From assembly GCA_965115855.1 (NCBI GenBank), contig OZ220470.1, positions 1,743,385-1,807,384 of the forward strand: DNA of 64,000 nt, written 5' to 3'. A program made the position numbers and the translations under genes. Numbering within the stretch: position 1 is the stretch's first letter; each line of letters starts with the position of its first letter. The notes below the pieces were generated by a model. The model was not told where the DNA came from. It made no database searches and saw only the letters and a list, made by a program, of their open reading frames with translations. Source of the stretch: Vicinamibacteria bacterium. Lineage in GTDB: Bacteria; Acidobacteriota; Vicinamibacteria; Marinacidobacterales; Marinacidobacteraceae. Positions 1 through 64,000 of this stretch are shown here, in pieces.

Positions 1-458
1 CCCTGGATGGAGACCTCCGATCCCGGCTGGAGGACCATGCCGCCCTGCCGGACACCGCGGTCGCAGCGGTGTCCGCGCGGATCGAACGCGAGATCCAGGA
101 TCTCGGCGACGAGGACGCCGCCGCGTTCCGCCGCGAGATCGGGGTGGAAGCCGGAGCCGCTTCGCGGGTGATCCGCGCGATCTTCGAGCTCGTGGACCGC
201 GCGACCTTCTATACGGCAGGAGACACCGAAACCCGCGCCTGGCTCATTCGACGCAACACCCGGGCGCAGGAAGCTGCCGGGACCATCCACTCCGACATGG
301 AGCGGGGATTCATCCGGGCCGAGGTGGTCGCCTTTGACCGGCTGGTGGAACTCGGGTCCTGGGACGCCTGCCGCAAGAAGGGCGCGCTTCGGCTGGAGGG
401 ACGCGACTACCCGGTCCAGGACGGGGATGTCCTGGTGATCCGGTTCAACGTGGGCTGA
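1..458 (+). CDS. ychF: Ribosome-binding ATPase YchF (Obg-family GTPase), 3'-partial; C-terminal TGS domain
   Basis: ORF 69..458 continues in frame to window start; C-terminal motif ...TFYTAGDTETRAWLIRRNTRAQEAAGTIHSDMERGFIRAEVV...DYPVQDGDVLVIRFNV matches YchF C-terminus. Confidence 0.85.
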   Translation, partial: LDGDLRSRLEDHAALPDTAVAAVSARIEREIQDLGDEDAAAFRREIGVEAGAASRVIRAIFELVDRATFYTAGDTETRAWLIRRNTRAQEAAGTIHSDMERGFIRAEVVAFDRLVELGSWDACRKKGALRLEGRDYPVQDGDVLVIRFNVG

Positions 459-475
459 GTCCCGGCGCGGCGGAC

Positions 476-504
476 GGGTTGCGCAAGAGGGGACCGGCTG
501 CTAG
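476..504 (+). promoter_or_regulatory. Putative sigma70-like promoter for first S8 protease gene (TTGCGC-17nt-TAGCTT)
   Basis: -35/-10-like hexamers with 17-nt spacer in intergenic gap upstream of 517; weak match only. Confidence 0.25.
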
Positions 505-516
505 CTTCGCCGCATC

Positions 517-2904
517 GTGCGAATCATGTCCCCCATCCGAATTCTGCTTGTAGTCGCCATGATGGGCGGCTGTTCCCCGCGGCGCGCCATGACCCCGACC
601 CCGCCCACACTTCCTCCCCCGGCGCCGGGAGGCGCCAACCCGGATCCCGGGTCCGGAGTCTCGACCCCTCCGGAAACGAAGCCACCGCCCCCGCCGCGCG
701 GCCTCCCGGAGGCGCCGGAGGACATCTGCATTCCAACCCACGCCAACGGCTGCGTTCCCGCCCCCGAGTTCAACAAGATGGCGACGGAGAAGGCTCCGAA
801 CTACGCCAGGCACCCCAATTTCGAGGAGCAGTGGGGACTCGAATCCATCAATGCCCATCTCGCGTACGCACACGTCAATCTGCTGGAAGGGCCGGATGCC
901 GCGCCGGGCGACGGCGTCACCATCGGCATCATCGACAGCGGCATCGACACGGAGCATCCGGCCTTCGAGGGCAAGAAGATTCACCTGGAGTTGCTGCTCG
1001 GAACCAAGGGAGATACCGGGGAGGACATCTCCCACGGTACTGCGGTGGCGAGCGTCGCAGCCGGCAATCGGACCTCCGAACCAAGGGCGTCGCACGGGGT
1101 CGCATGGGGGGCCGACCTTGCCGTCTGGGCGATCCCGCTCGGCTCGGGGGATGGGAAATACGAGCCGATCACGCTGGCGACACTCGCGGAAACGGACGCT
1201 GAATTTGCCGAACTCCTGGAGCCGGTATTCGCCTGGAGCGACGGAGAACGGACCGTCGACATCCTGAACCTGAGCTTCGGCTACGACGGCCTGATCGACG
1301 CATACACCGCAGAGGGCCTTCGCGCGAACTTGCCGAAAACGATCGCCGCCCTCGCCCAGGGGAGTGCATCCGACAAGACGATCCTGGTGTGGGCAGCCGG
1401 AAATTCCCACGAAAGCTGGTGTGAGGAGGGCGTTCCGAACTGCATGGACAACAAGATCGACGCCGTCTCGGTTGACATCCTCCCGGGCTTGGTGGCGCGG
1501 CTCGAGGAGCTCCAGGGGCACACCGTCGCGGTCGTGGCCCTGGGCCCGAACGGGGGCGGGATCGCCAGTTTCTCGAACCGCTGCGGCATCGCCGCCGACT
1601 TCTGCATCGCGGCTCCGGGATCCCGGATCGGATACGCCTACTTCGGGCCCATTGGCCGGGAAGACGGAGTCCGGACCTACGATCAGGGGGACGGGACTTC
1701 GTTCGCCGCTCCGATGGTCGCGGGCGGACTCGCAGTCATGAAACACCTCTTCCGGGATCAGCTCACGAGCGAGGAACTGGTGACGCGCCTCTTCGCAACC
1801 GCCGATGACACCGGCATCTACGCCGACCGATCGATCTACGGCAACGGCCGCATGGACCTCGGCGCCGCCACCTCTCCCGTCGGCGTGCTCGGCGTTCCCA
1901 TCGAGACCACCGGCGCCCTCGCCACCGGGCAAGCCGCCCTCCAGTCCACCCGACTGCGCCTCGGCGCCGCCTTCGGCGACGGAATCCAGGACGCCCTCGA
2001 CGACCACGAGATCATGTCCCTCGACAGCCTCGGCGCCCCCTTCTGGCATCGCCTCGACGGATTCGCGGTCACGACCGACGGCCCCTCGATGGCGGCCCGG
2101 CTCCGCAGCTTCCTCGGCCCCGACTCCGGATCGGCGTTCCCCGGCGGTGGAAACCTCCAACCCGGGGTCACGGGAGTCCGCAGCGACATCCTGCGGATGC
2201 CCACCGCCACCGGCAGCGGGCACCTTGCACTCGCCGAGGGTGCGGTGATGTTCAGCGCCGTCGGCCACGGCGGCCTCTCCGCCACCGCGTTCACCACCGG
2301 GAACTGGCGCGCCGGAATGCCGGCCGCCGGCGCCGCCTTCGGTTGGCGACCGGGCAACCTTCCGGTCGGGATCCGCGCCGGCTGGATCGAGGAGCGGGAG
2401 ACGCTGCTCGGCAGCATGGGTCACGGGGCGTTCGGGAACCTCTCCGCCACCACCGGCTTCCTCGGGATCGACGGCGGAGTGCAGCTGGGCCGCTGGCGGC
2501 TCGGTGGCAGCGGCGAGTTCGGCATGGCCCGCCCCGAGGTCCACGGGGGAATCATCCAGGACATCTCGACGCTCGCCACCACCGCGTTCTCGGTGCACCT
2601 CGGAACCACGCTGGCGGATGCCGGCTCGCTGGAGTTTTCGGTGTCGCAGCCGCTGCGGGTGGAGGCCGGCCAGGCCGCGCTTCAAGTGCCGGCGGCCCGC
2701 ACCCGGCAGGGGACGGTGACCTATCACGGGTTCACAGCCGATCTGGCCCCCGGGAACCGCTGGATCGACCTGGCCGCACAATGGAACCGGCGTCTCGGTC
2801 CGGGGGAGTTCCGGTTGGGAGCGATCCGCAGCCACCGGGCGGGCCACCGGAAGGCGCTCGGCGCGCCGATGGCCCTCCTCTCCGGCTGGCGATGGACCTT
2901 CTGA
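517..2904 (+). CDS. Subtilisin-like serine protease (peptidase S8) lipoprotein with C-terminal autotransporter-like beta-barrel domain, copy 1
   Basis: Signal peptide + lipobox (VVAMMGGC); catalytic D (IGIIDSGID), H (SHGTAVAS), S (GTSFAAPMV) motifs; C-terminal ~300 aa of alternating beta-strand pattern ending ...SGWRWTF (aromatic-X-Phe OMP signature). Confidence 0.8.
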   Translation: MRIMSPIRILLVVAMMGGCSPRRAMTPTPPTLPPPAPGGANPDPGSGVSTPPETKPPPPPRGLPEAPEDICIPTHANGCVPAPEFNKMATEKAPNYARHPNFEEQWGLESINAHLAYAHVNLLEGPDAAPGDGVTIGIIDSGIDTEHPAFEGKKIHLELLLGTKGDTGEDISHGTAVASVAAGNRTSEPRASHGVAWGADLAVWAIPLGSGDGKYEPITLATLAETDAEFAELLEPVFAWSDGERTVDILNLSFGYDGLIDAYTAEGLRANLPKTIAALAQGSASDKTILVWAAGNSHESWCEEGVPNCMDNKIDAVSVDILPGLVARLEELQGHTVAVVALGPNGGGIASFSNRCGIAADFCIAAPGSRIGYAYFGPIGREDGVRTYDQGDGTSFAAPMVAGGLAVMKHLFRDQLTSEELVTRLFATADDTGIYADRSIYGNGRMDLGAATSPVGVLGVPIETTGALATGQAALQSTRLRLGAAFGDGIQDALDDHEIMSLDSLGAPFWHRLDGFAVTTDGPSMAARLRSFLGPDSGSAFPGGGNLQPGVTGVRSDILRMPTATGSGHLALAEGAVMFSAVGHGGLSATAFTTGNWRAGMPAAGAAFGWRPGNLPVGIRAGWIEERETLLGSMGHGAFGNLSATTGFLGIDGGVQLGRWRLGGSGEFGMARPEVHGGIIQDISTLATTAFSVHLGTTLADAGSLEFSVSQPLRVEAGQAALQVPAARTRQGTVTYHGFTADLAPGNRWIDLAAQWNRRLGPGEFRLGAIRSHRAGHRKALGAPMALLSGWRWTF

Positions 2905-2980
2905 CCCGCGGCCATCGAAGACGGACGCGATGTGCCCCGGGCGGATCGGGCGCGTCCCGCTGGCGGCGCCGGCGCCCATC

Positions 2981-5392
2981 ATGACCGGAACCGGATACAC
3001 CGCTTGGATCCTGATCGTGGCTGGCGCGCTCGGCGCTTGCTCGGCGCGTTCTTCAAAGACCCCGGCCGTTCCCCCGGCGGGTGGGAATCCGGCCCCGCCG
3101 CCAGCAGTTCCGCCGGTGGAGCCGCCTCGCCCGCTCCGTCCGGTTCCTCCACCGCGCGGCCTCCCGGAGGCGCCGGAGGACGTCTGCATTCCGACCCATG
3201 CGAGCGGCTGCGTTCCCGCCCCCGAGTTCAACCGGATGGCGACGAAGAAGGCGCCCGACTACACCGCGCACTCCGGCTTCAAGGCGCAGTGGGGGCTCGA
3301 GTCCATCAACGCGCATGTCGCCTATGCCCACGTGAATCTGCTGAAGGGGCCGGACGCGGCGCCAGGCGCCGGCGTCGTCATCGGCGTGATCGACTCCGGC
3401 ATCGACACCGAACATCCGGCCTTCAAGGGCAAGACGATTCACGAGGAATTCCTGCCCGGAACCACGAGGGAAACCGGGGAGGAATTCTCCCACGGCACCG
3501 CGGTGGCAAGCGTCGCAGCCGGCATGCGAATCTCCGACCCCGACGCCGCCCACGGAGTCGCCTGGGGGGCGGATCTTGCCGTCTGGGCAACTCCGCCCAA
3601 GGAACTGACGGCCGAACCGGTCACCCTGGAGGAACTCGCCGGGGATGACGACTGGATCGCCTCGATCTTCCGGCCGGCCCTCACCTGGAGCAGCGGAGGA
3701 CGATCCGTCGACATCCTGAACCTGAGCTTCGGCTACAACGGCGTGATCGACGCATACTCCGAGGAAGACCTTCGCGCGAACCTGCCGAAAACGATCGCTG
3801 CGCTCGCCCAGGCGGATGCACCCGACAAGACGATCCTGGTGTGGGCGGCCGGAAATGGTCACGGCGGGGGGATCGACGCGGACGAGGCAAACACCGCCGG
3901 GATCGCCGGAAGGAGGATGGCCGGGAAGGAACACCGCGAAGGCGACGCCGTCTCGGCCGTGATCCTTGCGGGACTCGCGGCGCGCATCGAGGAACTCCGT
4001 GGGCACACGGTCGCGGTGGTCGCCCTGAGTCCCGACGGAGGCGGGATCACCCATTTTTCGAACCGCTGCGGCATCGCCGCCGACTTCTGCATTGCCGCAC
4101 CCGGAGAAACCGTGAGGGTCGCCTCGTTCGGACCCGCACCCGGGGAACCGAACGGAGTCCGGGGCCATGGGGACGAGGAGGGGACATCCTTCGCCGCTCC
4201 AATGGTCGCGGGCGGACTCGCGGTCATGAAACATCTCTTCCGGGATCAGCTCACGAGCGAAGAACTGGTGACGCGCCTCTTCGCAACCGCCGATGACACC
4301 GGCATCTACGCCGACCGATCGATCTACGGCAACGGCCGCATGGACCTCGGCGCCGCCACCTCCCCGGTCGGCGTGCTCGGCGTTCCCATCGAGACCACCG
4401 GCGCCCTCGCCACCGGGCAAGCCGCCCTCCAGTCCACCCGACTGCGCCTCGGCGCCGCCTTCGGCGACGGAATCCAGGGCGCCCTCGACGACCACGAGAT
4501 CATGTCCCTCGACAGCCTCGGCGCCCCCTTCTGGCATCGCCTCGACGGATTCGCGGTCACGACCGACGGCCCCTCGATGGCGGCCCGGCTCCGCAGCTTC
4601 CTCGGCCCCGACTCCGGGTCGGCGTTCCCCGGCCGTGGAAACCTCCAACCCGGGGTCACCGGAGTCCACGGCGACATCCTGCGGATGCCCACCGCCACCG
4701 GCAGCGGGCACCTTGCGCTCGCCGAGGGTGCGGTGATGTTCAGCGCCGTCGGCCACGGCGGCCTCTCCGCCACCGCGTTCACCACCGGGGACTGGCGCGC
4801 CGGAATGCCGGCCGCCGGCGCCGCCTTCGATTGGCGACCGGGCAACCTTCCGGTCGGGATCCGCGCCGGCTGGATCGAGGAGCGGGAGACGCTGCTCGGC
4901 AGCATGGGTCACGGGGCGTTCGGGAACCTCTCCGCCACCACCGGCTTCCTCGGGATCGACGGCGGAGTGCAGCTGGGCCGCTGGCGGCTCGGTGGCAGCG
5001 GCGAGTTCGGCATGGCCCGCCCCGAGGTCCACGGGGGAATCATCCAGGACATCTCGACGCTCGCCACCACCGCGTTCTCGGTGCACCTCGGAACCACGCT
5101 GGCGGATGCCGGCTCGCTGGAGTTCTCGGTATCGCAGCCGCTGCGGGTGGAGGCCGGCCAGGCCGCGCTTCAAGTGCCGGCGGCCCGCACCCGGCAGAGG
5201 ACGGTGACCTATCACGGGTTCACAGCCGATCTGGCCCCCGGGAACCGCTGGATCGACCTGACCGCGCAATGGAACCGGCGTCTCGGTCCGGGGGAATTCC
5301 GGCTGGGAGCGATCCGCAGCCACCGGGCGGGTCACCGGAAGGCGCTCGGCGCGCCGATGGCCCTCCTCTCCGGCTGGCGATGGACCTTCTGA
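2981..5392 (+). CDS. Subtilisin-like S8 protease lipoprotein/autotransporter-like, copy 2
   Basis: Start chosen at MTGTGYTAWILIVAGALGAC (lipobox) inside ORF 2930..5392; same D/H/S catalytic motifs; distinct insertion GNGHGGGIDADEANTAGIAGRR; identical C-terminus ...WRWTF. Confidence 0.8.
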   Translation: MTGTGYTAWILIVAGALGACSARSSKTPAVPPAGGNPAPPPAVPPVEPPRPLRPVPPPRGLPEAPEDVCIPTHASGCVPAPEFNRMATKKAPDYTAHSGFKAQWGLESINAHVAYAHVNLLKGPDAAPGAGVVIGVIDSGIDTEHPAFKGKTIHEEFLPGTTRETGEEFSHGTAVASVAAGMRISDPDAAHGVAWGADLAVWATPPKELTAEPVTLEELAGDDDWIASIFRPALTWSSGGRSVDILNLSFGYNGVIDAYSEEDLRANLPKTIAALAQADAPDKTILVWAAGNGHGGGIDADEANTAGIAGRRMAGKEHREGDAVSAVILAGLAARIEELRGHTVAVVALSPDGGGITHFSNRCGIAADFCIAAPGETVRVASFGPAPGEPNGVRGHGDEEGTSFAAPMVAGGLAVMKHLFRDQLTSEELVTRLFATADDTGIYADRSIYGNGRMDLGAATSPVGVLGVPIETTGALATGQAALQSTRLRLGAAFGDGIQGALDDHEIMSLDSLGAPFWHRLDGFAVTTDGPSMAARLRSFLGPDSGSAFPGRGNLQPGVTGVHGDILRMPTATGSGHLALAEGAVMFSAVGHGGLSATAFTTGDWRAGMPAAGAAFDWRPGNLPVGIRAGWIEERETLLGSMGHGAFGNLSATTGFLGIDGGVQLGRWRLGGSGEFGMARPEVHGGIIQDISTLATTAFSVHLGTTLADAGSLEFSVSQPLRVEAGQAALQVPAARTRQRTVTYHGFTADLAPGNRWIDLTAQWNRRLGPGEFRLGAIRSHRAGHRKALGAPMALLSGWRWTF

Positions 5393-5639
5393 CCCGCCTT
5401 CGCTGATCGGGGCCCCGTCCCGGGATGGCCCTCCATCCCGACGCCCCGGGCGGGTCCCTCCGGGCGACCAGGGGCGAGCACACCTTCCGGGCGGACCGAT
5501 CCGGATCACCGGCTCTCCCAACCACCATGCGGCGCCGGCCCGCCACTGGATTCGCGGCGACGGCGCCGAAGCGGGGCGCCGGGCTCCCGGGAAAGCGAAA
5601 GCTGCAGTCCTGGTCCGTCGCTTGCATGGGATGCCCGCC

Positions 5640-7997
5640 ATGACAAGAACCGAATTCTCCATCCGGATTCTGGTCGTGGCGGGCATGTTCAGCGCCTGTT
5701 CGTCGCGTTCCCCGAAGACGCCGACCGTTCCTCCGGCGGCCGGGAATCCGACACCCCCGCCCGCTACGGCGCCGGAACCGGATCCCGCTACGCCTCCCAC
5801 TCCGCCTCCCCCGCCGCGCGGCCTCCCGGAGGCGCCGAAGGACATCTGCATTCCGACCCATGCAGGCGGCTGCGTTCCCGCACCGGAGTTCAACCGGATG
5901 GCGACGGAGAAGGCGCCCGACTACGCCGGGCATTCCGGCTTCAAGGCGCAATGGGGGCTCGAGTCCATCAACGCGCACCTGGCCTACGCGCACGTGAACC
6001 TGCTGAAGGGGCCGGACGCGGCGCCGGGCGAAGGGGTCACCATCGGCCTGGTCGACTCCGGCATCGACACCGAACATCCGATCTTCAAGGGCAAGACGAT
6101 TCACGAGGAATTCCCGCCCGGCGCCACCGAAGAGACCGGAGAGGAATTTTCCCACGGCACCGCAGTGGCGAGCGTCGCGGCTGGTATCCGGACCTCCGAT
6201 CCGGACGCCCCCCACGGGGTCGCCTGGGGAGCGGATCTGGCTGTCTGGTCGATGCCGCGCGAGGCGCCGGAGGGAACCGAAGACGACTCGTGGGCCGCGA
6301 TCTTCGAACCCGTCTTCGCCTGGAGCACCGGTGAGCGAACCGTCGACATCCTGAACCTGAGCGTTGGCAACCCGGACCTGATCGACGATTTCAGCGAAGA
6401 GGACCTCCGCGCCCGCTTTCCGAAGACGATCGACACCTTGGCCCAGGCGGGTAAGCCCGACAAGACGATCCTGGTGTGGGCAGCCGGCAATTTGCACGGC
6501 AGTGACTGTGAAGCGGGACGTTCGCACTGCGTGGACGGCAAGCTTGACGCCGACTCGGTCACGACGTTTCCGGGATTCGCCGCCCGCATCGAGGAACTCC
6601 GCGGGCACACGGTGGCCGTGGTCGGCCTGAGCTCGGACGGAGGCGGGATTGCCAGTTTCTCGAACCGTTGCGGCCTCGCTGCCGATTTCTGCATCGCCGC
6701 TCCCGGCGAAGACACGAGGATGGCCACGTTCGGCCCCGTCAAGAAAGGGGACCCGAACGGAGTCCGGGGCTACGCGAGCGAGGACGGGACATCCTTCGCC
6801 GCCCCGATGGTCTCGGGCGGACTCGCGGTCATGAAGCAGCTCTTCCGGGATCAGCTCACAAGCGAGGAACTGGTAACCCGACTCTTCGCAACCGCGGATG
6901 ACACCGGCATCTACGCCGACCGCACGATCTACGGCAACGGCCGCATGGACCTCGGCGCCGCCACCTCCCCGGTCGGCGTGCTCGGCGTCCCCATCGAAAC
7001 CACCGGCCTCCTGGCAACCGGCAACGCCGCCCTCCAGTCCACCCGACTGCGCCTCGGCGCCGCCTTCGGTGACGGCATCCAGGATGCCCTCGACGACCGC
7101 GAGATCATGTCCCTCGACAGCCTCGGCGCCCCCTTCTGGCATCGCCTCGACGGGTTTGCGGTCACGACCGACGGCCCCTCGATGGCGGCCCGGCTCCGCA
7201 GCTTCCTCGGCCCCGACCCGGGGTCGGCGTTCCCTGGCGGCACCGGCCTTCAGCCGCCCGCTGCCGGGGTCCGCAGCGACATCCTGCGGATGCCCACTGC
7301 CACCGGTAGCGGGCACCTTGCGCTCGCCGAGGGCGCGGTGATGTTCAGCGCCTTCGACCACGGCGGCCTCTCCGCCACCGCGTTCACCACCGGGAATCGG
7401 CGCGCCGGCATGCCGGCTGCTGGCGCCGCCTTCGGCTGGCGACCGGGCAACCTTCCGGTCGGGATCCGCGCCGGCTGGATCGAGGAGCGGGAGACCCTGC
7501 TCGGCAGCATGGGTCACGGGGCGTTCGGGAACCTCTCCGCCACCACCGGCTTCCTCGGGATCGACAGCGGAGTCCAGGTGGGCCGCTGGCAGCTCGGAGG
7601 GAGCGGCGAGTTCGGCATGGCCCGCCCCGAGGTCCACGGGGGAATCATCCAGGACATCTCGACGCTCGCCACCACCGCGTTCTCGGTGCACATCGGAACC
7701 ACGCTGGCGGATGCCAGCTCGCTGGAGTTTTCGGTATCGCAGCCGCTGCGGGTGGAGGCCGGCCAGGCCGCGCTTCAAGTGCCGGCGGCCCGCACCCGGC
7801 AGGGGACGGTGACCTATCGCGGGTTCACAGCCGATCTGGCCCCCGGGAGCCGCTGGATCGACCTGACCGCGCAATGGAACCGGCGTCTCGGTCCGGGGGA
7901 GTTCCGGTTGGGAGCGGTCCGCAGCCACCAAGCCGGCCACCGGAAGGCGCTGGGAGCGCCGATGGCCCTCCTCTCCGGCTGGCGATGGACCTTCTGA
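5640..7997 (+). CDS. Subtilisin-like S8 protease lipoprotein/autotransporter-like, copy 3
   Basis: Start MTRTEFSIRILVVAGMFSAC (lipobox) within ORF 5622..7997 (alt start 5622); catalytic triad motifs; C-terminal beta-domain. Confidence 0.8.
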   Translation: MTRTEFSIRILVVAGMFSACSSRSPKTPTVPPAAGNPTPPPATAPEPDPATPPTPPPPPRGLPEAPKDICIPTHAGGCVPAPEFNRMATEKAPDYAGHSGFKAQWGLESINAHLAYAHVNLLKGPDAAPGEGVTIGLVDSGIDTEHPIFKGKTIHEEFPPGATEETGEEFSHGTAVASVAAGIRTSDPDAPHGVAWGADLAVWSMPREAPEGTEDDSWAAIFEPVFAWSTGERTVDILNLSVGNPDLIDDFSEEDLRARFPKTIDTLAQAGKPDKTILVWAAGNLHGSDCEAGRSHCVDGKLDADSVTTFPGFAARIEELRGHTVAVVGLSSDGGGIASFSNRCGLAADFCIAAPGEDTRMATFGPVKKGDPNGVRGYASEDGTSFAAPMVSGGLAVMKQLFRDQLTSEELVTRLFATADDTGIYADRTIYGNGRMDLGAATSPVGVLGVPIETTGLLATGNAALQSTRLRLGAAFGDGIQDALDDREIMSLDSLGAPFWHRLDGFAVTTDGPSMAARLRSFLGPDPGSAFPGGTGLQPPAAGVRSDILRMPTATGSGHLALAEGAVMFSAFDHGGLSATAFTTGNRRAGMPAAGAAFGWRPGNLPVGIRAGWIEERETLLGSMGHGAFGNLSATTGFLGIDSGVQVGRWQLGGSGEFGMARPEVHGGIIQDISTLATTAFSVHIGTTLADASSLEFSVSQPLRVEAGQAALQVPAARTRQGTVTYRGFTADLAPGSRWIDLTAQWNRRLGPGEFRLGAVRSHQAGHRKALGAPMALLSGWRWTF

Positions 7998-8274
7998 CCC
8001 GCCGTTGCTGATCGGGGACCACCGTCTCCGGAGTGGACTCCACCCCGCGATCCACCCTTGGCGTACCGGGCGCGTCCTTCCGGAAGACTCCGGGCAACCA
8101 GGGAACGCGCGCGCCTGTCGCGCGAACCGATCCGGGCGGCAGCGGACGGCGCATTTTCCGAAGCAGAACCCCGGCGTCGAGCCTGGAAACTCCGGCCCCC
8201 GGTTCAAGACCGCCCCGCCCGGTTGGCCCACGGCTTGCTTTGGTCAGGGAACATCTACACGGAGGTCCCACACG

Positions 8275-10668
8275 ATGACAAACACCGAATACGCAACCCG
8301 GATTCTGATCCTGGCCGCGGTGATTGGCGGCTGCTCGTCACGAAGTGTCACAAGACCGACCACTCCACCAGCGGGAGCCCAGCCGGAACCGGGGGCCGTG
8401 GCCTCGGTTCTTCCGGTAACGGAGAACACCTCGCCGCCGCCGCGCGACCTCCCGGAAGCGCCGGAGGACGTCTGCATTCCGACCCATGCGAACGGCTGTG
8501 TTCCCGCCCCCGAGTTCAACAAGATGGCGACGGAGATGGCCCCGGACTACGCCAAGCACTCCGGCTTCAAGGCGCAGTGGGGGCTCGAATCCATCAACGC
8601 CCACCTCGCGTACGCGCACGTGAACCTGCTGGAGGGGCCGGATGCAGCCCCGGGCGATGGCGTCACCATCGGTGTCATCGACAGCGGCATCGATACCGAG
8701 CATCAGGCCTTCGAGGGCAAGGACATCCACTTGGAGTTGCTTCTTGGAACCAAGGGAGACACCGGGGAGCACACCTCCCACGGCACCGCGGTAGCGAGCA
8801 TCGCGGCGGGAACTCGCACCTCCGAACCCAATGCGCCGCACGGAGTCGCGTGGGGCGCCGACTTGGCGGTCTGGGCGATCCCGCTTGGAACCGCCACGCA
8901 ATACGAGCCGATAACGTTGGCGGAACTCGCGGAATCGGATGCCGAGTTCGCCGACATCCTCAAGCCGGCCTTCGCCTGGAGCGACGGAGAGCGGACCGTC
9001 GACATCCTGAACCTGAGTATCGGCTACCACGGCCTGATCGACGCATATACCGTGGAAGATCTTCGCGCGAACATGCCGAAAACGATCTCCGCCCTCGCCC
9101 AAGCGGATTTGTCCGACAAGACGATCCTGGTGTGGGCGGCCGGAAATGCCCATGGGGCCCTTTGCAGCGAAGGGGCTCCAAACTGTGTGGATAAAAAGAT
9201 GGACGCGGTGTCAGTCGACATTCTCGCAGGCCTCGTGACGCGGCTCGAGGAACTCCAGGGGCATTCCATCGCCGTCGTCGCCCTGGACCCGAACGGAGGC
9301 GGGATTGTCAGTTTCTCGAACCGCTGCGGCATCGCCGCCGACTTTTGCATTGCGGCCCCCGGCGCGGAAATCGGACACGCCTTCTTCGGGCCCAAGGGCC
9401 GATTAAGCGGAGACTCGGAAAACAAGGAAACCGCCCGCGGATGGAGTATCGGGGGGGGGACTTCCTACGCCGCCCCGATGGTCTCGGGCGGACTCGCGGT
9501 CATGAAGCAGCTCTTCCGGGATCAGCTCTCGAACCAGGAACTGGTAACCCGACTCTTCGCAACCGCCGACAACACCGGCATCTACGCCGACCGCACCGTC
9601 TACGGCAACGGCCGCATGGACCTCGGCGCCGCCACCTCACCGGTCGGAGTGCTCGGTGTCCCCATCGAAACCACCGGCCTCCTGGCAACCGGCAACGCCG
9701 CCCTCCAGTCCACCCGACTGCGCCTCGGCGCCGCCTTCGGTGACGGCATCCAGGATGCCCTCGACGACCGCGAGATCATGTCCCTCGACAGCCTCGGCGC
9801 CCCCTTCTGGCATCGCCTCGACGGGTTTGCGGTCACGACCGACGGCCCCTCGATGGCGGCCCGGCTCCGCAGCTTCCTCGGCCCCGACCCGGGGTCGGCG
9901 TTCCCTGGCGGCACCGGCCTTCAGCCGCCCGCTGCCGGGGTCCGCAGCGACATCCTGCGGATGCCCACTGCCACCGGTAGCGGGCACCTTGCGCTCGCCG
10001 AGGGCGCGGTGATGTTCAGCGCCTTCGACCACGGCGGCCTCTCCGCCACCGCGTTCACCACCGGGAATCGGCGCGCCGGCATGCCGGCTGCTGGCGCCGC
10101 CTTCGGTTGGCGACCGGGCAACCTTCCGGTCGGAATCCGCGCCGGCTGGATCGAGGAGCGGGAGACGCTGCTCGGCAGCATGGGTCACGGGGCGTTCGGG
10201 AACCTCTCCGCCACCACCGGCTTCGTCGGGATCGACAGTGGAGTCCAGGTGGGCCGCTGGCAGCTCGGAGGGAGCGGCGAGTTCGGCATGGCCCGCCCCG
10301 AGGTCCACGGGGGAATCATCCAGGACATCTCGACGCTCGCCACCACCGCGTTCTCGGTGCACCTCGGAACCACGCTGGCGGATGCCAGCTCGCTGGAGTT
10401 TTCGGTGTCGCAGCCGCTGCGGGTGGAGGCCGGCCAGGCCGCGCTTCAAGTGCCGGCGGCCCGCACCCGGCAGGGGACGGTGACCTATCGCGGGTTCACA
10501 GCCGATCTGGCCCCCGGGAGCCGCTGGATCGATCTGACCGCGCAATGGAACCGGCGTCTCGGTCCGGGGGAGTTCCGGTTGGGAGCGGTCCGCAGCCACC
10601 AAGCCGGCCACCGGAAGGCGTTGGGAGCGCCGATGGCCCTCCTCTCCGGCTGGCGATGGACCTTCTGA
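8275..10668 (+). CDS. Subtilisin-like S8 protease lipoprotein/autotransporter-like, copy 4
   Basis: ATG at 8275 preceded by GGAGG (8261-8265); MTNTEYATRILILAAVIGGC lipobox; catalytic motifs; C-terminal 1.1 kb nearly identical to copy 3. Confidence 0.8.
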   Translation: MTNTEYATRILILAAVIGGCSSRSVTRPTTPPAGAQPEPGAVASVLPVTENTSPPPRDLPEAPEDVCIPTHANGCVPAPEFNKMATEMAPDYAKHSGFKAQWGLESINAHLAYAHVNLLEGPDAAPGDGVTIGVIDSGIDTEHQAFEGKDIHLELLLGTKGDTGEHTSHGTAVASIAAGTRTSEPNAPHGVAWGADLAVWAIPLGTATQYEPITLAELAESDAEFADILKPAFAWSDGERTVDILNLSIGYHGLIDAYTVEDLRANMPKTISALAQADLSDKTILVWAAGNAHGALCSEGAPNCVDKKMDAVSVDILAGLVTRLEELQGHSIAVVALDPNGGGIVSFSNRCGIAADFCIAAPGAEIGHAFFGPKGRLSGDSENKETARGWSIGGGTSYAAPMVSGGLAVMKQLFRDQLSNQELVTRLFATADNTGIYADRTVYGNGRMDLGAATSPVGVLGVPIETTGLLATGNAALQSTRLRLGAAFGDGIQDALDDREIMSLDSLGAPFWHRLDGFAVTTDGPSMAARLRSFLGPDPGSAFPGGTGLQPPAAGVRSDILRMPTATGSGHLALAEGAVMFSAFDHGGLSATAFTTGNRRAGMPAAGAAFGWRPGNLPVGIRAGWIEERETLLGSMGHGAFGNLSATTGFVGIDSGVQVGRWQLGGSGEFGMARPEVHGGIIQDISTLATTAFSVHLGTTLADASSLEFSVSQPLRVEAGQAALQVPAARTRQGTVTYRGFTADLAPGSRWIDLTAQWNRRLGPGEFRLGAVRSHQAGHRKALGAPMALLSGWRWTF

Positions 10669-10813
10669 CCCGCCGCCGTGATCGACCGTCTCCAGGGCGG
10701 GATCGGCGCCCCGCGCCATCCCGGGTGATCGGCGGCGACGAGCTTCCCGGGGAGCGAACGTTCCGTCCCTTGTCTTGCGACAGTCTGGCCCACTGTTTGC
10801 CATTGTGCCCCCC

Positions 10814-13153
10814 ATGACCAGAGCCGAATATGTAATCCGGATTCTGATCGTGGCGGGCATGCTCAGCGCCTGCTCATCGCGTCCCCCGAAGACCCCGACC
10901 GTTCCAGCGGCCGGGAATCCGACACCCCCGCCATCAGCCAAGGCGCCGGAACCGGATCCCGCTCCGCCTCCCCCGTCGCGCGGCCTCCCGGACGCGCCGA
11001 AGGACGTCTGCATTCCGACCCATGCAAACGGCTGCGTTCCCGCTCCCGAGTTCAACCGGATGGCGACAGAGAAGGCGCCCGACTACGCCGGGCACTCCGG
11101 TTTCAAGGCGCAGTGGGGGCTCGAATCCATCAACGCGCACCTCGCCTACGCGCACGTGAACCTGCTGAAGGGGCCGGACGCGGCCCCGGGTGAAGGGGTC
11201 ATCATCGGCCTGGTCGACTCCGGCATCGACACCGAACATCCGGCCTTCGAGGGCAAGACCATTCACCAGGAGTTCCTGCTCGGAACCACCAGGGAAACCG
11301 GGGAGGAATTCTCCCATGGCACTGGGGTGGCAAGCGTCGCGGCCGGCATGCGAATCTCCGACCCCGACGCCGCACATGGAGTCGCCTGGGGGGCGGATCT
11401 TGCCGTCTGGGCGACTCCGCGCCCGGATTTGAAGGACGAGTCGATCACCTTGGCGGAACTCGCCGGGGAGGACGACTGGATCGCCTCGATCTTCCAGCCG
11501 GTCCTCGCCTGGAGCAGCGGAGGACGATCCGTCGACATCCTGAACCTGAGCTTCGGCTACGACGGCCTGATCGACGCATACTCCGAGGAAGGCCTTCGCG
11601 CGAACTTGCCGAAGACGATCGCCGCCCTCGCCCAGGCGGATGCACCCGACAAGACAATCCTGGTATGGGCGGCCGGGAATGGCCACGGCGGCAAGATCGA
11701 CGCCACCTCGGCCATGATCCTCGCAGGACTCGCGGCACGCATTGAGGAACTCCGTGGACACACGGTCGCGGTGGTCGCCCTGAGTCCCGACGGGGGCGGG
11801 ATCACCAATTTTTCGAACCGCTGCGGCATCGCCGCCGACTTCTGCATTGCCGCACCCGGGGAAGAGGTGAGAGTCGCCTCATTCGGGCCCGCACCGGGGG
11901 AACCGAACGGAGTCCGGAGCCACGAGGACGGGGCAGGGACGTCCCTTGCCGCCCCAATGGTCTCGGGCGGACTCGCGGTCATGAAGCAGCTCTTCCGGGA
12001 TCAGCTCACAAGCGAGGAACTGGTGACCCGACTCTTCGCCACCGCCGACAACACCGGCATCTACGCCGACCGCACCGTCTACGGCAACGGCCGCATGGAC
12101 CTCGGCGCCGCCACCTCCCCGGTCGGCGTGCTCGGCGTCCCCATCGAAACCACCGGCGTCCTGGCGACCGGCAACGCCGCCCTCCAGTCCACCCGACTGC
12201 GCCTCGGCGCCGCCTTCGGTGACGGCATCCAGGATGCCCTCGACGACCGCGAGATCATGTCCCTCGACAGCCTCGGCGCCCCCTTCTGGCATCGCCTCGA
12301 CGGGTTTGCGGTCACGACCGACGGCCCCTCGATGGCGGCCCGGCTCCGCAGCTTCCTCGGCCCCGATTCCGGGTCGGCGTTCACCGGCGACGGCGGCGCC
12401 AGCCTGCACCCGACCACCGCCGGGGTCCGCAGCGACATCCTGCGGATGCCCACCGCAACCGGCAGCGGGCACCTCGCCCTCGCCGAGGGGGCAGTGATGT
12501 TCAGCGCCTTCGGCCAGGCCGGCCTCTCCGCCACTGCGTTCACCACCGGAAACCGGCGCGCGGGAATGCCGGCCGCCGGTGCCGCCTTCGGCTGGCGACC
12601 GGGCGACCTTCCGGTCGGGATCCGCGCCGGCTGGATCGAGGAACGGGAGACCCTGCTCGGCAGCATGGGCCACGAGGCGTTCGGGAACCTCTCCGCCACC
12701 ACCGGCTTCGTCGGGATCGACAGCGGAGTCCAGGTGGGCCGCTGGCGGCTCGGCGGCAGCGGCGAGTTCGGCATGGCCCGCCCCGAGGTCCACGGGGGAA
12801 TCATCCAGGACATCTCGACGCTCGCCACCACCGCGTTCTCGGTGCACCTCGGGACCACGCTCGCGGATGCCGGCTCACTGGAGTTTTCGGTATCGCAGCC
12901 GCTGCGGGTGGAGGCCGGCCAGGCCGCGCTTCAAGTGCCGGCGGCCCGCACCCGGCAGGGGACGGTGACCTACCGCGGGTTCACGACCGATCTGGCCCCC
13001 GGAAATCGCCAGATCGACCTGACCGCACAATGGAACCGGCGACTCGGTCCGGGGGAATTCCGGTTGGGAGCGGTCCGCAGCCACCGAGCCGGACACCGGA
13101 AGGCGCTGGGCGCGCCGATGGCCCTCCTCTCCGGCTGGCGATGGACCTTCTGA
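10814..13153 (+). CDS. Subtilisin-like S8 protease lipoprotein/autotransporter-like, copy 5
   Basis: Start MTRAEYVIRILIVAGMLSAC within ORF 10775..13153; catalytic motifs; shares GNGHGG insertion type with copy 2. Confidence 0.8.
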   Translation: MTRAEYVIRILIVAGMLSACSSRPPKTPTVPAAGNPTPPPSAKAPEPDPAPPPPSRGLPDAPKDVCIPTHANGCVPAPEFNRMATEKAPDYAGHSGFKAQWGLESINAHLAYAHVNLLKGPDAAPGEGVIIGLVDSGIDTEHPAFEGKTIHQEFLLGTTRETGEEFSHGTGVASVAAGMRISDPDAAHGVAWGADLAVWATPRPDLKDESITLAELAGEDDWIASIFQPVLAWSSGGRSVDILNLSFGYDGLIDAYSEEGLRANLPKTIAALAQADAPDKTILVWAAGNGHGGKIDATSAMILAGLAARIEELRGHTVAVVALSPDGGGITNFSNRCGIAADFCIAAPGEEVRVASFGPAPGEPNGVRSHEDGAGTSLAAPMVSGGLAVMKQLFRDQLTSEELVTRLFATADNTGIYADRTVYGNGRMDLGAATSPVGVLGVPIETTGVLATGNAALQSTRLRLGAAFGDGIQDALDDREIMSLDSLGAPFWHRLDGFAVTTDGPSMAARLRSFLGPDSGSAFTGDGGASLHPTTAGVRSDILRMPTATGSGHLALAEGAVMFSAFGQAGLSATAFTTGNRRAGMPAAGAAFGWRPGDLPVGIRAGWIEERETLLGSMGHEAFGNLSATTGFVGIDSGVQVGRWRLGGSGEFGMARPEVHGGIIQDISTLATTAFSVHLGTTLADAGSLEFSVSQPLRVEAGQAALQVPAARTRQGTVTYRGFTTDLAPGNRQIDLTAQWNRRLGPGEFRLGAVRSHRAGHRKALGAPMALLSGWRWTF

Positions 13154-13460
13154 CCCGCCCTCGCTGACAGGGGGGACGTGCACGCAACCCCGAGATCCTG
13201 AACGACGGCCTCACCAAGCCATGCATCGGATCCCCGGAACCTGGCTGCCTCTTCGGGCCGTACCGGTCCCCGGGGGCGAGACGTCTCCGGAAGCACGGGA
13301 GCCGTTCCCGCAAGAAGCCTTCATCCACGGATCGTGGAGTTGCTGCGCGTCCCGGTCGGAACCCTTTGCCCAACCATCAGACCTGGTCCGAGGGCGAGGC
13401 CGGCCGACTCGGGAAGCCCCCGCGGGCGCGACGTATAAAGACGGCGCGAGCCGATCCGGA

Positions 13461-16400
13461 TTACGGGACCATCTCCGGCTCCGGATTCTCCGCCGCCTCC
13501 CGATGGGAATCCCGGTGCGCCTGGATCTCTTCGGGAAGCAGGAACCGGCGGTGTTCGCGGAGCCCGGAACCGGCCGGGACCAACCGGCCCATGATCACGT
13601 TCTCCTTGAGTCCGCGCAGGTAGTCCACCTTGCCATTCAGCGCGGCGTCGGTGAGCACCTTGGTGGTCTCCTGGAATGATGCGCCGGAAATGAAGCTGTC
13701 GGTGGCGAGCGAGGCCTTGGTCAAACCGAGCAACATCGGTTCCCCCTGAGCCGGCTTTCCCCCTTCCTGCTGCGCCTTCTGGTTCGCCTGGGCGAATTCA
13801 TGGCGCTCGATGACCGCGTCCACGATCAGTTCGGTATCTCCGACATCGGTCACCCGCACCCAGCGCATCATCCGGCTGATGATCACCTCGATGTGCTTGT
13901 CGTCGATCACGACCCCCTGGAGGCGGTACACCTCCTGGACCTCGTGCACCAGATACCGCTGGAGCTCCCCCTCGCCAAGCACCCGGAGGATATCGTGGGG
14001 GTTGCGTGGTCCGTCCATCAAGGGATCGCCGGCCCGCACGTCTTCCCCTTCCCGCACGCTGATGTGCACTCCGCGGGGAACCTCGTACTCGCGCACATCG
14101 TCGGTGACCTGGGAAATCACCCGGATCACCCGCTTGCCCTTGCGGATTTCACCGTGCTCGAGACGCCCGTCGATCTCGCTGATGAGAGCCGGGGAACGCG
14201 GCGGGCGGGCCTCGAAAAGCTCCACCACCCGGGGCAAACCGCCGGTGATGTCCTTGGTCTTGGTCGTCTCCCTCGGAATCTTTGCCAGCACATCGCCCGG
14301 ATGGACCACATCGTCCGGACCGACCTCCAGGTGGGCGCGCGACGGCATCAGGTAGCTGCGCAGCACTTCCCCGTCGGCGCCGACGATATGGATTCGCGGC
14401 TCGCGGGTATCGTCTTGGGATTCGATGATGACTGCCTGGGAGCGGAAGGTGACGGGATCCACCTCCTGCACCATGGTGATGTCGGGAAGGATGTCCTCGA
14501 ACTTCACGACTCCGCCCTCTTCGCCGAGGATCGAGAAACTGTAGGGATCCCACTCCACGATGATCTGTCCGGCGGTCACCTTGCCGCCTTCGGCCGTCTT
14601 GATCCGGGCGCCGTATACCACCGGATGGTTCTCCAGCGCGTGGCCGTGTTCCCCGACGACTTCGATCGCGCCAGCCCGATTGATCACCACCAGGTTGCCA
14701 TGCCGGTCCTCCACCGTGCGCAGATCCGAAAGACGAATGACCCCGTCGTGCCTGGCCTCGATCGCCGAGTTCTCGAACACGCTTGCGGTCCCGCCGATGT
14801 GGAAGGTGCGCATGGTGAGCTGGGTGCCGGGTTCGCCGATGGACTGCGCCGCGATGATCCCCACCGCCTCGCCGAGATCCACCAGCCGCCGGGTCGCCAG
14901 GTTGCGTCCATAGCACTTCGCGCAGACACCGCGAACTGCCTCGCAAGTCAACACCGAACGGATCTTGACGCGCGGGACGCCGGACGCCTCGATGTCGCTC
15001 GCCTTCTCTTCCGAGATCTCTTCCCCCGCATCCACGATCAGTTCGCCATGGAAATCCTTGACCTGCTCGAGACTCACCCGACCGACGATCCGGTCCTGAA
15101 GGGGTTCGATGACCTCCCCGGCCTCGATGATGGGCTCGGCGTAGATCCCGCGCGGCGTGGCGCAATCCACCATCGTCACGATGACGTCCTGGGCGACGTC
15201 CGCAAGACGCCGGGTCAGATATCCGGCATCCGCGGTGCGCAGGGCGGTGTCCGCAAGCCCCTTGCGGGCGCCGTTGGTGGAAATGAAGTACTGGATGACG
15301 CTCAAACCCTCGCGGAAGTTGCTGGTGATGGGCGTCTCGATGATCTCCCCGGAGGTCTTGGCCATCAGTCCGCGCATGCCGGCAAGTTGCCGGATCTGCT
15401 TCTCGCTTCCGCGCGCGCCGGAGTCCACCATCATGAACACCGGATTGAAACGCCCGGTCTCCTGCTCGCGGGACTCCATGGTGGCGAGCATGTCCTCCGC
15501 CACCTTGTTCGTGGCGCCCGACCAGACATCGATGACCTTGTTGTAGCGCTCGCCCTTGGTGATGGCGCCCTCCTGGTACTGCTCGTCCACCCGACCGACC
15601 TCGGCCTTCGCCGCCTCCACCAGACCCACCTTGTTGGGGGGCACCACCAGATCCCCGAGACCGATCGAGGCGCCGCTCCGGGTCGCGTACTCGAAGCCGA
15701 GTTCCTTGAGTTCGTCAAGAATGACGCCGGTCTCTTCGAGGTCGTAACGCAGATGGATATAGCGAACCAGGCTCTGGATGCCCCGCTTCCTGAGCACACC
15801 GTTCACGAACGGCATGTCGGCGGGAAGGCGCTCGTTCAGGATCACCCGGCCCACGGTGGTGCGGATCCGCTCCCCGTCCATGCGAACCGGTTCCATCCGG
15901 GTGAGGTTCTGGCTGTCGTGAGTCTCGAGCACCTCACCGGTACAGCGCAGGGAAATGGGGGTCAGGGTCCCCACCGAACCGCTGTCCCGGGCGAAGAGCA
16001 CTTCATCCACCGACCCGAACGACTTGATCTCCTTCGGGGGGATGACCTGGGGCTTGGTGAGGTAGTAGAGCCCGAGAACCATGTCCTGGGTCGGGACGGC
16101 CAGCGGACCGCCGTGGGCCGGTGAAAGGATGTTGCGCGAGGACCGCATCAGGAGAGCGGCCTCGGCCTGGGCTTCCGGAGATAGCGGCACATGCACCGCC
16201 ATCTGGTCGCCATCGAAGTCGGCGTTGAACGCGCTGCAGACCAGCGGGTGGATACGGATTGCCTTTCCCTCCACCAGCACCGGTTCGAAAGCCTGGATGC
16301 CGAGCCGGTGGAGGGTCGGAGCGCGATTCAGCAACACCGAATGGTCGCGGATGACCTCCTCCAGATAGTCCCAGACTTCGGGACGCTGCTCTTCGACAAG

Positions 16401-17798
16401 TTCCCGCGCCTGCTTGATGGTGGCCGCCAGCCCCTCGTGCTCCAGTCGGTTGAACAGGAACGGCTTGAAGAGCTCGAGGGCCATCTTCTTGGGAAGCCCG
16501 CACTGGTGCAGCTTCAGCTCCGGCCCGACCACGATGACCGAACGGCCGGAATAGTCCACCCGCTTGCCGAGAAGATTCTGTCGGAACCGGCCCTGCTTGC
16601 CCTTGAGGGTGTCCGAGAGGGACTTGAGCGGACGGCTGTTGGCGCCCTTGATCACCCGCCCCCGGCGGCCGTTGTCGAAAAGCGCGTCCACCGCCTCCTG
16701 CAGCATCCGCTGCTCGTTGCGCACGATGACGTCCGGCGCGCGCAACTCCAGCAGCCGCTTCAGACGGTTGTTGCGGTTGATGACCTTCCGGTAGAGCTCG
16801 TTCAGATCGCTGGTGGCGTAACGGCCGCCATCGAGCTGGACCAGCGGTCGAAGGTCCGGCGGGATGACGGGAATCGCCTCCATGATCATCCATTCCGGCA
16901 GGTTGCCGGAACGCCGGAAGGCATCCACCACCTTGAGCCGCTTGGCGGCCTTGGCCCGCTTCTGGATCGACTTCGCTTCCCGCATGTCCACGCGCAGCGT
17001 GACCGAAAGTTCGTCGAGATTCGCTGCTCGCAACAGCTCCTTGACTGCCCCGGCGCCCATCCCCAACCGATAGACTGTTCCCGGACGGCGCATCTTCTCC
17101 CGGAACTCGTTGTCGGTCCGCCCGAACAGCCTCTTCAGCAGCCGATCCTGTTCGTCGGTGACCACCTGACCCACGCGGAGCGTTCCCAGCCGGATGGTGC
17201 GAATCCGGTACTCGTCGTCATCATGATCCACCGCGAAGGCGAACAGCGACTGGAGCAGCTCCACATCCTCGCGCAGCAGCTTCTGGTCCTGCTCCTTGAG
17301 CAACTCCAGGTCCAAGTCACCGGGCTCGAGCACCACATGGGACTCGTAGTACAGGACCCGTTCGAGTTCCCGGGGGGTGAGATCAAGGATCTGCCCGATT
17401 CGGCTGGGTGGCACCTTGAAGAACCAGACATGCGAGACCGGACACGCCAATTCGATGTGTCCCAAACGGTTGCGGCGCACCGAAGCCTGAGTGACTTCGA
17501 CCCCGCACTTGTCGCAGATCACGCCCCGGTGCTTCATGCGCTTGTACTTGCCGCACAGGCATTCCCAATCGGTGACCGGTCCGAATATCTGCGCGCAGAA
17601 GAGGCCGCCGCGCTCCGGTTTCTGCGTCCGGTAATTGATCGTCTCGGCCTTCGTCACCTCGCCATGGGACCAGGCACGGACCCGCTCCGGAGACGCGATC
17701 GAAATCTTGATCGCGTCGAAATCGGAGCTGAACGCCTCTTTCTCCTCGAGTTCCGGGAATACGCCGGTCGCGTCGCGACTCGTGGGTTGCGTGGACAT
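13461..17798 (-). CDS. rpoC: DNA-directed RNA polymerase subunit beta'
   Basis: 1445 aa; N-terminus ...[49 protein letters not shown]... (zinc-binding), NADFDGD active-site motif. Confidence 0.97.
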
Positions 17799-17811
17799 GT
17801 TCCGGACTCCT

Positions 17812-20800
17812 TCAGTTCTTGGCGCGAATGAGCTCGATGTCGAGACCGAGACTCTGCAGTTCCGCCATCAGTACCTTGAATGACGCCGGCACTTCGGGTG
17901 CGTATCCGGTGTCGCCCTTGACAATGGCTTCGTAGACCCGGGCCCGACCCCGAACATCGTCGGACTTCACGGTGAGAATTTCCTGGAGGGTATGCGCCGC
18001 TCCATAGGCTTCAATGGCCCACACTTCCATCTCGCCGAAACGCTGCCCCCCGAACTGGGCCTTCCCGCCAAGCGGCTGCTGGGTGATCAGGCTGTACGGT
18101 CCGATGCTCCGGGCGTGCATCTTGTCATCCACCAGATGACCGAGTTTCAGCATGTAGATGTAGCCCACGGTAACCGGCTGCTCGAACGGCTCGCCGGTGC
18201 GTCCGTCGTAGAGTTCCGTCTTCCCCTCGTCAAGGACGTTGGGCCGGAATGCCTGCGTCTTGCGGGCTACTTCGTTTGCCTCGTCCAGGAGCCCGCGGAT
18301 GTCGTCTTCGCGGGCGCCGTCGAAAACAGGCGTTGCGAAGCTCCGGCCCAGGACCTTGGCAACCCATCCGAGATGGGTTTCGAGAACCTGACCGATATTC
18401 ATGCGCGAGGGAACGCCCAACGGATTGAGCACGATGTCCACCGGCGTACCATCGGGCAGGTACGGAAGGTCCTCCATGGGGACGATCTTCGCAATGACAC
18501 CCTTGTTGCCATGGCGCCCGGCCATCTTGTCGCCCACGCTCAGCTTGCGCTTCATGGCGATGTAGACCTTCACCATCTTGATTACGCCGGGGGGGAGGTC
18601 GTCGCCCTGGGACGCGATGTCCTTCTGCTCCTGGCAACGCACATCCAGAAGCTCGAGCTGCTCCTCGGTCTTCTCGTGGATTTCCTGGATCTCCTCCCGC
18701 ACTTCGGAACCAAGGTCGGTCTCGAGCAGGGGAACGAAATCCATCTTTTCCTCGAGCAGCGATCGGGTGAGGCGGGTTCCCTTCGGGATTTCCACCTCGT
18801 TGATCGCCGGATTCATGCAATCCTCGACCAGCTTCGCACCGATCATGCGGCGCACGATCCGCTTGTCGGCCTCCTCCTTGAGAATCCGGGCCTCGTCCTG
18901 GTGATCGCGGTCGATCGCGGCCACATCCTCTTCTTCGATTTCGAGGGCGCGCTGATCCTTGTCGGCATCCTTGCGGTGGAAGACCCGGACATCCACGACC
19001 ACGCCCTCCACGCCGGAAGGACACTTGAGCGAGGAGTTCTTCACATCGCCGGCCTTGTCACCAAAGATGGCGCGAAGCAACTTCTCTTCGGGGGTGAGCT
19101 GGGTCTCCGCCTTCGGGGTCACGCGACCCACCAGAATGTCTCCCGGCGAAACCCGCGCTCCGATCCGGACGATGCCGGACTCGTCGAGGTGCCGCAGGAA
19201 GGTCTCGGCGACATTGGGGACTTCGCGGGTGATGGTCTCCGGCCCCAGCTTGGTGTCGCGAGCCTGGACCGAATGCTCTTCGATGTGAATCGAGGTGTAC
19301 ACATCGTCCTGAACCAGCCGCTCCGACACGACGATGGCGTCTTCGAAGTTGTATCCGCGCCAAGGCATAAAGGCCACCAGCACATTGCGTCCGAGCGCCA
19401 GTTCCCCCTGGTCGGTGCAGGGGCCGTCGGCGATGACCTGCCGCTTCGTCACCCGGTCTCCAACCCCCACGATCACCTTCTGGTTGATCGCGGTGTTCTG
19501 GTTCGAGCGGCGGAATTTCTTGAGCCGGTAGATGCTGGCGCCGATATCCACCTCGCCATCTTCGTCGACGTCGCGCCGAACGATGATCCGCCGGCCATCC
19601 ACCGTGTCCACAATGCCGTTATCCCGGCTCACGATGACCGATCCCGAATCGCGGGCGGTCACGTGCTCCATGCCGGTACCCACCAGCGGCGCTTCGGAGT
19701 GAATCAGGGGCACCGCCTGGCGCTGCATGTTGGAACCCATCAGCGCCCGGTTGGCGTCATCGTTTTCGAGGAAGGGAACCAGGGAAGCCGCCACCGAGAC
19801 AATCTGCCTCGGCGAAACATCGATGAACTCCACGCGCTCCCGAGGCGACGGGACAAACTCGCCTTCGTGCCGACAGTTGACCCACTCGTCCAGCAGCTCG
19901 CCACCCGCGCCGACCCGGGCGTTGGCCTGGGCGATGGTATGGCGTTCCTCCTCGAGCGCGGACAGGTAGAACGCATGCGGCGTCAGCGCCGGCTGCCGTT
20001 TCCTCTTGCCGAGCCGCGACACCACCTTGTCCGCTTCCCCGCGGCTCAGTACCGCGCCCTTATCGAGGCTGGTGTCTCCCGGATCCTCCACCCGAACGTA
20101 GTCCACGATCCGACCGCCCTCCACCTTGCGGTAGGGGCTCTGGATGAAACCGTAGTCGTCGATCTTCGCGTAGCAGGAAAGGGAGCTGATCAGTCCGATG
20201 TTCGGACCCTCCGGGGTCTCGATCGGGCAGATGCGCCCATAGTGGGTGGCATGAACGTCGCGCACGTCGAACTTCGCCCGGTCGCGTGAAAGACCGCCAG
20301 GACCGAGCGCCGAGAGCCGCCGCTTGTGGGTGATCTCCGACAGCGGATTGGTCTGCTCCATGAACTGGGAGAGCTGGGATGCCCCGAAGAACTCGCGCAC
20401 CGCCGCCGACACCGGCTTCGCGTTGATCAGGTCCCGCGGCATCGCCGTGGTCATCTCCTGATACACATTCATCTTCTCGCGGATCGCTCGCTCCATCCGC
20501 ACCAGGCCGAGACGGAACTGGTTCTCGAGCAGTTCGCCAACCGACCGAACCCGCCGGTTGCCGAGGTGATCGATGTCGTCGGCTCGATACCCGGTCTCGC
20601 CCTGGCTGAGTCGGAGCAGGTACTGCAACACATTGATGAAGTCATCCTCGGTCAGCGTGGTCTGACGCGGGTCCATCGAACATTTGAGCTTGGTGGCCAA
20701 CTTGCGCCGACCGACGCGGGAGAAGTCGTACTTCTGTTCGTTGAAGAACAGGTTGCGCAACAGGGTGCGGGAACTCTCGACTGTGGGTTGATCCCCCGGA

Positions 20801-22035
20801 CGCTGCCGCCGGTACAACTCGACCAAGGCGCCCTCCACGCTCTCCGCGTTCGGGGTCTCCCCGCCTCGCAGGCGGGTCAGGGGATCCTTGGCGAGGGTCT
20901 CGGCAACATAGGGGCCCACCGGATCCACATGGGGCACGATCACCGGCAGGGTGTCGAGACCATGCAGCTCGGTCAGCACTTCGGCGGTAATCGCCGTATT
21001 CGCCGGAATCTCCTCGCCGGTGTCCGGCACCGTGACCGGTCGCGCCAGCCGGAAGCCTCCGAGCGCTTCGACCTGGAAATCGAGATGGCTCGGCGCCTTG
21101 CGGTCCAGAATCCGAAGCTCCCGGGAACCGATGCGCCGGGATCCCTTGACCAGGACCTCGTCGCCCGACTGCAGGTCACGCTCGATGCGCTGGTCGCGCA
21201 GCAGCGTCTTCAAGTCATCGGTGTAGGGAATACGGAGCCCGGTGGAAGTGATCTCCGCCTCCTGAATGGTGTAGAAACGCTCGATGATCGTCTCGGTCTT
21301 CCCGAGTCCCAACGCCCGCAGCAGAACGGTGCCGGGAAATCGCTTCTTGCGGTCGATGCGGACTTGCAGCATCCCCTTGGCATCAGTCTCGAATTCCAGC
21401 CACGACCCCCGGTAGGGCACGACCTGGGCCACATGGACGTCACGTTCCGGATGGCTGAAGAACACACCCGGCGAGCGATGGAGCTGCGAGACAACCACCC
21501 GCTCGGTACCGTTGATGATGAAGGTGCCGTTCTCGGTCATCAGCGGGATGTCACCGAAGAAGACCTCCTCCTCCTTGATGTCATGGATGGACCGCTGATT
21601 GGTCTCCGCATCCCGGTCCCATACGGTCAAGCGGATCTTCACCCGCAGCGGCACGCCGAAGGTCTTTCCCCGCTGCTGGCACTGTTCGACATCGTGTTCG
21701 ACCTTGAGGTGGACCCGATCCCCGCAGTAACCACAGACGGAATCCTGTTCCGCATGGTGGATCCCCTCCAGATCCCCGCAACTGCAAGCCCAGCTCCCCA
21801 CCGAGTACTCGAGAAAATCCAGTTCGCAGTTGTCGCGGAAATCCTTGATCGGGAAGATGGACTGGAAGACCGCCTGGAGACCGATCTCCTCCCGATCCGC
21901 GGGCTGGACGTCCTTCTGGAGGAACCGCTCGTAGGACCGGTGCTGGACCTCGATCAGGTCCGGCAACGGAATGGAGGCGTGTATACGGGAAAAGGAGTGC
22001 CGCTCCCGTACGGTTGCGGAATCGCTGATCAACAT
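17812..22035 (-). CDS. rpoB: DNA-directed RNA polymerase subunit beta
   Basis: Start taken at [31 protein letters not shown] (aligns with E. coli rpoB N-term) inside ORF 17812..22131; conserved rpoB blocks throughout. Confidence 0.95.
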
Positions 22036-22204
22036 GGAAAACACCGCGGACGGACATTTCCGGGCCGGAATTCCAGCCTGGACACGCCCCCGGAAGACAC
22101 CCGGCGCCGGGCGCCCGCCATCAGCAGGCACCCGGCCGCCGGAGGAAGAAGGAAGACCCGTCGGATCCGGGAAAAGGCCACAGCCACCAAATCGTTACTG
22201 CGAC

Positions 22205-22585
22205 CTACCTGATCTCGACCTTGGCTCCCACTTCTTCGAACATCGCGGCGGTTTCCTTGGCCTCGTCCATCGGAACGCCCTCCTTGACCGGCTTGGGCGC
22301 CTCGTCCACGAAGCCCTTGGCTTCGCGCAGACCGAGACTCGTCACTTCGCGGACCGCCTTGATGACCTGGAGTCGCTTGGGGCCGACGTCGACCAGGACA
22401 ACATCGAACTCGGTCTGCTCGGCGGCCGGCTGGGCGCCGCCGGCATCACCACCGACTGCCGCCGCCGGCATGGCCGCCGCCGCGGAAACACCAAGCTCCT
22501 GCTCGAGGGCCTTGACCAGCTCGGAAAGCTCGAGCACGGTGAGGGACTTGATGTGCGCAACCACATCCTGCTGTGTTATGGACAT
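22205..22585 (-). CDS. rplL: 50S ribosomal protein L7/L12
   Basis: 126 aa; MSITQQDVVAHIKSLTVLELSELVKALEQELGV...Ala/Gly hinge...KEAKGFVDEAPKPVKEGV... Confidence 0.97.
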   Translation of the reverse strand: MSITQQDVVAHIKSLTVLELSELVKALEQELGVSAAAAMPAAAVGGDAGGAQPAAEQTEFDVVLVDVGPKRLQVIKAVREVTSLGLREAKGFVDEAPKPVKEGVPMDEAKETAAMFEEVGAKVEIR

Positions 22586-22675
22586 TCTGACGGAGACTCC
22601 TTGCTTGGGGGAAACTCGGGAAAGCGGAAACTTCGGAGGCCGGAACCGCCGGAGCGAGTCGGGACGCGCAACGGC

Positions 22676-23203
22676 TCAGGCGTCGCCTCCGGCAGCCTTC
22701 TGTTCAGCCGCCCTCAGCACGAGGACGAATTTACGGGGAACGCCTTCGAGGACGTTCATCAGATTGCGGATCGGCGCCGCGATGGTTCCGACAACCTGCG
22801 CGCGCAGGACTTCGATTCCCGGCAGCCTGGCGAACTGTTCGAACTCGTCGGGACCGATGGGGGCGCCACCGAGCACACCCGCCTTGAACCGGAAAGCCTC
22901 GTATTCCTCGGAGCTTTCGTGAAGCGCCTTCGCGAGGGAAACCGGATCTTCCGCGCTCCACGCAAAACCGGTCATCCCGACCAGGTGATCGTCCAGCCCG
23001 GTGATTCCGACGTCCTTGAGCGCCCAGCGCGCCGTCGAGTTCTTGACGACCCGGTACACCCCTCCGGATTCGCGAATCCGACGGCGCACGTCGTCCACTT
23101 CCTGGACCTTCAACCCGCGGTAGTCGAACGTAAACACCGCGCCGCCCTTGCGGATTTCCTGTGCGAGGACGGTGGCTGCGAGCTGTTTTTCCTGGCGCTG
23201 CAT
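22676..23203 (-). CDS. rplJ: 50S ribosomal protein L10
   Basis: 175 aa; position upstream of rplL; L10-like sequence. Confidence 0.93.
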   Translation of the reverse strand: MQRQEKQLAATVLAQEIRKGGAVFTFDYRGLKVQEVDDVRRRIRESGGVYRVVKNSTARWALKDVGITGLDDHLVGMTGFAWSAEDPVSLAKALHESSEEYEAFRFKAGVLGGAPIGPDEFEQFARLPGIEVLRAQVVGTIAAPIRNLMNVLEGVPRKFVLVLRAAEQKAAGGDA

Positions 23204-23251
23204 GAGGTTTGTCCCGGAGTGTGCTCCTGATCTTGCGATCCCTGCCTGTCT

Positions 23252-23950
23252 CTACTTGGCGCCCACGAGGGCAGGGTTGACCCGCAGGCCGGGTCCCATC
23301 GAGGAACTCAGGGCCACCGAACGGATATAGCGGCCCTTGGCGGCAGCGGGGCGGGAACGCATCACCGCCGCCACGAAGGCGCGGGTATTCTCGGCGAGCC
23401 GTTCCTCCGGAAACGAGAGCTTGCCGATCGGGGCGTGCAGGTTGGAAGTCTTGTCCACCCGGAAGTTGACTTTTCCGGCCTTGATCTCCTGCACCACCTT
23501 TGCCACGTCGAAGGTGACGGTCCCCGACTTCGGACTCGGCATGAGCCCACGCGGGCCGAGAACCCGCCCCAACCGGCCAACCAGCCGCATCATGTCGGGC
23601 GTGGCGACCACCGCATCGAAGTCGAGAAAGCCCTCCTGGACACGCTGCACCAGTTCCTCGCCACCGGCGCATTCGGCGCCCGCCTCCTCTGCTTCCCGCA
23701 CCTTCTCCCCGGAGGCGATCACCATCACCCGCCGGGAAATCCCGAGTCCGTGGGGCAGCACGACCGTACCGCGCACCATCTGGTCGGCGTGCCGGGGATC
23801 CACTCCCATCCGCATGGCGATCTCGGCGGTCTCGTCGAATTTCGCATACGCGACCTTCTTGATGACCCCGAACGCCTCCTCGAGGCTCTCGGGAGCGGAC
23901 TCGTGCAACGCGCCCTTCGCCTCCCGGTACCGGTTTCCGATCCTTGCCAT
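23252..23950 (-). CDS. rplA: 50S ribosomal protein L1
   Basis: Start at MARIGNRYREAKGALHESAPESLEEAFGVIKKVAYAKFDETAEIAMRMGVDPRHADQMVRGTVVLPHGLG inside ORF 23252..24274 (start coordinate +/-1). Confidence 0.93.
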   Translation of the reverse strand: MARIGNRYREAKGALHESAPESLEEAFGVIKKVAYAKFDETAEIAMRMGVDPRHADQMVRGTVVLPHGLGISRRVMVIASGEKVREAEEAGAECAGGEELVQRVQEGFLDFDAVVATPDMMRLVGRLGRVLGPRGLMPSPKSGTVTFDVAKVVQEIKAGKVNFRVDKTSNLHAPIGKLSFPEERLAENTRAFVAAVMRSRPAAAKGRYIRSVALSSSMGPGLRVNPALVGAK

Positions 23951-23961
23951 GCCGTTGCCTC

Positions 23962-24396
23962 CTAGGCCTCCACCTCGATACCCATGCTGCGCGCGGTTCC
24001 TTCGACGATGCGGCGCGCCGCGGCGATGTCCACCGCGTTCAGATCCGGCATCTTCGTCCGGGCGATCTCCTCGACCTGGGCCGACGTGACCTTGCCGACC
24101 CGCATCCGATTCGGCTCCCCGGATCCCTTGGCAATTCCGGCGGCGCGCTTGAGCAGCACCGCGGCGGGCGGCGTCTTGATGACGAAGGAGAACGAGCGGT
24201 CGCGATATACGGTGACCACACAGGGGACGATCATCCCCTGGTCCCCCTGGGTCCTGGCGTTGAACGCCTTGCAAAAATCCATGATCGCAACGCCGTGCTG
24301 ACCGAGAGCGGGGCCCACCGGCGGCGACGGGGTCGCCTTGCCGCCGGCAAGCTGCAGCTTCACCTCGGCGAGTACCGGCTTCGTCTGCGTGGCCAT
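23962..24396 (-). CDS. rplK: 50S ribosomal protein L11
   Basis: 144 aa; ...[34 protein letters not shown]... classic L11. Confidence 0.97.
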
Positions 24397-24422
24397 GTTG
24401 CGCTCCGTCCTTCCCCTGGTCG

Positions 24423-24950
24423 TCAGGTCTTTTCCACCTGGAGAAACTCGAGTTCCACCGGAGTGGAGCGCCCGAAGATCGTCACCATGACCTTCAGCGT
24501 GCTCCGTTCCGGCTGTACTTCGTCCACGGCCCCCTGGAACCCGTTGAAGGGCCCATCAATGATGCGGACGGAGTCACCCGCCTGGAAGGAATGCCGAACC
24601 TTGGGCGACTGGCCGGCGTCCTGCATCTGATCGCGAATCCGGGTCACATCCTCTTCCGGCATCGGCTGCGGCCGGTGCGGCGGGACAAAGCCCATGACCT
24701 TGTCGGTGTTCTTGACGACCTGCCAGGTCTCCGGGTTCAACTCCATGTTGACGAGGACATAACCCGGGTAGACCTGCCGGGTCTGCACCACGCGACGGCC
24801 TCCCTTCATTTCCACCACCTTCTCGGTCGGAATCAGGATCTCCCCGATCTTCCGTTCGAGACCGTACGCCTTGGCCCGATGCCGCAGGGCTTCCTTCACG
24901 TTCTCCTCGAACTTGGAATGGGTGGAAACGATGAACCATTCATGCGCCAT
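24423..24950 (-). CDS. nusG: Transcription termination/antitermination factor NusG
   Basis: Start [18 protein letters not shown] (atg at 24950) in ORF 24423..25313; KOW motif region ...[21 protein letters not shown]... Confidence 0.93.
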
Positions 24951-24955
24951 GTCGC

Positions 24956-25168
24956 TCACCCGCCAATCAGGTCGGTGACAAAGGCGGAGATGTAGGACAT
25001 CGTCACATCCAGTCCGTAGAGATAGAAACCGAAAAAGAAGACGGTGATGAGGACGATGACGGTCGTACCCCGGACTTCGGCTCGGGTGGGCCAGGTCACC
25101 TTCTCCATCTCGCCGCGGACCTCGCCCAGGAACTCCCGGACGGCGGTGGCGCGTTCGCCCAGGCTCAC
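24956..25168 (-). CDS. secE: Preprotein translocase subunit SecE
   Basis: GTG start at 25168 preceded by GGGGAG; ...REFLGEVRGEMEKVTWPTRAEVRGTTVIVLITVFFFGFYLYGLD... single TM; longer ORF 24956..25237 has implausible N-extension. Confidence 0.85.
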   Translation of the reverse strand: MSLGERATAVREFLGEVRGEMEKVTWPTRAEVRGTTVIVLITVFFFGFYLYGLDVTMSYISAFVTDLIGG

Positions 25169-25210
25169 GGGCGCGCTCCCCCGTTTCGCGGCCGGCGCAC
25201 CGGCGGGTGG

Positions 25211-25283
25211 CAGGCCAGGAGGGGATCGAACCCCCAACCCCCGGTTTTGGAGACCGGTGCTCTGCCGATTGAGCTACTGGCCT
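25211..25283 (-). tRNA. trpT: tRNA-Trp (anticodon CCA); CCA end also encoded at 25208-25210
   Basis: Reverse complement folds as cloverleaf AGGCCAGTAGCTCAATCGGCAGAGCACCGGTCTCCAAAACCGG...GGTTCGATCCCC...; canonical location between secE and rpmG. Confidence 0.93.
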
Positions 25284-25340
25284 TCCCGCCCGCGAGCGAA
25301 AGGGTACGCCCACCCGGGAATACAGCGCGGCGCCGGATGC

Positions 25341-25505
25341 TCATCTGGACTCCCGGTGCGACACATGCTGCCGGCAGAACCGACAGTACTTGCGCAGTTC
25401 CATCCGCTCCGGATGGGTCGCCTTGTTCTTGGTGGTGGAATACGTGCGCCGCTTGCATGTGGTACAAGCGAGCGCGACGATCACCCGTTTCTTGTCACGG
25501 GCCAC
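25341..25505 (-). CDS. rpmG: 50S ribosomal protein L33
   Basis: Hand-translated 54 aa (below track size cutoff): (GTG)ARDKKRVIVALACTTCKRRTYSTTKNKATHPERMELRKYCRFCRQHVSHRESR; GAGGT RBS upstream. Confidence 0.9.
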   Translation of the reverse strand: MARDKKRVIVALACTTCKRRTYSTTKNKATHPERMELRKYCRFCRQHVSHRESR

Positions 25506-25585
25506 ATCCGCACCTCACCCGCCCCCGCGGAGAATAGGGTCGTGTCTTCACCATGGCTCACGCGCACCGCCCGGTCCGGCGGCGA

Positions 25586-26773
25586 CTATTCGAGGACCTC
25601 GCTGATCATCCCGGAGGCCACGGTGCGTCCGCCCTCGCGGATGGCGAAACGGAGGCCGCGATCCATGGCGATGGGAGTGATCAGTTCCACCTCGAGCTGC
25701 ACGTTGTCTCCCGGAATCGCGATCTCCTGGTCTCCCAGCAAGGTCGCGGTGCCGGTAACGTCGGTGGTCCGGAAATAGAACTGCGGGCGATACCCGCTGC
25801 GAAACGGCTTCTCCCGCCCCCCCTCCTTGCCGGAGAGGACATAGACCTCGGCCCGGAACTTCGTGTGCGGCGTGATGGAACCGGGCTTGGCCAGGACCAT
25901 GCCGCGCTCGACTTCCCGCCGGTCGGTGCCCCGCAGGAGAACGCCGACGTTGTCGCCAGCCTCACCCTCGTCGAGAAGCTTCTTGAACATTTCCACACCG
26001 GTGACGACGCGCTTGCGCGTTTCGCGAATGCCGACGATTTCGATGTCGTCGCCGACCTTCACCCGGCCGCGTTCGATCCGACCGGTGACCACCGTGCCAC
26101 GACCGGAAATCGAGAACACATCCTCGATGGGCATCAGGTAATCCTGCTCGATCGCCCGCTTCGGAATCGGCACGTACTCGTCGAGCGCCGTGGCGAGTTC
26201 CTTGATCGGCTCCCAGGCCTCCCCGCCGTCGGCGTTCAATGCCGCGAGGGCGCTTCCACGGATGACCGGGATGTCGTCGCCGGGAAAATCGTATTCGGAA
26301 AGCAGCTCGCGAACTTCAAGTTCGACCAGCTCGAGCAACTCCTCGTCGTCGAGCATGTCCACCTTGTTCAAGAAGACGACGATCCGGGGAACCCCGACCT
26401 GCCTGGCCAGCAGGATGTGCTCGCGGGTCTGCGCCTGGGGCCCGTCGGGCGCCGAAATGAGGAGCACCGAGCCGTCCATCTGAGCTGCGCCGGTAATCAT
26501 GTTCTTGATGTAGTCGGCGTGGCCCGGGCAGTCAACGTGGGCATAGTGCCGGTTGCCGGTCTCGTATTCGACGTGGGCGGTCGCGATCGTGATGCCGCGC
26601 TCGCGTTCCTCGGGCGCGTTGTCAATCGAATCGAAACTGCGGAACGAACCGCCGACATCGGCGGCCAGAACCTTGGTGATGGCCGCGGTCAGGGTCGTCT
26701 TGCCGTGATCCACATGGCCGATGGTCCCCACGTTGACATGGGGCTTGGTGCGTTCGAACTTCTCCTTCGCCAA
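25586..26773 (-). CDS. tuf: Elongation factor Tu
   Basis: 395 aa; [37 protein letters not shown]... Confidence 0.98.
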
Positions 26774-26849
26774 TTTGGATATCTCCTTGCGAATCAGGGA
26801 ATCGGGTGCTGTTGGAGTGTCCCTTGGGAGGGGACGGGGAGCAGGGTGG

Positions 26850-26921
<72 letters not shown>

Positions 26922-26987
26922 AGGAAAATCGGGAGCAGGAAAATCGGGTCCGGTCCGGCGCGCCGCCCGGCCAGCTCCGGGAGAGGG

Positions 26988-27060
26988 AGCGGGAGACGGG
27001 ACTTGAACCCGCAACCACCAGCTTGGAAGGCTGATGCTCTACCAATTGAGCTACTCCCGC
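26988..27060 (-). tRNA. tRNA-Gly (anticodon TCC)
   Basis: Rev-comp GCGGGAGTAGCTCAATTGGTAGAGCATCAGCCTTCCAAGCTGG...GGTTCAAGTCCCGTCTCCCGCT. Confidence 0.92.
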
Positions 27061-27177
27061 AGCCGAATGGGCAAGGGTCGGCAGAAATCTCGGATTCACT
27101 GCGGGTTGCGTCGGCTCGGCTTGCTGCTGGGGGCGAACATCGGGAAAATCCTCCTTCCGGGGTTCGGAAGGTGCGGG

Positions 27178-27260
27178 TGGAGCGGGGAGGATTCGAACCT
27201 CCGAAGGCAGGAGCCGTCAGGTTTACAGCCTGATGCGTTTGGCCGCTTCGCTACCGCTCC
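27178..27260 (-). tRNA. tRNA-Tyr (anticodon GTA), long variable arm
   Basis: Rev-comp GGAGCGGTAGCGAAGCGGCCAAACGCATCAGGCTGTAAACCTGACGGCTCCTGCCTTCGGAGGTTCGAATCCTCCCCGCTCCA. Confidence 0.9.
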
Positions 27261-27333
27261 CCCGGCAAGCCCGTTCCTCCGCCCGCAGTCAGAAGCAACT
27301 CCTTTGTGACCAAGACCGACCGCAACCGATCGG

Positions 27334-27407
27334 AGCTGGCGAAGGGACTCGAACCCTTGACCGACTGATTACAAATCAGTTGCTCTGCCTGTCTGAGCTA
27401 CGCCAGC
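27334..27407 (-). tRNA. tRNA-Thr (anticodon TGT)
   Basis: Rev-comp GCTGGCGTAGCTCAGACAGGCAGAGCAACTGATTTGTAATCAGTCGGTCAAGGGTTCGAGTCCCTTCGCCAGCT. Confidence 0.93.
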
Positions 27408-27427
27408 ATGCCACCGGCGAACGAGTG

Positions 27428-27458
27428 AGTATACACCCGCCGCACATTTCCTGTCAAC
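27428..27458 (-). promoter_or_regulatory. Near-consensus sigma70 promoter (TTGACA-18nt-TATACT) driving the tRNA(Thr-Tyr-Gly-Thr)-tuf operon
   Basis: Minus-strand TTGACAggaaatgtgcggcgggtgTATACT ends ~20 nt upstream of tRNA-Thr(UGU) 5' end. Confidence 0.8.
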
Positions 27459-28204
27459 AGGCAGTTCGGACCCGCGGGATGCGGCAATCGGCACGGCACG
27501 GGTGGAACGGGGAATTCCGGCGTGGGGGAGTGGGACGCTGGTTGCGGAGGAGAGCGGAAGGAGTCGATTCGGACCAGGGGTTCGCGAGCGGAAACCAGTC
27601 GGTCCGAGGGGTCGGTGTCCTCGCAGCAGTTCCGGCCCCCGGGGGCTTCGGGAAGCCGTTCGGCGCCCGACCCGACGAGTCGCTCGGCGATTCCCCGCAG
27701 CCGGCAACTTGCCGCATCACGTCCAGCGGTCTCCCCCCGCAACCGGCGCGGGCGAATCGACCCGACTCCGGACTCCCTTCCCGCACGCTCGCTCACGCCG
27801 CGTGTGCCGCTGCAGCCAACCCGCCCGCCAGAACCACCGCACCCCGCCCCCATCGGAATGATTCGCCGTGCCGGAGACACTGATGGCAACCATTCCGCCG
27901 CCCCCGGTCCAAACCTGCTTGTCATATCAAGAGTACGCAACACCAGCCGGATCAACAGGACCATGGTCGATGATTCCGACCAGGAGTACCCGGTCCGGGG
28001 CGCATCCACTCACGGCAAGCCGATTCGACGGCGGGAAGGCATGAGGGAAAGCGGAGGGCGAGACCTCCCGCGCCTTCCAGGCGCCACGGAAGTGAACGAA
28101 GTGAAATCAGCTGCGTACGGAGTCACGGATGGCAAGCCCGGACGCCACGATCATCGAATCCAGTCCGAAACCGGACCGGCAGGCGGGACGATCACTGCCG
28201 GTCC

Positions 28205-29023
28205 TCAGCATCCGTCTCCGGCGGCGTTGCGCAATCGTACGGACCCGGATTCGGGAGAACCGGAACGCGCCACGGACCGCTGGCGCACCACCTCGTAAAG
28301 CACGATCCCGGCGGCGACCGAGACATTCAGCGACCTCGCGGCGCCGAGCTGCGGCAGCGACAGGAGGGTGTCGCACTCCCCGGTTACCCCTGGGCGCAGA
28401 CCCCGGCCCTCCGAACCGACCACCAGGACCGCCGGCTGGGTCCAGTCGAACGCGTACCACGGAGTTCTCGCCTTCGGCGTCAGCCCGACAGCCCAGATCC
28501 CGGCGGCGCGGAAAGCCCGGAGCGCCATCGCGGCACCCGGCGCGCGGGCGAGGCGCATCCGGGCGATCGCCCCCGCCGAAGCCGAGATCGCGGCGGGCGA
28601 AGGAGGGGCGGCGCCCCGGCGCGGCGCCAGCACCGCGTCCACCCCGGCCCCGTCGGCGACCCGCACCAGGGCGCCGAAGTTGCGGGGATCCTCGACCCGG
28701 TCCAGCAACAGCAGCAGGGAGGGCGCCGGGTCGAGATCCAGCACCTCCCGCAGGCTCCACCACCGGATCGGGGAAACCTCGCATCCCGCGCCCTGGTGCC
28801 GGGTGCCGGCAGCCAGTTTCTCGAGCCGATCGTTTGAGACCCGCGCCAAGGGAACCCCGCGGGCCCGGGCGATCTTGAGCAGCGCCTCGTGGCGCCGCTC
28901 CAGCCGGCCGGTCCGCACCAGCACCCGACGCACCCGGGCGGGACTCGCCTGCAGGATTTCCTCCACCCGGGCAGGGCCGAACACCCAACTCGCGCCGGGT
29001 TCCGGGCGGCGATCGGAATTCAT
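28205..29023 (-). CDS. SpoU/TrmH-family RNA 2'-O-methyltransferase (RlmB-like)
   Basis: Start MNSDRRPEPGASWVFGPARVEEIL (atg 29023, ATGA overlap with ispDF stop); SpoU motifs ...VEDPRNFGALVRVADGAGVDAV... and ...LVVGSEGRGLRPGV...SLNVSVAAGIVLYE. Confidence 0.85.
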   Translation of the reverse strand: MNSDRRPEPGASWVFGPARVEEILQASPARVRRVLVRTGRLERRHEALLKIARARGVPLARVSNDRLEKLAAGTRHQGAGCEVSPIRWWSLREVLDLDPAPSLLLLLDRVEDPRNFGALVRVADGAGVDAVLAPRRGAAPPSPAAISASAGAIARMRLARAPGAAMALRAFRAAGIWAVGLTPKARTPWYAFDWTQPAVLVVGSEGRGLRPGVTGECDTLLSLPQLGAARSLNVSVAAGIVLYEVVRQRSVARSGSPESGSVRLRNAAGDGC

Positions 29024-30225
29024 GCCGCAACCAAAGGATCCAGTCGCGCGACCGCATGGGCCACAAGCCCTTCGCTGCGACCCGTAAAACCCATCCGGTC
29101 GGTCGTGGTCGCCTTGATCCCGATCGCATCCGGCGGGATTCCAAGAAGCGCACCAAGTCGGTTCCGAATCTCCAGCGCCCGCGGAGCGAGGCGCGGTCGT
29201 TCCGCAATTACCGTCAGATCCACCTGACCCAGACGGTAGCCGGCCGCTTCCGCGATCTCCAGCGCGCGCTTCACAAACCGGTCGCTTGCCGCGCCGCGAA
29301 GCGACACATCCGAAGAGGGGAAAAGGCTGCCGATGTCCCCGGCGGCCACCGCTCCCAGAATTGCGTCGGTGAGGGCGTGCAGCAACGCGTCGCCATCCGA
29401 GTGGCCCACCAGCGGGGGTTCGCCGGGAAAGACGATCCCGCCGAGCACGAGCGGGCCGGCTTCGGCGGGCCCGGCGAACCGGTGGGCGTCGAAACCGAAC
29501 CCGATGCGCGGCAGGGACGGGGACGCTCCGAACCGGTGGCGCACCATCTCCAGATCCCCGGGTGTCGTGACCTTCAGGTTGACCGGGCTGCCTTCCACGA
29601 CGGCGACCGGATGTCCGGACCGCCGAACCAGGGTGGCTTCGTCGCTCCCGCCGAAACCGTCGCGCCGCGCGCCGGCGAGGGCCGGCAGCAGGACGTCCGG
29701 GCGAAAGCACTGCGGAGTCTGTGCCGCCGCAACGCACGCGCGGTCCACCACCTCCACGACCTCGCCGCGGCGCGTCCGCCACAGGGTGTCCGCCGGGCGC
29801 ACCGCCGGGATGGCCGCCCCCCGGACGACCGCTTCCCCGAGAACCCGCCGGATCAGTTCAGGACCGACCCCGGGCCGGGCGGCGTCGTGGACTGCCAGCA
29901 CGTCGAAGTCTCCGCCGAGGGCTTCGAGACCGAGGTGCACCGATTCCTGCCGGGTGCCGCCGCCGGGCACGCCGCGCACCGACGGCCCCTCTTCGGCGAG
30001 GAAGGGAGTGACGTGGGCGTTCCAATGGGCAAACCGTTCGCCGGGAAGTGCGACCACCACTTCCCGGACCTCCGCCAGATCGCGGAATGCCCGGATCGCA
30101 TGAACCACGACCGGAATTCCGGCGAGCGGCAGGAACTGCTTGGGGGTCTCCCGGCCGAACCGGGTCCCCGCTCCCGCCGCAACAATTACGGCGCCGACCC
30201 GAAGCGCCCCGGTCCGAACGCTCAC
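29020..30225 (-). CDS. ispDF: Bifunctional 2-C-methyl-D-erythritol 4-phosphate cytidylyltransferase / 2-C-methyl-D-erythritol 2,4-cyclodiphosphate synthase (IspDF)
   Basis: GTG start at 30225 (GTGA overlap with radA stop); IspD motif ...AVIVAAGAGTRFG...; IspF motif ...IGFGFDAHRF...GHSDGDALLHALTDAILGA... Confidence 0.88.
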   Translation of the reverse strand: MSVRTGALRVGAVIVAAGAGTRFGRETPKQFLPLAGIPVVVHAIRAFRDLAEVREVVVALPGERFAHWNAHVTPFLAEEGPSVRGVPGGGTRQESVHLGLEALGGDFDVLAVHDAARPGVGPELIRRVLGEAVVRGAAIPAVRPADTLWRTRRGEVVEVVDRACVAAAQTPQCFRPDVLLPALAGARRDGFGGSDEATLVRRSGHPVAVVEGSPVNLKVTTPGDLEMVRHRFGASPSLPRIGFGFDAHRFAGPAEAGPLVLGGIVFPGEPPLVGHSDGDALLHALTDAILGAVAAGDIGSLFPSSDVSLRGAASDRFVKRALEIAEAAGYRLGQVDLTVIAERPRLAPRALEIRNRLGALLGIPPDAIGIKATTTDRMGFTGRSEGLVAHAVARLDPLVAA

Positions 30226-31601
30226 AGAACCTGATCGAGGGCCTGTCCCAGCGCCTTGACGGGCGTCACCGCCATCCGATCCGGGATTTCGGATGCGCGC
30301 AGGTTGGCCGAATTCATGACGGCCCGCGAGAAACCGAGCCGGCGGGCTTCCCGCAGCCGGGAAGCCGGCTGCGGAACCGGGCGGACCTCCCCGGAGAGGC
30401 CCACCTCGCCGAGCAGCACGGTAAGGGGGGGCAGCGCCGTCCCTTGCCGCCGGGACACCACCGCCGCCAGCAACCCCAGATCCGCAGCCGGCTCGGTCAC
30501 CGCGAGCCCGCCGGTAACCGATACATACACGTCCAGCCGGGCCAGCCCCCCACCCGTCCCGACCGCGTTCTCGAGCACCGCGAGCAACACCGCAAGTCGT
30601 CCGGATTCGAACCCGACCGTCACCCGACGGGGATAGGCGAGCGGACTCTCGGCAAGGAGCGCCTGGATCTCGGCGAGCAGCGGCCGGGTGCCCTCCATGG
30701 TGCACACCACCGCCGACCCCGGGTGCGCCGTCTCTCCCTCGGGAAGAAAGAGGCGCGAGGGATTCTCGACCGCAACCAGCCCCCGATCGGTCATGTCGAA
30801 CACTCCGAGCTCGCCAGCGGCCCCGAAACGATTCTTGATCGAACGCAGCAGCCGGTGCGGCTGCCGCCGATCCCCCTCGAAGTGCACCACCGTGTCCACC
30901 AGGTGTTCGAGTGTCCGCGGACCGGCAAGCGCTCCCTCCTTGTTCACGTGACCAACCAGGAAGACCGGCGCCCCGTGCGTCTTGGCGAACAGGACCAGGG
31001 CAGCTGCCGATTCACGGACCTGGGTCACGGTGCCGGGAGCGCTCTCGAGATTCGGCTGGAAGACACACTGGATGGAATCCAGAACGACCAGCGCGGGCGC
31101 GACACGGCGGAGCGCGTCGAGGATCGGACCCATGTCGGTCTCGGAAAACAGCAGCAGGGAGCGGGGATGCATCCCGAGCCGCTCGCCGCGAAGCTTCAAT
31201 TGATGCTCCGACTCCTCGCCGCTGACATAGAGCACCGGGTCGCCGTTCCCGGCCGCGGCAGCGGCGAGCTGCAGCAGCAGCGTGCTCTTTCCGGCACCCG
31301 GCTCTCCCGCCACCAGTACGGCCGATCCCGGCACGACCCCTCCTCCGAGAACCCGGTCCAGTTCGGGAATGCCGGACGACCGACGAGGTCGTTCCACCGT
31401 GTCCACATCGTCCCATGCCACCGGGGCCGCATGTTCCGCCGCCCCGCGAAACGCTCTCCACCCTCCCGTCGCATCCACCGGGGGAGCCGCTTCCTCCACC
31501 AGGGGTTCGGCGTTCCGGCACGCCGGACAGTACCCCATCCAGCGGGTCTGTTCCTGGCCGCATTCCTTGCAAACGAACCGGGCCCGAACCTTCCTGGCCA
31601 C
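30222..31601 (-). CDS. radA: DNA repair protein RadA/Sms
   Basis: 459 aa; N-terminal zinc finger CKECGQEQTRWMGYCPACRN; Walker A GEPGAGKST; Lon-protease-like C-terminal domain. Confidence 0.95.
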   Translation of the reverse strand: MARKVRARFVCKECGQEQTRWMGYCPACRNAEPLVEEAAPPVDATGGWRAFRGAAEHAAPVAWDDVDTVERPRRSSGIPELDRVLGGGVVPGSAVLVAGEPGAGKSTLLLQLAAAAAGNGDPVLYVSGEESEHQLKLRGERLGMHPRSLLLFSETDMGPILDALRRVAPALVVLDSIQCVFQPNLESAPGTVTQVRESAAALVLFAKTHGAPVFLVGHVNKEGALAGPRTLEHLVDTVVHFEGDRRQPHRLLRSIKNRFGAAGELGVFDMTDRGLVAVENPSRLFLPEGETAHPGSAVVCTMEGTRPLLAEIQALLAESPLAYPRRVTVGFESGRLAVLLAVLENAVGTGGGLARLDVYVSVTGGLAVTEPAADLGLLAAVVSRRQGTALPPLTVLLGEVGLSGEVRPVPQPASRLREARRLGFSRAVMNSANLRASEIPDRMAVTPVKALGQALDQVL

Positions 31602-31604
31602 GAA

Positions 31605-33149
31605 TCAGAAGTCGGGTTCGGGGTCCGACGTGAAGTCGTCCTGCTCGAAATCCACATCCAGCGAATCGAAGGGATCCACGCGGTCGGGACCACTGTCGGC
31701 GTCCCGCCGGTCAATCGGCGCGAAGAGGGTGAACTTGTCCAGCCAGGCAAGCTCGACGACCCCGGTGGGACCGTTTCGGTTCTTCGCCACGATCACCTGC
31801 CGGGTGGGGGGGCCCGGCGCCTCTCCGGAGGCGGAATCGGCATCCGCCGACTCGTCCTCCGGTCGGCCCGCCCGCCGTCCCGCCGGCCGATGGAGCAGCA
31901 GGACAACATCCGCGTCCTGTTCAAGTGCTCCCGACTCCCGGAGATGCGAGAGTTGCGGTGGCGCAAACTGGCCGGCCTGATCCTTCGCCCGATTCAGCTG
32001 CGAGAGGGCGAGAACCGGAGTGTCCAGCTCCCGCGCCAGCAACTTCAGGGCCCGGCTGATGGAAGCGATCTCGAGCGTCCGGTTCTCGAACCGCCTCGTA
32101 CCGGGTTCGGCGCCGCTCATGAGCTGCAGGTAATCGACCACGATCAGGTCGAGGCCACCCTCTTCCCGGCCAAGCTGGCGCGACTTGGAGCGGAGTTCCA
32201 CCGGGGTCACGTTGGAGTCGTCCACGAATACCTTCATGTTGCGGACTCTCCGCGCCGCCGCCCGCACCTTGTGGACGTCGTCGTCCCTCATCCGCCCGCG
32301 CTGCTGGAGCTGCTTCGCGTCCACCTGCGCCTCGGAGAACAGCAGGCGGACCGCGATCTGCCGCAAGGGCATCTCGAGACTGAAGATCAGGACTCGGCGT
32401 CCGGCCAGGCCGGCGGAGAGAGCCATGTTGAGGGCAAGGCTCGTCTTTCCCTCGCCGGGCCGCGCCCCCACCAGCACCAGATCCGACTTGCGCAGTCCGC
32501 CGGTGATTTCGTCGAGTTCCCGGAAACCGGTGGAGATCCCGCCCATCTCCCGGCGTTCCTCGCCAGCGGCCTGCTCGAGCGCCCGGACCTCTTCGGCGAT
32601 GGTGACCGGCGGAGAGGCGTGGGATCCCTCGGCAATGGCGAACAGCTCGGTTTCGGCAGTCTCCAGGACCGCAGCCGGCGGTCGCTTCCTCGCTTCCTCC
32701 CCGACCTTCGCCGCGAAGTGGAGCAACCGCCGGCGGATGGCATGTTCGCGGACCACCTCGGCGTACCCGGCAGCGTTCGAGGAGATCGGAACCCCGGCGG
32801 TAATGTCCACCAGGTAGGGCTCTCCGCCGATCGCCTCGAGCTGTCCGGTCTGCTCCAGATGGGCGCCTACCGTGACCAGATCGATCGCAGTCCCCGGACC
32901 ATCGGCGTCCAGCGCGCAGATCGCGCGGAAGACGCGCCGGTTGCGTTCGTCAAGGAAATCGGCGCCGTTGCTGCGAAGCCGCTGGAGGACGCTGTCAAGC
33001 TGGCGCGGATCCACCAGGACCGCGGCCAGCACCGCCCGCTCGGCCGCCGGTGCACCGAGCGGAGCGTCTCCTTCGCTTCCCTCGGGCGACGGATTCGCGG
33101 CGGACGCCGGGCCGCCGCGCCCGCGCCGGGATCCGTCGCGCGCCGTCAT
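31605..33149 (-). CDS. dnaB: Replicative DNA helicase DnaB
   Basis: 514 aa; Walker A ...GARPGEGKTSLALNMAL...; DnaB N- and C-domain similarity. Confidence 0.93.
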   Translation of the reverse strand: MTARDGSRRGRGGPASAANPSPEGSEGDAPLGAPAAERAVLAAVLVDPRQLDSVLQRLRSNGADFLDERNRRVFRAICALDADGPGTAIDLVTVGAHLEQTGQLEAIGGEPYLVDITAGVPISSNAAGYAEVVREHAIRRRLLHFAAKVGEEARKRPPAAVLETAETELFAIAEGSHASPPVTIAEEVRALEQAAGEERREMGGISTGFRELDEITGGLRKSDLVLVGARPGEGKTSLALNMALSAGLAGRRVLIFSLEMPLRQIAVRLLFSEAQVDAKQLQQRGRMRDDDVHKVRAAARRVRNMKVFVDDSNVTPVELRSKSRQLGREEGGLDLIVVDYLQLMSGAEPGTRRFENRTLEIASISRALKLLARELDTPVLALSQLNRAKDQAGQFAPPQLSHLRESGALEQDADVVLLLHRPAGRRAGRPEDESADADSASGEAPGPPTRQVIVAKNRNGPTGVVELAWLDKFTLFAPIDRRDADSGPDRVDPFDSLDVDFEQDDFTSDPEPDF

Positions 33150-33158
33150 GCGCGGGGA

Positions 33159-33734
33159 TCAGTCCGCCGGTGGGGTTCCGGCAGCTTCCTCCGGCTCGAT
33201 CTGCCCGGATTCGACGGATTCGGTGACCGTTCCGGAATCGTCCGGAGCCCCGGGGACTTCCGGCTGGATTACGCCGAGGGACGAAACCCGGGCCGCCTCC
33301 ACCTCCACCGGAAGGGTCACCTCGACCTCGGCGTGGAGACGGACGCGCACGTCGGTGGGGCCGAGGGTCTTGATCGGCTTGCCCATGATGACCCGGTTGC
33401 GCGCGATGTCGAAACCGGCTTCCCGCAGCTCGCGGGCAATGTCCTGAACGGAGACCGAACCGTACAATTCGTCCGTTCCGGTCTTCACCCGCCGCTCGAA
33501 ACGAAGCGAGAGCCCGGAGACGGCTTCGCCAAGCGCCTTCGCGGCATCCCGGTCCCTGACTTTCTGGACCGCCCATTCCCGCCGGGCCTGATCGGCTTCG
33601 CGGCGGGCCCGTTCGGTGATGAAGGTGGCAAACCCGCGCGGCAGGAGGAAGTTGCGCGCGTACCCGGGCTTCACGTTGACCTCGTCGCCGGGTTCGCCAA
33701 GGGCTTCGACCGGCTTCTTCAGGAGCAGGCGCAC
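33159..33734 (-). CDS. rplI: 50S ribosomal protein L9 (with ~40-aa acidic/Pro-rich C-terminal extension)
   Basis: 191 aa; MRLLLKKPVEALGEPGDEVNVKPGYARNFLLPRGFA... Confidence 0.93.
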   Translation of the reverse strand: MRLLLKKPVEALGEPGDEVNVKPGYARNFLLPRGFATFITERARREADQARREWAVQKVRDRDAAKALGEAVSGLSLRFERRVKTGTDELYGSVSVQDIARELREAGFDIARNRVIMGKPIKTLGPTDVRVRLHAEVEVTLPVEVEAARVSSLGVIQPEVPGAPDDSGTVTESVESGQIEPEEAAGTPPAD

Positions 33735-33745
33735 GGCAACCGCTC

Positions 33746-33991
33746 CTAGGAATAGGGAAGCAGCGCCATCTGGCGCGCCCGCTTGATCGCGATGCGGATC
33801 TGACGCTGGATCCGGGCACTGGCTCGCGAAACCCGGCGCGAGGTGATCTTCCCCCGGTCGCCGACGAACTCCCGCAGGAAGTCCACGTCCTTCCAGTCCA
33901 CCCGTTCCACCCCGTTCAGGACCGGATTCACCCGGGTCCGCCGCGGGGCGGAACGCGACCGGCGTCGCGGAGTGCTCGTGCTCTCGCTCAT
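33746..33991 (-). CDS. rpsR: 30S ribosomal protein S18
   Basis: 81 aa; ...[50 protein letters not shown]. Confidence 0.95.
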
Positions 33992-33997
33992 GGTTCC

Positions 33998-34465
33998 TCA
34001 GTCCTCCTCGGGATCTTCGGCTCGGACGACGGCAGGCGGCGGCTTGCTCCCGCTGTCTTCCCCTTCGTCGTCATCCTCCTCGTCCTGCCTTTCCTGCGCC
34101 GCCCGTGCGGCGGCGGCGACCCGGGCTGCCCGCTCCTCGCGACGCTTCCGGTCCGCCTCCTGGTCGCGCTCGCGGGTCGCTTCGTCGATCTTCAGGATCA
34201 GGAAGCGGAGCACGCCCTCGGCCAGTCGGACACGGCGCTCGATTTCGGAAATCGCCTCCGGCGCGGCATCGAAATAGCAAAGCATGTACAGCCCTTCGTG
34301 ATGGCCCTCGATGGGATACGCGAGACGCCGGCGCTCCCACGGCTTCAGGCTGACAACCACACCCTCCCGGGCCTGGATGATCTCCTCGACCCGCTCGACT
34401 ACCGCCAGCGATGCGGCGTCATCCAGCGTCGGGTCCAGGATGAACATGAATTCGTAGGCTCTCAT
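33998..34465 (-). CDS. rpsF: 30S ribosomal protein S6 (acidic C-terminal tail)
   Basis: 155 aa; MRAYEFMFILDPTLDDAA...; tail DEEDDDEGED. Confidence 0.95.
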   Translation of the reverse strand: MRAYEFMFILDPTLDDAASLAVVERVEEIIQAREGVVVSLKPWERRRLAYPIEGHHEGLYMLCYFDAAPEAISEIERRVRLAEGVLRFLILKIDEATRERDQEADRKRREERAARVAAAARAAQERQDEEDDDEGEDSGSKPPPAVVRAEDPEED

Positions 34466-34508
34466 TGCGGGCCGTCTCCTCGGCGGGGGGGAGAGGACGG
34501 TCCGGGGA

Positions 34509-35144
34509 TCACGCGGACGTCCGGTTGTACCGGTTCATGGAGGCATCGAGGCCTTCGCGGACCGCAGTCACGACGGCTGCCGCCGCACGGACCAGCAGGT
34601 CCCGGCGCATCTCCACTTCCCCCGGTTCGAAAGGGGCGAGAACATGGTCAGCGGCATCCCGGTCCGGAGGCGGGGAACCGACTCCGAGGCGCATCCGGGG
34701 AACCTCGGTGCTGCCGAGGGCGCGGAACACCGACGCGAGGCCATTGTGCCCTCCGTCGCTGCCGCGCCGCCGGATGCGGAGGGCGCCCAGCGGCAACGCG
34801 TAGTCGTCACACACCAGGAGCGCCGACCGGGGAGGCAGCCGGTTCCCGGCAAGGGCGCGGAGCACCGGGCCGCCGCTTCGGTTCATGTAGCCGGAAGGAC
34901 ACAGGAACAGGATCGACTGCCCTTCGATTTCGGCCTCGACCAGAGAGCCGCCGTCGAAGAAACGGCGTGTGACCGCGCGGTCCTCCAGCACCTTGGCAAC
35001 CGCATCGAAACCGATGTTGTGCCGGGTGCACTCGTAGCGCGATCCCGGATTCCCGAGTCCGACCACCAGCTTGATGGGCGGCGCCGCCGATGCGGCGCGT
35101 TCTGCCGCCTCCCGGTCCGAAAGGGGAACGCCCATGTCCGCCAC
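34509..35144 (-). CDS. pth: Peptidyl-tRNA hydrolase
   Basis: ...IKLVVGLGNPGSRYECTRHNIGF...GGHNGLASV... motifs; exact start uncertain (N-terminal ~20 aa may be over-extended). Confidence 0.88.
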   Translation of the reverse strand: MADMGVPLSDREAAERAASAAPPIKLVVGLGNPGSRYECTRHNIGFDAVAKVLEDRAVTRRFFDGGSLVEAEIEGQSILFLCPSGYMNRSGGPVLRALAGNRLPPRSALLVCDDYALPLGALRIRRRGSDGGHNGLASVFRALGSTEVPRMRLGVGSPPPDRDAADHVLAPFEPGEVEMRRDLLVRAAAAVVTAVREGLDASMNRYNRTSA

Positions 35145-35179
35145 CGCTGTCGGCTGTTCCGGCCGGATTCCGGGAACGT

Positions 35180-35821
35180 TCAGTTCTCCGTCTCCCCGGA
35201 TTCTCCGTCTTCCGCGTCTTCGGTGGCATCGACGGCGGACTCGTCCTCGACCACCACCTTGGGCGCCTTCACATGCAGGAGCACCAGATCCGGGGCGGAA
35301 GCCAACGCCACTCCGTCGGGCAGCGGGACCGCACCCGCCCGCACGGTATCCCCGTAGTCCAGTGACGAGATATCGAGCAGGAGCTCGGCGGGGATGTCGT
35401 GCGGCCGGCAGGTAACGTGGACCGAACGGGAGATGAAGTCCAGATGCCCGCCCCGCTTCACTCCGGGGGATTCGCCCTTGAGGCGCACCGGCACGCTCCA
35501 GTCGCTCGATCGATCGGGATCCACCCGCATCAGGTCCGCGTGGAGAACCGAGTGATCCAGCGGATGCAGCTGGTACTCGTGAATCATCACCTGCTCGGTG
35601 GCGTCCTCGCCTTCGATGGCGAGATCGAAGATCGTGTTCGCACCGCGTGGCGAGCGCACGATGTCGCGCACGCGCTTCGGGGAGAGGGCGAGCGGGCGGG
35701 CGCCAGAAGCGCCGCCGTACACCACCGCCGGAATCAAACCCTCTCGGCGAAGGCGCCGGCTCGCACCCTTCCCCACATCGGCCCGGGGCCGGGCCGGAAC
35801 GGTTTCGAATGCCATGAACAA
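35180..35821 (-). CDS. rplY: 50S ribosomal protein L25 / general stress protein Ctc
   Basis: 213 aa; ...KGASRRLRREGLIPAVVYGG...; acidic C-terminal tail. Confidence 0.9.
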   Translation of the reverse strand: MFMAFETVPARPRADVGKGASRRLRREGLIPAVVYGGASGARPLALSPKRVRDIVRSPRGANTIFDLAIEGEDATEQVMIHEYQLHPLDHSVLHADLMRVDPDRSSDWSVPVRLKGESPGVKRGGHLDFISRSVHVTCRPHDIPAELLLDISSLDYGDTVRAGAVPLPDGVALASAPDLVLLHVKAPKVVVEDESAVDATEDAEDGESGETEN

Positions 35822-35945
35822 ATGCCTCGGAGGGAGCGGCGCGGTAATCGGACCGACGGGCCGGGACTCCCGGAACTCATTTCCGGGCTCCGACCTTCGC
35901 GCCGCGAACCGGGCAGCTTATCAGAAGGGGGCGGCCGGCGGCCGG

Positions 35946-36890
35946 TCAGGAAACCGGTTCCGCCATGAAGAGCCGGCTGACCGAGGTCTGGCCGTGCACG
36001 CTTTCGATCGCGCGCGCCAGCAGGTCCGCCACCGAGAGAACCTCCAGCCGGGAACTCCGTCGACGCTCCGCGGTCGGGATCCGGATCGTGTCTCCGACGA
36101 TGAGCCTTTCCAGCTTGCTGTCCTCGAGGCGGCCCACGGCGTTGTCCGAGAGCACCCCGTGGGTGCACACCGCGATCACGCGGGCGGCGCCGGCGTCCGC
36201 CAGCGCGTCCACCGCGCGCAGCAGCGTCCCGCCGGAGTCCACGATGTCGTCCACCAGCACGGCCGACCGGTCCTCGACGTCTCCGACCACGTGCATGGTC
36301 TGGACCTCGCCTTCGGCCCCGCGCCGCTTGTCCATCACCGCAATGCCCACCCCGAGGTGTTTCGCAAAGGCGCGCGCCCGTTCCACGCCTCCGGCGTCGG
36401 GAGAGACGACGATCGGGCGCTCGAGCCGCAGCGCCTCGATGCGCTCCAGCATGACCGGGGCCGCATACAGGTGGTCCACCGGGATGTTGAAGTACCCCTG
36501 AATCTGACCGGCATGGAGATCGAGGGCGATCACCCGGTCCACTCCGGCGGTCGTGACCAGATCGGCCACCAGCTTCGCGGAGATCGGGACCCGGGGCCGG
36601 TCCTTGCGGTCCTGCCGGGCGTACCCGTAGTAGGGCATCACCGCGGTGATGCGCGCCGCCGAGGCGCGTTTCAGCGCATCGACGATGAGAAGGAGTTCCA
36701 TCAGGTTCTCCGCGACCGGCGGCTGGGTGGACTGGACCACGAAAACGTCGCCACCCCGCACGTTGTCGTGGATCTGGAGGCGCACCTCCCCGTCCCGGAA
36801 CCGCCCGAGAGCGATGTTGCCCGGCGTGATGCCGAGGCGCCGAACGATCTCCGAAGCGAGTTCCGGGTTCGAACTCCCCCCGAAGACCAT
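35946..36890 (-). CDS. prs: Ribose-phosphate pyrophosphokinase (PRPP synthetase)
   Basis: Start MVFGGSSNPELASEIVRRLGI inside ORF 35946..37178; ...PYYGYARQDRK... and ...VLVDDIVDSGGTL... motifs. Confidence 0.93.
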   Translation of the reverse strand: MVFGGSSNPELASEIVRRLGITPGNIALGRFRDGEVRLQIHDNVRGGDVFVVQSTQPPVAENLMELLLIVDALKRASAARITAVMPYYGYARQDRKDRPRVPISAKLVADLVTTAGVDRVIALDLHAGQIQGYFNIPVDHLYAAPVMLERIEALRLERPIVVSPDAGGVERARAFAKHLGVGIAVMDKRRGAEGEVQTMHVVGDVEDRSAVLVDDIVDSGGTLLRAVDALADAGAARVIAVCTHGVLSDNAVGRLEDSKLERLIVGDTIRIPTAERRRSSRLEVLSVADLLARAIESVHGQTSVSRLFMAEPVS

Positions 36891-36972
36891 GAGGGGCCCC
36901 TGGAACGAGTAACGGGGACTGCGGCGGGACCCGCTCACCGGCTCGACCCGTTTCCCCTTCGCCCCGGCGAGG

Positions 36973-37044
36973 CTGGGGCGGAAGGATTCGAACCCTCGTA
37001 AACCGGAACCAAAACCCGGCGCCTGACCGCTCGGCCACGCCCCA
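36973..37044 (-). tRNA. tRNA-Gln (anticodon TTG)
   Basis: Rev-comp TGGGGCGTGGCCGAGCGGTCAGGCGCCGGGTTTTGGTTCCGGTTTACGAGGGTTCGAATCCTTCCGCCCCAG; sits between ispE and prs. Confidence 0.9.
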
Positions 37045-37057
37045 TTTCCCGCATCCT

Positions 37058-37993
37058 TCAACGGAGTCCGATTCCCCGGAGAGCGGCCCGGTGCTCCTTG
37101 CGGGAAACCGTCCGCACCGGCCTTGCGTCCATCCCGTCCCTCCTCAGGACCTCCGCCCCGTGACAGGCTTCGTCCCATCCGGGGAATACCCCGAAAACGG
37201 CGGAGCCGCTGCCCGACATCGCCGAGGCGAGGGCCCCGGCGGAGCGAAGGGCGTTCCTGATCTGCGGTACTGCATGGGGATTCGGAGACCGGACGAGCGC
37301 CTCCGAGTGTTCCAGGTCATTGACGAAGCGCACCGGGCCGACACCGGAGAGCTTCACGACCTCCCGGGAGGAGTCCGCGCCCGAGCCGCGGATCGTAACA
37401 GCAGGAACGGCCAGGCCACGATAGGCATCCGGGGTGGAGACCGCGAAGTCGGGGAGCACCAGCACCAGGGCGAGATCCGGTTCGGAGACCAGGGGGTAGA
37501 GCACTTCACCCCTTCCCGCCGCGAGCACCAGTCCGCCCTCGAGAAACCAGGGCACATCCATGCCGATCCGCGCAGCGAGGGCCGCAAGCGTCGATGGGCG
37601 GCAGCCGATCCCCCACATGCGGTTCAGGGCGACGAGCGCGCCGGCGGCGTCCGCACTCCCGCCGCCGAGTCCGCGCCCCGGGGGAATGCGCTTGGAAAGG
37701 CGGATGCGCACGGGCGGCAACGGGCGCCGCGGCGCAATCCCGGCGAGGAGCCCGACCGCCTTCAGGACCAGGTTCCGCCCGTCGGTCGGAATCGCAGGGT
37801 CGTCACAGTCCAGCCGGTTCCGGTCGTCGCCCGCCGGCTCGAAGCCAAGGGTATCCCAGAGGTCGACCCCGATCAGCAGGGTGCGGATCCGGTGGTAGCC
37901 GTCCGGCCGCCGCCCCAGTACCCGGAGACCGAGGTTCACCTTGGCCGGCACCCGGATCTCCAGCCGGGAGGAATTCAGGGAACGATCCTCCAC
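37058..37993 (-). CDS. ispE: 4-diphosphocytidyl-2-C-methyl-D-erythritol kinase
   Basis: GTG start at 37993 in ORF 37058..38236; GHMP kinase motif ...IPPGRGLGGGSADAAGALVALN...; N-terminal VPAKVNLGLRVLGRRPDGYH. Confidence 0.85.
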   Translation of the reverse strand: MEDRSLNSSRLEIRVPAKVNLGLRVLGRRPDGYHRIRTLLIGVDLWDTLGFEPAGDDRNRLDCDDPAIPTDGRNLVLKAVGLLAGIAPRRPLPPVRIRLSKRIPPGRGLGGGSADAAGALVALNRMWGIGCRPSTLAALAARIGMDVPWFLEGGLVLAAGRGEVLYPLVSEPDLALVLVLPDFAVSTPDAYRGLAVPAVTIRGSGADSSREVVKLSGVGPVRFVNDLEHSEALVRSPNPHAVPQIRNALRSAGALASAMSGSGSAVFGVFPGWDEACHGAEVLRRDGMDARPVRTVSRKEHRAALRGIGLR

Positions 37994-38001
37994 TACCGGA
38001 T

Positions 38002-38784
38002 TCAGGGCTCCGCCCCTCCAAGGTCCCCGGGCTGCACCCGGCGGAAATCCGCGGGGATCCCGAGGACAAAGGAATCCGGATGGAGCTCGGCGTTCACCCT
38101 GATCTCCACAACCGCAAGGGAGGCGGTGATCCGGGGCGAACGCACTTCGAATTCCCGCGGGGGCCAGGCGCCGCGACGCGCATACCGGATTTCGTATCCC
38201 GGCGCCACCGCCCTCGCCACCCGCCCCCGATCCCACAGGACCCGACTGCCGTCACCAAGGAGGACAAGGCCGTCGGAACCGCGCCAGCGGAAACGGTCGT
38301 CAGCCCGCAGCGGCGCCCCGGTCCCCGAGAGCATGGCGGCCACCTCCCGCACGCTCACCGCCACCCCGAGCAGCGAACCGGTGAAGGCGTCCAACCGGGC
38401 GCCCTCGGCGAAGGCGCGGCGCGAGGGAACCACCGCGGTGACCCGCCCCGGTACGGCCACCAGCACCCATCGGGGGCCCCTCACCCACCCGAGCGCCTCC
38501 ATCCGCAGCCGCTCGACCGCGGACGGGTCCGGACTCCCGGCGGGCCGCTGGAAGACAATCAGCAGCTCGGCGGAAAAACGCCCCCGCGGCCCCTCTCCCC
38601 GCACCTCGATGATGGACTGGTAGCGGCGCACGCGCCCCGCCTCGGCAGCGCTCGACTCCAGAAGCGCCGCCGCTGCCTGCCGGTCGGCGGGCGGCAACGG
38701 AGGGGGTACCGACCGGGCGCAGCCAGCAAGGGGCGCCAGGAGGATCAGCAGTGCCGCCGGCTGGATGGGCGATCGCCGCTTCAC
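38002..38784 (-). CDS. Outer-membrane lipoprotein, LolB-like
   Basis: Signal peptide + lipobox LAPLAGC; size and position (upstream of ispE, as lolB-ispE-prs in proteobacteria); family assignment by synteny only. Confidence 0.55.
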   Translation of the reverse strand: MKRRSPIQPAALLILLAPLAGCARSVPPPLPPADRQAAAALLESSAAEAGRVRRYQSIIEVRGEGPRGRFSAELLIVFQRPAGSPDPSAVERLRMEALGWVRGPRWVLVAVPGRVTAVVPSRRAFAEGARLDAFTGSLLGVAVSVREVAAMLSGTGAPLRADDRFRWRGSDGLVLLGDGSRVLWDRGRVARAVAPGYEIRYARRGAWPPREFEVRSPRITASLAVVEIRVNAELHPDSFVLGIPADFRRVQPGDLGGAEP

Positions 38785-40736
38785 TCCGGTTTCGGGTCCG
38801 CTTCCCGGATCTTCTTCGCGACCGCCTCCCCGTCCAGTTCCCCATCGTCATCATGTTCGAGAGCCTGCCGCCAGTACCGGATCGCAGCCCGGGCATCGCC
38901 GCGAGCCTGATGCAGGTCGCCGAGGTGATCCAGCACCACGCTGTTGCGCGGCATGCAGCGGACCGCCTGGAGCAGGTTGGGTTCGGCCCGCTCGATCTCT
39001 CCCCGCTGGACTTGCACCCATCCCAGGCTGTCCAGGTACGAGCCGTTGTGCGGATCGGATTCCAGCGCCCGGCGAATCAGCGCCTCGGATTCCTCGAGAC
39101 GGTCCGGAAACCCGGTCAGCATGTAGCCGAGGTAGTTCAGCGCCAGCGCGTGATCCGGAACCGCATCCAGCACGAACCGGAATTCGGTCTCCGCCTCGGC
39201 AAACCGCGCCTGCCGCTCGAGGATGGCGCCGAGCTGGAAGCGGAAGGCGACGTTCCCCGGATCACCCGCCAGCCATTCCCGCGCAAGGGCCTCCGCCGCC
39301 GGGAAGTCCCGCACGGAAACCAGGTGCCGCACGAACGCATGGACCAGCCCCGGTTCGTCCGGGTGCTCTTCCCGCAAATCCTCGAAGAGCCGCTGCGCCG
39401 CCTCCTCGTCCCCGAGACCGGATTTCACCCGCGCTTCGAGCGCGGCGACGGCCAGGTCGTCCGGGCGCCGCGCCACCAGCGGAGCGAGGGCCCGCGCCGC
39501 CTCCTCCGGCTCGCCGGCGAGCAACCAGCCGTCGACGACAAGCATCCGGAAGCGACGGACATCGGGACGACCGGCAGCGAGTTCCACCGCCTGCAGCAAC
39601 GATTCCACGGCCTTGCGATGCTCCCCGAGCTCCTGTTCGGCGTGGGCGCGCCGGACCAGAAAGTCCGGACGGCGGGTGGGGCCGTATGCACCGTCCGGGA
39701 GATGCAGCAGCGCATCGATCTCGCGGACCACGCGCCCGTACTCGCATCGCTCCAGGTAGATCCCGGCGAGGGCGAAACGCGCCGGTGCCGAAGCGCGGTC
39801 CTGGTCCCGCAGTCGAATCAGGGCTTTCTCGGCGTCTTCGAGCCGGGCCTGGGACTGACGCACCAGCGACAGGCCCCAAAGCGCTGCCGCGTTGTCCGGG
39901 GCGATTGCGAGCACCCGTTCGAAGGCCTTCCCGGCCTCCCCGGTCCGACCAAGCTGCGCCAGGGCGTCGGCGTGCGCGATCCCGATTCCGGAATCTTCGG
40001 GAAAATCGGACGCCGCCTGGCCGTAGAGATCCACGAGCACACCGAGCGCTTCCCTTCGGTCGAGTTCCGAATCGTCGGATTGCAGGATCTCGTCCACCAG
40101 CTCACGCGCCTCCGGCTGGCGGGGTTCGATCCGGAGCGCCTGCACCAGATCCTCGAAGGCCCGGGCGGGGTCACCGTCCCGAAGCCGCAGTTCCGCCAGC
40201 AGGACGAACTCGCCATAAGCCTGCGGCGCCCGGCGCACCAGTTCCCGCAGATGATGCTCCGCTTCCTCCGGACGCTGGACCATGGTCAGCGTTCGCGCCA
40301 GCCGGGAACGGCTGCGCATGTCGTCGGGATCCACCCGAAGCGCCTCCGAGAAGGCCTCGATGGCGCGTTCGGCAGCCGCCGGCGCCTGACCGGAGCTGAA
40401 TTCCATCAGATGCAGCTCCCCGAGCAGGCGATGGGCCGGCGCCGCGTCGGGGTCGCGGCGAACGGCCCGGCGCGCCGCCTCCGCGGCCCCCGCCAGATCC
40501 TCGGTCCGGGCCCGCACCCGGGCGAGGGCAATGAGCGGACCGGCGCTTTCGGCATCCAGCTCGGCAGCCCGCTCGTAGGCGCGCGCGGCGCCTTGAAAGT
40601 CGTTCGCCTCTTCGGCCATGCGGCCCTCGCCGAAGAGAAGATAGGCGGCGGCGACCGGATCCACCTCGGCCGCCGGCGGCGGAACCTGCGGGGGGGCCGC
40701 AAGCCCGGAAAACAGCAGCAGCAAACCCGGCATCAC
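38781..40736 (-). CDS. Tetratricopeptide-repeat (TPR) protein with N-terminal signal peptide
   Basis: 651 aa; repeated ~34-aa A/L/R-rich helical units (e.g. ...ARAYERAAELDAESAGP..., ...YWRQALEHDDD...). Confidence 0.75.
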   Translation of the reverse strand: MMPGLLLLFSGLAAPPQVPPPAAEVDPVAAAYLLFGEGRMAEEANDFQGAARAYERAAELDAESAGPLIALARVRARTEDLAGAAEAARRAVRRDPDAAPAHRLLGELHLMEFSSGQAPAAAERAIEAFSEALRVDPDDMRSRSRLARTLTMVQRPEEAEHHLRELVRRAPQAYGEFVLLAELRLRDGDPARAFEDLVQALRIEPRQPEARELVDEILQSDDSELDRREALGVLVDLYGQAASDFPEDSGIGIAHADALAQLGRTGEAGKAFERVLAIAPDNAAALWGLSLVRQSQARLEDAEKALIRLRDQDRASAPARFALAGIYLERCEYGRVVREIDALLHLPDGAYGPTRRPDFLVRRAHAEQELGEHRKAVESLLQAVELAAGRPDVRRFRMLVVDGWLLAGEPEEAARALAPLVARRPDDLAVAALEARVKSGLGDEEAAQRLFEDLREEHPDEPGLVHAFVRHLVSVRDFPAAEALAREWLAGDPGNVAFRFQLGAILERQARFAEAETEFRFVLDAVPDHALALNYLGYMLTGFPDRLEESEALIRRALESDPHNGSYLDSLGWVQVQRGEIERAEPNLLQAVRCMPRNSVVLDHLGDLHQARGDARAAIRYWRQALEHDDDGELDGEAVAKKIREADPKPE

Positions 40737-40757
40737 CGGTGAATTATAGGAAACGCC

Positions 40758-42344
40758 TCAATGCCGGAAGTGCCGCACTCCCGTGAACACCATCGCCATC
40801 TCCTGCTCGTCGGCAGCGGCAATCACCTCCGCGTCCCGCACCGATCCCCCGGGCTGGATCACCGCGGCGACCCCGGCGGCCCGGAGCGCGTCCAGGCCGT
40901 CGCGAAACGGGAAGAAGGCATCGGAGGCGGCGACGCTTCCGTCGATCGGGGACCGGGCCTTTTCAACCGCGAGCCGGCAGGAGTCGAGACGGCTCATCTG
41001 CCCGGCGCCTACCCCGAGGAGCCTGGTTTCCCGTGCGATCACGATCGCGTTGGAACGGACATGTCGCGCCACCCTCCATGCGAACTGGAACCCGGCCTGC
41101 TCGGCAGCGGTCGGCGCCCGCCGGGTCACCACCCGGAACGCCGCGTCATCCGCACCCGTCCCGTCCCAATCCTGAACCAGGACCCCACCGGCCACCCGGG
41201 CAAAGTGGGGCCCCTCCGGACGAAAGCCGTCGAGGGCGCCGACCTCGACGAGGCGCAGTTTCCTCTTCCGCCTCAGTCGGGCCAGCGCATCCGGCTCGAA
41301 GCCGGGAGCCACGATCGCCTCGAGAAAGGTCTTCGCCAGTTCGGCGGCGGTGGCCGCGTCCACCGGTCGGGAGAGGCCGACGATGCCGCCGAACGCCGAA
41401 ACCGGATCGGTGGCGCGGGCGGCGGCACAGGCGGCGGCAAGCGTCGCGCCGACCGCCGCGCCGGCCGGATTCAGGTGCTTGATGATTACGGCGGCGGGGC
41501 CGAGCGGGGCAAGGTCGGCCACGGCCCGGAGCGCCGCATCCAGATCAAGGATGTTGTTATACGAGAGCTCGCGCCCACCGAGTTGCCGTCCGAACGGAAT
41601 TCCGCAGCCGCCGGATCCCGGATCCCGATAGAGCGCCGCCGACTGGTGCGGGTTTTCGCCATACCGGAGCGAGGACACCCGATCGAAGACGGGGCGGAAC
41701 CGGCGCGGAGAATTGTCTCCGGCGTCGTCCGCCAGCCAATCGGCGATCCGGCTCTCGTAAGCAGCTGTTGCCTGAAACGCCCTGGCCGCCAGCTGCCGTC
41801 GCACCGGGACGGCGGCCGCTCCGGCGTCCAGCGCCTCGAGCACCGCGGGATAGTCGGCCGGATCCACCGCGATCAGCACATCGGGCCAGTTCTTGGCCGC
41901 CGCCCGCACCAGGCACGGGCCACCGATGTCGATGTTCTCGCGGATGACTTCATCGCCAGCGTCGCCAGCGAGCGTCTCCTCGAACGGATAGAAGTTCACC
42001 GCAACCACATCCACCGGAAGAATGCCCTGCTCGCGGAGCGTGGCAAGGTCGTCCGGATGGGCGCGCCGGGCAAGGATCCCGCCGTGGATAACCGGGTGGA
42101 GCGTCTTCACCCGGCCGCCCAGGATCTCGGGCTGGCCGGTAATTTCGGAAACGGCGCGGAACGGAAGACCCTCCTTGCCAAGGAAACGGGCGGTGCCGCC
42201 GCTCGCGGCAAGCTCGAAGCCGCGGTCGAGGAGACCCCGGGCAAATTCGGCGAGCCCTTCCTTGCGGGTGACGCTCAAAACGGCCCGGCGAGCGGAAGCG
42301 CAAGGACGGGAACCGGTCACGGGGTGGGGGATGCTAACCGCCAT
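40758..42344 (-). CDS. purH: Bifunctional AICAR formyltransferase / IMP cyclohydrolase
   Basis: Start MAVSIPHPV... in ORF 40758..42398 (start approximate); ...RRAVLSVTRKEGLAEFA... MGS-like N-domain, AICARFT C-domain ...YGENPHQSAALY... Confidence 0.93.
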   Translation of the reverse strand: MAVSIPHPVTGSRPCASARRAVLSVTRKEGLAEFARGLLDRGFELAASGGTARFLGKEGLPFRAVSEITGQPEILGGRVKTLHPVIHGGILARRAHPDDLATLREQGILPVDVVAVNFYPFEETLAGDAGDEVIRENIDIGGPCLVRAAAKNWPDVLIAVDPADYPAVLEALDAGAAAVPVRRQLAARAFQATAAYESRIADWLADDAGDNSPRRFRPVFDRVSSLRYGENPHQSAALYRDPGSGGCGIPFGRQLGGRELSYNNILDLDAALRAVADLAPLGPAAVIIKHLNPAGAAVGATLAAACAAARATDPVSAFGGIVGLSRPVDAATAAELAKTFLEAIVAPGFEPDALARLRRKRKLRLVEVGALDGFRPEGPHFARVAGGVLVQDWDGTGADDAAFRVVTRRAPTAAEQAGFQFAWRVARHVRSNAIVIARETRLLGVGAGQMSRLDSCRLAVEKARSPIDGSVAASDAFFPFRDGLDALRAAGVAAVIQPGGSVRDAEVIAAADEQEMAMVFTGVRHFRH

Positions 42345-42901
42345 CAGTCCCGATTCCCGGGACGGGGAGGCGGGGCGGGACCGCCCCCCTTGCCGCAAGA
42401 GAAGGCCCCGGGACCCTTGATCCGACCAAAAGGAGTCAGATCAACAGAGGCTCCGTTCTTCTACCTGGTGGCAACCGTGCACTTGGCGAAGTTGACGATT
42501 CTCCGCGCCTTGCCGTTCATGGGGTCCGGTGGATGGGACGTCATCAGACCCCGGGCATCCCGTTCGCAACCGATACACGGTACGCGCCGTCTCGCAACCG
42601 AACATCAGGTCCGCAAAGTGGAGTCGCAGTCCCTCTCCCGTTCGGCATTCCGGATCTCGTCATCCGGGTCATTGTCGTGGTTCATGCCCTGGTCGGCGTC
42701 ATCCGGCGAGGGGTAGTAGTCCGCGTTTCCACCGGAGAACCCGACGGTCCACCCCCGATCCTGACCCGGAGGTGCGGAGGGATCCCGCGGGACGCGCCGC
42801 TTCTCGTCGGAAACGCACTCGCGAACGGGCCGGAAGAGAGCAGGCTGTCCCGGGTGCTCGGCGACCAGCGGTGCTGCCGGTTCCGGTCTTCGTGATGGCT
42901 G

Positions 42902-43201
42902 GTGGCGCTCTTCGTCATCGTTCTCACCGAACTGGCGTCCGATCCGGCCTCCACCGCGATGATCCTCCCGATCCTCGCGGCGGTGGCCGCGGAAACCGGT
43001 ATCCCCCCGCTTCTGCTGCTGGTCCCGGCCACGGTGACGGCGTCGTGCGCGTTTATGCTCCCGGCGGCAACGCCACCCAACGCCATCGTCTTCGGGACCG
43101 GCCTCACCATCCCGCAACCGATCCGCGCCGGCGTGGGGGCCAACCTGATCGGCGCCGCGCTCGCTACCGTGTTCCGGGTCCCGCTGGTGTTCGGAGGCTG
43201 A
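42902..43201 (+). pseudogene. C-terminal ~100-aa remnant of a DASS/ArsB-superfamily anion transporter (truncated; no upstream partner)
   Basis: ...TAMILPILAAVAAETGIPPLLLLVPATVTASCAFMLPAATPPNAIVFGTGLTIPQPIRAGVGANLIGA... matches the last two TM helices of SLC13/DASS permeases; upstream 500 bp carries no matching N-terminal coding in any frame. Confidence 0.45.
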
Positions 43202-43225
43202 CCCGCGACTCCTGACAAGAAACGA

Positions 43226-43951
43226 ATGGAAGATCGATTCACTTCCCGGCTCTGGGCCGGGATCGTTCCGCTCTACGCGGAAATCCTCCGGCATCCCTTC
43301 CTGACGGGCCTCGCCGACGGCACGCTGGACCGGAACGTGTTCCGGTTCTATGTAATCGAGGATGCGCTCTACCTCCACGACTACGCCCGCGCCCTCGCCA
43401 TCCTGGGCGGGAAGGCTCCCCACCCGGACCTTACTGCCACACTCTGCGGCGATGCGGTGGCCACCGTGGAAGCCGAGCGGCAGCAGCTCGGACAATTCCT
43501 CGAGGAACTCGGCGGGGGCCGCGAAGACCTCTTCGGTCGCGTGCCCGCCCCCACCAATCTCGCCTACACCAGCTTCCTCCTCGCGCAGGTGCATGCGCAG
43601 CCGTTCCATGAAGGGCTCGCCGCCGTGCTGCCGTGTTACTGGATCTATGCCGAAGTGGGCAAGGAACTCCTCGCCCGGCCGCCGTCGCCCGACCCACTCT
43701 ACCGCCGCTGGATCGAGAGCTACGGAAGCGCGGAGTACGATGCGGTGGTACGGCGCGTCCTCGATCTGACCGACGACGTTGCGGCGCACCTCGAAGACGC
43801 CGTCAAGTCCCGGATGGCCCGGCACTTCGAACTGACGGCACGCTACGAATGGATGTTCTGGGACATGGCCTGCCGGCAAGAGGCCTGGCCCGTCGACTCC
43901 GATCGACGGGCAAACGCAGTTTGCGCCCACAAGGGCCCGGGAACCGGGTGA
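43226..43951 (+). CDS. tenA: TenA/thiaminase II family protein (aminopyrimidine aminohydrolase)
   Basis: 241 aa; ...HPFLTGLADGTLDRNVFRFYVIEDALYLHDYARAL... and ...YTSFLLAQ...LPCYWIYAEVGKEL... TenA_C signatures. Confidence 0.85.
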   Translation: MEDRFTSRLWAGIVPLYAEILRHPFLTGLADGTLDRNVFRFYVIEDALYLHDYARALAILGGKAPHPDLTATLCGDAVATVEAERQQLGQFLEELGGGREDLFGRVPAPTNLAYTSFLLAQVHAQPFHEGLAAVLPCYWIYAEVGKELLARPPSPDPLYRRWIESYGSAEYDAVVRRVLDLTDDVAAHLEDAVKSRMARHFELTARYEWMFWDMACRQEAWPVDSDRRANAVCAHKGPGTG

Positions 43952-44107
43952 TGCGGCAAATCGCCTGGTGACAGGCTGTTTGCCCGCCGATCCGGGCGGT
44001 TTCCCTCAACGGCGCTCAATGACCATGTCTTTCGTGGTGGGGGGCGATCACGCGGGGTACGAAACACCACGCAACGCACCAGGGTGGACCCCGCCCATTC
44101 CCGTCGG

Positions 44108-45586
44108 ATGACGGAGGTCGCCACTTGCTCGCTGGATCGGATTCCAGCCGTGGGGCGACTCCTGGAAACGGACACATTCCGCGCGCTCGTGGCGCGTTTC
44201 GGGCGCGAGCCGGTGAAAGCGGCACTGCGGGTGGAGATCGGCGTCATCCGGCGCGCCCTCCGGGCCGGAATTCCGGAGGCGGTTCCCGTCCTGTTCCGAC
44301 GGGCGCCGGAGGAACACCTCGCACTCGCAACCGGAGAACGGCTGCGGGACGCGCGCGGCGCCGGACTCCGGCGGGTCCTGAACGCGACCGGGGTGATCGT
44401 CCACACCAATCTGGGACGAGCTCCCCTCTCCCGGCGGGCGGCAGCGGCCATGTTCGAGGCGGCAACCTCGTACAGCGACCTGGAGTTCGACCTGGCAACC
44501 GGCGCGCGCGGAAGCCGGCAGGACCGGATCGCCAGCGTCTTCGAGGGCATGTTCCCCGGGCGAACCGCGATGGTGGTCGGCAATGCCGCGGGTGCGGTGC
44601 TGCTCGCGCTGGACACCCTGGCCAGGAAGCGGAAGGTGGTGGTGTCCCGCGGAGAGCTGGTCGAGATCGGAGGATCGTTCCGCATCCCGGAGATCATGGA
44701 GCGGAGCGGGGCCACGCTGGTCGAAGTCGGAACCACCAACCGGACGCGGATCAGGGACTACCAGACGGCGCTCGAGGCCGAACCCGACCCCCGCGCGACG
44801 GTCGGGGCCCTGCTCCGCGTGCACCCCTCCAACTTCCGTATCGTCGGGTTCACCGAATCCGCCACCACCCGCGAAGTGGTCCGGCTGGGAGCCCGGTTCC
44901 GGATTCCGGTGATCGAGGACTTCGGAAGCGGAAACACCTTCCCGCTCCGGGAGTTCGGCGCCACCAGCGGCGAGCGGGAGGAGCCGACTCTCGCCGCATG
45001 CGTGGCGGACGGGCCGGACCTGGTGATCTTCTCGGGGGACAAGTTGCTCGGCGGGCCCCAGGCGGGGATCCTCCTCGGAACCCCGAAGGCCGTCGCCCGC
45101 TGCCGGCAAAACCCCCTGGCGCGGGCGCTGCGGGCGGACAAGACGGCGATTGCCGGTCTCCTTGCCACCCTCTGGAGCCACGCTGCCGGACGCGCGCGGG
45201 ACGAAATCCCCGTGATCCGGGCCCTTGCCCGCCCGCTCGCGGAGGTGGAACGCGATGCGGAACGCCTCCGGGACCGGCTTCGTCCCCCGGCGGACTGGAA
45301 GGTGACGGTGATCCCGGAGGTCTCGCGGGTCGGGGGGGGCGCCGCCCCGGACGCCGCCCTCCCCACCCGCTGCCTCGCCCTCTCGCACGCGGGCGGCGGC
45401 GTCGAGACGATCCGCCGGGACCTGCTTGCCGGCGACCCGCCGGTGGCCGTGCGCGTCCGCGGCGAGCAGATCCTGATCGACCCCAGAACCCTGCTCGAGG
45501 ACGAGGCCGAGGAATTGGAAGCCGTCCTCCAGAGCCTGATGGAGAAGGAATCGGCACGGTTAGCATTCCCGGATCCCGAGTCATGA
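44108..45586 (+). CDS. selA: L-seryl-tRNA(Sec) selenium transferase (selenocysteine synthase)
   Basis: ...VLNATGVIVHTNLGRAPLS... and PLP-lysine motif ...VIFSGDKLLGGPQAGILLG...; start at MTEVATCS within ORF 44084..45586. Confidence 0.88.
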   Translation: MTEVATCSLDRIPAVGRLLETDTFRALVARFGREPVKAALRVEIGVIRRALRAGIPEAVPVLFRRAPEEHLALATGERLRDARGAGLRRVLNATGVIVHTNLGRAPLSRRAAAAMFEAATSYSDLEFDLATGARGSRQDRIASVFEGMFPGRTAMVVGNAAGAVLLALDTLARKRKVVVSRGELVEIGGSFRIPEIMERSGATLVEVGTTNRTRIRDYQTALEAEPDPRATVGALLRVHPSNFRIVGFTESATTREVVRLGARFRIPVIEDFGSGNTFPLREFGATSGEREEPTLAACVADGPDLVIFSGDKLLGGPQAGILLGTPKAVARCRQNPLARALRADKTAIAGLLATLWSHAAGRARDEIPVIRALARPLAEVERDAERLRDRLRPPADWKVTVIPEVSRVGGGAAPDAALPTRCLALSHAGGGVETIRRDLLAGDPPVAVRVRGEQILIDPRTLLEDEAEELEAVLQSLMEKESARLAFPDPES

Positions 45587-45810
45587 CGGAACAGCAGACT
45601 CCTCCGGCCGTTCGTATTGCCCTGAACGGAAAGCCCCGGGAGCTGCCCGCACCCACTTCGGTCCGGAGCGCTCTCGAGTCCTTGGGACTCGCCCGTCGGC
45701 CGGTGGCGGTGGAAGTGAACGGCAACCTGGTCCGGCGCCGGAACCACGCGGAAACGCCGATTCGGGACGGCGACCGCGTGGAGATCGTGACCTTCGTCGG
45801 CGGTGGCTGA
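45583..45810 (+). CDS. thiS: Sulfur-carrier protein ThiS
   Basis: 75 aa ending ...[10 protein letters not shown] (Gly-Gly terminus); ATGA overlap with selA stop. Confidence 0.85.
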
Positions 45811-46591
45811 CTCCCTTCCGCAGGACACCCCGCTGACCATCGCGGGGAGGGCGTTCCGTTCGCGGCTCATTCTCGGCACCGGCAAGTACGGCTTGAACGA
45901 GATCATGCGCCGGTGTCATGAAGCCTCCGGCTGCGACATGGTCACGGTCGCCGTACGCCGGGTGGACCTGGAAGCGAGCGGCACGCTGCTGGATTTCATC
46001 CCGCGCGACCAGCTGACCCTGCTCCCCAACACCGCCGACTGTTTCACGGCGAAGGAAGCCATCCGCACCGCACTGCTGGCCCGGGAGGCCGGGCTCTCCT
46101 CGTGGGTCAAGCTCGAAGTCATCGGTGACCGCAAGACCCTCTATCCGGACACCGACGAGTTGCTCAAGGCCACGCGCGAGCTGGTTGCGGAAGGGTTCGT
46201 GGTGCTCCCGTACACGAACGACGACGTGGTGGCGGCACGGAAGTTGGAGGACGCCGGCGCGGCGGCGGTGATGCCGCTTGGCGCTCCCATCGGCTCCGGT
46301 CTCGGCATCCGGAACCGCAACGCCATCGCCCTGGTGCGGGAAGCCGTCTCGGTCCCGATGATCGTGGACGCCGGAGTGGGCACCGCGTCCGACGTGGCCA
46401 TCGCCATGGAACTCGGCGCCGACGGCGTCCTGCTCAACACCGCGGTCGCCGCCGCCCGCGATCCGGTGGCGATGGCCCTTGCGGTGCGCCACGCAGCGGA
46501 AGCCGGACGGCTCGCCTTCCTGGCCGGACGCATGCCGCGCCGCCGCTACGCCACCGCTTCCTCTCCGCCCGCCGATTCCCCGCTGGTGTGA
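45803..46591 (+). CDS. thiG: Thiazole synthase ThiG
   Basis: GTG start overlapping thiS 3' end; ...LILGTGKY...[35 protein letters not shown]... Confidence 0.93.
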
Positions 46592-47283
46592 GCGCGGCGC
46601 CTCCCGCGGCCCGAGCCGAGGCGGCGGAAGCGGCGGAGAAACGGCGGGCCCGGCGGATTTCCCGGACCCTGGCCAGGGAGTATCCGGACGCCGACTGCGC
46701 CCTCCGTCACGAATCGGCGCTTCAGCTGCTGGTCGCCACCATCCTCTCCGCCCAGTGCACGGACAAGCGGGTAAACCTGGTCACCCCCGCGCTTTTCGCC
46801 CGCTATCCCGACGCCGGCGCCTTCGCCGAGGCGCGCGCCGAAGAGCTTGAGAAGCTGATCCACTCGACGGGTTTTTTCCGGAACAAGGCGCGGTCCATCG
46901 TCGGTGCCTGCCAACGCATCCGCGACCACTTCGGCGGGAAGGTCCCGGGCCGGATGGAGGACCTGCTGTCGCTCCCCGGCGTGGCGCGGAAGACTGCCAA
47001 TGTGGTTCTCGGAGTCTGGTTCGGCAAGGCCGAGGGCGTGGTGGTGGATACCCACGTCTTCCGCATCGCCCACCGACTGGGACTGGCGCCGAAGAAGAAC
47101 CCGGCCCGAACCGAGGCGCGGCTGATGGCGCTGCTCCCCCGCACCCACTGGGTGGCGTTCAGCCACCGGATCATCCTTCATGGCCGGAGCGTCTGCCCCG
47201 CCCGGAAGCCCCGTTGCGGCGCGTGCGCGTTGCGACGGGATTGCCCGCGCCAGGGAGTCGAGGAACCGGATCCGGCGGCATGA
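46588..47283 (+). CDS. nth: Endonuclease III (DNA glycosylase/AP lyase)
   Basis: GTGA overlap with thiG stop; HhH-GPD ...[13 protein letters not shown]..., FeS cluster [17 protein letters not shown]. Confidence 0.93.
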
Positions 47284-48323
47284 TGCGTCTCGGGCTGTAC
47301 CTGGGCTACCTGCGGAAGGGCGGAGCGAACCCGGTACGCTCGGCAGTGGCGGCGGAAAAGGCCGGCTTCGACTCGGTGTGGGTCGCCGAGGCGTGGGGCG
47401 CCGACGCGGTCTCGGTCCTCGGTTTCCTCGGTGCTGCCACCGAACGGATCGGCCTCGGGACATCCATCCTTCCCATCGGCTCCCGCACCCCGGCCCTTCT
47501 CGCTCAGACGGCGGCGACCCTCGACCACCTGAGCGGCGGGAGGTTCCTCCTCGGACTCGGCGTTTCCGGCCCGCAGGTCATGGAGGGATGGCACGGCGTA
47601 CCCTTCCGGCATCCCGGAATCCGACTGCTGGAAACCGTCGAGATCGTCCGTCGCGCGCTCCGGCGGGAGACTCCGCTCACCTATTCGGGCCGGCATCACC
47701 AGCTCCCGCTGCCAGGCGGAACCGGACTCGGCAAGGCGCTGAAGCCGGGATTCCCGGCTCCGGTGCGCGAGATTCCCATCCACCTCGCGACCATCGGACC
47801 GCGGAACACCGAGATCGCCGCCCGGATCGGCGACGGATGGCTGCCCTTCTTTTTCTCCCCGGAGCGGTGCGCAGCGGTCTTCGGTCCGGCGCTCGAAGCC
47901 GGGCGCGCCGCCCGCGAGCGCCCGGAACCCCTCGATGTGGCGCCGCTGGTTTCCGCTGCGGTCGGGAACGACATTCCGGCGCTCCGGGATCGCATGCGGC
48001 CGAACATCGCCTTTTACGTCGGCGGCATGGGCGCGCGCCAAAAGAACTTCTATCGGGACCTGGTCGATGGTTATGGCTTTCCCGAGGAAGCCGGCCGTAT
48101 CCAGGACCTGTTCCTTTCCGGCCGACGACGGGAGGCCGAGTCGGCCGTACCGGACCAACTGGTGGATGAGGTCTCGCTGGTGGGGCCGCCGGGGCGCCTC
48201 GCCGAACGGGTGGCGGCGTACCGGGAGGCGGGCGTCACTACCCTGATCGTTTCGCTCCCACCGGCCGACGACGGGGCGCCCGATCCGAAGGACCTCGAGA
48301 CCCTGCGGCGAATCTGCTCCTGA
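47280..48323 (+). CDS. Luciferase-like monooxygenase (LLM) family flavin/F420-dependent oxidoreductase
   Basis: ATGA overlap with nth stop; [10 protein letters not shown]...GFDSVWVAEAWGADAVSVLGFLGAATERIGLGTSILPIGSRTPALLAQ... TIM-barrel LLM pattern. Confidence 0.8.
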   Translation: MMRLGLYLGYLRKGGANPVRSAVAAEKAGFDSVWVAEAWGADAVSVLGFLGAATERIGLGTSILPIGSRTPALLAQTAATLDHLSGGRFLLGLGVSGPQVMEGWHGVPFRHPGIRLLETVEIVRRALRRETPLTYSGRHHQLPLPGGTGLGKALKPGFPAPVREIPIHLATIGPRNTEIAARIGDGWLPFFFSPERCAAVFGPALEAGRAARERPEPLDVAPLVSAAVGNDIPALRDRMRPNIAFYVGGMGARQKNFYRDLVDGYGFPEEAGRIQDLFLSGRRREAESAVPDQLVDEVSLVGPPGRLAERVAAYREAGVTTLIVSLPPADDGAPDPKDLETLRRICS

Positions 48324-49528
48324 CCAGCGCACCCGCCGTCGGTGGAGGACGCCGGGCACTGCCGCCAGTGCCCACGCTGGCAGGGGCCTCGGCGCCGCCG
48401 CCGAACAACGCGGCGCCACCGTCATACCGCAGCGAGTCGGGCCGTTCTGTTGTTCGAACGCTCCGGAACGTCGTTGGCGGCGAGTTTGGCATGGATCGGA
48501 GTACGCGACCGAAACAGCAAATTGCGGGCAAGTGATGGAGGCCGCGCGCCCCCGGACCGGGGAACTGACACGACAGTTCCGGGATTCCGAGTACTGCACC
48601 CGCGAGAACCGGTCAACGATGCGGGTGATCGGCAAGGCCGAGTACCTTCCCCGGGTTACGGGAACCCCCGGTTCCGGGTTTACCAACCTGAAGCGCAACT
48701 CGACACCCGGTGTCCTTGCGAGGATCGGTACCACGCCCGCTGCGGACATGGGGACTCGGATCACCGACGTCTTCCGACACGTCTTGCGCAATCTCGAACG
48801 CATTCGCCTTGGGCGAGACCCGGGTGGCGACGGCGCCATCCCGCCCCGAAGCATCATCTCTCCCGACACCGAGGAGGCACGTCTGCGCCCCGGTTCTGAT
48901 CAACACGCGAAACACTACGAAACACGTTTCCTGACCATCCGGCTCCTCTCAATCCACATTTTCCACCATCCCAAGGTACTTCAACCGGAAAACGGAACTC
49001 CGAAACCTGCAATGGGGCACTCTCCACCAGGTTAATGGAGGCGGGTCTGATACTTGGCGTATCAAAGCCGGACAGAAACAGGTTCGCAACGCCGCGGGAT
49101 GTCCAAAGCGATCCGCTCGTCATCCGCATCCGTCTCTCGCAAGGCCAGGTTGCGATAGTTCCCTGCCTCCCGACCCTCCGGATAAATCACCGGTTCGGAC
49201 TACCGTATTCCATCGGCCAAGACCTTCTTCAGACTCTCCGCCAGAAACTCGAGACCTGTCGCCGGACACTCTCCGCCGCTCATCCAGCAATTCGCGCGAG
49301 GCGCGGTCGGCACACTTCATGGCCATTCGTCAACTCCTTGCAAAACGCACCGCACGTCCCCACCCCATCCCGAGCTTCAAACAGTTCCCACCGTAAGACC
49401 CGCAATCTCACGCATCCCCCCCAACATCACCCCGGCTCGCCCACCCACCCACCCTTAAAACAACCACACCCGTCGTGTAGTTGCTGCCGCGAGGCGGCGC
49501 CGTGCCAATCCCTGATCGAAACTCCTAC

Positions 49529-49535
49529 AGGAGGT
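49529..49535 (+). promoter_or_regulatory. Strong Shine-Dalgarno (AGGAGGT) 7 nt upstream of lipoprotein A start codon
   Basis: ctacAGGAGGTaggtgatATGaaa. Confidence 0.6.
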
Positions 49536-49542
49536 AGGTGAT

Positions 49543-51846
49543 ATGAAACTGAATCCCCCCAATGGGCGGCACGCCATCAGTCGCTGGCGCCCGGTCTCGG
49601 TGGGCCTCGCGTTGGTCTTGGGAATCGGTCTGCTCGCAGCTTGTGGCGACGACGATCCTGCCCCCGCTCCGGCCCCCGCTCCGGCCCCCGCGCCAGCTCC
49701 CGCTCCAACTCCAGAGCCAGAACCGGAACCCAAACCCGAACCCAAACCCGAACCCAAACCCGAACCCAAACCAGAGCCGGAACCAGAACCCGATCCCTTC
49801 GTCCTCTCAATGGCTCCCCCCAAAGCCGACGCGGACAAAGACTGCATGGGGTACGCTTTCTGCCCAGATGAAGAAACTGACGCCAAAAAAGCCATGGCCT
49901 CTCCAAACTCCATGATGACCGTCTCCTCCTCTCACGACGCCGTCATCACCCCCCTCTGGATGGATTCAGAACCCAACGGTATCGGTGTCTCCGCAGCCGA
50001 CGACAACATGCCCTTCAAAAATGTCGACTGGAACGCCATGCAATCCACCGTCGCAAACATGGGCGTCTCTTTCAAAGCCGTCAGAGTCTCCATCGGCGCT
50101 AACCAAGAAAAAATCCCAACCTCCGAAATCCTCTACATCACCTGCGGCCCATTCGCCTGCTCCGACGCCGCAGCCGAAAAACCCCAAGCTCCCGAAATCT
50201 CCGCCGAATCCACCAACATCTGCGCCAACTGGGACCCCGATCTTACTCTACAAGTCGGTATGATCGATAATGATACGAGAAGTACGTCGGGAGCTTGGTA
50301 TACCAACAAGATTATCCCAGCGTATGATTCGCTCGGCGGTACTAGAAGTGATGCCACGCATTACGATTTTTTGGATATAGTGTCAACAACAAGAACAACA
50401 AATGCAAGTATCTGGTACGCTGATGACGGAATCGATATCGGATGGTCGTCGACTTCCGATGTGGACATGAAAGTCAAACATGTCTTCGGAAACTACAGCG
50501 TCATGGGACCAGATGCGAATAAAGGTACGAACAAACCTCTCAATGTCGATCTTAAAGCGGAGAATGTTTCCTACGCCCCCGCCGTTCAAACAACCAAATT
50601 GACTGTTGATGCTGCTGATAGAACCGCAACTACTTCAGATAAAGTTGACAAACTGTCCGAGGCCTGTGTCGATGCAACCAAATACTCAGGCGTTAGCGGT
50701 TCAGCCCAAAGACCAAACAATTGTTTCCGCCTTCGAGTTTCCGGCACGGAAACTGCCGGGTTTGTAGGAACCCCGAGATTGACGAACCACCTCTCCAGTT
50801 ATAGTGTGGAAGTCTCTCCCAAGGACCCCATGCTCTGGGGCAAGGTCGCATGGAAGGATGGTCCGCTCAAGGATCTCAAATGCGAAACCATGCGTTTCGC
50901 CGCTGCCGACCAAATTGATGTCTGCGAACTCTTCGAAGAGGAGGTCGATCACGCTCTGTCAGGCGGTTGGGACGACGTCGAGGTGAAGGGTAGTAAGCGT
51001 AAGCTCGTCAATCCACGTGATGGTATGGGAGTAGAGCATCCCTATGCCGGTCTCGTGCGAGTTTTTCTCAAAAACGCATCAAGCGTAAAACCTCGGCACT
51101 TCCGGAGACTCTGGTTCGACGACAACATGGATGGAAGCATCGTGGATAAAGCAGAGACATTTGGATACCAATATGTGTTGAATTTCGACGAAGAAGCAAC
51201 CGAACGAAGTGGCAATAACCCCGCACACGGCAAAGAGGGGAGTGGCTGGGATATAAAGCCAATATCATTTGGTCAGACATCGGCTCTCGAACCGGTTAGA
51301 CTTTCTCGGAGAGCGAGCGATCTGTACAATTATAATGATTACACTGAAACCCCAGGCTCCGTGTCAAATGACGGAGACTACATTAAGGCCTTTAATGTCA
51401 ATGCCATCTGGACACCAGTAGTCGACCAAAATCTTCTTCCCCTTCCTAAATACGGCGACTTTGGGAAGGTTGATGTTGCAAAGACTACAGTAAACGACGC
51501 CTCCACAACCAGGTCAGTTGAAGCTGCTGTAGATGGAGACGGCATAGCCGATAACTACTACGGCATTCCCGCCAGATGCTCGGATGAAGACGGCGGCAAG
51601 GGGTGCGATGCGAAGTGGGAAGAGGACTTCGAGATTCTCTTTTCGGATCTCATCTTCGGCTGCGAAACAACGCACGCCGTGACCATCAGTTGTGAATGGG
51701 ATGCCCAAGGTACATTCGGGAGGCCCCCGGAGAAGCATGCAATAAAGGACGGTACAACGGGTGGTGACGACAGCGTAGCAGATTACGAATACGCGAGACT
51801 TCTTATCAAAGAGATAGATCATTTCGCCAAGTGCACCGTGGAATAG
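49543..51846 (+). CDS. Variable surface lipoprotein A: signal peptide + lipobox (LLAAC), Pro-rich PAPAP/KPEP linker, Cys-containing domain of unknown family (expression copy)
   Basis: 767 aa; MKLNPPNGRHAISRWRPVSVGLALVLGIGLLAACGDDD...; low-GC (~45%) body vs ~70% host; ends ...HFAKCTVE; intact RBS. Confidence 0.75.
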   Translation: MKLNPPNGRHAISRWRPVSVGLALVLGIGLLAACGDDDPAPAPAPAPAPAPAPAPTPEPEPEPKPEPKPEPKPEPKPEPEPEPDPFVLSMAPPKADADKDCMGYAFCPDEETDAKKAMASPNSMMTVSSSHDAVITPLWMDSEPNGIGVSAADDNMPFKNVDWNAMQSTVANMGVSFKAVRVSIGANQEKIPTSEILYITCGPFACSDAAAEKPQAPEISAESTNICANWDPDLTLQVGMIDNDTRSTSGAWYTNKIIPAYDSLGGTRSDATHYDFLDIVSTTRTTNASIWYADDGIDIGWSSTSDVDMKVKHVFGNYSVMGPDANKGTNKPLNVDLKAENVSYAPAVQTTKLTVDAADRTATTSDKVDKLSEACVDATKYSGVSGSAQRPNNCFRLRVSGTETAGFVGTPRLTNHLSSYSVEVSPKDPMLWGKVAWKDGPLKDLKCETMRFAAADQIDVCELFEEEVDHALSGGWDDVEVKGSKRKLVNPRDGMGVEHPYAGLVRVFLKNASSVKPRHFRRLWFDDNMDGSIVDKAETFGYQYVLNFDEEATERSGNNPAHGKEGSGWDIKPISFGQTSALEPVRLSRRASDLYNYNDYTETPGSVSNDGDYIKAFNVNAIWTPVVDQNLLPLPKYGDFGKVDVAKTTVNDASTTRSVEAAVDGDGIADNYYGIPARCSDEDGGKGCDAKWEEDFEILFSDLIFGCETTHAVTISCEWDAQGTFGRPPEKHAIKDGTTGGDDSVADYEYARLLIKEIDHFAKCTVE
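49726..49773 (+). repeat. 12-nt tandem repeat (gaacccaaaccc; KPEP) x4 in linker of lipoprotein A; 2-3 copies in mirrored position of copy B
   Basis: Direct reading of sequence; in-frame copy-number difference between paralogs. Confidence 0.8.
49743..50274 (+). repeat. Left arm of perfect 532-bp inverted repeat (identical to 54150..54681 rev-comp) inside 5' part of lipoprotein A
   Basis: Identical six-frame ORF translations on opposite strands (49966..50187 vs 54237..54458; 49985..50263 vs 54161..54439; coordinate sums constant 104424) plus manual rev-comp comparison to boundaries. Confidence 0.9.
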
Positions 51847-51885
51847 GACCTACTTCCTGTTGATCTGATCGCTGTCGATCAGTCC

Positions 51886-51924
51886 AGAACCCCGGGGCTA
51901 TTCGGCCCCGGGGTTCTTCATTTG
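51886..51924 (+). terminator. Rho-independent terminator downstream of lipoprotein A (13-bp GC stem agaaccccggggc/gccccggggttct, then ttcattt)
   Basis: Perfect hairpin immediately after stop codon 51846. Confidence 0.7.
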
Positions 51925-52176
51925 CACATAAACCGGCGCGTGACAGCGACGCAAACCGACACGCTTCACAAGTTTGTTCAATTTGGGTGTTCGAAACCCG
52001 CTTCGCGGGCGTATCCCGGATCGGGTTCCCGTGGTTCGACGGACCTGACCTCTTCCCGTTGACGAACTGAGGTGATCTCGGGTCCTTGGACAGTTTGAGG
52101 GCTTGGTCAGGGTGCAAAAGGTCATCCCTTCGTGATCGTCGAATTCGCCCGAACGGGTGAACCCTGGCTTGTTTTC

Positions 52177-52440
52177 TCCGCCGGATCCAGGATCACCGGG
52201 AAAGTCGAATCTCGCGATTGGCTCACGACCTTACGACAAGAGTCCCTCGCCATAGGCTTCGGCGGGCGTCCGCCCTCCGAGGGCCGAGTGCGGGCGCTGG
52301 GTGTTGTAGAACCGCATCCACTCCCCGATCACTCGTTCGGCCGCGAACCCGTCGGCGAGCTCGTGGAGGTACACCGCCTCGTACTTCAGGGACCGCCACA
52401 GCCGTTCGATGAAGATGTTGTCGAGGAGCCGCCCGCGACC
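52177..52440 (-). mobile_element. IS3-family transposase remnant (C-terminal rve/integrase fragment + probable terminal inverted repeat TGAACCCTGGC...), 5'-truncated
   Basis: ORF 52231..52488(-) contains ...LLDNIFIERLWRSLKYEAVYLHELADGFAAERVIGEWMRFYNTQRPHSALGGRTPAEAY (IS3 OrfB C-terminus); only ~65 aa present. Confidence 0.7.
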
Positions 52441-52486
52441 GTCCATTGAGAGCCGGGTACCCGCCGCCGCGTTAGGTTCATGTGCC

Positions 52487-52523
52487 AATGAAGAACCCCG
52501 AGGCCATCCGGCCCCGGGGTTCT
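52487..52523 (-). terminator. Rho-independent terminator downstream of lipoprotein B (mirror of the 51886..51924 hairpin, one mismatch)
   Basis: gaaccccgaggcc-atcc-ggccccggggttc on + strand; followed on minus strand by ttcattgg. Confidence 0.6.
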
Positions 52524-52562
52524 GGACTGATCGACAGTGATCAGGTCAACAGGAGATTGGTT

Positions 52563-54824
52563 CTATTCCACCGTGCACTTGGCAAAGTTGTCAACGTTCG
52601 CGCGACCGGCGATATCAGCCACGCCGAGTTTGCCTTTCACCCTATTGTCGTTCCCAGTTTCCGACGCAGGAGGAAGATTGTTCAACAGGCCTTGGGCATC
52701 CCACTCGCAACTAAGGGTCACCGTACGCGTCGCTTCGCAACCGAAAATGAGATCCGAGAACAGGACCTCGAAGTCCTTTTCGAACTCGGCGTCGCAGGCC
52801 TCATTGCCCGCGTCACCATTGTCGCCTTTGGAGCAGGTGGAGGAACCGGCGGGATAATTGTCGGCCACGCCGTCCGGCTTGGCCAAATCTTTACCATAGA
52901 GATCCACTTTCCCGAAGTCTCCGTAAATGGGCATCATCCCGCCATCCGTGAGTGTCCCCCAAATGAAGTCGATATTCCGATTGTGAAAATACTCGTGATC
53001 GGATGCATTAATACCAGATATCTCGTGGGGGGAGGCGTCTCCACGGTTAACAAACCCGTACAGGTCATGAATAACACGAGCCAAAATGGTACCTCTTGAT
53101 GGGATAGAATCCCTTGCGGATGTAGTACCAGGGGCAGCATCGAAATAACCTAATTCGTTGCTATTTCCCATCACTACCAAACCGTCCTTGAAGTAGTCCA
53201 AACTCTCTTCTTCTCCGTCGTCGGCGGTCGGGTGTTTGAATGCCGCCCCTGCATTGCCTTCTGCTATGCTAGAGCCCCGAGCTTCACTCTGAAGAAGCGT
53301 ATTGGGACCGTCGGCAACCGACCCATCCAAGTTGTCATCGAACCAGAGCCGCTTAAACCGCTTGGGCTTCGGGCGGCCTCCTTTGGGGCCGACCTGCCAA
53401 GTAGCCAGAACAAATCCGCCGTCTGCTCCTTCTACGATACTCCCTCGGTTATTCTCACTATCTGAGTTGCTGTTCGCCGCAATGCGCCGTTTGACATTTA
53501 TCCTGACGTCGCCCCAGCCCTTGGCCAAGGCTGCATCGACCTCGTCTTCCAGGAGTTCGCAGACGTCAACCTGATCGGCAGCGGCGAAGGACATGGACTC
53601 GCACTTCAGGTCCTTGAGCGGACCCTCTTTCCATGTGACTTTGCCCCAGAGCATGGAGTTGGAGTCCTTTGGAGAGACTTCCACGCTGTATCCATCCAAG
53701 TGGTTCGTCGTGCGCGCCCGACCCGGGCCTCTGACAAGACTTTCAGTTCCACCGACGCGGACGCGGAAACACTGGTCCGGTTTTTGGACACCACTGCGCG
53801 AAGAAGAGTAATCGACATCAACGGCGCACGCGTCTTTCAAATTCCCGACTTTTTCCAACACAGGAGTGGCCGGCGTGACCGGCTCCTTGATTTTATCGAC
53901 TTGGATGGCGGGGGCGTATGTGGTCCTGTTGGCAGAGTCGACCGTGAATGGTTTGTTCGTACCTTTTTTCGCATCCGGCCCCATGAAGTTGTAATTACTG
54001 AAAACATGCTTCACGGTCATGTCCACACTGGAGGTCGACACCCAACCGAGATCGATTCCGTCGTCTTCGGCCCAGATGTCTGGATTTGATGGGTTGGCGC
54101 CTAGATCATGAATAGTCCTGTTTTCAAATCTACCTCGCATATCATAGATATCATTATCGATCATACCGACTTGTAGAGTAAGATCGGGGTCCCAGTTGGC
54201 GCAGATGTTGGTGGATTCGGCGGAGATTTCGGGAGCTTGGGGTTTTTCGGCTGCGGCGTCGGAGCAGGCGAATGGGCCGCAGGTGATGTAGAGGATTTCG
54301 GAGGTTGGGATTTTTTCTTGGTTAGCGCCGATGGAGACTCTGACGGCTTTGAAAGAGACGCCCATGTTTGCGACGGTGGATTGCATGGCGTTCCAGTCGA
54401 CATTTTTGAAGGGCATGTTGTCGTCGGCTGCGGAGACACCGATACCGTTGGGTTCTGAATCCATCCAGAGGGGGGTGATGACGGCGTCGTGAGAGGAGGA
54501 GACGGTCATCATGGAGTTTGGAGAGGCCATGGCTTTTTTGGCGTCAGTTTCTTCATCTGGGCAGAAAGCGTACCCCATGCAGTCTTTGTCCGCGTCGGCT
54601 TTGGGGGGAGCCATTGAGAGGACGAAGGGATCGGGTTCTGGTTCCGGCTCTGGTTTGGGTTCGGGTTTGGGTTCGGGTTTGGAGCGGGAGCGGGAGCGGG
54701 AGCCGGGTGGGTGGGTGGGATGGTGGATGCTGATAGCGGAGGCGGCGCGGTACCCGAGGAGACTTGGCGCCCGATTGATCCGTGGGGCCGACGGGCGGTG
54801 TCCGACAAGGGCGCACAGGTTCAC
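52563..54824 (-). CDS. Variable lipoprotein paralog B (5'-truncated/silent cassette candidate): lacks signal peptide; 5' 532 bp identical to copy A, remainder diverged and mosaic
   Basis: 753 aa ORF starting at GTG with non-hydrophobic N-terminus MNLCALVGHRPSAPRINRAPS...; PAPAP linker segment is out of frame with KPEP segment relative to copy A; ends ...NFAKCTVE. Confidence 0.6.
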   Translation of the reverse strand: MNLCALVGHRPSAPRINRAPSLLGYRAASAISIHHPTHPPGSRSRSRSKPEPKPEPKPEPEPEPDPFVLSMAPPKADADKDCMGYAFCPDEETDAKKAMASPNSMMTVSSSHDAVITPLWMDSEPNGIGVSAADDNMPFKNVDWNAMQSTVANMGVSFKAVRVSIGANQEKIPTSEILYITCGPFACSDAAAEKPQAPEISAESTNICANWDPDLTLQVGMIDNDIYDMRGRFENRTIHDLGANPSNPDIWAEDDGIDLGWVSTSSVDMTVKHVFSNYNFMGPDAKKGTNKPFTVDSANRTTYAPAIQVDKIKEPVTPATPVLEKVGNLKDACAVDVDYSSSRSGVQKPDQCFRVRVGGTESLVRGPGRARTTNHLDGYSVEVSPKDSNSMLWGKVTWKEGPLKDLKCESMSFAAADQVDVCELLEDEVDAALAKGWGDVRINVKRRIAANSNSDSENNRGSIVEGADGGFVLATWQVGPKGGRPKPKRFKRLWFDDNLDGSVADGPNTLLQSEARGSSIAEGNAGAAFKHPTADDGEEESLDYFKDGLVVMGNSNELGYFDAAPGTTSARDSIPSRGTILARVIHDLYGFVNRGDASPHEISGINASDHEYFHNRNIDFIWGTLTDGGMMPIYGDFGKVDLYGKDLAKPDGVADNYPAGSSTCSKGDNGDAGNEACDAEFEKDFEVLFSDLIFGCEATRTVTLSCEWDAQGLLNNLPPASETGNDNRVKGKLGVADIAGRANVDNFAKCTVE
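54150..54681 (-). repeat. Right arm of perfect 532-bp inverted repeat (see 49743..50274)
   Basis: As for left arm. Confidence 0.9.
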
Positions 54825-54970
54825 TTGAACGCATCAAGCATCCTGTGCGCGATTGCACGCACACGGACGGGTCGGCGATTTACAAGGAACGGGAATAAAT
54901 ACACGGGCCGGCTTTCACGCGTGTTATCCCAAGTCATTCCAGGCGCGTCTCCGTGCTCCCGGAAACGCGC

Positions 54971-57688
54971 CTATGGCTCGGTGGAACCGTTGGTTCGGTA
55001 TCCCAGGCTGAGGAGGTTGGCGAGCAGTCGGTAGGCGCCCGGCGTTCCCTCCGGGAGCTGGCGCCACAGGCCGAGACCCAGATAGAGCCAGCGACCCTCG
55101 CCGTGACGGATCTCCACGAGGATGCCGCGCTTCTCGCCAGCGTTGTACGGGAAGGGATCCTCCGACGCCAGCAGGTCGATCGCGGCGGGATCGTCGCCGG
55201 TCTCGAGGAAGTAGAGGCCCCGCTCCTGGACCCATCCGTCCCAGTCGGCGGGGCCGATGCGGTTCGGGCCGAGAAAGACCGGATGATCGGGAACCAGGAC
55301 CTGCATGGGCGCATTCTCGTCGGTAATGCGGCCGCGTCCGACCCGAATCGGTGAGGGCGCCCAGGGGCCGGCATTGAACTCGAACTTGTTGTACTGGACG
55401 AGGAGGGTGCCGCCATCCGCCACGAAGTCCAGCAGGCGCTGGTTGTAGGTGCGGAGGTCGGGGCGGGCGAGATAGGCGCGCACGCCGAGCACGATGGTGT
55501 CGAATCGGGAGAGGTCGCCCTCCGCGAGATCCTCCTCATCCAGGAAGGTCAACGAAACGCCCAGTTGGCCGATGGCCTCCGCCACCTCGTCTCCGACGCC
55601 CTCCACCCAGGCGACCTTCACCGGGGCCACCGTCGCGTCCAGAACCCGCGCCAGCGCCTCCGCCGGGCGGAAGCGATACCGGGTCTCGATGTGGTGGTAG
55701 GCGATCGTCTCGACCGTCTCCCCGAAGACCGTGCCGTCCGCCAGCCGGACTTCGGCGGCGAGCCGGTACCCACCATCGGCGACGCCCGCGGGAACCGTGG
55801 CCTCGAAGGCGACGCCCTGCTCTCCGGGGCCGGAAAAACGGAGCGTTGCGGATGCCGGACGCACCTCCCAGCCGGATGGTGCATCAAGACCGACCTCGAC
55901 CTCGGCCTCCTCCACGCTTCGCCAGGTCACCCGCACCGAGAGGGAGCGGGTTCGTTGCCCCCGGGGAAACACCACGATCGGGGGTGTCACCCGAACCGCG
56001 GCAAGCGGCAACACGGAAACCTCCTTCTGCTTCTCGGTTCCCACGAAGGGACCGCCATAGCGATACGCGACCGGCAGGGTGACGCTTGCGGGAATGTCGT
56101 CGGTCTCGAAGTCCACCCGGGCGCGGACCGGGGACGGAGGCGCGGCGGCCCCGAAGAGCGACGGATCGGAAGCGACGAACCGGTCCCGGCCCGGCGCCGC
56201 GTCGAATACCTGCCGACTGAGCGTCGCATCCGCTGCCGCGGTCACCCGGAAGGAGGCGCGGACCGCATCGCCTGTCGCCATCTCCACCGGGAAGTCGGCG
56301 CCGACCACCACCGGTCGCGCCTGCGAACGGGATCCGCGCCCCCGGGCCGGGGGTTGCGCATTCGGCCCGGTCTCCCAGCCGTCCGGGGTCTCTATCGAGA
56401 TCCCGGTCAGCGTCAGCGGTTCCGAACCGCCCGCCTGCACGAAGACCTCGGCCCCGAAGCTTCCCCCCGGAACCACTTCGCCGGCGTCCGCCACCGGATG
56501 CGTCAGCAACCCGTGGGCGAGCGCGAGTGCTTCCTGAATCTGGACTTCCTTGGGGGCGACGCGGTGCCGGATCTCGAGGACGGCGCCCGGATCCAGGTCG
56601 GCGGAGACCTGAAGCACCCGCCGCGCGGCGATCAGGGCTTCCCGGAGCGCCGGGATGGACTCGTGGGGTGATGTGGAGGAAAAGGCCCACTGCGCACCAC
56701 CGACGGCTCGTTCGAGATCGCCGAGAGCCCGCTCGGTGGCGACGACCGCGTCCGGGTCTCCATGCACGAAGGCCCGCAGCCGTTCCAGCCCCACTGGAAT
56801 ACCCGGGAAGAGATCGTTCTCGCCGGTCTCCGAAACCAGATTCCGCATTTCCACCAGGACCGCCGGCCCGGACGCCGGGGCGCCGCGCACCTGTCCCATC
56901 CCCTGACAGCGGTGCGCCGAGCGGGCCTCCTGACCGAGGTCCGCGTATGTCCGCCCGAGCAGCGGATCCCAGATCGCGGTGTCCACCCGCACTACCCGGT
57001 CCCCGGCGACGGTGCCCCCCCCGACGCCCCCCACGAAGAGCTTGAGCGGTTGCCAGGGACGCAAACCGAGTTCCCGATGCTCGGGAAACCGCTCGGCGTC
57101 GCCGGCAGCGTCGAAGGCTTCGATGGTGATCCGCCCGGTCGCCTGGTGGTGCTGGCCGCCTCCCTCGCCCGCGGGTGGGAGGGTCAGGATCACGTCGGGA
57201 CGAAGGGTCCGGATCATCCGCACCACTTCACCGAGCGTTTCCTCGTGGCCCCACTTCTTGAGGGTCTCCTCGACACTGAACGAGTATCCGAAATCGGAGA
57301 CCATCCCGAAGAACTGTTCCACCGCGTCCAGCCGGTGCGAGGTGAGGAGTTCCTCGGTGCGCAGGATCCGGAGGCCGTCAAACAGTTCGGGGCCGATCTC
57401 GTTCTGACCGCCGCCGCCCCGGGTCAGCGTCAGCAGCGAGACCCGGGCCCCCATCCCTCGGGAAAGGCGGGCGTGGAGGGCGTTGTTCTCGTCGTCCGGG
57501 TGGGCCGTGATGGTGAGGACGGAGACGCCGCTTTCGATCTTGCGCAGCTTGAGCCCGAGGCCGGATGCGCCACGATCCTCGGCGAGGGGGCGGAGCTGTG
57601 CAGCGGTCGGAGCGGCAAGCAGCAAGACGAGCAGCGGGGCGGCTGCCGCTAGGACTGCCCGCACTCGGTGCGTGGATGCGGTGATCAT
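54971..57688 (-). CDS. Secreted PIG-L/LmbE-family N-deacetylase fused to large C-terminal domain (905 aa)
   Basis: Signal peptide MITASTHRVRAVLAAAAPLLVLLLAAPTAAQ; ...LTITAHPDDENNALH... PIG-L motif. Confidence 0.75.
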   Translation of the reverse strand: MITASTHRVRAVLAAAAPLLVLLLAAPTAAQLRPLAEDRGASGLGLKLRKIESGVSVLTITAHPDDENNALHARLSRGMGARVSLLTLTRGGGGQNEIGPELFDGLRILRTEELLTSHRLDAVEQFFGMVSDFGYSFSVEETLKKWGHEETLGEVVRMIRTLRPDVILTLPPAGEGGGQHHQATGRITIEAFDAAGDAERFPEHRELGLRPWQPLKLFVGGVGGGTVAGDRVVRVDTAIWDPLLGRTYADLGQEARSAHRCQGMGQVRGAPASGPAVLVEMRNLVSETGENDLFPGIPVGLERLRAFVHGDPDAVVATERALGDLERAVGGAQWAFSSTSPHESIPALREALIAARRVLQVSADLDPGAVLEIRHRVAPKEVQIQEALALAHGLLTHPVADAGEVVPGGSFGAEVFVQAGGSEPLTLTGISIETPDGWETGPNAQPPARGRGSRSQARPVVVGADFPVEMATGDAVRASFRVTAAADATLSRQVFDAAPGRDRFVASDPSLFGAAAPPSPVRARVDFETDDIPASVTLPVAYRYGGPFVGTEKQKEVSVLPLAAVRVTPPIVVFPRGQRTRSLSVRVTWRSVEEAEVEVGLDAPSGWEVRPASATLRFSGPGEQGVAFEATVPAGVADGGYRLAAEVRLADGTVFGETVETIAYHHIETRYRFRPAEALARVLDATVAPVKVAWVEGVGDEVAEAIGQLGVSLTFLDEEDLAEGDLSRFDTIVLGVRAYLARPDLRTYNQRLLDFVADGGTLLVQYNKFEFNAGPWAPSPIRVGRGRITDENAPMQVLVPDHPVFLGPNRIGPADWDGWVQERGLYFLETGDDPAAIDLLASEDPFPYNAGEKRGILVEIRHGEGRWLYLGLGLWRQLPEGTPGAYRLLANLLSLGYRTNGSTEP

Positions 57689-57905
57689 GGTGTTCCCTCG
57701 GGGCTCGGGTCGAGACCGGCTACGCTCCCCGGGGCGCGTCCTCCGAAGAGCGTTCTGATGTTAGCGGCACCCCCGTCCCCACTCGAAAGCGACAAACCGA
57801 CGGGAGGATTCTCCCACCTTTACGTGGCGGTTCTGGTGGTCGAATTGCTCTTCTGTCTGCTCCTGCTGCTGTTCTCCGGCGCGTTCCGGGCCTGACGGGC
57901 GTTCC

Positions 57906-59597
57906 GTGCAGTTCCTCGACTGGACCGTCGTCGCCGCCTACTTCGGGCTGATTGCGTTCATCGGATACTGGACCGGGAGGGGCAGCCGCGGGCTCGAGGA
58001 CTATTTCCTGGCCCGGCGTTCCATGCCCTGGTATGCAATGGGGCTCTCGGTGATGGCCACCCAGGCCAGCGCCATCACCCTGGTGGGAACCACCGGGCAG
58101 GCCTACGTGGACGGGATGCGGTTCATCCAGATCTACCTGGGCCTGCCGATCGCCATGGTGATCCTGTGCGTCACCCTGGTTCCGCTGTTCTACCGGGCGA
58201 GGGTCTTCACCGCCTACGAATACCTGGAAGCGCGCTGCGGGTCGAGGACCCGGACCCTCACCAGCCTGCTCTTCCTGTTCGGGCGCGCGCTCTCGGGGGC
58301 GGTCGTGATCTATGCCCCCTCGGTGGTGTTGTCCGTGGTATTCGCCCTCGATGAAACCTGGACGATTCTCATCATCGGCGGCTTCGCCACCGTGTACACC
58401 GCGCTCGGGGGGATGCGCGCGGTCATGTGGGTGGAGACCTGGCAGATGCTCATCATTCTGCTGGGGATCCTCTTCTGCCTCGGCTCGGTCATCTTCGGCC
58501 TGCCGGAGGAGGTGGGCCTCGGCGGAGCCCTCAAGCTGGCGGGCGCCACCGGAAGGCTGGAAACGCTCTCGTTCGACCCCGATCCCCGCCTCACCTACAC
58601 CGTCTGGACCGGGATCCTCGGCGGGCTGTTCCTGATGCTCTCGTATTTCGGATGCGACCAGAGCCAGGTCCAACGCTACCTGACCGGCAAGTCGCTCGCC
58701 GAAAGCCGGCGGTCCCTGCTCTTCAACGCCTTCGCCAAGCTCCCGGTCCAGTTCGTGATCCTGTTGACCGGGGCGCTCCTGTTCGTCTTCTACCAGTTCG
58801 AGCGGCCTCCCGTTCTCTTCGACCCGGCGATGCTGGACCGGGCGCGGGTGGAGCGCCCGGCAGAGATGGCGGAAACCGAGGCGCGGTATGCGGCTGCCTT
58901 TCAGGAGCGGCGGGAGGCGGCGCTGGCGTTCACCGGCTCGGAGTCGGCGGCGGGTCGTGAACGGTTTCTCGCGGCGCAGGCCCGCTTCGATGACGTTCGC
59001 GCCGACGCGATCCGCACCGTCACCGGGATCCGGGGCGAGCCCTGGACCGACACGAACCATATCTTTCCGAGCTTCGTGTTCGCCCGGCTGCCAGCGGGCA
59101 TGGTCGGCCTGATCCTGGTCGCGGTACTGGCGGCGGCAATGTCCACCGTGGAGTCCGAACTCTCGGCGCTATCCACCGCCTCGGTTGTGGACTTCTACAG
59201 GCGCTTCCGCCGAAAACCGGCCTCCGAGCGCCACTTCCTCCGGGCCGGTCGGGTGGGCATCCTGTTCTGGGGGGCGGTCGCCACCACGGCCGCGCTTTAC
59301 ATGGGCCGCCTGGGATCGGCGGTGGAGGCGGTAAACCGGGTCGGTTCCTTCTTCTACGGGCCGATCCTCGGGGCCTTCGTGCTGGCGGCTGCCTTCCCCG
59401 GGCGCGGAGCGCGGCAGGCATTCCCGGCCGTGCTCGCCGGGGTCGCGGCCGTCTGGGTGGCCGATCTTGCGCCGCGCGCGCTCGGGGTTCCCGGCGTCTC
59501 CTATCTCTACTACAACCTTGTCGGCGCGGGGGTGACGGTGGTGGTGGGCCTCGGCCTCGGAGCGCTGCGGGCGCGCGTCCCCGACGCTTCCCGATGA
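57906..59597 (+). CDS. Sodium:solute symporter (SSS/SLC5 family) transporter
   Basis: GTG start; 563 aa multi-TM; MQFLDWTVVAAYFGLIAFIGYWTGRGSRGLEDYFLARRSMPWYAMGLSVMATQASAITLVG... Confidence 0.85.
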   Translation: MQFLDWTVVAAYFGLIAFIGYWTGRGSRGLEDYFLARRSMPWYAMGLSVMATQASAITLVGTTGQAYVDGMRFIQIYLGLPIAMVILCVTLVPLFYRARVFTAYEYLEARCGSRTRTLTSLLFLFGRALSGAVVIYAPSVVLSVVFALDETWTILIIGGFATVYTALGGMRAVMWVETWQMLIILLGILFCLGSVIFGLPEEVGLGGALKLAGATGRLETLSFDPDPRLTYTVWTGILGGLFLMLSYFGCDQSQVQRYLTGKSLAESRRSLLFNAFAKLPVQFVILLTGALLFVFYQFERPPVLFDPAMLDRARVERPAEMAETEARYAAAFQERREAALAFTGSESAAGRERFLAAQARFDDVRADAIRTVTGIRGEPWTDTNHIFPSFVFARLPAGMVGLILVAVLAAAMSTVESELSALSTASVVDFYRRFRRKPASERHFLRAGRVGILFWGAVATTAALYMGRLGSAVEAVNRVGSFFYGPILGAFVLAAAFPGRGARQAFPAVLAGVAAVWVADLAPRALGVPGVSYLYYNLVGAGVTVVVGLGLGALRARVPDASR

Positions 59598-61348
59598 TCC
59601 GGCGCTTGCGTCGGGTTCGCGACGGCCTGGCCGGCGCGGCCCGGCTGGTTGCGTCCGGGGAGCTCCGGCGGCGCCCGGGTTTTTTCACCGCGCTCCATCT
59701 GGCAGTGGGAGCGACGGTTGGCGGAGCCATCGTCTGTTTCATTCTGGTGACCGAGGCGCTCGCCGATTTCGTGGTGCATGGGGAGGGACTCGGCAACTGG
59801 CGGTACGCCGCCCCGGTCGTGGGCGCCCTTCTGTCCGGGATGCTGCTGTGGCGCTGGTTCGGGGAAGCCCGGGGCAGCGGAATCCCGCAGACGAAGGCGG
59901 CGTTGCTGGCGGGCGGGGGCCGGATCCCCTTTCGGGTCGTCGTCGGCAAATTCCTGTGCGGCGGACTCGCCATCGGGAGCGGGATTCCGCTGGGCCGCGA
60001 AGGACCGTCGGCCCAGATCGGGGCCGGGATCGCCTCCACCTTCGGTTCCCTCCTGAAGCTGGACGGTGAACGGCGCCAGCAGCTGGTGCCGGTGGGCACT
60101 GCGGCCGCAATCGCGGCGGCGTTCAACACGCCGATCGCGGCGATCCTCTTCTCGCTCGAGGAAATCGTGGGGAACCTGCACGCACGGGTCCTCGGCTCGG
60201 TGGTGCTGAGCGCGGTAGCGAGTTGGCTGGTGCTCCGGCTCTCGCTCGGCGACGAGCCGCTCTTCACTGTCCCGCCCTACGAACTCGGCCATCCGGCGGA
60301 ACTGTTGATCTATGGAGTGCTCGGCCTCCTCGGGGGACTGGTCTCGGTGGCCTTCGTCAGGATGTTGCTGCGCCTCCGCCTCGAGTTCCGCAAGCTGCCC
60401 GCCCGCACGGCATGGCTCCAGCCGGCGATCGGCGGGTCCGCAGTGGCCGCTTCGTGGCTCTTGCTCCCCGGTCTGTTCGAGGTCGGCTACGGCCCGGTGG
60501 GCCAGGCGCTCGCCGGCGCGTTGCCGACCGGGACGATGGCGATGCTGCTCATCCTGCACCTCGCCCTGGTGGTTATCGCCTATGCCTCCGGGAACGCCGG
60601 GGGGATCTTCGGCCCCAGCATCTTTCTCGGCGCGATGCTCGGCGGATGCGTCGGGGGACTCGCCAATCTCTGGTTCGATTTCGCCAGCGGCCCCGGCGCC
60701 TATGCGCTCGTCGGGATGGGCGCCGCCTTTGCCGGCATCCTTCGGGCGCCGATGGCGTCGGTGTTCATGATCTTCGAGATCACCCAGAGCTACGCGGTCA
60801 TCGTGCCGCTGATGATCGGCAACCTTGTCTCCTTCTTCGTGTCCCGCCGCCTCCAGCCGGTTACCGTCTATGAAGCGCTGGCCGCCCAGGACGGCGTGAG
60901 CCTTCCCGCCGGAGAGGATGTCCACGACCACCCGGTGGTCCGTGCCGCCATGCACCCGCCGCGCGAGTTGCTGGTCCCGGAACTGACGGTGGAGGACGCC
61001 ATCGAACGGGTGGCGCTTTCGGGCCGTCAGGCCTGGCCGGTGGTGCGCGGTTCGCGTCTTTTCGGCTTCGTGACGCTCGCCGAACTGGAGCGGTCCCACG
61101 AATGGGGCCAGGACCAGGAACAGCTCGGAGACCTGCTCCGCGGACGGCGTATCCCGCATGTGTACGCCGACCAGTCCATCGACCACGCCCTGGCCCACCT
61201 GGGTCGCCTCGGGCTCGAGTCCATCCCGGTGGTGAGCCGGGTGGACGGGCGCCGCCTGGAGGGCATCGTGACGGTGGCGGGCCTGATGCGTGCCTACGGG
61301 CTTGCCGGACCGTCGGTGGAGGCGCCGCCCCGGGGCATCCCGGGATGA
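59594..61348 (+). CDS. ClC-family chloride channel/transporter with C-terminal CBS domains
   Basis: ATGA overlap with SSS stop; ClC motifs GSGIPQ, GREGP, GIFGPS; two CBS-like segments at C-terminus. Confidence 0.88.
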   Translation: MIRRLRRVRDGLAGAARLVASGELRRRPGFFTALHLAVGATVGGAIVCFILVTEALADFVVHGEGLGNWRYAAPVVGALLSGMLLWRWFGEARGSGIPQTKAALLAGGGRIPFRVVVGKFLCGGLAIGSGIPLGREGPSAQIGAGIASTFGSLLKLDGERRQQLVPVGTAAAIAAAFNTPIAAILFSLEEIVGNLHARVLGSVVLSAVASWLVLRLSLGDEPLFTVPPYELGHPAELLIYGVLGLLGGLVSVAFVRMLLRLRLEFRKLPARTAWLQPAIGGSAVAASWLLLPGLFEVGYGPVGQALAGALPTGTMAMLLILHLALVVIAYASGNAGGIFGPSIFLGAMLGGCVGGLANLWFDFASGPGAYALVGMGAAFAGILRAPMASVFMIFEITQSYAVIVPLMIGNLVSFFVSRRLQPVTVYEALAAQDGVSLPAGEDVHDHPVVRAAMHPPRELLVPELTVEDAIERVALSGRQAWPVVRGSRLFGFVTLAELERSHEWGQDQEQLGDLLRGRRIPHVYADQSIDHALAHLGRLGLESIPVVSRVDGRRLEGIVTVAGLMRAYGLAGPSVEAPPRGIPG

Positions 61349-61800
61349 TCGCGGTGGTTCAGCGGGTGCGGCGCGCCTCGGTTGCGGTCTCCGGGGAAAC
61401 GGTGTCGGAAATCGGCTCCGGACTGCTGGTGCTGCTCGGGGTGGAGACCGCGGACACCCCGCGCGACGCAGCCTGGATGGCCCGCAAGATTGCCAGCCTC
61501 CGGGTGTTCCCGGGGCCGGGCGGGCCGTCCCGCCTCAGCGTCCTCGAAACGGGCGGCGCGGCGCTCGTGGTCTCCCAGTTCACCCTGCTCGGCGACTGCC
61601 GCAAGGGCCGCCGCCCGTCGTTCACCCGCGCCGCCTCCGGCCCCGATGCGGAGGTCCGCTATCTGGAATTCTGCGAACGGCTGGCCGAAACCGGGGTACC
61701 GTCGGGTCGGGGCGTGTTCGGAGCGATGATGGAGGTCTCGCTCGTGAATGACGGGCCCTTCACGCTGGTGATCGAAAGCCCGGGGAAGCCGGTGAAGTAA
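61345..61800 (+). CDS. dtd: D-aminoacyl-tRNA deacylase
   Basis: ATGA overlap with ClC stop; MIAVVQRVRRASVAVSGETVSEIGSGLLVLLGV...SQFTLLGDCRKGRRPSF...; 151 aa. Confidence 0.9.
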   Translation: MIAVVQRVRRASVAVSGETVSEIGSGLLVLLGVETADTPRDAAWMARKIASLRVFPGPGGPSRLSVLETGGAALVVSQFTLLGDCRKGRRPSFTRAASGPDAEVRYLEFCERLAETGVPSGRGVFGAMMEVSLVNDGPFTLVIESPGKPVK

Positions 61801-61838
61801 CCTTCCCCGATTCGGGGCGGGGGTTCCCGCCGAACGAG

Positions 61839-62954
61839 GTGTCCCTCATGTCGAAGATCCGATTCCGGCTGCCACGGGTGGCTGCGCTTCCCGTCCTTCC
61901 GCTTGTCGCTGCGGGCTGTGGCGCTGCCTCCGGCTCCTCGAACCAGGCCGACTGGAACCAGGACTCCCTGCTTCCGCCGACCATTCCGTCGGAGGTGCTC
62001 GGCGAACTCGACGGCGTGGAACTCACGCTGGACGACCTGTCCGACTCCGACCGGTTGCGGCTGGCGCAACTCAAGAGCGAATACTTCACGGAAGCGCATC
62101 GGATCCTTGAAGAGGGGGCGCTCCAGGCGGCGCGTGACAAGTTGATCGAGGATGCGGCCGCCGGCATGGGCCTGACCGTGCGCGAGTACTACTTCGACGA
62201 GATCGGGCTGCCGGAACTCGGGGAAGCCCAGGTGCGCAACATCTACGAAGCAAACCGGGAGCAGATGGGGGGGCGTTCGTTCGAGGAGGTTGCGCCGGCG
62301 ATCCGCCGTCAGGTGAGCAACCAGATGCTCGGGCAGGCGGTTGCGCAGCGCGGCGACGAACTCCTTGCGGATGCCGCATGGAAGCTCCGGGTGCCGGCGT
62401 TCCGGGTGAACATCGAGACCGAGGGCCACGCTTCCCTCGGTCCCGCGGATGCCCCGGTGACGGTTGTTGTCTTTTCCGATTTCGAGTGCCCCTACTGCCG
62501 CCGGTTCAACGGCGCGCTGGATCGGGTGCGGGAGGAGTTCCCCGACCGGATGCGGTTGGTGTTCCGGCACTATCCGCTGCGCAGCATCCACCCGCTGGCC
62601 CAGAAGGCCGGCGAGGCCGCCGCCTGCGCTGCCGATCAGGGGAAATTCTGGGAATTCCACGATGCGCTCTGGGCGGATAGCGACCTGACCCGGGAAGTGC
62701 TCGAGGAGCATGCCCGGCTGGTCGGGCTGGACACCGGGGAGTTCACCGAGTGCCTGAATTCGGGACGCAACTACGATCGGGTGCAAAACGACTTGGAGGC
62801 GGCGATGGATCTCGGGCAAAGCGGAACGCCGGCCGTGTTCGTGAACGGGCGCAAGGTCGGGGGCGCGATCGGATATGCCCAGTTCCGCGCCGAGATCGAG
62901 CGTGAGCTTCCGGCAGAGGACGCCACGGAGGACACGGAGGATGCCGAAAACTGA
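61839..62954 (+). CDS. DsbA-family thiol:disulfide oxidoreductase lipoprotein
   Basis: Lipobox LVAAGC; thioredoxin CPYC active site (VVFSDFECPYCRRF). Confidence 0.85.
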   Translation: MSLMSKIRFRLPRVAALPVLPLVAAGCGAASGSSNQADWNQDSLLPPTIPSEVLGELDGVELTLDDLSDSDRLRLAQLKSEYFTEAHRILEEGALQAARDKLIEDAAAGMGLTVREYYFDEIGLPELGEAQVRNIYEANREQMGGRSFEEVAPAIRRQVSNQMLGQAVAQRGDELLADAAWKLRVPAFRVNIETEGHASLGPADAPVTVVVFSDFECPYCRRFNGALDRVREEFPDRMRLVFRHYPLRSIHPLAQKAGEAAACAADQGKFWEFHDALWADSDLTREVLEEHARLVGLDTGEFTECLNSGRNYDRVQNDLEAAMDLGQSGTPAVFVNGRKVGGAIGYAQFRAEIERELPAEDATEDTEDAEN

Positions 62955-63345
62955 CACTCTGAGCCCGGAGGTCCGCGAGTTTCTCGCCGCGAAGACCTTC
63001 GTCCACCTGGCCACCCGGATGCCCGATGGGAGTCCGCAAGTCTCGCCGGTCTGGGTGGAGACCGAAGGGGATCTGATCCTGGTCAATTCGGCTGTCGGCC
63101 GGGTCAAGGACCGGAACGTCCGCGCCGATGAGCGGGTGGCGCTCTCCGCGGTCCATCCCGCCGACCCGTACCGGGCCCTCATGATCCGGGGCCGGGTGGT
63201 CCGGATCACCGAGGAAGGCGGCGAGGAGGGGATCGACCGGCTCGCCCGGAAGTACGTGGGAACCGATCGCTACCAGTGGCGCCGCCCGGGCGAGGTCCGG
63301 GTCGTCTACTACATCCAGCCGGAAACCGTCGCGACCATGGGTTGA
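62941..63345 (+). CDS. PPOX-class (pyridoxamine 5'-phosphate oxidase-like) F420/FMN-binding family protein
   Basis: Start MPKTDTLSPEVREFLAAKTFVHLATRMPDGSPQVSPVWVE... within ORF 62875..63345. Confidence 0.75.
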   Translation: MPKTDTLSPEVREFLAAKTFVHLATRMPDGSPQVSPVWVETEGDLILVNSAVGRVKDRNVRADERVALSAVHPADPYRALMIRGRVVRITEEGGEEGIDRLARKYVGTDRYQWRRPGEVRVVYYIQPETVATMG

Positions 63346-63367
63346 CCGCCGGGCGGAGGCGGGAGTC

Positions 63368-63622
63368 ATGGAACAGCGGCCTCGCAGCGGCCTGGTCCGC
63401 AAGATCAACGAGATGCCCGGGTTCGTCCGGGAGGCTCTCGAGGCAAACGGGCTGACCGGGATGTACGACGCGCGCCCGGCGTACCAGCGGAACGACTACC
63501 TCGGCTGGATCCTCCGCGCGAAGCGCCCGGAGACCGGCCAGCGAAGGTTGAACCGGATGCTGGACGAACTGCGCACGGGCGGCGTGTACATGGGCATGGA
63601 CCACCCACCAAGCCGCCGCTGA
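63368..63622 (+). CDS. YdeI/OmpD-associated family small protein
   Basis: 84 aa; ...PGFVREALEANGLTGMYDARPAYQRNDYLGWILRAKRPETGQRRLNRMLDELRTGG... Confidence 0.65.
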   Translation: MEQRPRSGLVRKINEMPGFVREALEANGLTGMYDARPAYQRNDYLGWILRAKRPETGQRRLNRMLDELRTGGVYMGMDHPPSRR

Positions 63623-64000
63623 CCCGGAACGGATCCGGGAACAAACCCGTCGTGCGGCCCACCGGTCGGGTTGCCGCCGGTGAGGTTCGCGCTCGCCGCG
63701 GTGGCGACTCCTCCAGGCTGAAGTTCCAGAGTGCCATAGACGCAAGTCACTGACTTGATTGGACATGGAGAGATTTCAGGATTTCGCTACTGGGTACCGG
63801 ACAGCTTCACGGCAAGCAGATCGAAGGCCTTTTGTTGAAGCGGGGTGGGCCGGGTCGTGATCTCGAACCGATCGGCCCCCGGCAGGGCTGGGGCGGTTTC
63901 GGCGAGGGTGTCGCGCGCGGTAGCACCGGCGAGTCCCCGGGCGGCGATCAACGCCAGCACACGCTGGCGTTGGGGGGAGGGTTCGGGGTCGATGAGGTGG

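Follow-up and report, generated by a model that had tools for sequence, protein, structure and literature searches.

We analysed a 64,000-nt stretch of DNA from an uncultivated Vicinamibacteria bacterium (referred to here in full as the window), which contains two members of a lipoprotein family, genes A and B. The two genes are arranged tail to tail and lie among the following features, listed in order along the forward strand:

49440..49454, plus strand: first copy of CCCACCCACCCACCC, 89-103 nt upstream of the ATG of A
49529..49545, plus strand: Shine-Dalgarno sequence AGGAGG and the ATG of A
49543-51846, plus strand: gene A, one continuous frame encoding leader, PAPAP and KPEP
49543..49644, plus strand: lipoprotein signal peptide of A, with LAAC at its end
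49656..49797, plus strand: Pro-rich linker of A, PAPAP and KPEP/EPEP 12-nt repeats, all in frame
49742..50275, plus strand: constant block, arm 1, comprising the linker end and the N-terminal domain to ...QVGMIDND
50276..51846, plus strand: variable body of A and its stop codon
51887..51916, plus strand: terminator-like hairpin of A, GAACCCCGGGGC...GGCCCCGGGGTTC, then TTCATTTG
52231..52488, minus strand: IS3-family transposase remnant (C-terminal ~70 residues only, rve_3), between the 3' ends of A and B
52493..52522, minus strand: terminator-like hairpin of B, homologous to that of A
52563-54824, minus strand: gene B, convergent with A
52563..54148, minus strand: variable body of B and its stop codon, open
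54149..54682, minus strand: constant block, arm 2, the inverted repeat partner of arm 1
54681-54703, minus strand: PAPAP-coding remnant (GCTCCC)3GCTCC, -1 relative to the KPEP/domain frame
54705..54719, minus strand: second copy of CCCACCCACCCACCC (GGGTGGGTGGGTGGG on the plus strand)
54720..54970, minus strand: spacer between the stop of an upstream co-directional PIG-L-family gene and B

Leaders were detected by a lipobox pattern combined with Kyte-Doolittle hydropathy windows. In A, the lipobox is LAAC, with the Cys codon at 49642-49644, and the top 12-residue hydrophobic window scored 2.71. As originally predicted, MKLNPPNGRHAISRWRPVSVGLALVLGIGLLAAC is followed by PAPAP and then by KPEP in a single frame; the linker repeat units are 6 and 12 nt long and hence preserve that frame. 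The ACAGGAGGTAG..GATATGAA context at the Shine-Dalgarno sequence and ATG is kept in family members from related genomes. A search of the 1.2 kb preceding A gave no Rfam match. A consensus sigma-70 scan of positions 48300-55100 returned 0 sites, even upstream of A, and so has no power to show that B is promoterless.

For B, the original prediction was a missing secretion signal and a PAPAP stretch out of frame with the KPEP and domain-coding sequence, and we found both. No lipobox was present in any of three frames across the 460 nt upstream of the conserved domain, and the top hydrophobic windows over the same 460 nt and three frames reached just 0.8-1.4. Where the remnant (GCTCCC)3GCTCC joins AAACCCGAACCC, which encodes KPEP, the frame is off by one base: translation in the domain frame gives GSRSRSRS-KPEP, and that of ORF 54509..54808 gives PAPAPAPNPNP. 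Had a sequencing error hidden an A-like leader, its correction should have restored one, but repair of the frameshift would yield no leader because the upstream sequence encodes none.

Two candidate starts for B, GTG 54824 and ATG 54614, both lack a preceding Shine-Dalgarno sequence. Public gene callers place the start at the internal ATG (54612-54614), giving a product that begins MAPPKADADKD, and the 683-aa protein P0002 corresponds to B, being identical from this residue onward. The PIG-L-family gene lies on the same strand as B, 147 nt upstream, with its stop ending at 54971. The spacer showed no homology to the upstream region of A, had no Shine-Dalgarno sequence and encoded no leader in any of its frames; a terminator-like site was not found in it on that strand. 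With no leader encoded in any upstream frame, the claim that B is not exportable as it stands is supported, and B probably can be neither made nor exported on its own. Taken alone, the 5' loss of B fits a pseudogene.

The remainder of B is intact. There were 0 stops in its 753 codons, compared with 19 and 32 in the other two sense frames, and the 683-codon body is open and retains 93 of 97 family-conserved residues, equal to A, with every conserved cysteine kept. Neither a disabling mutation nor the residue loss expected of a pseudogene was found in the body. Since it combines an absence of stops and this level of residue conservation with a dN/dS of 0.16 (over alignable blocks), the body of B looks maintained, to judge by its sequence.

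A and B share a constant block of 534 nt, present as two arms (49742-50275 and 54149-54682) that match with 100% complementarity and are separated by 3,873 nt. Elsewhere their similarity is 78-86%, and sliding-window identity falls abruptly after ...IDND, from 100% to 40-80%. The two genes are paralogs with a long near-identical 5' region and divergent 3' parts in opposite orientation. Outside the block, pS was 0.66 and pN 0.37, with synonymous sites saturated, and because of these values we regard A and B as old paralogs whose recent sharing is limited to the block. Approximately 70 differences would be expected within the block from the divergence seen in a sister genome, and 0 were found between A and B; the identity of the block is either recent or continually renewed. 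Each body also brings its own conserved terminator, and the 3' flank of A (51823-51934) is 86% identical to that of B.

The C-rich motif said to recur 5' of B does so, with exactly two copies of CCCACCCACCCACCC in the 64 kb (shuffle expectation 0.09; 0 of 100 shuffles gave two). The second copy directly abuts the PAPAP remnant and forms the 5' limit of similarity to A, as comparison of the 5' regions found no homology to A upstream of it. This bears on the suggestion that B is a 5'-deleted copy of A, which is not supported for the whole gene: loss of ~226 nt from an A-like ancestor would place the motif directly against the remnant, and the 5' end alone fits that origin, but for the gene body, at the pS and pN given above, the suggestion is wrong. 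We also considered the paired motifs as terminal repeats of a mobile unit and rejected this, as no target-site duplication was found and the low-GC tract reaches left to ~48.5 kb.

The host genes flanking A and B are intact. The island itself is foreign in composition, with a GC3 of 0.56 compared to 0.83 in a host gene. No recombinase domain was detected among the large ORFs from 36 to 64 kb, where the IS3 remnant is the sole trace of a mobile element.

Two further family members, P0001 and P0003, are encoded on the same 3,016,700-bp contig as A and B, and were called from internal Met residues; they appear to be leaderless. At the protein level, their 150-aa block is identical to that of A and B, with divergence setting in at one common residue. 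P0003 carries a frameshift towards its 3' end, so decay is under way in one or more of the leaderless copies. Identity profiles of A, B, P0001 and P0003 showed a conserved scaffold alternating with hypervariable stretches, without clear donor tracts.

To place these copies in context, we compared them with relatives in other genomes. In the sister genome Ca. Marinacidobacterium OZ241856.1 (Acidobacteriota), all 32 of 32 copies keep their own leader, and in 31 of these a C10-C31 tract lies close behind the ATG, leaving 11 in frame and 20 out. Block identity between these copies had a median of 87% and a maximum of 92.5%, and among all 32 there was no tract of at least 100 nt at 93% and no homogenised block. 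Not one leaderless copy was found among ~60 copies in four related genomes. Within the 64-kb window there is no homopolymer longer than 9 nt and no long frame-setting tract of the kind that underlies slipped-strand switching: A has only a C6 run, and B has no leader. Selection for variation probably acts on the lipoprotein family, and given the poly-C tracts of the sister genome and their absence here, variation of the protein in the window genome appears to follow a route other than such tracts.

All family members are lipoproteins in which numerous cysteines are conserved and the stalk is rich in Pro, a combination that points to an extracytoplasmic protein. Pfam and NCBIfam gave matches to the low-complexity linker only, and a PDB profile search gave matches to FN3 domains only, contributed by distant members. 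An AlphaFold2 model built from 16 sequences was poor (mean pLDDT 57), and Foldseek returned nothing from the PDB at E <= 0.001. A JGI metagenome scan revealed no relative, and we found no literature on Marinacidobacterium. The protein is a beta-rich, Cys-rich surface lipoprotein, with no fold or function assigned beyond that. For the marine Vicinamibacteria, this describes an unannotated lipoprotein family whose Pro-rich stalk is followed by an N-terminal domain that stays constant and a Cys-rich body that varies.

We hypothesized that A is an expression site and B its silent partner, and that recombination in the block switches the bodies, a reading to which we assign a probability of roughly 0.52. 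A and B would then act as a recombinational switch between two states, or possibly among several partners, that varies a surface lipoprotein. A would hold the only promoter, ribosome-binding site, start codon, signal peptide with lipobox and Pro-rich linker seen in the window, and B would be a promoterless, leaderless partner whose variable body is complete, looks functional and has a separate terminator. A RecA-type homologous crossover anywhere in the 534-nt block would invert the 3,873-nt segment 50276-54148, setting the body and terminator of B behind the promoter, leader and constant domain of A and parking the body of A at the silent site. One such event would be predicted to swap which variable body is made. 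Inverting the segment in silico produced an intact 772-aa ORF consisting of the leader of A, the block and the body of B. The assembled orientation is the only one represented in this single consensus from a metagenome-assembled genome, and the predicted inversion products (A leader with B body, and A body from MAPPKAD) had no exact match in the protein collection. The switch presupposes that inversion, or gene conversion with the dispersed P0001 and P0003, would actually happen, and that selection would maintain inversion as a mechanism of variation. The silent cassette originally predicted for B is strengthened by the intact leaderless body, the tail-to-tail block and the two further copies; it is plausible yet unproven.

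The main rival to the switch is that B is a recently disabled relic, which we consider rather unlikely but worth serious attention. According to this explanation, an IS-associated rearrangement or deletion took the promoter and leader, unselected gene conversion made the block, and any inversion is incidental. Truncation at the 5' end next to an IS remnant usually marks a pseudogene, and here the IS3 transposase remnant lies between the two genes and B has no start signals. The homogenised, most conserved segment of a family can come from ordinary gene conversion with no programmed role, and conversion between paralogs would end where similarity drops. The 3' decay of P0003, the foreign composition of the island and the small number of copies (four known here, three of them leaderless, compared with at least 32 in the sister genome) would also fit a declining family. 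However, the 683 open codons of B and its conserved residues, including all conserved cysteines, equal the expressed copy, and a block perfectly homogenised in four copies with a common boundary is not what we observed among the 32 copies of the sister genome. The convergent layout with separate terminators is, moreover, exactly what a working switch requires.

Two other explanations were weighed, and both seem very improbable. B could be expressed independently by read-through from the PIG-L-family gene, starting at GTG 54824 or ATG 54614 and yielding a non-exported product; that gene is indeed co-directional and close, with no terminator-like site between them on that strand. Neither candidate start has a Shine-Dalgarno sequence, however, and a cytoplasmic product would be at odds with a family that is uniformly lipoprotein, rich in conserved cysteines and Pro-rich in its stalk, and whose leader is present in all ~60 relatives. 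Alternatively, repeat collapse or mis-joining during assembly could have generated the perfect block or removed the leader, given that the source is a metagenome-assembled chromosome and that A is unexpectedly missing from a protein collection that holds B and the neighbouring genes. Such an artefact is difficult to reconcile with two further, independently placed copies that show the same block sequence and boundary, with junctions that are clean and in frame between intact flanking host genes, or with the upstream spacer of B, which runs seamlessly on from the PIG-L gene stop.

The proposed switch resembles several known systems. A working precedent for the arrangement is the vsa locus of Mycoplasma pulmonis, where one expression site provides the promoter and N-terminal coding DNA. 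Its silent genes have no working 5' end of their own, and a previously silent body acquires that of the expression site through DNA inversion (PMC4534519). As in vsa, and also the vpma genes of M. agalactiae, the locus described here encodes variable lipoproteins and pairs a putative expression site with a putatively silent gene that lacks its 5' end: A has the Shine-Dalgarno sequence, ATG, lipoprotein leader and linker, and B has an intact body and no 5' end. It differs in that inversion in vsa is site-specific and relies on a dedicated recombinase and short sites, whereas no recombinase was found in 36-64 kb and the repeat is a perfect 534 nt of coding region. The host is also an acidobacterium rather than a mollicute, and the protein family is unrelated, without a Pfam or NCBIfam match.

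The sapA homologs of Campylobacter fetus have a conserved 5' region of ~600 bp, divergent 3' parts and a single promoter. Inversion between oppositely oriented copies takes place in the conserved 5' regions and depends on RecA; the invertible segment carries the promoter, and each silent copy is a full ORF. A and B share with sapA the opposite orientation of paralogs with conserved 5' and divergent 3' parts. Unlike sapA, the promoter and leader would lie outside the segment here with both variable bodies inside it, and the silent copy has no start codon or signal peptide. That geometry, with the promoter and N-terminal part outside and two opposed C-terminal parts inside, is shared with the Moraxella pilin inversion and the G-segment of phage Mu. 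Both rely on short inverted repeats and a neighbouring invertase (Piv or Gin), and neither feature is present here. Slipped-strand lipoprotein families offer another comparison, as the same protein family appears to behave in this way in OZ241856.1, although the window copies have no long tract.

To our knowledge, nearly all cases of programmed surface-protein variation come from pathogens, with a few from gut commensals. One family in two related genomes would here show two apparent routes, massive poly-C switching in one and, in the other, an expression site with leaderless partners and a recombination block that is perfectly homogenised. If true, this would extend contingency-locus strategies to uncultivated environmental or host-associated acidobacteria, presumably directed against phage, grazers or host recognition, and would allow two mechanisms of variation to be compared cleanly, as they occur in nature, within a single protein family.

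The opposite strand of CCCACCCACCCACCC, GGGTGGGTGGGTGGG, is a G-quadruplex-type sequence with four G3 runs and 1-nt loops. Upstream of pilE in Neisseria gonorrhoeae is a compact three-layer G4 with its G-rich strand antisense (PMC3547852, PMC4412290), and the pilE G-quadruplex requires short loops (bioRxiv 10.64898/2026.06.30.735570). A putative G4 motif upstream of A likewise has its G-rich strand antisense, and the locus would also be like pilE/pilS in having one expressed gene, dispersed promoterless 5'-truncated copies, and a constant N-terminal and variable C-terminal part. Unlike in pilE/pilS, the putatively silent B has a copy of the motif as well, a small-RNA promoter was not identified next to it, and no mosaic trace of segmental conversion was found. 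G4Hunter-type scoring gave comparable scores at other sites in this window of 67% GC and did not single out GGGTGGGTGGGTGGG.

It is doubtful, in our estimate, that a counterpart of pilE/pilS has evolved independently here, in an uncultivated marine acidobacterium, with G4-initiated exchange replacing poly-C switching. Were it so, the three-tetrad GGGTGGGTGGGTGGG on the antisense strand would attract recombination and replication proteins or hold them up, and the putative G4 would start exchange in the adjacent 534-nt block between A and B, P0001 or P0003. The lineage would have substituted this for the slipped-strand switching by poly-C seen in 31 of 32 sister-genome copies. We also asked if CCCACCCACCCACCC might be the decayed poly-C tract of the A leader and rejected this, as a separate C6 run (49558-49563) is found 100 nt further downstream, in the leader itself, where it occupies the position of the C10-C31 tracts in the sister genome.

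A and its paralog B lie tail to tail within a 6.5-kb low-GC tract (GC 0.47-0.62, compared to ~0.70 in the flanks), arranged as follows:

47214-48323, luciferase-like monooxygenase gene, one flank of the tract
49543-51846, + strand, A (767 aa), with an AGGAGG Shine-Dalgarno sequence, ATG, lipoprotein signal peptide ending LAAC, PAPAP and KPEP linker, and Cys-rich body
52231-52488, - strand, IS3-family transposase remnant (profile positions 298-368 of 369, the last ~70 codons)
52563-54824, - strand, B, the convergent paralog of A
54971-57688, PIG-L-family gene, the other flank

GC3 was ~0.56 in A and B, compared to 0.83 in the adjacent PIG-L-family host gene and 0.85 for family members in a sister genome, OZ241856.1, so that the module as a whole is compositionally foreign, suggesting that it was acquired from a lower-GC donor. 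The 3' ends of A and B are separated by two homologous terminator-like hairpins and the IS3 piece, which sits directly past the B terminator; the remainder of the element is missing. The ~1.1 kb 5' of A (48324-49440) is intermediate in GC (0.61), with a + strand strongly enriched in C (GC skew -0.12 to -0.27), and contained no convincing ORF and no Pfam or Rfam match.

The original prediction described B as lacking a secretion signal, with a linker frame-shifted relative to A, and its descriptive points on both genes were all borne out. No hydrophobic segment or lipobox was present in any frame upstream of B, where the best 12-residue hydropathy was 0.8-1.4, compared to 2.71 in A. A (GCTCCC)3GCTCC remnant is offset by one base from the frame of the KPEP repeats, and repairing this frameshift would still leave B without a leader, as the upstream sequence encodes none. 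Independent gene calls in the public protein collection likewise begin B at an internal Met (entry P0002, identical to B from MAPPKAD on). The recurring C-rich motif is the 15-mer CCCACCCACCCACCC, with exactly two occurrences in the 64 kb (chance expectation 0.09), one 5' of A and one abutting the PAPAP remnant of B. The two upstream regions have nothing in common beyond the 15-mer and the PAPAP remnant of 24 nt. The position of the motif fits the proposal that B derives from a 5'-deleted copy of A, while the lack of homology further upstream and the age of the paralogous bodies speak against it. Because homology stops upstream of the motif, we suggest only tentatively that the 5' end of B came from an A-like 5' region minus ~226 nt (promoter-proximal DNA, RBS, ATG, and signal peptide).

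The two genes carry an inverted repeat of 534 nt with 100% identical arms (49742-50275 and 54149-54682, spaced 3,873 nt apart), and identity drops abruptly to 40-80% directly past the codons for ...QVGMIDND. Outside this block, pS was 0.66 (saturated) and pN 0.37, with a dN/dS of 0.16 in alignable blocks; here A and B are old paralogs. The body of B shows no decay, with 0 stops in 753 codons (19 and 32 in the other sense frames) and 93 of 97 family-conserved residues (conserved meaning present in 85% or more of 38 relatives), the same score as A. Exact matches to two neighbouring proteins assign the window to a contig of 3,016,700 bp. Two further copies on this contig, P0001 and P0003, match the first ~150 residues of A and B identically and begin to diverge at the same residue; both are called from an internal Met, which makes them appear leaderless. 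In P0003 and in L019 (P0011), a sister-genome locus, 3' frameshifts convert the conserved C-terminal Cys-rich segment to Arg-rich out-of-frame sequence, so some copies are decaying in both genomes. The A protein, tried with five start choices, was absent from a 15-billion-protein collection, where the best homolog returned was at most 79% identical; the collection includes B, P0001, P0003, and two of the neighbouring genes on that contig.

No Pfam model, NCBIfam model, or solved relative was found for this lipoprotein family. In a profile search of public metagenome proteins, members turned up in several dozen clusters at 50% identity, among many sequences that matched just the FN3 part of the profile. 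Four complete metagenome-assembled chromosomes (Ca. Marinacidobacterium, Vicinamibacteria; phylum Acidobacteriota) were the only genomes in which copies were located. Amino-acid identities to the window of 92% for ThiG and 85% for the monooxygenase mark OZ241856.1 as a close relative. It carries 32 distinct copies, many in tandem, all with their own in-frame lipoprotein leader and 31 with a poly-C tract of 10-31 nt, at most ~12 nt from the ATG. The tracts come right after ATG-AAR-x-x (leaders ~140-240 nt upstream of position 10001 in loci L001-L020), and 11 of the tract-bearing copies have their ATG in frame and 20 have it out of frame, with tract lengths read from a consensus assembly that may contain errors. 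Such tracts are a hallmark of slipped-strand phase variation, and the lipoproteins appear to form a very large phase-variable family; poly-C frame switching accounts for the internal-Met starts called for many of its proteins. Further C/G tracts of 15-27 nt adjoin other genes in the L001-L020 loci, OZ251549.1, and OZ242011.1. One copy in OZ244068.1 (L021, ~10000-10070) has a normal signal peptide and lipobox and no homopolymer tract, but the one ATG near it is in the wrong frame; this could be an OFF copy, or translation could begin at a non-canonical start. In the 64 kb of the window, homopolymers reach 9 nt at most, and the A leader has a C6 run only. Between sister-genome copies, the N-terminal block had a median identity of 87% and at most 92.5%, and 93% was not reached over any tract of 100 nt or more. 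With leaders on all 32 copies and no homogenised tract there, leaderless copies and a perfectly homogenised block are peculiar to the window genome.

The 534-nt block evidently recombines between copies: judged by the sister genome, it should show ~70 differences, yet there are none. Because A and B are mutually inverted, any crossover in the block would invert 50276-54148. When this segment was inverted in silico, the ORF from the A ATG encoded 772 aa, comprising the A leader, linker, and constant domain followed by the B body, with the B terminator 3'; the reciprocal product placed the A body at the leaderless site. We propose that A is an expression site and B its silent partner, and that a crossover in the block would bring the B body and terminator behind the A leader, linker, and constant domain. 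Gene conversion with dispersed copies would be a second possible route. We give this reading a probability of about one half, inferring switching and its selective value from the observed anatomy. The silent cassette of the original prediction is thus retained as the favoured interpretation of B, with inversion across the block as the most direct route.

The main alternative, less probable but serious, sees in B a relic that was disabled recently; unselected gene conversion would then keep the block identical. The IS remnant between A and B, the decay of P0003, and the few family copies in the window genome speak for a relic; however, the B body is intact and fully conserved, four copies are homogenised to one common boundary while the 32 sister-genome copies are not homogenised at all, and the geometry with separate terminators fits a working switch. 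Independent expression of B as a non-exported protein is very unlikely given the absence of a Shine-Dalgarno sequence and a family made up uniformly of extracytoplasmic, Cys-rich lipoproteins. We consider an assembly artefact just as improbable, as the junctions are clean and the block boundary is identical in four copies.

In how it would recombine, the silent-partner module resembles Campylobacter fetus sap, which has a long conserved 5' region and undergoes RecA-dependent inversion. In what it would do, the closest system is Mycoplasma pulmonis vsa, where silent lipoprotein genes lack a 5' end and receive a promoter and N-terminal coding DNA through inversion (PMC4534519). The module belongs to neither: its promoter lies outside the invertible segment, its silent copy has no start codon, and its protein family is unrelated to both. 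No site-specific recombinase or short recombination sites were found in it, and a literature search on the genus Marinacidobacterium returned nothing. We class it as a putative system of variation by expression site and silent copy, of which none is known from this phylum.

On the antisense strand, the motif at A and at B reads GGGTGGGTGGGTGGG, four G3 runs with 1-nt loops, and the window has no short-loop G4 motifs other than these two; in DNA this GC-rich, they do not stand out by a windowed G4Hunter score. In Neisseria gonorrhoeae, pilin antigenic variation depends on a compact three-layer G4 upstream of pilE, next to which lies a small-RNA promoter pointing the opposite way from pilE (PMC3547852, PMC4412290), and short loops are reported to be essential for it (bioRxiv 10.64898/2026.06.30.735570). 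Unlike at pilE, the motif is also present at the silent copy, and no small-RNA promoter was identified beside it. It was not found upstream of family members in other genomes, and we treat the likeness as a lead only.

Elsewhere in the window, five tandem ~2.5-kb genes (517-13153, + strand) encode subtilisin-like (S8) proteins with lipoprotein leaders, the fourth containing a G9 run (9451-9459). Their C-terminal halves, ending ...LSGWRWTF, are 93-99% identical between copies and their N-terminal parts 67-90%; a possible reading is a set of autotransporter-like proteases in concerted evolution.
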